A DNA stretch of 38,954 nucleotides from an uncultured Candidatus Micrarchaeota archaeon. Its GTDB lineage: Archaea > Micrarchaeota > Micrarchaeia > Norongarragalinales > Norongarragalinaceae. The stretch spans positions 1 through 38,954 of the forward strand of contig CAITNU010000072.1 of NCBI GenBank assembly GCA_903893865.1. The letters run 5' to 3'. How positions within the stretch are numbered: position 1 is the first letter of the stretch; every line of letters begins with the position of its first letter. The position numbers and the translations under genes were made by a program. Shown in pieces: positions 1 to 38,954 of this stretch. Below the pieces are notes generated by a model. The model was given only the letters and a program-made list of their open reading frames with translations. It was not told where the DNA came from and searched no databases.

Positions 1-210
1 CCCGCCGAAGTTGTCAACATCATCGGGCGGACTGGCGTTTTCGGGGAAGTAAAGCAAATTCTCGTGAAAGTCCTCGACGGCCGCGACAAGGGCCGCGTGA
101 TTCGGCGCAACGTGAAAGGCCCAGTGCGCAAGGGCGACGTCTTGCTGTTGCTCGAGACCGAGCGCGAAGCGCGTCCGCTGAAGTCGAAGAAGCGCGAACT
201 CAAGAAGTAA
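1..210 (+). CDS. rps28e: 30S ribosomal protein S28e (5' truncated by window edge)
   Basis: Manual translation of frame 1: [58 protein letters not shown]..., the S28e signature; TAA at 208-210. Confidence 0.95.
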
Positions 211-258
211 TCTATAAAACGGAAATGACTAAACAAAAATCTGGTGAAGTGATTCATC

Positions 259-432
259 ATGGCTGACTGCGTTTTTTGCGGGAGACAGATTCCTGAAGGC
301 AGCGGGTTCACTGTGTTCAAGAAGGACGGGTCCGCGCAGCGTTACTGCTCACGAAAGTGCCGGCGTAACTCCGAGCTAAAGCGCAACCCGCGCGACTTCA
401 AGTGGACGAAGGCTGGCGCTAAGAAAAGTTGA
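259..432 (+). CDS. rpl24e: 50S ribosomal protein L24e
   Basis: Manual translation MADCVFCGRQIPEGSGFTVFKKDGSAQRYCSRKCRRN...PRDFKWT; CxxC/CSxKC zinc motif; follows S28e as in the conserved archaeal gene order. Confidence 0.93.
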   Translation: MADCVFCGRQIPEGSGFTVFKKDGSAQRYCSRKCRRNSELKRNPRDFKWTKAGAKKS

Positions 433-468
433 GCTTTTTTAGGAATCGGCGTTTTTGGGTGCGGCGTA

Positions 469-2934
469 ATGTTGGGAAAGCTCGACCACGAAGCGATTCA
501 AGGCAAGTGGAACGCCGAGTGGGAACGCTGCGGCGTCTACGAGTTCGATGCGAAAAGCAAAAAACCGGTTTATTCGATCGATTCGCCTCCTCCGTTTACG
601 AGCGGCGCGTTGCACATGGGTCACATGCTTTCCTACGCGTATTTCGATTTCGCGGCTCGCTACAAGCGCATGCGAGGCTACGCCGTTTACTACCCGCAAG
701 GCTGGGACTGTCAAGGGTTTCCTACGGAAGTAAAAGTGCGCGCGAAGCATTCGAACGCGTCGCGCGAGGATTTTTTGCGTTTCGCCCACGAATTCACCGA
801 AGCGAACATCGCGAAGATGAAGAGCCAGATGCGCGCCATGGGGTTTTCGCCTGACTGGAAGCACGAGTATAAAACGATGAGCGACGATTACCACCGCCGA
901 GTGCAGTATTCGCTTCTCCGCATGTTCAACGACGGCCTGATTTACCGCGCCAAGCATCCCGTTTTGTGGTGTCCTAAGTGCGCGAGCGCGATAGCGAAAG
1001 CGGAAACCGAAGAAAAGCAGCGGGAGACGCGCCTTAATTTCGTTCGTTTTCGCGTTGCCGCCGCGAGTCCGAAAGCAAAAACGCAGTTTCGCGCGGACGA
1101 AAAAATCGTCATCGCAACGACTCGCCCCGAGTTCTTGCACGCGTGCGTCGCGGTGGCAGTGCATCCCGAGGATTTGCGTTTTGCTCAGCTCGTGGGCGCC
1201 GAACTCGAGGTTCCGTTGTTCAAGCAGCGCGTGCGCGTAATCGCCGATCGCGACGTGGATAAGGATTTCGGCACGGGTATAGTAATGATTTGCACTTTCG
1301 GGGACAGGCAGGACGTTGTTTGGGCTTATCGTTTAAACCTGAAAGTAATCGAAGCGCTTGACGAATGCGGGCGGTTAATCAACGCTGGCGAGTACGACGG
1401 AATGAAGGTCAAGGACGGCCGCGAAAAAATCCTGGAAGCGCTGCGAGAGCACGAGCTCTTCGAGCACGACGCTCCGCTCGCGCAGAACGTGAAAGTCCAC
1501 GACCGCTGCGGAACCGAAGCCGAATTTTTGCCGTCGTTCCAGTGGTTCATCAAACTAAAGAACGCGGGCGACGACGTAGTCGCCGCCGGGAAAAAAATGC
1601 GTTGGATTCCTTCTTTCACGCTTCAATACCTCGTCGATTGGGCTGAAGGCCTCGAGTGGGATTGGGTGATTTCGCGGCAAAACGTTTTCGGGACTCCGCT
1701 TCCGTTCTGGTACTGCGAAAAGTGCGGGGAAATCGTTGCAGCTGACGAGAAACGCCTGCCCGTCGATCCAGCGCGCGAAAAACAAAAACCGCACGCGGGC
1801 AAATGCCCGAAGTGCGGCGGCGCGCTAGTTGGCGAGCAAAGCGTTTGCGATTGTTGGGTGGATTCGAGCATTACGCCGCTCGTGATTGCGAAGTGGCCTG
1901 ACGATGATGCGTTCTTCAAAAAAGTTTATCCCGCGACGCTGCGGCCGCAAGGGCTTGAGATTATCCGCACTTGGGCGTTTTACACGATTTTCCGTTGCCT
2001 GAAACTCACGGGCGAGCCGCCTTTCCGCGAACTCCTCATAAACGGCTCCGTGCTCGGAACCGACGGCAAGAAGATGAGCAAGAGCGCGGGGAATTTCGAA
2101 GACCCTGAAGCGCTGCTCAAAAAGTATCCCGCTGACGCGCTGCGCCAGTGGGCTGCTCTCAGCGGTGCTTTCGCGAAAGACCGGCCTTTCTCGTATAAAG
2201 ACGTGGATTTCGCGAAGTCGTTCCTCACGAAGTTGTGGAATGCGGCGCGCTTCGTGGAAAGCGCCACGCAGGATTTCGACAAGCGCACGAAACCGAAAAA
2301 ACTCGAGCTCGTCGACCAGTGGCTTCTCGCGAAAACCGACGCGTGCGTCGCGCAGTGCACTGCAGCGCTCGAGGAATACGATTATTTCGCGGCGATAAAC
2401 GCGGTGCACCAATTCTTTTGGCGCGATTTCTGCGATTACTACATCGAAGACGTCAAGCACAGGATTTATTCGGAAGAGCAATCGAGCGCGAGCACGGAAT
2501 CGCGTTCAGCAGCGCAGTACGCGCTGCGCGTCTCGCTCGAGAAAACGCTTTTGCTGCTCGCGCCTTTCGCTTGCTACACGACCGACGAAATCTATTCGCA
2601 GTTGTACGCGAAAGACGGAGCCAGTGTTCATGCGCAAGCCTGGCCTGCGGCGGATTTTCCCGCTGACGGTCGCGTCGAGCAAATCGTTGGCGCGCTGCAT
2701 TTCGTTTTAAGCGAGATTCGCAAGTTCAAGGCGTCGAACGCCCTTGCCCTCAACGCGCCGCTTGCTACCGTAACGGTTCGCGCGAGCGAGGAGCGGGCGC
2801 GCGACCTGGCGGACGTTTTCGACGAGATAAAGGCGATCGCTAAAGTCGGCAACGTTGTTGTGGAAGAAATACGAGAAGGCGATTCAAAGGATTCAAAGAA
2901 TTCGGAGGGTTTAATAGTCGAGTGCAGCAAATAA
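469..2934 (+). CDS. valS: Valine--tRNA ligase
   Basis: 821 aa; DSPPPFTSGALHMGH (HIGH), GWDCQG, DWVISRQ and KMSKS motifs; archaeal ValRS size. Confidence 0.93.
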   Translation: MLGKLDHEAIQGKWNAEWERCGVYEFDAKSKKPVYSIDSPPPFTSGALHMGHMLSYAYFDFAARYKRMRGYAVYYPQGWDCQGFPTEVKVRAKHSNASREDFLRFAHEFTEANIAKMKSQMRAMGFSPDWKHEYKTMSDDYHRRVQYSLLRMFNDGLIYRAKHPVLWCPKCASAIAKAETEEKQRETRLNFVRFRVAAASPKAKTQFRADEKIVIATTRPEFLHACVAVAVHPEDLRFAQLVGAELEVPLFKQRVRVIADRDVDKDFGTGIVMICTFGDRQDVVWAYRLNLKVIEALDECGRLINAGEYDGMKVKDGREKILEALREHELFEHDAPLAQNVKVHDRCGTEAEFLPSFQWFIKLKNAGDDVVAAGKKMRWIPSFTLQYLVDWAEGLEWDWVISRQNVFGTPLPFWYCEKCGEIVAADEKRLPVDPAREKQKPHAGKCPKCGGALVGEQSVCDCWVDSSITPLVIAKWPDDDAFFKKVYPATLRPQGLEIIRTWAFYTIFRCLKLTGEPPFRELLINGSVLGTDGKKMSKSAGNFEDPEALLKKYPADALRQWAALSGAFAKDRPFSYKDVDFAKSFLTKLWNAARFVESATQDFDKRTKPKKLELVDQWLLAKTDACVAQCTAALEEYDYFAAINAVHQFFWRDFCDYYIEDVKHRIYSEEQSSASTESRSAAQYALRVSLEKTLLLLAPFACYTTDEIYSQLYAKDGASVHAQAWPAADFPADGRVEQIVGALHFVLSEIRKFKASNALALNAPLATVTVRASEERARDLADVFDEIKAIAKVGNVVVEEIREGDSKDSKNSEGLIVECSK

Positions 2935-3011
2935 TTAGCCTTTATTTCAGGTTTATTTTGCGTTAATTAGCAGTTTTTAAAATTCGGTTTTCAAAGGAGT
3001 TGGTTTTTGGA

Positions 3012-3461
3012 ATGGCGCGTTTGCACACGAGAAAAAAGGGTAGGAGCGCTTCGCACAAGCCGGCGTTGAAGAGCGCGGGTTGGGTGAGGCAGTCGAAGGA
3101 GGAAGTTCTCGCGCTTGTCGAGCGTCTGGCGAAGGAGGGCAAAACGGAAGCGCAGATCGGGCTTGCTTTGCGCGACGAGCACGGAGTGCCGAGCGTGAAA
3201 ATGATTACCGGCAAGAGCGTCTCGAAAATCCTGGAGGAAAAGAAGGTCGCGCCGAAATATCCGTCGACGTTAATTGATTTGATTCGCAAGGCGGTTTCGC
3301 TTCGCAAGCATCTCGAAGCGAATCACCGGGACAAGCAGAACCGCAAGAAGTTGAACGACGTGGAATCGAAAATCAAGCGGCTAGTACGTTATTACCGCGG
3401 CAAAAAACTGCCGAAGGATTGGAAGTATTCCGCCGAAGAGGCTGCGCTGCTCGTGAAGTGA
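3012..3461 (+). CDS. rps15: 30S ribosomal protein S15 (S13e-like)
   Basis: MARLHTRKKGRSAS...IGLALRDEHGVP...ESKIKRLVRYY; start set at ATG 3012. Confidence 0.95.
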   Translation: MARLHTRKKGRSASHKPALKSAGWVRQSKEEVLALVERLAKEGKTEAQIGLALRDEHGVPSVKMITGKSVSKILEEKKVAPKYPSTLIDLIRKAVSLRKHLEANHRDKQNRKKLNDVESKIKRLVRYYRGKKLPKDWKYSAEEAALLVK

Positions 3462-3516
3462 AGATGACTTTTGAGGGTATTCAAAAATTCGGAATTCGGA
3501 AGGGTGAACAACATTA

Positions 3517-4146
3517 ATGGCTGACAAGAAGAAAGTGATTGACACTTGGAAACTGAAGACGTGGTACTCGGTTCTCGCACCGAAATTCCTCGGCGAAGTG
3601 GAAATCGCGAAGACGCCTGCGAGCGACGAGGACAAGCTGATTAACCGCGTTATTATTCTTCCGTTGAAAGAGGTTTCGCATGACATCGCGCACATTTACA
3701 CGAACATCAAGCTCCGCGTCTTCGAAATAAAGGGAAAAACCGCGTTCACTAAATTCATCGGGCACGAAATCAGCAAAGAGTACCTAAGCACTCTCGTGCG
3801 CAGGCATCGCGATGCCTTGCACGTCGTTTACCCCGTCAAGTCGCGCGACGGAGTCGAATTCACAGTCAAAATCCTGCTCGTAACCGCAGTTCCGTGCAGC
3901 AACTCGCAGAAGACGGCGTTGCGCAACGCGCTCAAGAAGGAAGTAGAAGCGAAGGTCGCCGCAACTGATTTCGGTAAATTCATTACCGAGGCGCTTTACG
4001 GACGGCTTGGAGCCGAACTCTCGCAAAAGCTGAAGCGCATTGCGCCCGTTCGCCGAATCGAAATCAAGAAGACGCAGTTGAAGGAAGAATTCGACACTGA
4101 AGCAGTTGAAAAACCGGAAGGCGCGGAAGGCACCGCGCCTGCGTAG
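3517..4146 (+). CDS. rps3ae: 30S ribosomal protein S3Ae (eS1)
   Basis: DTWKLKTWYSVLAPKF...TKFIGHE...LVRR...IAPVRRIEIKK; follows S15. Confidence 0.93.
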   Translation: MADKKKVIDTWKLKTWYSVLAPKFLGEVEIAKTPASDEDKLINRVIILPLKEVSHDIAHIYTNIKLRVFEIKGKTAFTKFIGHEISKEYLSTLVRRHRDALHVVYPVKSRDGVEFTVKILLVTAVPCSNSQKTALRNALKKEVEAKVAATDFGKFITEALYGRLGAELSQKLKRIAPVRRIEIKKTQLKEEFDTEAVEKPEGAEGTAPA

Positions 4147-4833
4147 TCACGCGAATCCGCTTAAGTCGAGTTGCGTAGTTTTCATGCGCTTCGCCGTAAT
4201 CCACGTGTGGCGAATGAATTCCTGCAACGCCTCGTCGCGAATATGCTTTTTGAGGAACGCTATCGTGCGTTCGTCGTGCGAATACCCATTCCCGAAATCG
4301 TGTCCCAGTTTGCGCTTGATTTCTTCTATTTCGTAGTCGCGAGTGACTTTTGCTAGAATCGACGCCGCGCCGACGACGGGGTAATTTACGTCCGCCTTGT
4401 GTTCGCACACGAGCGTCGCCTGCTTCGGGAAAGAAAAGTATTTTCGCAATCGAGCTGCGTACTTCGAGGCAGTCGGGTCGGGCGTGTCCACGTAAATCGT
4501 TTTCACGTTTCGCGCCCCGACTTTCTTGATTACTTCGCTGATTGCTTTAGCCATCGCGCGCGCTTCGATTTCGTTGAGGCTCGTTCGCTTGCTCATCGAT
4601 TGGGTGAGTTCCGCGGCAGTAAGAATTACGAGCGAGTGCGGGTGGCGTTTGATGCTTTTTGCGATTTCCTCGCGCTGCTGCGGCGTGAGCAGTTTCGAGT
4701 CTTTGACTCCGCCGTCGCGCAAGCCGCATTCGTCGCCTTGCGCGCAAGCGAATGCGCAGATGACCATCGGACCAAGCACAGGCCCGCGGCCGGCTTCATC
4801 GCAGCCGACGACGTAATTCGGTTCATCATTCAC
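4147..4833 (-). CDS. rnhB: Ribonuclease HII
   Basis: GCDEAGRGPVLGPMV, VKDSKLL, HKAD, AASILAKVTRD and GNGY motifs; start GTG 4833 is uncertain (ORF extends to 4857). Confidence 0.93.
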   Translation of the reverse strand: MNDEPNYVVGCDEAGRGPVLGPMVICAFACAQGDECGLRDGGVKDSKLLTPQQREEIAKSIKRHPHSLVILTAAELTQSMSKRTSLNEIEARAMAKAISEVIKKVGARNVKTIYVDTPDPTASKYAARLRKYFSFPKQATLVCEHKADVNYPVVGAASILAKVTRDYEIEEIKRKLGHDFGNGYSHDERTIAFLKKHIRDEALQEFIRHTWITAKRMKTTQLDLSGFA

Positions 4834-4840
4834 AACGGTT

Positions 4841-5896
4841 TTACTCTTTGCTTTCAAGACAAGCGCCTTTTTGTGCGAACGCGATTTCGAACGATTCGTA
4901 ACCAGCCTTGCGCACCGCGCGCAAAACCTGCGTTTGCTGCATTTCGCGGCTTAAAATGATGACTGCCCCGCCGCATCCGCCTCCGCCGATGAGTTTCGCT
5001 CCGAGCGCGCCGTTGCTTTTAGCGATCGCGCGAATCGATTCGATTTGCGGCGTGGAAACGCCGTCTCGCGCGAGCAGCGAATGATTTTTATTAAGCAATT
5101 CGCCTAGCCGCTTTGCGTCGCCTTTCGCGTGCAGCTCGCGCTTGATTTCGGCGACTACTTCGTCGTATTCGTGCGTAACGCGTTTTCGTTCCATGTTTGA
5201 AAGTTCGCTTGCGCCGCAGCGTATTCCGTGCGAGTCGCGCCAAACCGCGGTTAGCTGCGCCGTGTTCGCGCACTTGCGGGTCGAATCCATGGAACTCGCA
5301 AGCGTGAGCGTTGCGCCTTCAGGCAACGCCATGCCCGCAGGCTCGTAAACCATTTTGAAGCCGTTTGCCGCGGCTGCGTCGAATTCCTTGTGCAATTCGA
5401 GAGCGCAATCGCTGAGCACGGCGGCAACGTCTCCGCCGCTGCTGCGGCCGCCGTGCCACTCGTCGTCTCCGACGAATGCGGCGTCGAATAACTCGTCGTG
5501 CGTCGGCGTTTTCCCGCAGTACTCGTAAAGCGCTAGCGCGAGCGCGGCGCTTATGCTTGCGCTGTTGCCGGTGCCTTTTGGTGCGCCGCTGAACTCGCGC
5601 GAAGCGAGAATCGGTTTGACGAGTTTGAACTTGGTTTTCGCGAAAACGTGCCGCGCGACTTCGAGCAAGGGAAACCAAACGGTGTTGCCTTGTTTTTCTC
5701 CGTCGGGCTTTAGCGTCGCCGCTCCCAGCGGCTCGCCTTTGAAGTAAAAGCGCGGGTAACCGCTGAATTTTTGCACTGAAGCGTAATTGCGCCTGCCGTT
5801 CACTTCTACGGGCGCGAGCAGCGCGCGTCCGCCGTAGACGATGCTGTGCTCGCCCGCAATGTGAATCTTGTTGGGCGCGCTAGCGATTGTCTTCAT
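4841..5896 (-). CDS. mvk: Mevalonate kinase (GHMP family)
   Basis: APNKIHIAGEHSIVYGG, divergent P-loop PKGTGNSAS, SGGD and GAKLIGGGGCGG motifs; sits in a mevalonate cluster. Confidence 0.8.
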   Translation of the reverse strand: MKTIASAPNKIHIAGEHSIVYGGRALLAPVEVNGRRNYASVQKFSGYPRFYFKGEPLGAATLKPDGEKQGNTVWFPLLEVARHVFAKTKFKLVKPILASREFSGAPKGTGNSASISAALALALYEYCGKTPTHDELFDAAFVGDDEWHGGRSSGGDVAAVLSDCALELHKEFDAAAANGFKMVYEPAGMALPEGATLTLASSMDSTRKCANTAQLTAVWRDSHGIRCGASELSNMERKRVTHEYDEVVAEIKRELHAKGDAKRLGELLNKNHSLLARDGVSTPQIESIRAIAKSNGALGAKLIGGGGCGGAVIILSREMQQTQVLRAVRKAGYESFEIAFAQKGACLESKE

Positions 5897-6012
5897 TTTT
5901 CAACCCTTCGTTGCTTACGTTTTCTATTTTCGTCGCTCGTCGTTGTTTGTTTAAGCGGAGAAGGTTTTTAACTTGTTTCCAACTTAACTTACTCTCCAAG
6001 GGGGCGGGTTTA

Positions 6013-6603
6013 TTGCGAATCGTTTTGTGCGTTACCGGAGCTTCGGGCATCGATTACGCGCTAGCGATCGCGCGCGAGCTCGCGCAGCAGCACGCCGAAA
6101 CTCATTGTGTCGTGACTGAAAACGCGAAGCTCGTTATGAAGTACGAGGCGCCGGCTGCGTTGCGCGAATTCAAGCGCATTTGCGCGCGCGTTTACGGCGA
6201 GAAGCAAATCGATGCGCCGATTGCGAGCGGCTCGTTTCGCGCGGATGCGCTCATCGTCTGCCCTTGCAGCATGAAGACGTTGAGCGCGATAGCGAACGGC
6301 TTCGCTTACAACCTCGTTGCGCGCGCTGCGGACGTCGCGCTCAAGGAAGGCGATGCCCGAAAAATCGTTTTGGTTCCGCGCGAGATGCCTTGGAGTGTGG
6401 TTGCTTTCGAGAACGCGTTGAAGCTCGCGCGCCTCGGCGTTGTTATTGCGCCTGCTTCGCCTGGTTTTTACGACAAGCCTAAAAGCGTTGCCGACTTAAC
6501 GAATTTCGTTGCTGGACGCGTTCTGGCTGCCGCGGGCGTGGAAAATGCGCTTTATCCTCGTTGGTCGAAAAAGCCGGAAAAGCCGAACAAGGTGAGAAAA
6601 TGA
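6013..6603 (+). CDS. ubiX: UbiX flavin prenyltransferase (prFMN synthase)
   Basis: VTGASG, IASGSF, PCSMKTLSAIANG, RAADVALKE, LVPREMP and PASPGFY motifs; TTG start at 6013 after a G-rich SD-like sequence. Confidence 0.92.
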   Translation: MRIVLCVTGASGIDYALAIARELAQQHAETHCVVTENAKLVMKYEAPAALREFKRICARVYGEKQIDAPIASGSFRADALIVCPCSMKTLSAIANGFAYNLVARAADVALKEGDARKIVLVPREMPWSVVAFENALKLARLGVVIAPASPGFYDKPKSVADLTNFVAGRVLAAAGVENALYPRWSKKPEKPNKVRK

Positions 6604-7910
6604 GTTTGCGTTCTTTCATCGAAAAGCTCGACAAGCAAGGGAAACTCTTGCGAGTAAAGAAGAAGCCGAAGGCGGAGCTTGAGGCTGCGGCGCTCATAAA
6701 AGAATTCAATGCACGGCCGCTTTTGTTCGAGAACGGCACTGCGGAAAGCGACGTGCCGTTCGTTGCGAACGTTTACTCGACGAAGCCTCTCGTCGCAGCG
6801 TATTTCGGCGTAGCGCAAAGCGAGCTCATTCCGAAAATGATTCGCGCGCTTGACGCGCCGACTGAGCCTGAAACGGTTTCGAACGCGCCGTGCCAGGAAG
6901 TAGTTGAAAACAACGTTGATTTGTACTCGCTTCCAATCGTGAAGTGTTACGCTGGCGAGGCGGGGCGCTATCTTTCGAGCGGCATCTATTTCGTAAAGGA
7001 TAAAGAGCTCGGTCAAAACGCGTCTTACCATCGTTCGCTCGTTATTTCGAAAAACCGTTTCGCGTTTCGCATGCTGCCGCGGCACCTCGCGGAGTTCAAG
7101 AAGCGCGCCGGAGGCGCAATCGACGCGGCGATTTGCGTTGGGTTCGGCGCTAACGTCGCGCTGGCGGGCGCAACGAGCGTGGATTTAGGCGCCGATGAAA
7201 TGCGCGTTGCCAACGCCCTCGAGCCCTTGAAGATGACTAAAGCGAAAACAATCGACGTCGCTGTGCCCGCCGACGCGGAGTTCGTTCTCGAGGGGCGCAT
7301 TCTCAACGAAACGAGCGCCGAGGGGCCGTTCGTCGACCTAACCGAAACGATGGACGTTCAACGCCCTGCCGAGCCCGTATTCGAAGTCAAGTGCGTGACG
7401 CACCGCAAAAACGCGGTTTGGCAGAATTTGCTGCAAGGCGGGCTCGAGCACAAGATTTTGATGGGCATGCCGCGCGAGCCAACGATTTATTCGAGCGTAA
7501 ACAAAGTCGTGAAGTGCGTGGACGTGAATATTACGCCCGGCGGTTGTTCTTGGTTGCACGGAGTCGTAAAAATAAAGAAAACAAAGGAAGACGACGGACG
7601 CAAGGCGATTGAAGCTGCTTTCGAAGGGCACAAGTCGATGAAACGCGTCGTAGTAGTGGACGACGACATCGATATTCTCGACCCGAACGAAGTCGAGTGG
7701 GCGCTTGCGACTCGCTTTCAAGCCGACGTCGATTTAATCGTGAAACCCAAGCAGAAAGGCAGCAGCCTCGATCCGTCGAGCGAGCCGGGAACGCACGTGA
7801 CGTGCAAGTGGGGGCTCGATGCGACGAAGCCGCTTGTTGCGAAAGGAAAGGATTTTACGAAAATTCGCGCGCCTAAAACGGATTCAAGGAAGTTCGTTGT
7901 GTGCGATTAG
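6600..7910 (+). CDS. UbiD-family decarboxylase, probably trans-anhydromevalonate 5-phosphate decarboxylase
   Basis: AEFVLEG, EGPFVDLT, VVVVDDDIDI, WALATRFQ, SSLDPS and GLDATKP UbiD motifs; ATGA overlap with ubiX; mevalonate context. Confidence 0.88.
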   Translation: MSLRSFIEKLDKQGKLLRVKKKPKAELEAAALIKEFNARPLLFENGTAESDVPFVANVYSTKPLVAAYFGVAQSELIPKMIRALDAPTEPETVSNAPCQEVVENNVDLYSLPIVKCYAGEAGRYLSSGIYFVKDKELGQNASYHRSLVISKNRFAFRMLPRHLAEFKKRAGGAIDAAICVGFGANVALAGATSVDLGADEMRVANALEPLKMTKAKTIDVAVPADAEFVLEGRILNETSAEGPFVDLTETMDVQRPAEPVFEVKCVTHRKNAVWQNLLQGGLEHKILMGMPREPTIYSSVNKVVKCVDVNITPGGCSWLHGVVKIKKTKEDDGRKAIEAAFEGHKSMKRVVVVDDDIDILDPNEVEWALATRFQADVDLIVKPKQKGSSLDPSSEPGTHVTCKWGLDATKPLVAKGKDFTKIRAPKTDSRKFVVCD

Positions 7911-7936
7911 TTTGTGATTAAGGAGTTGGTTGCAGC

Positions 7937-9193
7937 ATGGAGTTGACTGCTGACGAAAAAGAAATGCTTGAAGGCAAGCAAGGTAACGCCGTCAAGAAAA
8001 GCATGGAGATTTTGTGCGCGCTCGGCGAGATTTACGGGGCGAAGCGGCTCATCGACGTCAGCAGCGTGCAAATCGCGGGCGTTAGTTACGACAATCTCGG
8101 GGACGCGGGACTAGAATATTTAAGCGAGCTCGCGAAAGATGGCCGGGCGCGCGTTTTGACGACGCTGAATCCTGCAGGAATGGACCTCGAAGATTGGCGC
8201 AAGCTAGGAATCCCAGAAGATTTCGCTAAAAAACAACTAGAAGTCATCGACGCGTTCAAGAAAATGGGAGTAATCGCGAGTTGCACATGCACTCCTTATT
8301 TTATTGGCAACCTTCCGCGTTACAGCGAGAGCGTGGCGTGGAGCGAGTCGAGCGCCGTCTGTTTCGCCAACAGCGTTCTCGGCGCGAGGACGAACCGCGA
8401 GGGAGGGCCGAGCGCGATTGCGAGCGCGTTGACGGGGAAAACTGCAGAGTACGGAATGCATCTCGACGAAAACCGTCAGGCGCAAGTGCTCGTGAAAGTG
8501 CGGGCGAAGCTGCGTGCGGTGCCTGATTTCGGCGCGTTGGGTTACGCTACTGGCAAGAAAATCGGTAACAAGGTTCCGTTGTTCGTGGGCGTAAAGCGCG
8601 CGAGCGTCGAGCAACTGAAGTCGTTGTGCGCGAGCATTGCGACGTACGGAGGCACAGCGTTGTTCCACATTAAAGGCGTTACGCCTAACCGCACGAGAAA
8701 ACCAACGGAAGAAGTCATAATCACGCAAAACGACGTTGATGACGCGAAAGTCGCGCTCACGGACGCGGGTTACGATGAGCCTGACATTATTTCAGTCGGC
8801 TGCCCTCACTGTTCGATAAACGAAGTGCGGCGCATCGCGGAGCTCCTCGACGGCAAGCACGTCAAGGAAGGCAAGGAATTCTGGATTTGCATTGCGCGTC
8901 CAATCAAGCAAATCGCTGAACAGGCGGGTTACGCGAAAACGATCGAGGCGTCGGGCGCGAAGTTCGCTTGCGACACGTGCATGGTAGTAGCGCCGATTAA
9001 AGGCCGCTTCAAGTGTCTCGCGACCGACAGTGCGAAATCGTGTTTTTACGCTCGCGGCAAGAATGCTTTCAAAACGAAGTTTGGAACGCTGGAAGAATGC
9101 GTCGCAGCGGCAGTCACCGGCGAGTGGAAAGCGAAGCAAGCGAAACAAGCGAAGCCAGCGCAGCCGAAGAAAACGGAAACCGCGGCAGAATGA
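7937..9193 (+). CDS. Phosphomevalonate dehydratase large subunit (aconitase X, DUF521)
   Basis: TTLNPAG, SCTCTPY, WSESSAV, GARTNREGGP, GCPHCS and DTCMVV (Fe-S Cys ligands). Confidence 0.9.
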   Translation: MELTADEKEMLEGKQGNAVKKSMEILCALGEIYGAKRLIDVSSVQIAGVSYDNLGDAGLEYLSELAKDGRARVLTTLNPAGMDLEDWRKLGIPEDFAKKQLEVIDAFKKMGVIASCTCTPYFIGNLPRYSESVAWSESSAVCFANSVLGARTNREGGPSAIASALTGKTAEYGMHLDENRQAQVLVKVRAKLRAVPDFGALGYATGKKIGNKVPLFVGVKRASVEQLKSLCASIATYGGTALFHIKGVTPNRTRKPTEEVIITQNDVDDAKVALTDAGYDEPDIISVGCPHCSINEVRRIAELLDGKHVKEGKEFWICIARPIKQIAEQAGYAKTIEASGAKFACDTCMVVAPIKGRFKCLATDSAKSCFYARGKNAFKTKFGTLEECVAAAVTGEWKAKQAKQAKPAQPKKTETAAE

Positions 9194-9208
9194 AGCAGAA
9201 CGATTCAG

Positions 9209-9619
9209 GTGATTATGTTGGCTGAAGTAAAAGCGCGCGTTATCGCGAAAGGAGTTGCTGAAGGCGACTTGCTCGTCTCGCAAAAACCCGTTTCTTTTTA
9301 CGGGGGCGTTGATCCCGACAGCGGCGTCGTGACGGACGGCGAGAGCGACATCAAGGGGCAAAGCATCGCGGGGAGGGTTCTCGTTTTTCCTACGGGCAAA
9401 GGCTCGACTGTAGGGAGTTACACGCTTTACCGCTTGAAGAAGAACGGCAAGGCGCCTGCGGCAATTATCAACGGCGAGTGCGAAACGATTTGCGCAGTTG
9501 GCGGGATAATCAGTGATGTTCCGCTCGTCGACAAGCCCGAAGGCGGGCTTGCGCAGTTCAAGACTGGTGCAAAAGCGAAGGTTGACGCTAATGCGGGCGT
9601 AATAACGGTTACCCAATAA
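9209..9619 (+). CDS. Phosphomevalonate dehydratase small subunit (aconitase X swivel domain, DUF126)
   Basis: SFYGGVDP, GRVLVFPTGKGSTVGSY and APAAII motifs; directly after the large subunit. Confidence 0.9.
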   Translation: MIMLAEVKARVIAKGVAEGDLLVSQKPVSFYGGVDPDSGVVTDGESDIKGQSIAGRVLVFPTGKGSTVGSYTLYRLKKNGKAPAAIINGECETICAVGGIISDVPLVDKPEGGLAQFKTGAKAKVDANAGVITVTQ

Positions 9620-9902
9620 ATTCTATTTTATGCCGCTTAAATGCGCCTATCTGCGTTTGTTTTTTAAGTGCGGCAACTGTTTTAACACGAAGTATTTTCT
9701 GCATCAAACGTGGAACGTCCTTCTGCACTATGAACTTATGATTCGTGGTTGCGCCGCAAACATGATCGCCGTAAGTAGATTTTTGCCACGTATTGTTCTT
9801 TAAGTGGTATTCAACGCTGATGGTGCCTAGTGCGCCTGTATCCTGCGGCGCTTCTCCAACACTTACAATTTGTCCGTTGATGTGAGTAACCTGAATTCTC
9901 AT
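9609..9902 (-). CDS. Hypothetical protein (AT-richer orphan)
   Basis: 97-aa ORF with ATGA overlap to the IPK stop; composition is visibly AT-richer than its neighbours. Confidence 0.55.
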   Translation of the reverse strand: MRIQVTHINGQIVSVGEAPQDTGALGTISVEYHLKNNTWQKSTYGDHVCGATTNHKFIVQKDVPRLMQKILRVKTVAALKKQTQIGAFKRHKIEFIG

Positions 9903-10714
9903 TTTATCATCGTTCCGATAACGCTTTTTCCGAGCAGCGCGTCTCGCACGCGCCCTGCGGCGAGCCCATTAACAACTAGTATTTCAGTGTTTTTTGTTAA
10001 TGCTGCGATTTCGCGTAACTTGTTTATTTTTCCGAGCATTCCGCCGGTGACGTCCGCCACAGCGCGGCTTGCGCCCAGCCATTGGCTGACTTCAGCGTAA
10101 TTCTTCTTGTTGATTTCGGGGACGAGCGGAGCAATGCCTGCCGCGGCTTCGTTCGGATTGCCTGCGAATACGCCGTCGACTTCGCCGGCAACCACTATTC
10201 GATTCGGCTTTAATTCTTCGGCGAGGAACGCGAAGATTTCTTCGGTTGGAAGAATGCACATTCCGCGTTTTTCATCTATTGCGACGTCTCCGTAAACGCA
10301 CGGCACGAGTCCGAGCTCCAAGATTTTTTTGAGCGGCGTTAAATCCCATTTGACGATGCGCGATTCGCGCGCGATTGCGCCGGCGCTCGGGTGAATGCTG
10401 CAAGCGTTTACGCCCGCGCTTAGCAGGGCGTTCACGACGATTCGGTTGAGGCGTGCCGCGGCGTCTTGCACTTCCGCGAACCCGCGCACGCTTTGAGGAC
10501 CCAAATAACCCTTATGAGTTTGAAACTTGTGAGCGGGACCGTGAGGAAAACTTCCTCCTCCATTACCAATTATCAATTCGAAGTGTTTGGCTTTGCGGGC
10601 TTCAGCGATTTCGCGGCATAATCGCGCGATTACAGTTGGCCGCGTCGTGAACGGCTTCGTTTTGTCGGTAATGAGCGAGCCGCCGAGCTTGAGGAAAACG
10701 ATTTCGCGCTTCAT
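9899..10714 (-). CDS. ipk: Isopentenyl phosphate kinase (amino acid kinase family)
   Basis: LKLGGSLITDK, GGGSFPH, YGDV, DGVF and DVTGGMLGK motifs. Confidence 0.9.
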   Translation of the reverse strand: MKREIVFLKLGGSLITDKTKPFTTRPTVIARLCREIAEARKAKHFELIIGNGGGSFPHGPAHKFQTHKGYLGPQSVRGFAEVQDAAARLNRIVVNALLSAGVNACSIHPSAGAIARESRIVKWDLTPLKKILELGLVPCVYGDVAIDEKRGMCILPTEEIFAFLAEELKPNRIVVAGEVDGVFAGNPNEAAAGIAPLVPEINKKNYAEVSQWLGASRAVADVTGGMLGKINKLREIAALTKNTEILVVNGLAAGRVRDALLGKSVIGTMIK

Positions 10715-10733
10715 GGTAATACCTTCGAATATT

Positions 10734-11309
10734 TCATTTCAGAAAATTGCGGCCTTTCTTGCTTTTGGCTAAAAGCTTTACTGCCAAGCGGAACCAAACC
10801 GCGTACTTCTTGGGTTTCGCGCGGATTTCAGCGAGCGCCTTGCCGGCTTTCAGAAAAATGAGTTTTCCGGAAACCTCTTTCGGGTTCGGCTTGAACTTTC
10901 CCGCGTGCTTGACTACGCTAACCAAGCAGAACTCGTTTTCGCACGTTCCGTCAGGGTAATGCTCCTCGTAAGAAAAACCGCCGAAATGAGTAAACGCGCG
11001 CGGCGCGAAGCCGTACTCTTCTTTGAGGCAGCGGCGTATTGCTTTTTCTTTCGTTTCGCCCGCGAGCACGTGACTGACTGGCGTATCGAGCACGCCGCCG
11101 CCGACTTTGCGGCGCGGCCGCTTGTGGAGAACGAATTCGCCGCGTTCGTTCAAAACGAGGATTGCGAACGCGAGGTGTTTTACTCCCGGAGTCGTGTGCG
11201 CTTCCCACCGCTTGACTTTTGCGCCAGTCAGGCGGCCGCTGGGCGTGGCGGCGTAAAGAACCTGGTTCGCTTTGTGCGCGTCTTTGTGCAAGTTCATAAG
11301 CGTATTCAC
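10734..11309 (-). CDS. Type 1 (Nudix-fold) isopentenyl-diphosphate isomerase-like protein
   Basis: AH...HLAF, SH..GE, RCLKEEYG, ENEFC and a C-terminal W match the IDI-1 layout; adjacent to ipk; the catalytic Cys position appears substituted. Confidence 0.7.
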   Translation of the reverse strand: MNTLMNLHKDAHKANQVLYAATPSGRLTGAKVKRWEAHTTPGVKHLAFAILVLNERGEFVLHKRPRRKVGGGVLDTPVSHVLAGETKEKAIRRCLKEEYGFAPRAFTHFGGFSYEEHYPDGTCENEFCLVSVVKHAGKFKPNPKEVSGKLIFLKAGKALAEIRAKPKKYAVWFRLAVKLLAKSKKGRNFLK

Positions 11310-11347
11310 GAGCGTGCTTAATTTAAACGTTCGCGAGGAAGCGCCGT

Positions 11348-11794
11348 TTACAAAGCGTATTTTTTTCTCAACGCATTCAATATCGCTTCAGCGTATTTAG
11401 TGTACGAATACGTTTTCCTCGGTTGCAAAGTTTTTTCTTTAATTCCGTGCTTGCTAACGAATTCATCTATAGCTTCTTTGCTAATGGTGGGTGGGAAAAC
11501 AAACACGAACGGCGATTTAAGTGCGTCTATTTTTGTGTGAGTAAGGTAAGCGACGCTAAGGCGCGTAATTCCCGTTTCATCATAGTACGGTCTTAGTGGA
11601 ACTTCTTTAGGAGAAGAAAAAGAAGATATAACGCCAAGGGAAATATTGATTTTTTCTCTCAAATTAGTTTTTTTTTCGATAAGTTTGAGTAGCTCTTGTG
11701 CCAGAATCTGCGACGTACCTGCCCCCGAGTGGCACATACAAATAATGTGCAACTGTTTACCCGAGCCCAATGCGGCTTTTCTAGGTGAATTCAT
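11348..11794 (-). CDS. Hypothetical protein with PTS EIIB-like CxxGxGTS loop
   Basis: IICMCHSGAGTSQILAQEL; ATG 11794 after an AGGTG SD-like sequence; AT-rich. Confidence 0.55.
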   Translation of the reverse strand: MNSPRKAALGSGKQLHIICMCHSGAGTSQILAQELLKLIEKKTNLREKINISLGVISSFSSPKEVPLRPYYDETGITRLSVAYLTHTKIDALKSPFVFVFPPTISKEAIDEFVSKHGIKEKTLQPRKTYSYTKYAEAILNALRKKYAL

Positions 11795-11805
11795 GGGCAA
11801 CACCT

Positions 11806-12594
11806 TCAAATTTTTTCGTACTTAAAACCGATTTCTTCGAGCGAACGGAGCAGTGAGCTCCGGTTGTCCGCGCCGCAGCCCTTCCAATCGATGAGCGCGC
11901 ACTCGACTGGCTCCGCCGTTGCCGCTATCGCCGCACGAATCGTTTCTGTTCTAACGTTTTCAAGCAAGTGTTTCGGGCAAATGTGCGACGCGGCGTAGCC
12001 TTGCTCGAGCACTTTATCGTAAGAAGGAACATAGTGGCCGCCACCAAACAAAACTGAGACTTTGCCTATGGCGTCGCTCCAGCCTCGCGCGACTTCCTCG
12101 ACGCAACCGGCAGCTAGGCGGCACGCGTCTTCGTTGCGCCACTCGGCTTCAGTGCTGCCGACTTCGATGAAGAGCGAGGGAATCGCGAGCGAGAAAGGCC
12201 CGTGGTGCGTTGCTTCCCGCGCCGCCTCGAATCCTTCGAGGGGGTTGCGGAGAAAGAATTCGCTTGCGGCTTTCAGCGCGAAAGCGCTTGTTTTCGAAAA
12301 ACGCGAGTGTCCCCAATCGCCGGTTGCGTGCGTGGTAAAGCACGGTTTGCCGCTTTCACTGGCGTGCCGCGAGGCGAAAACGAACAAGTCGCTGTAAAAA
12401 TAGTCGCCGATGAATTCGGCTTCGATTAATCGCGAATCGATTTCGACGAGTTCTGCGTAGTCGCTGGACCAGCCTTTGAAAGAGCGGCCGCGCTCCGTCA
12501 CGTCGTGGCGTTGCGCGAATCCGTGCTCGTCGCGAAGCGCGTTCGCGATTCCGCAGCCTGCGACGTCTTGCGTCGAGTAAAATACTATCGGCGT
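11806..12594 (-). CDS. dtdA: D-aminoacyl-tRNA deacylase (archaeal DTD2/DtdA)
   Basis: FASRHASESGKPCFTTHATG, EATHHGP, FIEVGSTE, GGGHY and SHICPK motifs; the frame stays open upstream of 12501 through a family-like N-terminus (PIVFYSTQDVAG) to an ACG at 12594. Confidence 0.88.
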   Translation of the reverse strand, partial: TPIVFYSTQDVAGCGIANALRDEHGFAQRHDVTERGRSFKGWSSDYAELVEIDSRLIEAEFIGDYFYSDLFVFASRHASESGKPCFTTHATGDWGHSRFSKTSAFALKAASEFFLRNPLEGFEAAREATHHGPFSLAIPSLFIEVGSTEAEWRNEDACRLAAGCVEEVARGWSDAIGKVSVLFGGGHYVPSYDKVLEQGYAASHICPKHLLENVRTETIRAAIAATAEPVECALIDWKGCGADNRSSLLRSLEEIGFKYEKI

Positions 12595-13292
12595 TTGGTT
12601 TCACCTCTTAGAGTTCTTTGCATCGCTTCGTGTATCGTTTTAGCTATTGTTTCAGCTGTTTTTTCGCTGAAAACACCCTGTCGCTCTGTTTCGCCCACGT
12701 CTATCGTGCGGTGCGTGTATTGTTCTTTTACCCATTTCTGCGTGTTAGGATGCAGTTTTCTCAGAAACTTTTCAATGCCAACGTCTACGTTACGCATTGG
12801 TTTGTATGCCGCAAACAAATCAATGCCGAAATTCATTGGGTTCTCTTCTATTCCGCGAGGATAGCAGTATATTCTTCGATGCAGGTACGACTCGTTGGAT
12901 TCCGTAGCATGAAGCGCCAGGACCAAAGCATTTTCGTGTTTTCGGCGGGCTTCCCTCAAGATTTCCGTAGTTGCTTTATCCATTACTTTTCGTATTAATT
13001 CATCGCTTTTATCATTGGAGTTTATTAGTTTGCGCAACCGCGTTGGCTTTTTTCCAAGCTCCTTAAATCTTCCTAAAACGGTTTGTTCGATGGGCACCTC
13101 GTGGATGATCGTCTCGTAGCCGAGTTCTTGAAATTTTTTTTGCAACGTTTTCGTGAAAGATCTGTAGTGCTCGTTTGGGTGTTCGCCTACGACTAAAACT
13201 ATTTTTCTCGCAGACCACTTGAACTCTTTAGGCCCGCCCAGTACTACTGTAGTGGGCATCCGAGACACTTCATAATTTAGCGCGGGCACCAT
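12585..13292 (-). CDS. Hypothetical protein, M14/AstE zinc-peptidase-like motifs
   Basis: VVGEHPNE (HxxE) and LALHA motifs; AT-rich orphan. Confidence 0.5.
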   Translation of the reverse strand: MVPALNYEVSRMPTTVVLGGPKEFKWSARKIVLVVGEHPNEHYRSFTKTLQKKFQELGYETIIHEVPIEQTVLGRFKELGKKPTRLRKLINSNDKSDELIRKVMDKATTEILREARRKHENALVLALHATESNESYLHRRIYCYPRGIEENPMNFGIDLFAAYKPMRNVDVGIEKFLRKLHPNTQKWVKEQYTHRTIDVGETERQGVFSEKTAETIAKTIHEAMQRTLRGETKRR

Positions 13293-13353
13293 ACCATAAC
13301 CTCAAGTCTTACTGCAAGACGCTTTTATTTAGTAATGAGGGCTAATTGTTTTT

Positions 13354-14154
13354 ATGACTTCCGTTGACGACGACGTGTTCGACCGCCAAAAACGCGTGCG
13401 CGGGTGGAACCAGGACGCGCTCGAGCGTTCGCGCGTTCTCGTAGTCGGCGCGGGTGCGCTAGGCAACGAAGTCTTGAAACTGCTCCTGCAACTCGGTGCG
13501 CGCAAGATTACGATTGTTGATAATGATTCGATAGTCAAAGCCAACCTCAACAGGTGCGTGTTCTTTACCCCAGAAGATGCCGAGCGCGGTACGCTCAAAG
13601 TTGACGCGTTGAAGCGGGAAGCCAAGCGGTTGTTCCCGCAAGCGGATGTCTTGGCGTTGCCTAAACTCATCGAACAGCTCCCAGAAAGTTTTTACGACGG
13701 CTTCGACTGCGCCTTCGGTTGCCTAGACAATTTGGGCGCGCGCTTGCATCTCAACGCTTTCGCTTACGGCAAAGTTCCGCTGATTGATGGTGGGACGACG
13801 GGCTTCCTCGGGAAAGTTCAAGTAGTCGACGCGCCGAGCGCGTGTTTGGAATGCGGTTTGGCTAAGCGCGATTACAAGCTGCTTTGGCTGAAATACTCTT
13901 GCACTGGCGACGAAATCGATTGGTTGAACCCGAAAATGCCCGCGCTGCCGACTACGACGAGCGTAGTCGCGGGAATGCAAGTAGAGGAATTCCTGAAACT
14001 GCTTTTCTCGCAAGCCGAAGGAGCGCCGAAGGACATGTTAGAGGCTGCGGCCGAGCACTCGCTCGTTGGAAAATATTTGCTTTACGACGCGTTGCGGCGC
14101 GAGGCGCGCGTTTTCGAAATCCCGAAGCGCAAGACGTGCCCGGTTCACGGTTAG
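13354..14154 (+). CDS. Ubiquitin-activating E1-like enzyme (ThiF/UBA family)
   Basis: FDRQ, VVGAGALGNEVLK, D.IVKANLNR, LDNLGARLHLN, PLIDGGTTGFLG, CLEC, candidate catalytic Cys in YSC, and C-terminal CPVH. Confidence 0.9.
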   Translation: MTSVDDDVFDRQKRVRGWNQDALERSRVLVVGAGALGNEVLKLLLQLGARKITIVDNDSIVKANLNRCVFFTPEDAERGTLKVDALKREAKRLFPQADVLALPKLIEQLPESFYDGFDCAFGCLDNLGARLHLNAFAYGKVPLIDGGTTGFLGKVQVVDAPSACLECGLAKRDYKLLWLKYSCTGDEIDWLNPKMPALPTTTSVVAGMQVEEFLKLLFSQAEGAPKDMLEAAAEHSLVGKYLLYDALRREARVFEIPKRKTCPVHG

Positions 14155-14882
14155 CGGTGTTTTACTGCGAGTACGGTAGTTTCCATTCCAAAGTATTTGT
14201 TTGGACCGCTGCGAACATTCAAGTCCCTACTCAATAATGTTCTTCTAACGCGGTTCCTTACAGGTTTAAGGTAATAAAACAGGCCTAAAACATGACTTGA
14301 GTATGCATTTGTTCCGCCGCGTTTTACTATCGCGAAACCCGCGGTTTGCAGTTCTTGCTCGAGTTTTCTTCTAGTAAGTTCCGCCATTCTTCCGTAAGCC
14401 CATCGTCCAGTTATTTGTTGAATCGCTTTGTTGGTGCGATACGGAATACTTTCTGGATTTGGAACGGTTATAACCAATCTTCCTCCCGGTTTTAGTTTTT
14501 TGTATATTTGCCCAAGTATTTTGAGGCGGTCTCTTTCACGGTGATGTTCAATCATGCCTTCCGAGTAGAACGCATCGACGGTTTCCATCGGAATATCAAG
14601 TCGCATCGCATTCCCGCGAATTATTTGTGCATCCACGTTTAACCCGCGTGCTGTTTTTGCGGCTTGTTTTAGTGCTTCTTGACTTTCATCAACTAGAATC
14701 AAGCGGGCGTTCGTTTTGGCTGCAAACCGGATAGTTCCTTCGGCTCTTCCACAACCAACGTCGACAAGCACTTTATTCCCCATTTCTGGTAAAAGAGTTA
14801 GTAATGTTATGAGGTTTCTTTGTGGACGTCCTGGCAATTGCTTGTTTGACCGCCAAAACTCGTCCCAATCGTGTTGCGCCAT
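14151..14882 (-). CDS. Class I SAM-dependent methyltransferase
   Basis: LVDVGCGRAEG, EGMIEH and LKPGGRLVITVPN motifs; likely start ATG 14882 (MAQHDW); AT-rich. Confidence 0.85.
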   Translation of the reverse strand: MAQHDWDEFWRSNKQLPGRPQRNLITLLTLLPEMGNKVLVDVGCGRAEGTIRFAAKTNARLILVDESQEALKQAAKTARGLNVDAQIIRGNAMRLDIPMETVDAFYSEGMIEHHRERDRLKILGQIYKKLKPGGRLVITVPNPESIPYRTNKAIQQITGRWAYGRMAELTRRKLEQELQTAGFAIVKRGGTNAYSSHVLGLFYYLKPVRNRVRRTLLSRDLNVRSGPNKYFGMETTVLAVKHR

Positions 14883-14890
14883 ATTAAAAC

Positions 14891-15976
14891 CTAGAACACG
14901 TTTTTGAGTTGCTTCACGGCTTCTTCCGAGCGAGCGTCCATCGCGAGCTTTAACTTCTTTCCGCAGCGAACGCAATTGCCGCCGCGCTCGTCAGCCGCCA
15001 GCGTTTCGTAGCAGTCCTTGTGGTAAGCAGCTCCGCAGAAGCAGTGCCCGTACTTTGCGGTTGCACCCGCGCTTGCGGCGCTGGCGCCGACAGCGATTTT
15101 GAATGGCGCGCGACAGAGTTCGCAGACCTCCGTTTCCCCGACTCGCATCGCCGCGCCTTTAGCGATTTCCGCTTCGAGCGCTTTCTTTAGTTCAACCTCG
15201 TTTTTGGAAACCGCATCGACTTCGAGCGGCGGATGCGGCTTGAATTCCTTTTTCGGCGTTTGCTTGAACGGTTGCTTTAGTTTTTGCTCTTTCTGTTCCT
15301 TTTGCTCTCTCGGCTTGGCTTGCGCTCCGTTCGGTGCGCCTTTCTTGAACGCGTCCTCGAGGTCGATTTCTTTTTCCTTTTCGCCGAGCGACGCGCTGAA
15401 CAGTTCGCGTTCTTCGGACATCGCGCGCTGCAACACATCCTTCTCCATGCCTTCCTTCTTTTCTTTTTCGCGCTGCTCTTCCTCCGTCTTCAGCAGCGTT
15501 TGCCTCGCGTCCCAAACAACGTTCGCGGCGTTCGCAGCCTCTTCCGCTTCGCCTGCTTTTTCCAAGGTTTTTTTGAAGAAACTCGAGAAAACGTCGAAGC
15601 CCTTAACGGTGAAGCTCAAATAATCGTTGTCGAATTTTCCGCGCACGAGCAATCCTTCTTCGCACAAGCGCGAGAGCTCGGCCTCGAACTCGCCCGCGTC
15701 GACTCGCAGCGCATCGCGAATGTTTTGCGCGCTTCGCTCGCCTCGCACGACTAGTTTCGCTATGGTCTTGTCGAACTTCGAAACAACGAATTTTTTCTTG
15801 CGGGGCTTGCGGGCAGCCTTCGGCTTTTCGGTTTTTTCAGTTGTTTCGCTTGTCTCGGCGGTTTTCGGAATCACTTGCGTTTCGTCAGCGGCAAGCGGCA
15901 CATCGATTAACGATTTAAGTTTCGCCTCGCGCTTTCGCTTGGGCTTCTGCGGTTCGAATGAAGGCAATGGTTCCAT
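14891..15976 (-). CDS. wHTH + C-terminal C4HC3 RING-like protein (candidate E3 ligase)
   Basis: CELC-x~24-CFC-x4-HKDC-x12-CVRC; N-terminal wHTH-like segment (SAQNIRDAL...EFEAELSRLCEEGLL...SFTVKG); charged linker. Confidence 0.72.
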   Translation of the reverse strand: MEPLPSFEPQKPKRKREAKLKSLIDVPLAADETQVIPKTAETSETTEKTEKPKAARKPRKKKFVVSKFDKTIAKLVVRGERSAQNIRDALRVDAGEFEAELSRLCEEGLLVRGKFDNDYLSFTVKGFDVFSSFFKKTLEKAGEAEEAANAANVVWDARQTLLKTEEEQREKEKKEGMEKDVLQRAMSEERELFSASLGEKEKEIDLEDAFKKGAPNGAQAKPREQKEQKEQKLKQPFKQTPKKEFKPHPPLEVDAVSKNEVELKKALEAEIAKGAAMRVGETEVCELCRAPFKIAVGASAASAGATAKYGHCFCGAAYHKDCYETLAADERGGNCVRCGKKLKLAMDARSEEAVKQLKNVF

Positions 15977-15980
15977 TGTT

Positions 15981-16457
15981 TTAATCACGCTTTCTTGCGA
16001 TTACTGCGTAACTCGCTTCGCGACACTCGCCGCCGGCGTCAAGCTTGAACACGCGCTTTTCGCGGTTGACTGGATCGATTACTAACGCGACTTGAAAATT
16101 TTCCTGAAAAAAAGCGCGTTGCGCTTTCTCGTCCGCCGAACTCATAAAGCAGCCGTAGCCCGGGTGCGAGTGGCACCAGCCGACAATGATTTTACCGTCG
16201 CGCTTTGCGAGGCTTGAAGCGATTTCAGCTATTCCCTCGCTTTCGAGGCGCGTCGTCGCTGCGGTGCTGTTGTTTTTTCCAGTGAGGTAATCGCTGACGA
16301 CGACGAATTCGCTTCCCTCCCAAACGCCTGCTTCGCCTGCGAGCAAACCCATTGCTTCGTTGCCGCTTTCAGCTGCTGTTTCGAAATGCTTTAGCGCTTT
16401 GCGCAGCGCGCGTTCCTCAATGTACGCCTCAAAAATTTGCTTCATTATTTTTTTCAA
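15981..16457 (-). CDS. JAB1/MPN+ (JAMM) metallo-isopeptidase, Rpn11-like
   Basis: EAMGLLAG; IVGWCHSHPGYGCFMSSAD..AQ; ALVIDP (complete E...HxH-x7-S-x2-D motif). Confidence 0.92.
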   Translation of the reverse strand: MKKIMKQIFEAYIEERALRKALKHFETAAESGNEAMGLLAGEAGVWEGSEFVVVSDYLTGKNNSTAATTRLESEGIAEIASSLAKRDGKIIVGWCHSHPGYGCFMSSADEKAQRAFFQENFQVALVIDPVNREKRVFKLDAGGECREASYAVIARKRD

Positions 16458-16503
16458 CCGTTTTAGTTTTTCGGTGCAGCGTTTTCTGTTCGGGGGTTTC
16501 GTT

Positions 16504-17226
16504 TTACTGGAAGCCGAAGGCCGCCTTGAGTTTGCCGAAGAAGCCGAGCTGCTTCTTTTTCTGTTCTTCGTGCTGCAGCCAAAGCCTGCGCGCTTCCTCG
16601 ACGCGCACTTCCTTGCTCGCCTGCTCTAGAGTCGCGTTAAACGGCGTGCCCGGCTGCGGCACGGTAGGCCAAACGTCTCGCGACGCCTGCTCGTTCATTT
16701 TCTCGATGATTTTCGGCGTTCCTTTTTCCTCGGGTTTAAGCACAGGCTCGGTAATACTTTTGATGACCGGCCTTTTCTTCTCCGGCGCGGCGGGTTTCTC
16801 GACCTCGACGAGGCTCTCTTCTTCTTCCTGTTCTTCTTTTTCTTCCGCGGTTTCTTCCTGCGGTTCCTCCTCGTTTTCTTCTTTCGCTTCATCTTTTTCT
16901 TCAACCGCTTCCGCCGCAGGTGCTTCCGTCGGCGTTTGTTTTTCCCGCATCTCTTCCGCAGTCAGTTCAGTAAGCGATTCTTTCGGCGCCTCTTTAGGCT
17001 CGGGCGTTTCTTGCATTTGTTCTCGCGCTTCTTCAGGCGTTTCTTCCGCCGCGCCTATTGCTTCGCGCACGAGCTCGTCCTGCCGTCGCAGCGCCGCTTC
17101 AGGATGTGTTTTCAGGTATTCGCCGCGCTGCGCTTCCCACGCTTCCAGCGTCTCGTCGCTGACTACGCGGACGATTCGCGGTTTTTTCGTGGATGGCGTC
17201 GTTTGCGCGTCGTTTTCTTCGCTCAT
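16504..17226 (-). CDS. Glu-rich low-complexity hypothetical protein
   Basis: 240 aa, strongly acidic; co-directional with and upstream of the JAB gene. Confidence 0.75.
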   Translation of the reverse strand: MSEENDAQTTPSTKKPRIVRVVSDETLEAWEAQRGEYLKTHPEAALRRQDELVREAIGAAEETPEEAREQMQETPEPKEAPKESLTELTAEEMREKQTPTEAPAAEAVEEKDEAKEENEEEPQEETAEEKEEQEEEESLVEVEKPAAPEKKRPVIKSITEPVLKPEEKGTPKIIEKMNEQASRDVWPTVPQPGTPFNATLEQASKEVRVEEARRLWLQHEEQKKKQLGFFGKLKAAFGFQ

Positions 17227-17326
17227 TTCCCTCTCCCGAAAGCGATTAAAGCAAACGCATTAATAGCAGTTTCGCTTTCCAATAAACGTCGTTAGGTTTT
17301 TCGAATAGTTTTCAGAGGTGGTCTGC

Positions 17327-17572
17327 ATGGCGAACGAATTTAATATCACGGTGACTCACACTACGAGCGGCAAGGAAGTCGTCGTGGCAGTCGAGCCGGA
17401 ATTCACGGTAGGCTCGATTTTAGATGTTTTGACTGAAAGCCTCCAGTTGAAGGACCGCTTCGTACTCGCTTCGACCGACAACAAAGTGTTGAATTCCGAG
17501 GCGAAGGTCGCGGACGCGGGGCTCAAGGAGGGCTCGCGTTTGCTGTTGATGCCCGACCCCACCGGCGGCTAA
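17327..17572 (+). CDS. Ubiquitin-like protein (beta-grasp) with mature C-terminal GG
   Basis: 81 aa; EVVVAVEPEFTV resembles ubiquitin TITLEVEPSDTI; ends LLLMPDPTGG*; SD GAGGTG upstream. Confidence 0.88.
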   Translation: MANEFNITVTHTTSGKEVVVAVEPEFTVGSILDVLTESLQLKDRFVLASTDNKVLNSEAKVADAGLKEGSRLLLMPDPTGG

Positions 17573-17602
17573 AGCAGTCGAATCCCTTAAGAGGTTGCGT
17601 TC

Positions 17603-18112
17603 ATGCCCATGCTTCCTGAAGCTATTTGGCGCCGCCGACTTGAAGCCGAACACGGCGAAATGCTTGCTTCCAACGAAAAATTCGATTGCTCGAACGATTT
17701 CACTCAGTACACTGTCAGCGTGCGCGGCCCCGGGCTTTACAAAAACGGAGGCAAACTCAGCAGGCGCGACTCGCACTCGGTGCAGATTACGCTCAAGCGC
17801 GAATATCCTTACGCCGGCGGAATCGAAGTCGTCTGGCTAACGCCGATTTTTCATCCGAACATTCATCCCGGCGATGGGAAGGTCTGCATTCAACTGCTTA
17901 ACGAGTGGAGCGAGTCGCAGAACCTCGTTAGCCTCGTCAAAGCGCTTCGCCAATTACTCGTGCAGCCGAATCCTTACAACGCGCTCGACAAAGACGCAGC
18001 GGACTTTTTTGCCGACCGCTCGGAGGACGTGAATCGCGTTCTCGGAATAAACGTCAGCGCTTTCGAGGCTACGCCGCAGCCATTGAAGCCGAAGATAATC
18101 GGTAGCAAGTGA
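17603..18112 (+). CDS. Ubiquitin-conjugating enzyme E2 (UBC fold)
   Basis: RRRLEAE, EYPY, TPIFHPNI...GKVCIQLLNEWS and LLVQPNPYNALDKDAA; HPN triad and catalytic Cys present. Confidence 0.93.
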   Translation: MPMLPEAIWRRRLEAEHGEMLASNEKFDCSNDFTQYTVSVRGPGLYKNGGKLSRRDSHSVQITLKREYPYAGGIEVVWLTPIFHPNIHPGDGKVCIQLLNEWSESQNLVSLVKALRQLLVQPNPYNALDKDAADFFADRSEDVNRVLGINVSAFEATPQPLKPKIIGSK

Positions 18113-18118
18113 TTTTTT

Positions 18119-18241
18119 TTGGGGAAACCGCGAGTGGTGAAAGTCGAGGAAAAACCCGTCGTCGAGCGCGAGCCGCCGAACGAAGCGGAGTTCGATTTCA
18201 AGGAAATTTTTCTGCCGCGCAAAACCAAAGAAAAAAACTAG
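18119..18241 (+). CDS. Small 40-aa protein downstream of E2 (not in ORF track)
   Basis: TTG start 7 nt after the E2 stop: MGKPRVVKVEEKPVVEREPPNEAEFDFKEIFLPRKTKEKN*; fills the gap to the Lhr stop; host-like codon usage. Confidence 0.5.
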   Translation: MGKPRVVKVEEKPVVEREPPNEAEFDFKEIFLPRKTKEKN

Positions 18242-18259
18242 TGCGCTGCGCCGCAATCG

Positions 18260-21061
18260 TCACACTTTCCAATACCCTTTAGTGCGCAGGAAACGCTTCT
18301 GCTCTTCCAGCAAGTCTGCTACGAGTTCGTCTTCGTTGTTTTGCAAGCGGCCGAGCACTCGGCGCGCGGTTGCGGGGCCAACGCCGAAAGTTTCAAGCGC
18401 TAGCAGCCCGCGCCTGCCGTAACCGCTGAGCACGGCGAGAGCAGCATTGCCTTCCTTGAATTTGCGGCGCTCTTCGAAATCGAGTTCGCGGCCCTTCTTT
18501 TTTTTCTCGAAGATTTCGCGATAATCTTCCAGCGTCAAACGATTGGAACCGCAGTACGGGCAAAGCAAGGCAGCTTCCGCTTCCTTCACGGTTTTTCCGA
18601 ACGACTTTCCGCAGAAAGTGCAGTAAAGCCGCGGTCGTTTTTCGAGTAGCGTTTCCTTGAATGCTTGAACGACTTGGCTCGTTGGCTCGGCTGGCGCCAT
18701 TAGTTCGCCGAACGCGCCGAAATCAAAGAATTCTTGCGCGAGCGGAGACCATTTTCCTTTATCCGCGATTACGCGCACGGCGCAGTCGAATGCCGCGCTA
18801 GCGTCCGCGAAGCTGAGCTTGTCGAAGAAGACTTCAGCAAGCGTTTCCTCGAAAACAGGCGAATCCTTCAGCGCTTCCGACAGGCGGCGTACGCCTATAT
18901 CGCGGATTTCGCTTTTCTTGCTCACAACGCCGAATGCTTTCGCGACTCCGAGAAAACGCGTGCGGAAAAGCGACGTGTTGGGAACCGCGTTGCGGAGCAC
19001 CGCCGCAAGGTGCCTGCCACTTAATTCCTTGAAATACGCTGCTGCGCGAGTTGCGCCGATTTGCTTGCCGCACTCGAACATGCAACCGTAAGCGCTCGTT
19101 TTCACGCGCACGCCCGCGCCAGTCGCGGCGCTCATTAGCGCTGCGAGCGCGCGTCCGAGAGTTTCGTTTGCTTTCGTTCCAAGAAAGCAGTGCATCGCGA
19201 TTAGTTCGCGGTTGCTTTCGAAAACGATTTCGTTTGCGCTCGGAACAAAGAAATCGCTTTGTCGTAAAGCGAGTTCGCGCATTCGCTCTATCGCATCTTC
19301 GCTGCAAGCGTATTTTTCCTTCAGCTCGCTCGGCGTTATCTTTTTTTCGACGGCTTTTTCGAGGAGCGAAGCAACGCTTTGCGAGACGTCGCGCGTTATC
19401 GGAATCTCTTCCCCAACCCATTCCGGCACAGCAGCGCTTAAATCACGCGTCGGTTCGACGACGACTTCGTTTTCCGTCACGCTCAGCACTTTCCACGCCC
19501 TGCCGCGAGCGATGAATGTTGCGCCTTCGCCGAGATATTCCGCAACGAATTCCTCGTCGAGCGTGCCTACTGTCTTGCGCGTCGTCGCGTCTTTCACGAA
19601 GAATTTCTTAGTGTCGCGAATCGTGCTCACGTTCTCGTAATAGTAAAGCCGCGTTTTCGGAGTTGCGCGAAGCGTCGCGCCGTCGAACCAGACGCACCGC
19701 GCGTCGTGCAACTGCGCCGCGCATTTCGCTAGCTCGCCGATTTCGATTTCAGCGAATGGCGCGGCGCGCCGCACGATTTGCAGCGCACGCTCGAGTTTGA
19801 CTTCGCCGTTGCCGTCGAGGCAGAGTCCCGCGAGTTGGTGCGCGAGAACGTCTAATGCGTTCCTGCGGATTTCGAGCGGCTCGAGGAGTCCGCGGCGCGC
19901 CCGCTCGACGATTACTGCGGCTTCGAAGCAATCGAGCGCGTTTTCCGCGATTACGACGCCTTTCGGCGTTAAATGCTTGCGGTGGCCGCTTCGCCCCGTG
20001 CGCTGCAAAAAGCGCGTCGCCTGCCTAGGCGAAACGAATTGAATCGATAAATCGATTGCACCCACGTCGATTCCGAGTTCGAGCGAACTCGTGCAAACGA
20101 TGGCGCGCAGTTTGCTGCCGAATTTCTTGAATTCGCGTTCGGTTTCAACTCGCGCGTCTTTAGACAGAGATGAGTGGTGGACTGCGACGGAGTCGCGCAT
20201 CGCGGGCGACTCGAAAAGCATTGCGCTTAGTGATTCCGCGACGTAGCGCGTGTTCACGAAAAGCAGCGTTCGATTGTGCGATTCGATTAGCGCTTTAACT
20301 CGTTCGAGTTTCGCCTTGTTTTCGTTGCTTAATCCGATTCCTTCGAATTCGCCCGTGCTCGGAACGCTCGGGCACTCGATCGCTGCGTCTATTCTGCGTT
20401 CGAGCCCGCTTTTCACGATGACCGCATCTCGCGCGAGAAAGCGTGCGACTTCTTCTTCGTTTCCGACGGTGGCGCTGAGTCCGATGATTTGAAAACCGTT
20501 TTTCGTTTTCTCGCGCAGCCGCTGTAATCCTAACGACAGTTGGATTCCGCGCTTGCTGTCGGCGAGTTCGTGCACTTCGTCTACGACGACGAACCGCACG
20601 TTTTCAAGCGCGTTGCTGAGCACAGGCGCAACGAGCATGCTTTGAAGCGTTTCTGGAGTCGTCACGAAAATTTCTGCTGGCTTGTCGCGCTGTTTTTTGC
20701 GTTCGTTTTGAGTTGTGTCGCCGTGGCGCACCGTAATGCTTATTCCGAGGAGTGCACACCACGATTCGAGGCGTTCGAGCATGTCGCGGTTGAGCGCGCG
20801 CAACGGCGTGACGTAAAGCGCTTTGATTCCTTGTTTTTGCGGCAAACCGCCTTCAGCCTGCGCTTCCTCGTCGTGCGCGTCAAGGATTTTCGATAGAATG
20901 GGAAGAAAAGCGACTTCGCTTTTCCCGAAGCCGGTGGGCGCTATCGCGAGAACGTTTTTGCCAGCGAGCAGTAGCGGTATCGCTTTCTCCTGGATTTCAG
21001 TCCACTCGGTGAAACCTTTTGCTTTCGCGACGCGGACGACTTCGCTGCGCAGTTGAGCCAT
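18260..21061 (-). CDS. lhr: Lhr-like SF2 (DEAH) helicase
   Basis: APTGFGKS, PLRALNRD, TTPETL, DEVH, GLSAT, SSLELGIDVG and QRTGRSGH motifs; C-terminal CxxC...CPYCGS and HhH-like FGVGPATA. Confidence 0.9.
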   Translation of the reverse strand: MAQLRSEVVRVAKAKGFTEWTEIQEKAIPLLLAGKNVLAIAPTGFGKSEVAFLPILSKILDAHDEEAQAEGGLPQKQGIKALYVTPLRALNRDMLERLESWCALLGISITVRHGDTTQNERKKQRDKPAEIFVTTPETLQSMLVAPVLSNALENVRFVVVDEVHELADSKRGIQLSLGLQRLREKTKNGFQIIGLSATVGNEEEVARFLARDAVIVKSGLERRIDAAIECPSVPSTGEFEGIGLSNENKAKLERVKALIESHNRTLLFVNTRYVAESLSAMLFESPAMRDSVAVHHSSLSKDARVETEREFKKFGSKLRAIVCTSSLELGIDVGAIDLSIQFVSPRQATRFLQRTGRSGHRKHLTPKGVVIAENALDCFEAAVIVERARRGLLEPLEIRRNALDVLAHQLAGLCLDGNGEVKLERALQIVRRAAPFAEIEIGELAKCAAQLHDARCVWFDGATLRATPKTRLYYYENVSTIRDTKKFFVKDATTRKTVGTLDEEFVAEYLGEGATFIARGRAWKVLSVTENEVVVEPTRDLSAAVPEWVGEEIPITRDVSQSVASLLEKAVEKKITPSELKEKYACSEDAIERMRELALRQSDFFVPSANEIVFESNRELIAMHCFLGTKANETLGRALAALMSAATGAGVRVKTSAYGCMFECGKQIGATRAAAYFKELSGRHLAAVLRNAVPNTSLFRTRFLGVAKAFGVVSKKSEIRDIGVRRLSEALKDSPVFEETLAEVFFDKLSFADASAAFDCAVRVIADKGKWSPLAQEFFDFGAFGELMAPAEPTSQVVQAFKETLLEKRPRLYCTFCGKSFGKTVKEAEAALLCPYCGSNRLTLEDYREIFEKKKKGRELDFEERRKFKEGNAALAVLSGYGRRGLLALETFGVGPATARRVLGRLQNNEDELVADLLEEQKRFLRTKGYWKV

Positions 21062-21119
21062 GGAACGTAAGAAAACGCGGAGCCGCGCTTTATTGTTTTC
21101 GCTGCCTTGCTTCCGGTGA

Positions 21120-21629
21120 TTATTTTTGAGCGATAGGTTTCGGCGCCTCGAGTTTCGGCGCGAACAGGTGAAGCGAGCCTTCCTCTGGCTTCACGATGAT
21201 TTTTTTAGTTTTCCTGTCGGGCTTCAATTCGATATCGAGAATATTGAAATCAATAAGTCTGTTGACGAACGTGCGTCCTTGTTTTGTTAAAAACTCCGGC
21301 GCTGGCTTGTAAGCGAGTTGTTTTATTTTTAGTGAATAAAGCGCTTGCCTAACCAGTTCCTCGCCTGGCGGGATTCCATATTTTTTGTAGAAGTTTTTGT
21401 CCTGCAACGCGACAATTTGTTTTATTTCGCCGTTAGAATCAAAGCGGATTCCGCCGAAGACTTCATTACCTCGCATCAAGTACAGGCCTTTCGATCCAGT
21501 GATGTAAGCTCGGCCGTACTTCTCGACTTTCCATAAAAGTCTTTTTTCAAGCGCGTTGACTTGTTTTTTTTCTTGGCTGGTCAAACTGTCTCGCAAAACA
21601 ACTCGGTATTCCTGCAAGTCAACACCCAT
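21120..21629 (-). CDS. Hypothetical protein (possible degenerate GNAT fold)
   Basis: 169-aa AT-rich ORF; weak GNAT-like pattern (EIKQIV...G..GEELVRQAL...LTKQGRTFV). Confidence 0.5.
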   Translation of the reverse strand: MGVDLQEYRVVLRDSLTSQEKKQVNALEKRLLWKVEKYGRAYITGSKGLYLMRGNEVFGGIRFDSNGEIKQIVALQDKNFYKKYGIPPGEELVRQALYSLKIKQLAYKPAPEFLTKQGRTFVNRLIDFNILDIELKPDRKTKKIIVKPEEGSLHLFAPKLEAPKPIAQK

Positions 21630-21729
21630 TCTTTTAGCGAGAACGAAGTCTTTAATTCTTGCGCCAATCCAGCGCTCCTAAAAAACTACTTAAAACCGAG
21701 TAACGTAACGGTAAGCGTGAAAGCGTAAC

Positions 21730-22416
21730 GTGAAACCCTCAAAACTCCATCTGCTTGCCGAGCTATGCAAGCGCGGCGCCAGCGCCGCGCCAGTCCGCGC
21801 TACGACGATTGACCTCGCTCGTTCGCTCGGCGCGTCGCAGCAAACGGTTTCGCGCTGGCTCGCCGAACTCGAGCGCGAAGCGCTCGTCGAACGCCGCGGC
21901 AAAAACGTGGCGTTTTCGCGTCAAGGTCGTGCGGAAATTGAGGGGCTCGTGCAAGCGCTCGGGAAAACGCGCGAACCAACGTCCAAACCGAAGAAAGAAA
22001 AACTCGTTTTGCGCGGCGTAGTCGTGAAAGGCTTAGGCGAAGGCGCGAAATTCTTGTCGTTGCCAGGTTATTCTCGCCAACTGTCCGCGGTGTTGGGTTG
22101 GAAGCCGTTTCCAGGAACGCTGAACTTGAAGCTCGACGCGGAGAGCTCGAAAGTCAAGAAGAGTCTTGAATCGATGGATGGCGTTAGCGTCAAGAGTTTC
22201 GTTGAGGGCAACAAGCGCTTCGGGAGCGTCAAACTTTTTCAGTGCGTGATTAAAGCGAACAAAAGGGAAGCGCGAGGCGCGGTGATTCTACCCGAGGAAT
22301 CTTTTTACGGCGAGAGCGTGCTGGAAGTAATTGCGCCGTTTAACTTGCGGAAAAAACTGGCGCTGAAGAATCGTGTTCTGATTAAAATTAGCGTTTGCGC
22401 TGTTCAATCATTCTAG
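21730..22416 (+). CDS. ribK: CTP-dependent riboflavin kinase with N-terminal HTH (RbkR-like)
   Basis: SQQTVSRWLAELE HTH; GVVVKGLGEGAKF, PFPGTLNL and LEVIAPFNLR motifs. Confidence 0.9.
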   Translation: MKPSKLHLLAELCKRGASAAPVRATTIDLARSLGASQQTVSRWLAELEREALVERRGKNVAFSRQGRAEIEGLVQALGKTREPTSKPKKEKLVLRGVVVKGLGEGAKFLSLPGYSRQLSAVLGWKPFPGTLNLKLDAESSKVKKSLESMDGVSVKSFVEGNKRFGSVKLFQCVIKANKREARGAVILPEESFYGESVLEVIAPFNLRKKLALKNRVLIKISVCAVQSF

Positions 22417-22762
22417 TGACTTGATTTGGTTTCAAAATAGTGCCCAGTCGTGCTCCTCGAATTTTTTCGCTCAGTTGAGTAGGCAAGTCTGTATGGTGCG
22501 TAAACCCGATCACGGTTATTTTGCTTCCAGTCGAAGAAAAGTGTACGGTTCTGTTGTTTTTCAAAAACTTTTTCTTAATCCACCGAATGTCTTCCTGCTT
22601 TAACGGAGTTTTAGGTTCGTGAGTCAATGTTAATTTTAGTGCGCGTCCGTTCGCGAGTTCAGTAATTTTGAATTGCGGCGTGAATTTGCCACCGTACCCG
22701 GTTTTCAGTAATCCGCTTACTTTCAACATGCCGTCTATAACCGGAATGCCTGAAATGCCCAT
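22388..22762 (-). CDS. Hypothetical protein (AT-richer orphan)
   Basis: ORF with ATG after a GGGAGG SD (MGISGIP...). Confidence 0.55.
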   Translation of the reverse strand: MGISGIPVIDGMLKVSGLLKTGYGGKFTPQFKITELANGRALKLTLTHEPKTPLKQEDIRWIKKKFLKNNRTVHFSSTGSKITVIGFTHHTDLPTQLSEKIRGARLGTILKPNQVTRMIEQRKR

Positions 22763-22938
22763 GGTTTCTCCCTCCCAAACGTTTACGCAATGCATTATGA
22801 CTTGCAACAGTTTAAAACAATTTCCTTTCGAGTATTTGTGCCAAAGAAGATTTCGCCCGTCACTTTCAACTACTCGTTTTCGCGTAATTCGTTAATACTT
22901 GCGGCAGATTTTAAACCATATTTTTTCTTAATTCTAAC

Positions 22939-23778
22939 GTGAAGGTTTACAAGCTCGTTGCGTCAGCGCTGCTCGCGGGACTCGCCATATTCTTCCAGTT
23001 CTACAACGGCGTGCTCGGCGTGCAAACCGGTTTCGGTATGACCGTCGATTTAGCCGCGCTACCCGTCTTAATCGCGCTCTTCGTTCTCGGCTTCGAGTAC
23101 GCGTTCGAAACGCTCCTCGTCTTAACGCTCGCAATCGCGCTAATCGCGGAAACCGGTTACATCGGAGCGATAACGAAGTTCGCTGCGACGCTGCCCATGA
23201 TTGCTTTGCCAGCGCTTTACGTCGTCGCCTTCAAGAAAAAGCTCGATTTCGCGCGCGTTCTCGCGCTCGTGCTCCTCGGCTCGCTCGCCGTCGTAGCGAT
23301 CTTCGCTTTGCTCTCATACCCGTCGCTCTTCGCTTCAACGAATTTCGGCGGCATTCCGCTCGCGGGCGTTTATCTAATCGGCTTGCTGCCAGTCGCTTTG
23401 ATGGCGCTCGTTTCGCTCGCGCTTTACGCTTTTCTCGCGAAAGACGCGGAAGCGGACGCGTTGATGAAGCTCTCTAGCGTCAAGCACGCGGTGTTCGTGC
23501 TCGTTCTCGCTCTCGCAATCCGCGGAATTTCAATGGTAATCGCTAACGCTTTCTTTGCGGGACCGCTTTTCTTCAAGCTCTCGCCGCAGCAATTCATTTC
23601 GTTTCTTGAATCGCTTAATTTGCCTTTGTTCGGTACAGGCAGCGCTTGGTTTGCCGTGATTTTCTTTTGGAATGTGGTGCAAGGCGCGCTTGAATTCGGC
23701 CTCGCATGGCTAATCGCTTACAAGTTCGCTTTCGCCAAGCGCTACGGCGGCTTGCCGGGCGTGCCGACCGCCGCTTGA
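22939..23778 (+). CDS. ECF transporter S-component-like membrane protein
   Basis: Multi-TM protein; 'MTVDLAALPVLIALFVLG' resembles the S-component 'D.s.ip.l.a....G' pattern; upstream of EcfA/EcfT. Confidence 0.7.
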   Translation: MKVYKLVASALLAGLAIFFQFYNGVLGVQTGFGMTVDLAALPVLIALFVLGFEYAFETLLVLTLAIALIAETGYIGAITKFAATLPMIALPALYVVAFKKKLDFARVLALVLLGSLAVVAIFALLSYPSLFASTNFGGIPLAGVYLIGLLPVALMALVSLALYAFLAKDAEADALMKLSSVKHAVFVLVLALAIRGISMVIANAFFAGPLFFKLSPQQFISFLESLNLPLFGTGSAWFAVIFFWNVVQGALEFGLAWLIAYKFAFAKRYGGLPGVPTAA

Positions 23779-23800
23779 TTGAACGGATGAGGTTTTTCGA

Positions 23801-24547
23801 TTGAGCGATAACACAGTGGAATTAACCGACGTCAGTTTTTCTTACGCTGGCGCTCCAGCGCGGTCGCGCGCTCTCGACGGCGTTTCGTTGGAAATCAAAC
23901 GCGGCGAATTCGTCGCGCTTATGGGTCGCACAGGCTGCGGAAAAACAACGCTGCTGCTCACACTCAACGGCGTTATTCCCAAAACAATCGGCGGCGCGTT
24001 CGCGGGGCAAGTGCGCGTATTCGGGGAAGACGTTGCTGGCCGCAGCGTCGCGCAAATGAGCGAGCGAGTTGCATTCGTTTTTCAGGACGCGAACGACCAA
24101 CTTTTTTGCGAAACAGCGCGAGAAGAAATCGCTTTCGGCTTGCGCTTGCGCGGCGCAAGCGAGAACGAAATCAGCAAGCGCGTTTCCGAATCGCTTGGCC
24201 GCGTAGGCTTGCGCGGCTTCGAGGAACGCGACCCGTTCTCTCTCTCCCAAGGGCAAAAACAAAAGCTCTGCCTCGCCACCGCGATAGCGAGCGGCGCGCC
24301 GCTGGTTGCGTTAGACGAACCGATAGCAAGCCTTGACTACGAGAACGCGAAACACGTTTACGAAATTTTGAGTGCGTTGAAACGAAGCGGGAAAACAATC
24401 GTCGCTGTCGAGCACGACGCGGAGTTCGCAGCCAAACACACGGACCGAGTAATCGTCATCGAAGATGGCGCGATTGCGGAAGACGGTGGCGCCTCGCTCT
24501 TGAAATCTAAGCGCGTCGAACGCTACGGAATAAAACGCTTGAAATGA
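23801..24547 (+). CDS. ECF transporter ATPase (EcfA/CbiO)
   Basis: GRTGCGKTT, VFQDANDQLF, LSQGQKQK, LDEP and VEHD motifs. Confidence 0.9.
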   Translation: MSDNTVELTDVSFSYAGAPARSRALDGVSLEIKRGEFVALMGRTGCGKTTLLLTLNGVIPKTIGGAFAGQVRVFGEDVAGRSVAQMSERVAFVFQDANDQLFCETAREEIAFGLRLRGASENEISKRVSESLGRVGLRGFEERDPFSLSQGQKQKLCLATAIASGAPLVALDEPIASLDYENAKHVYEILSALKRSGKTIVAVEHDAEFAAKHTDRVIVIEDGAIAEDGGASLLKSKRVERYGIKRLK

Positions 24548-25158
24548 ATGACGCTGAAGTGAATTCAATGCTTAAATATTTTCCCGCGCAAAGCCTGCTG
24601 CATTCCCTTGACGCGAGAGCGAAAATCATCGCGCTGATTGCGCTGACTGCGCTCTTCGTCTTCCTTCCCCTCGCGTATTCGGCTCTCGCGCTTCCTTTCG
24701 CGCTCGCGCTTTGGGTTACGTCGCGAATTCCTTTGCGCAAAATTCTCGAGCAAAAGTTTCTGCTCCTCGTCGCGTTGGCGCCGTTCGTTTTCCGCCTCGC
24801 TTACGAAAAAAGTTTTTACGTCGGCGCGCTAGCCGGCGCGTTCAACGCCTGCTACGCGCTCGGGATCATTCTGCTCGCTGAGTTGTTCGTTTTCACGACG
24901 CGAAACGCCGACGCGCGGCGCGCGTTATTGTTTTTTCGAGTGCCGAAACGCGTCGCATTCGAGTTCGCGCTCGCGTTGCAGGCGCTGCCGCTGTTGCAGG
25001 AAAAAGTTTTGCGCGTGCGAATCGCGCAGCAATCGCGCGGCGGCCGCACGCGCGACTCTTTCGCGCTGCTTAATCCAGTTTTGCACGGCATTTTTTTGCG
25101 CGCGCGCAAGCTTGCGATCGCGCTCGAGAGCCGCGGCTTTGACGCCGAACGGCTTTGA
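24544..25158 (+). CDS. ECF transporter transmembrane component T
   Basis: LDARAKI; AQQSRG and ALESRGF (two conserved xRG motifs). Confidence 0.88.
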   Translation: MNDAEVNSMLKYFPAQSLLHSLDARAKIIALIALTALFVFLPLAYSALALPFALALWVTSRIPLRKILEQKFLLLVALAPFVFRLAYEKSFYVGALAGAFNACYALGIILLAELFVFTTRNADARRALLFFRVPKRVAFEFALALQALPLLQEKVLRVRIAQQSRGGRTRDSFALLNPVLHGIFLRARKLAIALESRGFDAERL

Positions 25159-25717
25159 AAACAATAGGCGCATGCCACGTTTTCCGAAATAGGCTGTTTT
25201 TTGCGCCTCGGATTTTTTTCTCGAGCAGTTTCTCCAATTTTTTATTTTTCAAAAACCGAAATAGGCAGGAAAACGATTTGAGCGCGATTTAAGCCGTTTT
25301 TTTATTTTTTTATTAGCTGAAAAACGAAAAAAGCGGAAAAAACAGAAAAAAATTAAAAGCGCGCTGAAAAAATGCGAAAACGCGGTTTTTTGCGCGATCG
25401 CTCCCGGACCAGCGTGCAAAACGTCAGATATAGGCAGGTTTTGCTTTCAGCGACTGAATTTTTTATAAAACTAATTGTTTTCCAATAGTTTTTGATTGTT
25501 TTACTGAAAAAATTTTTGTTTTTCAGCAGGCCGGTTTCAGTACGCTTCAATCGCTTTTTGAAATTTTTTTCCAGATAGTGCTCCAGTTGTGCACTAGTTT
25601 TTAGTATACTTAGTTAGCTGCGTTAATTTTGTTAATCTCGTATGCGAGAGAAAACATTTATAAACAATCTCTACTTAGTAAACAAAGTTAATTTATTTGC
25701 CGCTGGCGGTGGTTCAT
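25159..25717. promoter_or_regulatory. Long AT-rich intergenic region with repeated AATAGGC(AGG) motifs
   Basis: About 560 bp with poly-A/T tracts; CCGAAATAGGC at 25184 and 25256, ATAGGCAGG at 25261 and 25430. Confidence 0.45.
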
Positions 25718-26041
25718 ATGAATACGAAGTTGATTCGAGTGGATGAAGAAGTGTTTGAAGAGCTTCACACGCTCGCCGGAAAACTGCAAATGCGCGAGGG
25801 AAGGCGCATAAGTGTCAACGCGGCCTTGCGCTCGCTTTTGTTTACGAAAAGCGAGCGAAAATTCGAAGAAAAAACGCCTGAAATTCATTCCGATATGAAC
25901 TTGAAAAAAAGCGTTTCTGCTTCCAAAACTTCTAAAAAAATCAAAAAATCCGGCAAGAAACTCGTCGCGGGCGAAGCGAACGTCAGTCTCGATCCCATGC
26001 GTCGTTTTTCGCTCAAGCACAAGAAATTCGTCGCGGAGTAA
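25718..26041 (+). CDS. Small ribbon-helix-helix/antitoxin-like DNA-binding protein
   Basis: MNTKLIRVDEEVFEELHTL...RISVNAALRSLL: beta-strand plus two helices pattern, followed by a basic tail. Confidence 0.6.
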   Translation: MNTKLIRVDEEVFEELHTLAGKLQMREGRRISVNAALRSLLFTKSERKFEEKTPEIHSDMNLKKSVSASKTSKKIKKSGKKLVAGEANVSLDPMRRFSLKHKKFVAE

Positions 26042-26095
26042 CGAGTTTCAGAGCGAGCAAAAGAGTTTTTAACTCGCGTCGGCGTAAAAAGGAGC

Positions 26096-26365
26096 ATGGC
26101 GGACTCAATAAAAAAATTCATCGGCAGCATTCTCGACCGCGCGAAAGGCGGCTTGCGCCGCTTCGTCGCTTTCTCCATGATAATGTTTTTCATCGGAACC
26201 GTATTCGGCTTCTTCATTCTGGCTCTCGCAGAAAAAACCAGCGTACCTGCGACGTATTGGCTCATGGTTCCTATTGTTCTCGCGCTATTGGCGTACGCTT
26301 CGAGTGAAATCGCTTTCGTATTGTTCATTCTCATGCTCGGCCTAATGCTCGTCGTATTCCTTTGA
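26096..26365 (+). CDS. Small membrane protein
   Basis: 89 aa, about three hydrophobic segments; AGGAG SD. Confidence 0.75.
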   Translation: MADSIKKFIGSILDRAKGGLRRFVAFSMIMFFIGTVFGFFILALAEKTSVPATYWLMVPIVLALLAYASSEIAFVLFILMLGLMLVVFL

Positions 26366-26390
26366 CAATTCAGTTTTCGGAGGTTTTTTA

Positions 26391-26942
26391 GTGGCATACA
26401 AACCAATGCGCAAAACAACGATAATCGACGTAGGCGCCTTTCAAGTTAATCTTAACCCGTGCGGAAACGGATTTAATTTTACTGTTAGAGGCCTAGCGCG
26501 TCGTTCAGATACACACGCCGGTAACTTTCCGGACTCTGACGTTCAGACGCACTTCTCGAACGTGTTGAATTTGATACACTCTAAAGGAGAAGGAATTCCA
26601 GTTTATCTTAAAACACCTAGCGGCAAATTAATTCCCATTGACAAAGCAAAACTGAATCCTAACTACACAATTGTTTATGGCGAACCTGGCCCGAAAATTA
26701 ACCAGAAAAAACTCGGACTAGTTACAAAAAAGGTCGTTGCAGTGGCCGCGCTAGCTGACCTCCTTAAATCGAAGCATAGCGAGCAAGCGCTCAATGCATT
26801 CTTTGACATTCTCCCGTTATCCCAGAAAATAACCAAACACGTTTCCGCAAGCGACCCGCGGATTTCACCGCGAATTTCAGATAAATTCGCCCGCGGGTTT
26901 TTTATTCAAACCGGCATTAAAGGCGGTAAGACGCTAAGATGA
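26391..26942 (+). CDS. Hypothetical protein (AT-richer orphan)
   Basis: 183-aa basic ORF with GGAGGT SD. Confidence 0.6.
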   Translation: MAYKPMRKTTIIDVGAFQVNLNPCGNGFNFTVRGLARRSDTHAGNFPDSDVQTHFSNVLNLIHSKGEGIPVYLKTPSGKLIPIDKAKLNPNYTIVYGEPGPKINQKKLGLVTKKVVAVAALADLLKSKHSEQALNAFFDILPLSQKITKHVSASDPRISPRISDKFARGFFIQTGIKGGKTLR

Positions 26943-27365
26943 TTTTTGGATTGTCATCTAGCTAACTGTTTTCGCGTTTGAAGGTGCACCCCGCGAGGAT
27001 AAACTCCGAGGTTCGGAAAACCACCGGTAGTCGGTTTTTGTTGAAATCCCTAAGAAGTAAACTCTTTTGCCAAGCGGTTTGCCAGCTCGCAGATGCGAGT
27101 ACATCACTTAAGTGTTGTAGCGCGAACTTCGCTGCCTGGAGCCTGCCTAAACGGTTTTTTTCCCTCGGAAAACCAAGAAATGCGGAGTTCCACTATTTTT
27201 TGTTCACTGCAACGATATTTTTTTATACTAGTGTTGCGTTGCCTTCTTGCGGCCCACCGCGTTAAGCGCCGAACACCGTATAAGTGTTTAGCTATGTTTA
27301 GCGTTCATCGCGTTGGGTAGAGCCGCGAACGTAATTCAAAAAATTTTTTGCGAGGTGTTTTGGTT

Positions 27366-27653
27366 TTGGAATTGTTGGATTTAAGCGAGCTTTTCTCGGC
27401 AGTTTTTTTTATTTTAGGCTACGTTTGGCTTTTGCTTAAGCAGGACCTAAAAATTCTTGAAGCGCAAATCCTGCTCGCCTTGTTTACCGCCGGCTTGATT
27501 TTGCTCGCGCCGAGAATGGTTTTCCTCGCTCTAAACGCGGCTTTCGCCGACTTGATACTGGTTATTCTACTGTTCATAATCGGTTTGTTGCTCGCGTTCA
27601 TAGCTAACGCGAGAGGCGAATACTTTGTCGGAAGAAAACCCGCAAGAAGATAG
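27366..27653 (+). CDS. Small membrane protein
   Basis: Hydrophobic ~95 aa; TTG start after GAGGTG. Confidence 0.65.
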   Translation: MELLDLSELFSAVFFILGYVWLLLKQDLKILEAQILLALFTAGLILLAPRMVFLALNAAFADLILVILLFIIGLLLAFIANARGEYFVGRKPARR

Positions 27654-28185
27654 AGAAGACGAAGAAGAAAAATCCGTGCGCAAAACGCAAGCGAAAGCGC
27701 ATCCGTCGATAGCGAGCCGCGGCATTCCGGCGGACGAAGCGCTTTGGCTGCCACGCCACGATGCGGTGCGCGACATTCTGCGCAAGCAAAGCAATCCTTT
27801 CGACGAATACGGCGTGGAATGGAGCATTTCAGACGTGATTTCGTTCCTTTTTCCGCCGCGCTACCGCGCTTTACAGCACGAAGTTGCCGTCGCTTTCATC
27901 GAATTCTTGTGCGCGAACGCGGGGCAAGCGAGCTTTCACGAGATAGGCAGTTTCGTGAGCCGCAGCGGCGCAAGCAAAGCGACTTTTTACAACAAAATCG
28001 TGCCGCGACTCAAGCACGCGGGGCTAATCGAAGTCAAACGACCGTTGCGCACCGGCGCGAAAGAAAGCGAGAAAGGCCCGATGACGATATTCTTGAGCGA
28101 AGGTTTCCACAATTACTTGTTTAAAATCGCTAAAGAGTGGCGTAGAATCGTGCTTACCGCGCGCAGCAAGCGTCCGACCGCATGA
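27625..28185 (+). CDS. Winged-helix DNA-binding protein
   Basis: SFHEIGSF...ASKATFYNKIVPRLKHAGLIEVKR wHTH pattern; acidic N-terminus. Confidence 0.65.
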   Translation: MSEENPQEDREDEEEKSVRKTQAKAHPSIASRGIPADEALWLPRHDAVRDILRKQSNPFDEYGVEWSISDVISFLFPPRYRALQHEVAVAFIEFLCANAGQASFHEIGSFVSRSGASKATFYNKIVPRLKHAGLIEVKRPLRTGAKESEKGPMTIFLSEGFHNYLFKIAKEWRRIVLTARSKRPTA

Positions 28186-28570
28186 AAACCCGTGCAAAAT
28201 CCGCTAAAACCAGTTCGGGAAAGCCAAAACCTGCCTATTTTGAACGATTTTTTTAGTTCATAACAAACCGAACCGAGCCCGCAATCAAAAAACCAGCGTT
28301 TTTCCAGAAAACTGGCTTTAGCCTGCATTTTCTATTGCCGGCGTTACTTTGGTTACCCCCGGCGCGTATTACGTTTGGTGATACGATTTCTGCCTACTTG
28401 GCGAAAGCGTTTTTCTATTGATGTTGCACGGCTAAACGCACGCTAAACATGCTAACCTCGATTTTTTGCGCAAACCTGCGTTTTCGCGGTTTTCCGTGGA
28501 GTTCAAGCTATTGTTTTTGCTTTGAATCCCGCTCGCGGAAAACGAAAACTGCCCGCTTCGCGTCTTTTGC

Positions 28571-29416
28571 GTGTCCTTTTCCTTATTTTCCAGTTTTGTC
28601 GCGCGAATTTTTATTAACCGCCGCAGCGTTGCTTGTCGCGTGTTCGCAGACTTTTTTTCAAGCAAAACCAGCGGCGTACGAGAGCGAACGGATTTCGCGG
28701 TTCTCGGCGGAAAACTCGTCGAATTCGTCGTGCGCGAGAACCCCGCGGCGCGAGGCATTACGCTGAACGTCAGCCACTCGCGCGGACTCGTCGCGACTGT
28801 TCCGCCGCGCTGCGCGCCGGGAGCGCTGACGGCGTTTTTGCTCGCGAAAGAAAAATGGATTCTGAACAAACTCGATTATTACGCGAGTTTCCCGAACCCG
28901 AAGCAGCCGAAAGAGTTTTTCGAGGGAGACGCGGTTCGCTTTCTGGGAGCAGTTTACCGCCTTAAAATCGACGTCGCGCCTGCGCACGCGCCAGCGCGTC
29001 GCGCAAAAGTGTTTTTCGACGAAAACGAAGGCGTCGTAACCGTTCGCGTTGCTGCGCGTTCGCCTCGCGCGATTCGCATTGCGCTCGAGAAATGGTATCG
29101 TTCGCAAGCGGAACGCGTTTTCGCGGCGCGGCTGCGTTTTTTTGCTGACGACATGGGTTTGCGCGCGGCGCGAGTTTTCGTGCGCGGCCAGCGGACTGTT
29201 TGGGGCACGTGCAGCTCGAAAAACAATTTGAGTCTCAACTGGCGGCTAGTGCTCGCGCCGCTTAGCGTAATCGATTACGTGATTGTTCACGAGCTCGCGC
29301 ACTTGCGGGAACTCAATCACTCGAAAGCGTTTTGGAGCATCGTCGCGCGCTACTGTCCCGACTTCAAGGAGCGCCGCAAGTGGCTGAAAGAGAACGAGCG
29401 CAGCCTAGCGTTTTGA
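28571..29416 (+). CDS. DUF45/YgjP (M48/SprT-like) zinc metallohydrolase
   Basis: WGTCS, LNWRLVLAP, DYVIVHELAHL and NHSKAFW motifs; start uncertain. Confidence 0.85.
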   Translation: MSFSLFSSFVARIFINRRSVACRVFADFFSSKTSGVRERTDFAVLGGKLVEFVVRENPAARGITLNVSHSRGLVATVPPRCAPGALTAFLLAKEKWILNKLDYYASFPNPKQPKEFFEGDAVRFLGAVYRLKIDVAPAHAPARRAKVFFDENEGVVTVRVAARSPRAIRIALEKWYRSQAERVFAARLRFFADDMGLRAARVFVRGQRTVWGTCSSKNNLSLNWRLVLAPLSVIDYVIVHELAHLRELNHSKAFWSIVARYCPDFKERRKWLKENERSLAF

Positions 29417-29428
29417 GTATTCTTGCGG

Positions 29429-31432
29429 TTATTTAGCCATCTTGCTTCCAAGCTGGTATTCCGCGAGTATTTCAGAATTGCTTAGTGGTCGATTGTATAT
29501 TTTGAGTTCATCCAATTTTCCCGTTAAAACTTGTCCTCCGAATATATAGTCGTCGCCTGACTCGTCTATGTTGCCGTTTTGTGTTCCTTGCAGTACTCCG
29601 TTGACGTAAATCTTTTTCTTAGCCGTTGATTCGGCGTTTGAGTAAACGATTGCTATGTGCTCCCAAGTGTATTGAGTGTAGCTTGTTTGGCTTAGGAGGT
29701 TTCCTCCTCCGTAAAACCAGTACTTGTGATTGTCGGTCCAAAGTCCAAAGCTGGATGCCTTCGTTATAACCCTGAAAGAAGAGGCGTTTGTCTCCGTGTA
29801 TATCCACGCCATTATGGTGAAGTAGCCGCCTGTGCTGAGAAAGCGGTTGTATGGAACGTTTAGGTATGCTTCGTTGCTGCCGTCGAAGTGGACTGCGCCG
29901 CCGAATTTTCCGGTAGAATGAGTTACTCCCGTTCTCAAATACCCGTTAGCATCGTTTCCTAGTCCACTAGAGTCATATGCGGTTGGTCCGCTCGTTTCGT
30001 CGAACTTGTAGTAGCCTACTAAACCCGTTGTCGGAGTCATTGGTGCTGGCGGAGTCATTCCGAGCGTGTATTCGGCTTTAATTTCCGCTGCGCTTAGAGG
30101 GCGATTGTATATTTTGAGTTCGTCGAGTTTGCCGATGAAGCCGTCTCTTCCGAATATATAGTCGTCGCCTGACTCGTCTATGTTGCCGTTTTGTGTTCCT
30201 TGCAGTACTCCGTTGACGTAAATCTTTTTCTTGGCGGTAGCTTGTGCTGAATCGTAGACTATTGCTACGTGTTCCCATTGGTATTGGGTGTAGCTTGTTT
30301 GGCTTAGGAGGTTTCCTCCTCCGCTAAATCGGTATTTGTAGCTGTCGGTCAAAAGTCCAAGGCCGTAGTAGCCTTTCGCTATAATTTGGAATGCGGGCGT
30401 GTTGGTTTTTACGTAAACCCACGCCATTATGGTGAAGTAGCCGCCTGTGCTTAGGAAGCGGTTGTATGGAACGTTTAGGTATGCTTCGTTGCTGCCGTCG
30501 AAGTGGACTGCGCCACCGAATTTTCCAGTAGAGTGAGTTACTCCAGGTCTCATATAACCTGTAGCGCTGTTTCCCAGCCCGCTTGAGTCGATCGCAGTGT
30601 CTCCACCTGTTTCGTCAAACTTGTAGTAGCCTACTAAACCCGTCGTCGGAGTCAGGACTGCTGGCGAGCCAGCCAACGCCCTATATTCTTTATCTATTTC
30701 AATTGCGGTTAGTGGGCCATTGTATATTTTGAGTTCGTCGAGTTTGCCGATGAAGCCGTCTCTTCCGAATATATAGTCGTAGTTGAAATCGTCTATGTTG
30801 CCGTTTTGTGTTCCTTGCAGTACTCCGTTGACGTAAATCTTTTTCTTGGCAATAGGTTGAGCCGGATCATAAACTATTGCTACGTGTTCCCATTGGTATT
30901 GAGTGTAGCTTGTTTGGCTTAGGAGGTCTCCTCCTCCGTTAAACCGGTATTTGTAGCTGTCGGTCAAAAGTTTAAACGCGTAACCTTTCGCTATAATTTG
31001 GAATGCGGGCGTGTTGGTTTTGACGTAAACCCAAGCCATCACCGTGAATCCTCCGTTTATTGCAAGAGTTTCACTATCTGGAACGTTTAGGTATGCTTCG
31101 TTGCTGCCGTCGAATTGAACCGTGCCGCCTTTAATTCCTGTTGCGTGAGTTACTCCTGTCCTCGAGTAACCGTGAGCGTCGTTTCCGTTTCCGCTTGAGT
31201 CGACTGCAGTGTCTCCGCTTGTTTCATCAAAAGTGTAGTACGCGACTAACCGTGCTCTTGCCTGAGAAAAACCCGTAGTGTCCGAATTATCTTGCGGCGG
31301 TGCCGGCGCTATATTGTCGTTTGCCGTTGCTGTCGGCGCATTTGGCGTTCTGGAATATTGCGTGCATCCAGCGAGGAGAACGACGATCAAGAAAATTGCG
31401 GGTATTGCGTAAAACAGTTTTGCGTTCTTCAT
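29429..31432 (-). CDS. Secreted lipoprotein with three tandem LamG/concanavalin-A-like domains
   Basis: Signal peptide with LLAGC lipobox; three repeats of LVxYYxFDE..G..A.DSSG...FTxMAW...WEHVAIVY...IYVNG...LDELKIYN. Confidence 0.88.
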   Translation of the reverse strand: MKNAKLFYAIPAIFLIVVLLAGCTQYSRTPNAPTATANDNIAPAPPQDNSDTTGFSQARARLVAYYTFDETSGDTAVDSSGNGNDAHGYSRTGVTHATGIKGGTVQFDGSNEAYLNVPDSETLAINGGFTVMAWVYVKTNTPAFQIIAKGYAFKLLTDSYKYRFNGGGDLLSQTSYTQYQWEHVAIVYDPAQPIAKKKIYVNGVLQGTQNGNIDDFNYDYIFGRDGFIGKLDELKIYNGPLTAIEIDKEYRALAGSPAVLTPTTGLVGYYKFDETGGDTAIDSSGLGNSATGYMRPGVTHSTGKFGGAVHFDGSNEAYLNVPYNRFLSTGGYFTIMAWVYVKTNTPAFQIIAKGYYGLGLLTDSYKYRFSGGGNLLSQTSYTQYQWEHVAIVYDSAQATAKKKIYVNGVLQGTQNGNIDESGDDYIFGRDGFIGKLDELKIYNRPLSAAEIKAEYTLGMTPPAPMTPTTGLVGYYKFDETSGPTAYDSSGLGNDANGYLRTGVTHSTGKFGGAVHFDGSNEAYLNVPYNRFLSTGGYFTIMAWIYTETNASSFRVITKASSFGLWTDNHKYWFYGGGNLLSQTSYTQYTWEHIAIVYSNAESTAKKKIYVNGVLQGTQNGNIDESGDDYIFGGQVLTGKLDELKIYNRPLSNSEILAEYQLGSKMAK
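29450..31250 (-). repeat. Three ~600-bp intragenic tandem repeats with long identical DNA blocks
   Basis: For example, gtctatgttgccgttttgtgttccttgcagtactccgttgacgtaaatctttttctt occurs near 29565, 30176 and 30791; repeat boundaries are approximate. Confidence 0.9.
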
Positions 31433-31560
31433 TCCGACCGCCTCCAACGAAAATTCGTTTTAACCAGTAAAATTACTACAAACGCGCCGCTATTTATTAG
31501 CTGTGTTTAGGTATTTCGGCGCTTTCGTCGTAGCCTCGACGAGGTTCTAGAGATTTTCAG

Positions 31561-31707
31561 CGGACCCGCCGGGATTCGAACCCGGGCCAAGAGCTCTCCA
31601 CCCACATTTTCGCTCTTTGCGTTGTTTTTCGCTTTTTTGCGTGTTTTTCAGGGGAGCGCGAACGCGATCCGCAAGCTCTCATACTATCCAGGCTATACTA
31701 CGGGTCC
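31561..31707 (-). tRNA. tRNA-Arg(GCG) with 73-nt intron at position 37/38 (31596-31668)
   Basis: Acceptor GGACCCG/CGGGTCC; anticodon stem AGAGC/GCTCT; loop TT-GCG-G|A; T-arm CCGGG TTCGAAT CCCGG; no encoded CCA. Confidence 0.9.
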
Positions 31708-31817
31708 AGCCAATTGTTTTGAAGCACAGGTTATAAAAACCGCTCGATACAAAACACAATACTTCGCCAGCTTTTTTTACTGGTTTGTTTTTCTTGATTC
31801 GTGAAAGGGTGATTTGT

Positions 31818-31973
31818 TTGAAGGTTTGCTGCAGTTGCGGCCGCGAGACGGACGATTACGTGGCGTTCGCGTGCCCGGGCAAGGAGTGCAAGCGCAAAAT
31901 CGTGCGCTGCAAGGCGTGCAAGGAAAAGAGCGTGAAGTGGGTTTGCAAGAACTGCGGAACAAGCGGGCCGTGA
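31818..31973 (+). CDS. Small zinc-ribbon protein (DUF1610/HVO_2753-like)
   Basis: CCSCG...FACP...CK..IVRCKACK.....WVCKNCGTSGP; this family usually lies upstream of EF-1beta. Confidence 0.8.
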   Translation: MKVCCSCGRETDDYVAFACPGKECKRKIVRCKACKEKSVKWVCKNCGTSGP

Positions 31974-32428
31974 AAACTGCAGCTCGAAAAGCGGCGGTAA
32001 CACGCGTCATGGTTTTCGGGTGCTTCGACGTCGTGCACTTGGGGCACAAAAAGTTTTTAAGGCAAGCGAAGCGCTTTGGCGGCAAGCGAAGCGAGTTAGT
32101 CGTTTGCTTGGCGCGCGATAAAACCATTAAGGCGATAAAGAAAAAAGCGCCGTGGTTTTCGGAACGCGAGCGAGCGGAAATCGTGGGCGCCTTAAAGCTC
32201 GTGAGCCGCGTAGTCCTCGGAGGATTGGGAAACAAGTACGAGGTTATCAACAAAGTCAAGCCGGACGCAATCGTTTTGGGGTTTGACCAGCGAGTTAACA
32301 AAAAGCTTTTACGGCAAAAAATTAAGGAATTCGGTTTGCGCACGCGGGTAGTGCGCTTGCGCACTGCTTTCAAGCCGCAAAAACTCAAGAGCAGCGTCAT
32401 CAAAAAATTTTTGAAAGAAGGTTTTTAG
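31970..32428 (+). CDS. ribL: FAD synthase (archaeal RibL-type cytidylyltransferase family)
   Basis: VFGCFDVVHLGH (HxGH), LARD, ER..IV..LK and KPDAIVLGFDQ motifs. Confidence 0.8.
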   Translation: MKTAARKAAVTRVMVFGCFDVVHLGHKKFLRQAKRFGGKRSELVVCLARDKTIKAIKKKAPWFSERERAEIVGALKLVSRVVLGGLGNKYEVINKVKPDAIVLGFDQRVNKKLLRQKIKEFGLRTRVVRLRTAFKPQKLKSSVIKKFLKEGF

Positions 32429-32435
32429 CGAGGGG

Positions 32436-32690
32436 ATGTTTTTGGGCAAGGTTTTGACTCGAATGAAGGTTTTTCCCGAGGAGGACGCGAATCTCGACGC
32501 GTTGCTCGCGAAGATTAAAGGCATCGATGGAAACAATACGGCGAAAATCGAGGACTACGTTTTCGGCGCGAAAATCATCATCGCCTCGTTCGTTTGCGAG
32601 GATCGCGCCGCGGTTGATTTCGAGGAGCGCGTGCGCTCGGTCGAAGGCGTTTCCGAAGTGCAGGTTGAGGAAGTAGGTTTAATATCCTGA
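32436..32690 (+). CDS. ef1b: Translation elongation factor 1-beta
   Basis: GKVLTRMKVFPE..., FG, and VEGVSEVQVEEVGLI motifs; expected context. Confidence 0.85.
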   Translation: MFLGKVLTRMKVFPEEDANLDALLAKIKGIDGNNTAKIEDYVFGAKIIIASFVCEDRAAVDFEERVRSVEGVSEVQVEEVGLIS

Positions 32691-32710
32691 GCGCGCTAAC
32701 GCCTTGGAAA

Positions 32711-34021
32711 ATGGGAATCCTCGACTTTTTGTTCAAGAAAAACAAGCCTGCGCAGCCGAGCCAGCCGTTTCGCGCTCCGAACGCAACGCTTTCCGAGTTA
32801 GCGCAGCGCGCGGAGGAAGCAAAGCGCAAGGAAATCGATGCGGCGTTGCCTGAAGTCGAGGCGAGCGCGCACCGTATTCGCTCGCAGTGGAGCCACCTGG
32901 AAAAGAAAACCGTCGGGCTCGCGAAAAAGCCGGTGCGCAGCGGAATCGACGGCGAGAAAGTCGCGGAACAATCGCGGGACGCGTTCGCTCGCCGCACTGA
33001 GCAATTGTTCAAGTCCAGCGTTTTTCCGGAAGCTCGCGCAAGCGAGCGCGAACGGGACATCGAATCGTTTTCGCGTTTCGCGCGCGATTTCGAAGAAGTT
33101 TTGCACAAGTTCGCTCGCGCGCTTTCCGACAACAAGTACTTGTTCTTGTTTTTCAAGGAGGACACGGAGGAAATCGGCCGCAGCATTAACGAGCTCAACG
33201 ACGAAGCGTTGACGCTGAAGCATTCCGTCGAGGCGGCGCACAAGAACAGCGAGAAATACGCTACGCTGTTGCGGCGCATAGGCGAGCTCGAAGCTTTGCG
33301 CGGAAAGAACGCCGAGTTCGAGCAAAAAGCGCGTTCCGCCGAGGAAGAAGTCGCGCGTTGGACTGAAAAAGAAAAGCAGGCGCAAACAGAGTTCGCGCTC
33401 GAAGAAAAGAACGCGGCGCAATCGAAAATCGAGATTGCCGCGCTCGATAATGACGCGTGGACTGCTGAAAACGAGATTACTCAGCTTATTGCTCCGCTGC
33501 AGCGGCCGTTTCGCAAGCTTGAAAAGCTTCTAGAGTCGCGGGAAACGCGACCATCGCAAGAACCGCTGACCCCGCGGGCGCACGTCGACAAGCAGTTGCT
33601 TTACTCCCTCGCTAGTTACGCGGCGAACCTGATTCTCGCGCTCGAGAACGATGCGGAATCGAACAAGCTCGCGGCCGCGTGCGCGGAACTAGAAAAAAAC
33701 GTTACCGAACTCAACTTCGATTTGAAGGATTCCGAGAAGATTCAGGAAGCGTGCGACGCGGTGCGCGGAGGAAAGATTCGCTCGCTTTGGAGCGTGCGCA
33801 CTGACGCGCTGCGCCGGAAAGAGCAGAAAAGCGAGGCGTTGGCGCCGCTGGAGAAAGCGAAGGCCGCGCTTGAGGACGCGAGCGAGCACAGGCAGGAAGC
33901 GTCGCTCGCGTTCAAAGCTGCTCAGGCGAAGCTCGCGGAAAACGCTGCGGCGATTCGCCTCGAGAAGGACGCGATAAACAAGGCGGCGAACTCGTTGTTC
34001 AAGCTGTCCTTGCGCGAGTAA
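32711..34021 (+). CDS. Coiled-coil hypothetical protein
   Basis: 436 aa, helical, E/K/A-rich; N-terminal MGILDFLFKK amphipathic segment. Confidence 0.75.
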   Translation: MGILDFLFKKNKPAQPSQPFRAPNATLSELAQRAEEAKRKEIDAALPEVEASAHRIRSQWSHLEKKTVGLAKKPVRSGIDGEKVAEQSRDAFARRTEQLFKSSVFPEARASERERDIESFSRFARDFEEVLHKFARALSDNKYLFLFFKEDTEEIGRSINELNDEALTLKHSVEAAHKNSEKYATLLRRIGELEALRGKNAEFEQKARSAEEEVARWTEKEKQAQTEFALEEKNAAQSKIEIAALDNDAWTAENEITQLIAPLQRPFRKLEKLLESRETRPSQEPLTPRAHVDKQLLYSLASYAANLILALENDAESNKLAAACAELEKNVTELNFDLKDSEKIQEACDAVRGGKIRSLWSVRTDALRRKEQKSEALAPLEKAKAALEDASEHRQEASLAFKAAQAKLAENAAAIRLEKDAINKAANSLFKLSLRE

Positions 34022-34511
34022 CTCGCTTTTCGTCGCCCGCAGTCTTTATTTCTTTTAGGACGCGCCTGATTTCGCGCACGTGCGTTCCCTTCCAATAGAT
34101 TTGCGCGCAGCGCGCGTTTCCGCAACGCCAAAACGCGTTATGCCTCGCATAAACGCGCGGCCAGACGAGCGTTTTCACGCTTTTTTTCGGAACGCGCTCG
34201 AGTCGCGAACCGCACTTGGGGCACAACGCTTGCGTTTCGCGCTTCGGGATTTTTATTTTGAACGCCGCGGCGACTTCGCGGAATTGCGAGCGCAAATCGT
34301 TGGAGCGGACGAGAAACGTACGGCAGTAGTTTTTCGCTTTTTCCGCGAGTTCTTCGTCTCGGGTGAGGAGAACGGCTTTGCGTCGCGCCGCGAGCTTTAT
34401 GACGTCGTCGTCTTCGACTGCCAGCTCTTCCGGCGCGTAGATTACGCGCAAGCCGACTAGGCGCAGCCAGCGCGAGAGTTTGCCGAGCATCGCGTCCGCA
34501 ACGAAAAGCAT
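33999..34511 (-). CDS. Mut7-C RNase (PIN + zinc ribbon) domain protein
   Basis: FVADAMLGKLSRWLRLVG, LLTRD, CPKCG and C..C.QIYWKGTH motifs. Confidence 0.9.
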   Translation of the reverse strand: MLFVADAMLGKLSRWLRLVGLRVIYAPEELAVEDDDVIKLAARRKAVLLTRDEELAEKAKNYCRTFLVRSNDLRSQFREVAAAFKIKIPKRETQALCPKCGSRLERVPKKSVKTLVWPRVYARHNAFWRCGNARCAQIYWKGTHVREIRRVLKEIKTAGDEKRVTRARTA

Positions 34512-34542
34512 AACTATACCTACGCTTCAAATGATAAAATAA

Positions 34543-35049
34543 GTGACTGAAATGCGGCGTTACCGGCAAATTCTCGGGGTTTTCAATAAGTGCCTGCCTA
34601 CGCGAAAAATTGAGCCTAAAGTCGATGTTACGCTGAATGGACTTGGTTTGAAAGCGAAGCCGTTGATAGTGCCGTCCATTATTCCCGATCCAAGACTTAG
34701 TTTTGAGGTTGAAAAGCGTCCGGCTGGTACCAGCTTTGCTAAATACTTCACGCACGTCAGCGCTGAATATGAAATAACCATACCTAAAACCGCTTTCAAG
34801 ACAAACTGTTCTTTCGAGGGACTGGTTAAAGAATTGCGTACAAAAAAATGGTTGTCAGTTGAGCCAAGATACAGCGAACAAGAGAACATGCTAATACTAA
34901 AGCACGAAGTTATTGCGCCGCCTCACGATATAGCTAATTCTGGCAGCGCCGTAACAATAGAAAAACTGTTGAAAAGATTAATGGGCGTGCCATGGATACT
35001 TTTGGATGACGGGATGCCATACTTGAAAATACACGAAACCAGTGAATGA
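34543..35049 (+). CDS. Hypothetical protein (AT-richer orphan)
   Basis: 168-aa ORF filling the gap between Mut7-C and cca. Confidence 0.6.
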   Translation: MTEMRRYRQILGVFNKCLPTRKIEPKVDVTLNGLGLKAKPLIVPSIIPDPRLSFEVEKRPAGTSFAKYFTHVSAEYEITIPKTAFKTNCSFEGLVKELRTKKWLSVEPRYSEQENMLILKHEVIAPPHDIANSGSAVTIEKLLKRLMGVPWILLDDGMPYLKIHETSE

Positions 35050-35067
35050 CGCGGTTCGCGCACGTTT

Positions 35068-36438
35068 CTAAAACAAGTATTCCGCGATTCCCTCAAGCGC
35101 GCCAGCGCCCCTTGCGCTTGCCGCGCTCACCGTTTTCTCGTTCGTCCAATATTTTGCCTTGCGCAGCGGAGCACGCAAGTAACTCGCCACACCGATTTTT
35201 ACTGGCTGTTCGAGCGCTTTCTTGAGGAAAACGCGCGCGTCAACGAGCGCTCGTTTTTCTTCGACTGCGACTCTTGCTCCGTCAACGAACGGTCCTCGCA
35301 GCGGCTTCTTGTGCGCCGCGAGGAATTTCTTGACGTCGTCTTCGTGCGTTACTGGCGGGCCGTAGACTCGCGCAAGCCGCGGGCGTTCGAGCGACTCGAG
35401 TTCGATTAAGATGAATCCGCCGCGCGTTTTGTCGTCCGCGAAGTGCGTTGTGCCGGAAACGCTCCAATCGCGTTGTTCTAATTGCTTGCGCAGCGAGTGC
35501 GCGGTGCGCGCGAGTTGAGGCCACAATATGTCGTCAACGATTCGCGGTGCGCGGAATTCGAGGAGCAAAAAGTCCGTGCCGCGCTTCTTCATGGCGCTAA
35601 GAATTTCCGCCTTCGAGTAAACGCGTTTTTTGGGAAAGAAAAGCGCTTCGTTCGGTTTGCGCGAGTATTCGCGCGCGAGTAGAATGAATTTGTGTAGCGC
35701 CGTCTGCGTTACTGGCGCGGCGGCGTTTCGGTTGCGGTCAATCGCGTCGATTAGCACGAGCGGCTCAGTGAAAGGCGTTTTTTCTTTCGCGTAATGTCCT
35801 TCGATGTCGATGACGACTTGCGGTTTCCAGTTAGCGGCGTTTTTCATGAGCGTTTCAAGCGAACGGTAATTCAAAACGAGGTATTCGCACAGCAGGCCAG
35901 AAAATCCTCCGATTCGTGCTTCAGCGCCATAAATTGCGTGCGCTTTCAAGAGCTGTTTGAGCAGTCGCACGTCTTCGCGTTGCGCTCGCGTCAAGCGTTC
36001 CTGCAAGTAAAGCATATGCAACGGCGAACGGTCAACGGCGCTCTTGAGTTTCTCGTGCGGCTTGGTTGCAAAGCAAGGAATGACTTCGACTTCGAACCCG
36101 TCGACGACCGCCTGCAAGTACGGGTGTTCAGCATAATGCATTTCCCAGCGCGCGCGAATCGTTTTCTTTGTTATCGCGATTGTTTTCGCGACGATTTCTT
36201 CCTTCTTCAACGAGCGCGGGAAGGAAACGAACAAGTCGATGTCCTTGTCGCCTTGCAACCCAGTGTCTCGCGCTGTGCTTCCCACGAAGTGGATTTTGAC
36301 TTTCGAACCTTTCGACGCAAAGGCGCGTGCAAGTTTCTCGCTGAGCGAGAGCGCGAACCGTTTTTCGGCCGCGGCTTCGCTGGGCGTGGGACTGATTCGC
36401 TCGAGGATTTTCTTGCGCAGCGCGCTCGGCAGAGGCAT
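35068..36438 (-). CDS. cca: CCA-adding enzyme (archaeal class I)
   Basis: VGSTARDT.L.GDKDIDLF, YAEHPY, SAVDRSPLH, YGAE and GFSGLLCEYL motifs; start ATG 36438. Confidence 0.93.
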   Translation of the reverse strand: MPLPSALRKKILERISPTPSEAAAEKRFALSLSEKLARAFASKGSKVKIHFVGSTARDTGLQGDKDIDLFVSFPRSLKKEEIVAKTIAITKKTIRARWEMHYAEHPYLQAVVDGFEVEVIPCFATKPHEKLKSAVDRSPLHMLYLQERLTRAQREDVRLLKQLLKAHAIYGAEARIGGFSGLLCEYLVLNYRSLETLMKNAANWKPQVVIDIEGHYAKEKTPFTEPLVLIDAIDRNRNAAAPVTQTALHKFILLAREYSRKPNEALFFPKKRVYSKAEILSAMKKRGTDFLLLEFRAPRIVDDILWPQLARTAHSLRKQLEQRDWSVSGTTHFADDKTRGGFILIELESLERPRLARVYGPPVTHEDDVKKFLAAHKKPLRGPFVDGARVAVEEKRALVDARVFLKKALEQPVKIGVASYLRAPLRKAKYWTNEKTVSAASARGAGALEGIAEYLF

Positions 36439-36566
36439 GTTTACTTTAACGGAAAAACGCTTAATATAGCTTGCAAACAAAACAATTACGCAAAACAACA
36501 AACCAAACAATTGCTCAAAACAAAAAACAATTAACGCTTAAACGCTGACTGCTTTCGTGGTTTGAA

Positions 36567-37907
36567 ATGGATTTGGGTCAAGGCATTCGCAAGGCGCTCG
36601 CGAAGCTGACGGGCGCGGCGCTTGTCGACGAGAAGACGGTGCGCGAGTTGACGCGCGAGCTCCAGCGCGTGCTCATCACGAACGACGTTAACGTGAAACT
36701 CGTTTTCGAACTCACGAAAAAAATCGAGGAGCGCGCGCTGCGCGAAAAACCCGTGGCGGGATTAACGGGTCGCGAACACGTCGTGAAAGTCGTTTATGAG
36801 GAATTGCAGCGCGTTCTCGGCGGAAAGTTCGAGCCGCGAGTTGGAAAGCAAAAGATTTTGCTGCTCGGATTGTACGGACAAGGAAAAACAACTACGATTT
36901 CGAAACTCGCGAAATTCTACCAGTCGAAAGGGCTGAAAGTGGGCGTTATTGCTGGGGACGTGCACCGTCCCGCGGCGTTCGAGCAGTTGAAGCAGCTGGC
37001 GGAGCAGGTGCAGTGCGGTTTTTACGGGGAAAACGGCGAGAAGGATGCGGTTAAAGTCGCTCTCGCAGCCGAAAAGTTTTTCGCGGGCAAATACGACGTC
37101 TTGATTTTGGATTCCGCGGGACGCAGCGCGTTCGACGACGAACTCGTTCGCGAGATTAAAGCAGTCAACGTCGCGTTCAAGCCGGATGAGCGCTTTTTGG
37201 TTGTTTCCGCGGACTTAGGGCAAGTAGCAGGCAGGCAAGCGAGCGAATTCAACGCCGCAGTCGGGCTTACGGGCGTAATCATAACGAAAATGGACGGAAG
37301 CGGGAAAGGCGGCGGCGCCCTCAGCAGCGTGGCGGTGAGCGGAGCGCGAGTCGCGTTCATCGGGACGGGCGAGAAACCCACTGATTTCGAAGCATTCGAT
37401 TCAACTCGGTTCGTAGCGCAATTGTGCGGTTTTCCAGACCTCGGTTCGCTTCTCGATAAACTCAAGGAAGCGAGCGACGAGGAACTCGCGGAACGAGCGA
37501 TGGAAGACGGCAAGCTGGATTACGAGTCGTTTCTTGCGCAGACTCGCGCAATGAAGAAAATGGGCCCCATGAAGCAAGTAATGCAAATGCTCGGGCTCTA
37601 CGATTTGCCTGAAGAACTCGTCGGGCAAAGCGAAGCGAAAATGAAATCCTTCGAAGCAGCCGTTCTTTCAATGACGCCGTTCGAGCGCCAGAATCCAGAC
37701 GTGATGAAAAACAAGGCGCGGCAAGCGCGAGTGGCTAAAGGCGCTGGACTCAAGCCGGACGAAGTGCGCGAGCTCGTGAATAATTTCGAGCGCGCGAACA
37801 AGATGGTTAAACAGTTTTCGAAGAACCGCGGCTTAATGAAACAGCTCGGGAAACTCGGGGGCGGGAATCTCGGCGCGCTCGGCAAGCTCGGCGGATTCAA
37901 ACGCTAA
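36567..37907 (+). CDS. srp54: Signal recognition particle protein SRP54
   Basis: GLYGQGKTTT, DVHRPAAFEQL, DSAGR, TKMDGSGKGGGALS and M-domain SMTPFER...RVAKGAG. Confidence 0.95.
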   Translation: MDLGQGIRKALAKLTGAALVDEKTVRELTRELQRVLITNDVNVKLVFELTKKIEERALREKPVAGLTGREHVVKVVYEELQRVLGGKFEPRVGKQKILLLGLYGQGKTTTISKLAKFYQSKGLKVGVIAGDVHRPAAFEQLKQLAEQVQCGFYGENGEKDAVKVALAAEKFFAGKYDVLILDSAGRSAFDDELVREIKAVNVAFKPDERFLVVSADLGQVAGRQASEFNAAVGLTGVIITKMDGSGKGGGALSSVAVSGARVAFIGTGEKPTDFEAFDSTRFVAQLCGFPDLGSLLDKLKEASDEELAERAMEDGKLDYESFLAQTRAMKKMGPMKQVMQMLGLYDLPEELVGQSEAKMKSFEAAVLSMTPFERQNPDVMKNKARQARVAKGAGLKPDEVRELVNNFERANKMVKQFSKNRGLMKQLGKLGGGNLGALGKLGGFKR

Positions 37908-37993
37908 GACGCCGCAGTCGCTTTCGCAATCTTCTGGCTGCCGCAATAAAATATAAACATCAGTTTTTGATTTTTATAGTGGCGGTGTTAGGC

Positions 37994-38659
37994 TTAGGAA
38001 ACGAATTTTGAATTAGTTGTAACTATCTTGTGTATTCCTCTCGCAGTCATCTTCGCCATTCGTTGACTCATCAATTTGGCTTGTTTGCTTTTATTGACGT
38101 CATAACGCCAATCTGGCTGTTCGCCGAATACATCTTTAATCAGGCGGTACATATCGGCATATGACCTGGGGACTTTACCGGTTAGTATTTCGTGAGGATA
38201 TCCGATTTCTTTTCCGTGTATTTTTTTCGCACAGGCTATCGCGGGCAGAAGTACTTCTATTACCGGTTTTGAGCCAGGACGGTCGGATGACAAGTTTTCA
38301 TTAAGCCAATACCAAACGTCACCAAGAGGTCCGTACCCAGCCATGCTGGCTAGGGGCCCACCATCCAACGCTGTTTTCGGTGCTTCTGCAAACTTGTATT
38401 CCGAGATTTTTCTGTTTGCAGGAACGTATGGCGCATTATCCAATACTATTACGATTTTTCTTGTTGCGAGCGCGTTTTGAATTGCATTAGCCGCGTATTG
38501 CCCTAGATGATGCACGTCTAGTTTTTCATCTGCTGGTGATAAGTGGTCGAATACTTCTACCGTGTGGCCTAATTTGCTCAATTCTTTTTTCAAGAGCGGA
38601 GCCATCGCTTGTGCGGGGGTTGCACTAGGCCACCTGCGCATTAAAACGAATTCAGCCAT
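37994..38659 (-). CDS. Hypothetical protein (AT-richer orphan)
   Basis: About 221-aa ORF from ATG 38659; resembles the 12585-13292 ORF in layout. Confidence 0.6.
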   Translation of the reverse strand: MAEFVLMRRWPSATPAQAMAPLLKKELSKLGHTVEVFDHLSPADEKLDVHHLGQYAANAIQNALATRKIVIVLDNAPYVPANRKISEYKFAEAPKTALDGGPLASMAGYGPLGDVWYWLNENLSSDRPGSKPVIEVLLPAIACAKKIHGKEIGYPHEILTGKVPRSYADMYRLIKDVFGEQPDWRYDVNKSKQAKLMSQRMAKMTARGIHKIVTTNSKFVS

Positions 38660-38762
38660 GCAAAAATAAGGTTTCAAACTCTTAATAATGCTATCGCCAT
38701 CGAAAATCTTTTTGCCGCAGGTTTAAAATTCAGTTCGATGTTAATTCAGTCGTGGTGTAGTC

Positions 38763-38954
38763 GTGGAATTGCGCGAACTTGCAAAAAAAATTCCGTGGGC
38801 GTCGCTACTGCTTATCGTGCTCGTCTTGGCGTCCTACCTGCACTTCGTTGCAGAGCCTTACGCTTCCGAAACCGCGCTCGGCACATTCGGCTTGAGCCGA
38901 TTCAACTTGCTCGGCGTATTCACTCACGAGTTCATGCACCAAGGCCTGCACCAC
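38763..38954 (+). CDS. Rhomboid-family intramembrane protease (3' truncated)
   Basis: Manual translation MELRELAKKIPWASLLLIVLVL...LLGVFTHEFMHQGLHH matches the rhomboid 'P..T..L ... T..F.H.g..H' pattern. Confidence 0.7.
   Translation, partial: MELRELAKKIPWASLLLIVLVLASYLHFVAEPYASETALGTFGLSRFNLLGVFTHEFMHQGLHH

Follow-up and report, generated by a model that had tools for sequence, protein, structure and literature searches.

A multidomain protein with a predicted RING-type zinc finger as the candidate E3 ligase of a ubiquitin-like gene cluster in Micrarchaeota

A 361-residue protein of an uncultured Candidatus Micrarchaeota archaeon is probably the RING-type E3 ligase of the ubiquitin-like gene cluster in which it is encoded, and would be a version of the small RING protein of archaea with several domains. 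We put the probability of this reading at roughly 0.65. It rests on the domain anatomy of the protein, its conservation, its predicted fold class, and its genomic coupling to genes for an E1-like enzyme, an E2, a ubiquitin-like protein (Ubl), and a JAB protease. The window, the 38,954-nucleotide stretch of contig CAITNU010000072.1 that was analyzed, belongs to a DPANN genome of approximately 1 Mb (78% complete) with one E2, one JAB match, and one candidate ligase. The E1/E2/Ubl/JAB system is chromosomal and, among the sampled genomes, confined to one Micrarchaeota order.

The candidate open reading frame runs over 14891..15988 on the minus strand when read from a GTG and over 14891..15976 when read from an ATG, the latter yielding 361 amino acids. 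The features of the protein and its neighbors are listed in Table 1. A gap of 4 nucleotides separates the ATG (15976-15974) from the TAA stop codon of the JAB gene (15981-15983), and the alternative GTG start at 15988 would overlap that stop. The TAG of the candidate (14893-14891) is followed 8 nucleotides further on by the ATG of a methyltransferase gene at 14882. This gene was matched in none of 20 orthologous loci; it is a local insertion outside the conserved cluster. Each of the same 20 loci of the order has JAB directly upstream of the candidate. An adjacent E1 is seen in 18 loci, whereas Ubl and E2 were scored for presence and occur in 18 and 17, respectively; a start codon for the candidate lies between -11 and +15 nucleotides from the JAB stop in 17. 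A preliminary description of this DNA, made from the sequence, had proposed a winged helix, a charged linker, and a C4HC3 zinc domain in a gene adjacent to JAB. Both proposals hold: the 361-residue reading frame and the structural models agree with this architecture (the linker stretch 124-279 consists of 42% K/R/D/E), and the short distance to the JAB stop recurs across the order.

Table 1. Features of the candidate protein and of neighboring genes in the window
Feature	Positions	Strand	Basis
N-terminal basic disordered tail, residues 1-60, with KPKRKR and RKPRKKK	15797..15976	-	Charge, pLDDT
Winged helix-turn-helix, MarR-like predicted fold, residues 61-141	15554..15796	-	AlphaFold model, VIA-align, Foldseek, hhalign
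Charged, poorly conserved linker, residues 142-279	15140..15553	-	Composition, pairwise identity, predicted helix
Conserved motif DLEDAFKKGAP in the linker, residues 205-215	15332..15364	-	Alignment
Predicted RING-type binuclear zinc domain, residues 280-345	14942..15139	-	Ligand columns, AlphaFold2, fold searches
Conserved C-terminal helix SEEAVKxxKxxF, residues 346-361	14894..14941	-	Models, conservation
JAB/MPN isopeptidase, immediate upstream operon gene of the candidate	15981..16457	-	Pfam JAB 1.2e-10
Acidic low-complexity protein, heading the JAB-candidate operon	16504..17226	-	ORF; orthologues
Ubiquitin-like protein (Ubl) with ...PDPTGG end	17318..17572	+	ORF, GG-stop
E2 (UQ_con), HPN...C95 active site, C-terminal KPKII tail	17603..18112	+	Pfam 7.6e-16
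E1-like adenylating enzyme of the ThiF family, in convergent orientation to the candidate operon	13354..14154	+	Pfam ThiF 2.8e-45
SAM-dependent methyltransferase, next gene after the candidate (8 nt gap)	14151..14882	-	Pfam Methyltransf_25 2.1e-16

The cascade surrounding the candidate looks functional, judged by the residues that its members retain. A set of 19 E1 sequences shows no variation in the GxGxxG motif, the zinc site C164/C167/C262/H265, or the loop Cys183, and in the JAB protein E34, H96, H98, S106, and D109 are invariant among 21. The E2 is matched by 233 PDB E2 sequences at E<=1e-3. In the window, as at 14 of 18 orthologous loci, the Ubl ends in GG followed by a stop codon. The orthologues of the acidic protein vary in length and have an N-terminal KPR[IV][IV] motif in common. 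The candidate sits in a cluster of the Caldiarchaeum type, with a Ubl, an E1, an E2, and a JAB/Rpn11-like protease. PADLOC gave no defense family for the candidate, the E2, or the Ubl, and within the CBASS 'E1-E2' models the E1 matches just the part for adenylation. The window also has the housekeeping genes and the even GC content of ordinary chromosome, and a mobile or defense-island origin was therefore rejected. Part of the window is present in four DNA runs of one study, with no RNA run listed.

The distribution of the candidate was assessed in 49 genomes from a single Micrarchaeota order, which public records of homologues call Norongarragalinales, and in 352 genomes of other orders. A full-length match was found in 48 of the 49 genomes, G000 included. 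The E2 occurs in 47 of them, always together with the candidate. The two share a contig in 43 of these 47 genomes and lie at most 5 kb apart in 42, with a median gap of 1585 nucleotides. In the other orders, neither the E2 (0/352) nor the zinc domain was found, and candidate matches span the winged-helix part only. The possibility that orthologues do not co-occur with E2 and Ubl, raised at the outset as an argument against a ligase, is countered by this pattern and by the synteny with E2, Ubl, E1, and JAB.

The putative zinc ligands of the C-terminal domain follow the order C285-x2-C288-x23-C312-x-C314-x4-H319-x2-C322-x12-C335-x2-C338, exactly the spacing first described. Order and spacing are those of the RING superfamily cross-brace, and the C4HC3 order is also that of PHD and RINGv fingers. 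Among 76 family members, 35 to 93% identical to the zinc domain of the window, C288, C314, H319, C322, C335, and C338 are each present in 76/76. C285 is conserved in 75 of 75 members, and the C312 column contains 75 Cys and 1 His. The resulting family pattern, C-x2-C-x(17-23)-C-x-C-x4-H-x2-C-x(10-12)-C-x2-C, has columns that are all invariant or Cys/His across the 76 members, and ligand conservation in this alignment is far beyond chance. The H311 column varies (69 H, 5 Y, and 2 N among 76 members); therefore, H311 would not be a ligand. The zinc domain is the most conserved region of the protein, with a mean pairwise identity of 0.57 compared to 0.32 for the winged helix. Family members of 70 to 193 amino acids look like fragments or truncated calls.

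Searches with known families place this domain near several RING groups at scores below their thresholds. Pfam gave nothing significant on the whole protein (Prok-RING_1, E 0.51, spanning just 12 residues around H319-C322; C1_1, E 0.28), and no curated family of Pfam, NCBIfam, or PADLOC is above its cut-off for the candidate. With the isolated zinc domain, Prok-RING_1 (PF14446) reaches 19.2 bits against a gathering cut-off of 29.1. It matches weakly in 29 of 29 members (best E 4e-4); at E<=1, this model also gives matches in 10 of 14 control genomes. Prokaryotic RING families were reportedly defined by Burroughs, Iyer, and Aravind in 2011. Like Prok-RING_1, the candidate combines a putative prokaryotic RING-type finger with linkage to E1, E2, and JAB genes; the scores give no membership. 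Further weak matches, also below threshold, were obtained for zf-RING_2 in 27 of 29 members (best E 7.1e-5) and in 19 of 29 for zf-RING-like, which we take to be the Nse1 RING family. RINGv is absent among the 25 of 52 Pfam families listed for the zinc domain.

When the zinc domain was compared with PDB sequences, 10 of the 11 sequences at E<=10 were RING E3s. The best match is AMFR (E 0.047), aligned from C3 to beyond C8, and RCHY1 follows at 0.078. In both RING-H2 alignments, C314 corresponds to C3, H319 to H5, and C322 to C6, and the canonical H4 falls on Ala316. On account of this ligand alignment, the best reading of the finger is a RING-H2-like core with its fourth ligand shifted to two residues before C3. 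The initial assignment to RINGv or Prok-RING fingers rather than to the RING-H2 type of Caldiarchaeum is not borne out by these alignments or by the subthreshold Prok-RING_1 score. Canonical RINGs usually carry a Trp on the helix, a Pro after C7, and a linchpin Arg at the position of Gly339. The candidate finger is noncanonical in these respects, with Leu/Ile/Val on the helix, Val/Ile/Ala after C7, and Gly339, in addition to the displaced fourth ligand.

A profile of the zinc domain run against 1.84 billion proteins found no relative outside its own family (72 matches at E<=1e-10, then none better than 4.5e-6), so that RING homology is not demonstrated at the sequence level. The PDB search with the whole protein gave chance-level matches (MreB, 0.0097; MarR, 0.74), and a scan of viral contigs yielded 98 pattern matches, of which 0 were confirmed. 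In a protein atlas, the zinc domain lies near small RING proteins of Nitrososphaerota, Promethearchaeota, and giant viruses, all at scores below 0.9 that serve as leads only. Within the 78% complete genome, zf-RING_2 finds no other RING at E<=1; given this completeness, another E3 may be present. A second weak Prok-RING_1 match in the genome was discarded as a 45-residue C4 zinc ribbon.

The predicted structure of the domain suggests, through low-scoring matches, a RING-type binuclear finger, as had been proposed. An AlphaFold2 domain model built from 76 sequences has a mean pLDDT of 66.1, with core blocks at 71 to 84; in the full-length model, the zinc region ranges from 41 to 72. The domain model contains a beta-hairpin followed by a helix that starts at H319/C322. 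The predicted fold thereby displays the elements of a RING, namely a knuckle, a beta-hairpin, and a helix with ligands 5 and 6. Each of the 42 matches listed by Foldseek is a RING or U-box E3 entry or a complex that contains such a protein. The TRIM21 RING ranks first (E 0.017, probability 0.99), and none reaches E<=1e-3. Nse1 (5hvq_C) superposes with an rmsd of 1.8 Å over 60 columns; the TRIM rows align 81 to 86 columns, but at an rmsd of 11 to 12 Å. In an independent VIA search, the titles of 39 of the 50 matches listed name RING, U-box, or E3 chains. The top match, 4ccg_Y (Z 5.4, rmsd 2.8 Å, 57 residues, 28% identity), and the Nse1 entries 7dg2_A (Z 5.3, rmsd 3.5 Å over 56 residues) and 2ct0 (Z 5.1) are all below Z 8, where, according to the tool's own warning, values can reflect a common arrangement.

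Coupling to the E2 was considered at the level of residues and of the predicted complex. Invariant residues of the E2 in 17 sequences include R11, R12, P69, Y70, H84, P85, N86, C95, and W102. On the side of the candidate, L287 (C1+2) is Leu in 74 and Val in 2 of 76 members, position 326 is hydrophobic in 71 of 76, and K/R340 is present in 73 of 76. The Caldiarchaeum cascade, as described in the main text of PMC5654768, needs the loop-4 PY67/68 of its E2 and I30, W58, and R69 of its small RING protein. By alignment, the E2-contact positions known from Caldiarchaeum are conserved here.

Cofolding with the E2 had been suggested as a check. A complex prediction of the E2, two zinc ions, and the zinc domain scored 0.51 (runs 0.56, 0.51, and 0.50), with 0.00 for the best control; at least 57% of contacts are common to the runs, and partner pLDDT is at least 63. 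Of 157 solved complexes, 116 reached the mark applied, as did 2 of 215 mismatched pairs, and passes at 0.60 or below comprise just 18 of those 157 and both passing mismatches. The run used its own alignments and a riding zinc, unlike the calibration. Since pairs of RING and E2 are textbook cases, resemblance to RING-E2 complexes already solved may account for the pass. The cofolding result lends weak support to the proposal that the zinc domain may bind its cognate E2.

The same evidence bears on an unlikely alternative, in which the protein is a noncatalytic reader, receptor, or scaffold whose finger binds Ubl, conjugates, or JAB, for instance in deconjugation or proteasome hand-off, and does not activate the E2. 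The weak support for E2 binding would fit such a protein, as would the translational coupling of its gene to JAB and not to E2 and the presence of proteasome subunits in the genome (3 matches). Its C4HC3 order is that of PHD-type fingers, and among the 25 of 52 families listed, PHDvar_NSD matches 17 of 29 members weakly, with E 0.017 at best, and PHD_NSD matches 5 of 29. However, RING-family sequence matches are commoner and stronger than PHD-type ones. The matches listed in the two fold searches are RING, U-box, E3, or large-complex chains, with no PHD, C1, FYVE, or zinc-ribbon entry and no reader-finger title among them. In addition, hydrophobic residues are kept at the E2-contact positions, and the invariant RING-binding surface of the E2 implies a partner, with no other RING found in the genome.

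Among the remaining parts of the protein, the winged helix has a pLDDT of 89 to 96. VIA-align superposes it on MarR-type winged helices with a Z of 10.4 and an rmsd of 1.8 to 2.7 Å over 71 to 77 residues, in line with a MarR-type fold, and Foldseek returns MarR, AspA, and DtxR-N at a probability of about 1. Sequence membership in MarR is not indicated (no Pfam match; PDB MarR at E 0.74), and the MarR-like archaeal proteins near it in the protein atlas all score below 0.9, as leads only. By hhalign (95.8%), this domain is related to the second winged helix of a tail-anchored tandem winged-helix family, which is present in nearly all sampled sister lineages and absent from the order of the candidate. 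The N-terminal tail (pLDDT 49 to 58) has a net charge of +7 over residues 1 to 65, ranging from +1 to +12 in 31 homologues. The linker has a mean pairwise identity of 0.14 to 0.19, with a long predicted helix at 124-193 followed by disorder. Within it, the motif with the consensus DLxELxKKGAP forms a conserved island in the alignment (mean pairwise identity, 0.43); 48 of 74 family representatives contain it, 2 of these with a second copy, and it has a single match in its own genome. The C-terminal helix is predicted in both models, with a mean pairwise identity of 0.48 and F361 in 72 of 76 members.

A MarR-type fold next to a strongly basic tail could also belong to a transcription regulator of the cluster or another DNA-binding protein, with the zinc domain as a dimerization or sensing module and the co-occurrence with E2 reflecting regulation. 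One source labels a homologue 'DNA-binding Lrp family transcriptional regulator'. We consider this quite improbable. Across 31 homologues, the net charge of the winged helix is neutral to acidic (-6 to +2), and in the protein of the window its third helix is acidic. Conservation, moreover, peaks in the RING-like domain and not in the winged helix. An 8-nucleotide inverted repeat does lie in the divergent promoter, at 17238-17279, but this is present in its own genome only, and no palindrome is common to 17 orthologous upstream regions. The related winged helices of sister orders sit in tail-anchored membrane proteins and not in typical regulators. A regulatory role would moreover be compatible with ligase activity, as a DNA-tethered E3 is conceivable. 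That the protein is mainly a lysine-rich, Ubl-modified substrate or structural partner with a purely structural zinc domain is very improbable: it is 37% charged with 71 K/R residues, and modification of RING E3s and related proteins is itself common, but the lysine-rich linkers are the least conserved and the zinc domain the most constrained part, and a strict operon place beside JAB is typical of a machinery component.

Among known systems, the closest counterpart is that of 'Candidatus Caldiarchaeum subterraneum', whose E3-like small RING protein (srfp) is encoded in a Ub/E1/E2/RING operon with an Rpn11-like JAB and was reconstituted in vitro, according to the main text of PMC5654768. Both clusters are compact, and each holds a JAB/Rpn11-like protease together with a Ubl of the GG type, an E1 of the ThiF type, and a UQ_con E2. 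They also have in common the loop-4 Pro-Tyr of the E2, a hydrophobic residue at C1+2, and a basic residue after C8. The contrast between the two fingers drawn in the preliminary description is weakened further by srfp itself, in which C3/H4 are described as out of register by two, with an extra Cys, 'C3B' (main text of PMC5654768); the third and fourth ligands of the candidate are likewise two residues off the canonical register, with an extra Cys. In contrast to srfp, the candidate is not a small stand-alone finger but a multimodular protein of 361 residues with a linker of approximately 140 residues. Its finger is C4HC3 and not C3H2C3, with Leu/Ile/Val for Trp and a Gly directly after C8. 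It is translationally coupled to JAB, has no detectable HMMER-level relation to a RING family, and resides in a DPANN host rather than in Aigarchaeota or Asgard.

Nse1 of SMC5/6 is described in PMC8750328 as a winged-helix kite subunit with a C4HC3 variant RING that acts as an E3 with Ubc13/Mms2. The candidate similarly pairs a winged helix with a C4HC3 RING-type finger, and Nse1 RINGs are among its structural matches, so the comparison to Nse1 was fair on the terms on which it was offered. It differs from Nse1 in having a single winged helix instead of a tandem and approximately 140 residues before the finger, where the Nse1 finger abuts WHB; there is no Pfam Nse1 match, and SMC5/6-type partners were not seen. 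The resemblance is an architectural analogy and not membership. Nse1 nonetheless demonstrates that genuine ligase activity is possible for a variant RING of the C4HC3 type (PMC8750328).

The best sequence and fold matches of the finger, all below significance, are AMFR/gp78, RCHY1/Pirh2, TRIM21/25/32, RNF4, and TRAF6. As in RING-H2 and TRIM RINGs, its central helix is predicted to start from the fifth and sixth ligands, and a flanking helix is present; the helix beside TRIM and RNF4 RINGs mediates dimerization. Unlike these eukaryotic proteins, the candidate has a displaced fourth ligand and no B-box, coiled-coil, or other eukaryotic context.

If the candidate is the E3 of its cluster, we infer that its C-terminal domain would bind two zinc ions in a RING cross-brace, with C285/C288/H319/C322 as site 1 and C312/C314/C335/C338 as site 2. 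The domain would dock on the RING-binding face of the E2, formed by helix-1 arginines, the loop-4 Pro-Tyr, and the loop-7 Trp. It would do so through L287 (C1+2), L/I/V326 on the helix after C6, V/I336 (C7+1), and the K/R at C8+2. Docking would promote transfer of the GG-ended Ubl from Cys95 of the E2 to lysines. The winged helix, the basic tail, the DLxELxKKGAP motif, and the C-terminal helix may serve in targeting, partner docking, or self-association, and JAB made from the same transcript would reverse the modification or mature Ubl precursors.

A more specific evolutionary scenario, which we regard as doubtful, is that of a home-grown multidomain E3. An ancestor of the order would have fused the second winged helix of the tail-anchored family to an orphan RING, and the Ubl system would have taken over, or come to control, the role of the membrane protein. 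The E2 might then be held at two points, by the RING on its catalytic core and by the winged helix or DLxELxKKGAP on its K-P-R-I-V tail. The acidic protein of the operon, headed by the same tail motif, might be a competitor, a regulator, or the first substrate.

Archaeal E1/E2/RING cascades are documented in Aigarchaeota and Asgard and were surveyed in Crenarchaeota and Euryarchaeota, with a small stand-alone RING as the ligase (main texts of PMC5654768 and PMC4327156). No archaeal description of a winged helix combined with a RING-type finger was found in the main texts, and 'Cluster III' in Supplementary Fig. 1 of PMC5654768 might list more lineages. By title or abstract, the ubiquitin literature on Micrarchaeota includes none on such a ligase. 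Two Norongarragalina genome papers do not mention ubiquitin, and PMC4327156 and PMC11354881 do not mention DPANN or Micrarchae. The candidate ligase has the modular build of a eukaryotic E3, with a targeting domain, a linker with a putative docking motif, and a RING. Should the home-grown origin be true, targeting modules on RINGs and multipoint E2 docking would have arisen independently of eukaryotes. If the protein is active, RING-dependent tagging would extend to Micrarchaeota, in a very small, fully defined system for how a RING gains substrate specificity. It would also mean that RING domains can retain fold and genomic role after drifting beyond the reach of sequence searches, and that surveys based on Pfam RING families will therefore miss such ligases.

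The 361-residue candidate is encoded in a cluster with genes for E1, E2, a ubiquitin-like protein (Ubl), a JAB protease and an acidic protein. When the whole protein was queried against Pfam, no significant match was found (C1_1, E 0.28; Prok-RING_1, E 0.51). Since all 20 orthologous loci lack it, the methyltransferase gene beside the candidate must have entered the operon recently; its PADLOC match to mad2 (E 2.2e-17) is probably generic methyltransferase similarity. The remaining window is ordinary chromosome of even GC content, with genes for a class I tRNA synthetase, ribosomal proteins, RNase HII, the CCA enzyme, SRP54 and the mevalonate pathway.

Features of the candidate's cluster and of the surrounding window
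Feature	Position	Strand	Remarks
Isoprenoid-precursor gene run	4841-11309		GHMP kinase, UbiD-like decarboxylase, AcnX large and small subunits, amino-acid-kinase-fold enzyme, Nudix protein; set typical of archaeal mevalonate route
D-aminoacyl-tRNA deacylase	11806-12501	-	
ThiF-type E1	13354-14154	+	Pfam
SAM-dependent methyltransferase	14151-14882	-	between candidate and E1; start 8 nt past candidate stop
Candidate	14891-15976	-	single open frame 14891-15988; ATG at 15976
JAB/MPN protease	15981-16457	-	Pfam; stop TAA 15981-15983, four bases ahead of candidate ATG
Acidic protein	16504-17226	-	upstream of JAB
Inverted repeat	17238-17279		perfect, 8 nt, GAAAGCGA/TCGCTTTC, 26-nt spacer; divergent promoter between acidic gene and Ubl gene
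GG-ended ubiquitin-like protein	17318-17572	+	Pfam run on neighbours
UQ_con E2	17603-18112	+	Pfam
K/R-P-K/R-[IVL]-[IVL] motif	18086-18100	+	end of E2
Lhr-type helicase	18260-21061	-	
Probable surface protein	29429-31447	-	672 aa; three Laminin_G_3 (concanavalin-like) repeats

A word search returned 63 homologues, and those with names are labeled "hypothetical" and belong to Micrarchaeota or Norongarragalinales. Two alignments of the family (A1, n = 31; A3, n = 76) reveal five conserved elements with variable charged sequence between them: a basic tail (net charge +1 to +12), a winged helix (pLDDT 89-96; mean pairwise identity 0.32), the motif DLxELxKKGAP (identity 0.43), a zinc domain (0.57) and a terminal helix with Phe as the last residue (0.48); the linkers are at 0.14-0.19. 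The motif occurs in 48 of 74 representatives, two of which hold two copies, and the candidate is its sole carrier in its own genome. Apart from one Cys-to-His exchange at 312, the ligands C285, C288, C312, C314, H319, C322, C335 and C338 are invariant. H311, beside C312, is judged not to be a ligand because this position varies across the family.

The distribution of the candidate follows that of the conjugation system. In a phylum-wide sample of 401 genomes, full-length matches were present in 48 of the 49 from the window's order (the sampled genome G000 counted), and the E2 family in 47 of these 49 and in none of the 352 from other orders, where matches to the winged-helix part alone were found in 95 genomes. 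Two genomes marked as unpublished (G029 and G198) are presumably among the candidate and E2 samples. The sole genome with the candidate and without E2 has the former on a 2.2-kb contig, and the sole genome lacking both is 78% complete. Of 47 genomes, 43 carry candidate and E2 on the same contig, and in 42 the two are less than 5 kb apart (median gap, 1585 nt). In the 20 orthologous loci, drawn from different families of the order, JAB always immediately precedes the candidate on its strand, the E1 gene is its convergent neighbor in 18, and Ubl and E2 are found in 18 and 17, respectively. The candidate start codon lies -11 to +15 nt from the JAB stop in 17 of the 20, often with a 4-nt overlap. 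The observation in the preliminary description is confirmed, including the translational adjacency to JAB, and the orthologues do co-occur with E2 and Ubl. The cluster is also flanked by the deacylase gene in 14 and the helicase gene in 10 of the 20 loci; this wider synteny may be historical only.

Judged by their residues, E1, E2 and JAB look active. E2 retains HPN...Cys95, with R11, R12, P69, Y70 and W102 invariant; E1 retains the nucleotide motif, zinc site and loop cysteine; and JAB retains E34, H96, H98, S106 and D109. In the window, as in 14 of 18 loci, Ubl terminates in GG-stop. In the other four (L034, L037, L042 and L047), it has from 1 to at least 10 residues beyond GG, which would need trimming, presumably by JAB, like Caldiarchaeum pro-ubiquitin (PMC5654768). 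The genome encodes one E2, one JAB and three proteasome subunit matches, and a search of it for a second RING returned none. All 17 E2 orthologues end in the K/R-P-K/R-[IVL]-[IVL] motif, which, sometimes doubled, also opens the acidic protein in most loci (L032-L050) and suggests a common docking site. The orthologues of this variable protein also have in common a "DI[TL]P" motif and a C-terminal tail that is basic and hydrophobic.

At the sequence level, the zinc domain is an orphan. A profile built from 29 zinc domains and run against 1.84 billion representative proteins gave 72 matches at E<=1e-10, nearly all C-terminal in proteins 70-422 residues long (a single clear exception seems to be frameshifted), and no match outside the family better than 4.5e-6. 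In Pfam scans of each of the 29 domains separately, all hits were below the curated cut-offs: Prok-RING_1 (29 domains), zf-RING_2 (27; best E 7.1e-5), C1_1 (20), zf-RING-like (19), Vps41 RING (18) and variant PHD (17). In a profile search of the PDB at E<=10, 10 of 11 sequences were RING E3s (AMFR, RCHY1, TRIM32, RNF24, EL5 and RNF4). These alignments place C314 at RING ligand 3, H319 at 5, C322 at 6 and C335/C338 at 7/8. Ala316 occupies the canonical ligand-4 position, so that, on this alignment, C312, two residues ahead of ligand 3, must substitute for ligand 4. The same kind of shift is seen in the small RING protein of Caldiarchaeum, for which PMC5654768 describes a two-residue register shift and an extra Cys.

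The isolated zinc domain was modeled with AlphaFold2 from the 76-sequence alignment (mean pLDDT 66.1; core blocks 71-84). The model contains a beta-hairpin (308-311/317-319) followed by a helix (320-327) beginning at H319/C322, which is the order that a RING treble clef should show. In Foldseek, no PDB match reached E<=1e-3; the 42 matches listed are, without exception, entries for RING or U-box ligases or for complexes that include one, among them the TRIM21 RING (E 0.017, probability 0.99), Not4, TRIM32, RNF4, APC11 and Nse1 (60 columns at rmsd 1.8 A). A Foldseek-independent search of 48,161 chains returned 12 at Z of at least 5 and none at Z of at least 8, scores that are modest in absolute terms and can reflect a common arrangement. 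By title, 39 of the 50 listed are RING, U-box or E3 chains. The remaining 11 belong to large complexes or proteins (GATOR2, SEA, RQC, Fanconi core, APC/C, spliceosome, Lassa Z and others), which we take to contain RING or U-box modules. The weight of this model-based evidence is in the uniformity of the match lists. Three independent weak signals, from Pfam, the PDB profile search and the AlphaFold2 model, agree, and a RING-type fold is predicted with moderate confidence. The domain fits no curated RING family, and its assignment to a RINGv or Prok-RING kind, as originally proposed, is not demonstrable. The best description of the finger is a RING-H2-like core in which ligand 4 is displaced, similar to what PMC5654768 reports for the Caldiarchaeum protein.

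The positions by which characterized RINGs contact E2 are conserved in kind in the candidate. L287 is Leu in 74 and Val in 2 of 76 sequences, position 326 is hydrophobic in 71, position 336 is Val, Ile, Ala or Leu in 72 and position 340 is Lys or Arg in 73. The canonical RING has a Trp on the helix and a Pro after ligand 7; the candidate has neither, and a Gly separates its ligand 8 from the basic residue. In the Caldiarchaeum system, such contact positions were shown to matter, namely E2 PY67/68 and I30, W58 and R69 of the small RING protein (PMC5654768). A complex prediction using the E2 alignment, two zinc ions and the zinc-domain alignment scored 0.51 (runs 0.56, 0.51 and 0.50) versus 0.00 for the best control, "weak support" that may show likeness to solved structures, not binding, because RING-E2 pairs are abundant among these. 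At least 57% of contacts agree between runs, with partner pLDDT of at least 63. In the calibration, from which our own alignments and the riding zinc depart, 116 of the 157 solved complexes attained the mark, against 2 of the 215 mismatched pairs; at 0.60 or under, only 18 of the 157 passed, as well as both passing mismatches. The prediction adds a small increment to the case for E2 binding. The best-supported reading is a RING-type E3 co-expressed with the eraser (probability about 0.65), which was the main interpretation in the preliminary description. That the zinc domain makes the protein a non-catalytic reader or scaffold within the same cluster is unlikely.

The winged helix matches MarR, AspA and DtxR-N at a probability of about 1 in Foldseek (VIA-align: Z 10.4, rmsd 1.8-2.7 A, 71-77 residues), but does not look like an obvious DNA reader. 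Across 31 homologues, its net charge ranges from -6 to +2, the protein of the window has an acidic third helix, and no palindrome common to the upstream regions of 17 orthologous clusters was found. The inverted repeat in the window occurs in no related locus and is private to this genome. DNA tethering, a refinement in the preliminary description, is not supported beyond the fold class, and a role as cluster regulator is slightly less probable than that of reader or scaffold. That the candidate is itself a substrate of the conjugation system is very improbable.

The closest relatives of the winged helix hint at an origin. Matching proteins in other Micrarchaeota orders (215-293 residues) combine a pair of winged helices with a Q/P/A-rich spacer and a transmembrane helix at the C terminus, and hhalign aligns the candidate's winged helix with the second of the pair (95.8% probability, E 7e-9). 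At E<=1e-5, this tail-anchored family has members in 262 of 401 genomes, a tally including G029 and G198, with no claim resting on these two alone. It occurs in nearly every sister family, the exceptions being f18 (0/76) and f20 (0/17). Within the window's order, weak matches appear in just 8 of 48 genomes; in the five checked, the best is the candidate gene itself, and the family was not found there in any form other than this winged helix. The two distributions complement each other, which suggests that the putative ligase may have taken its targeting domain from this lineage-specific family. In the three annotated loci among those of sister orders (L052-L061, e.g., L054:7154-7969), the tail-anchored gene adjoins ADP-forming acetyl-CoA synthetase-type genes and has a beta-CASP nuclease gene upstream, and a class-III aminotransferase gene was identified in the two loci scanned for it.

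In public records, the E2 of these genomes is a ubiquitin-conjugating enzyme and the candidate is "hypothetical". In the main texts searched, we found no publication that deals with a ubiquitin-like cascade of Micrarchaeota or DPANN, or with this architecture. We rate the candidate as a probable archaeal ubiquitin-operon E3 that is multidomain and has drifted beyond sequence recognition.
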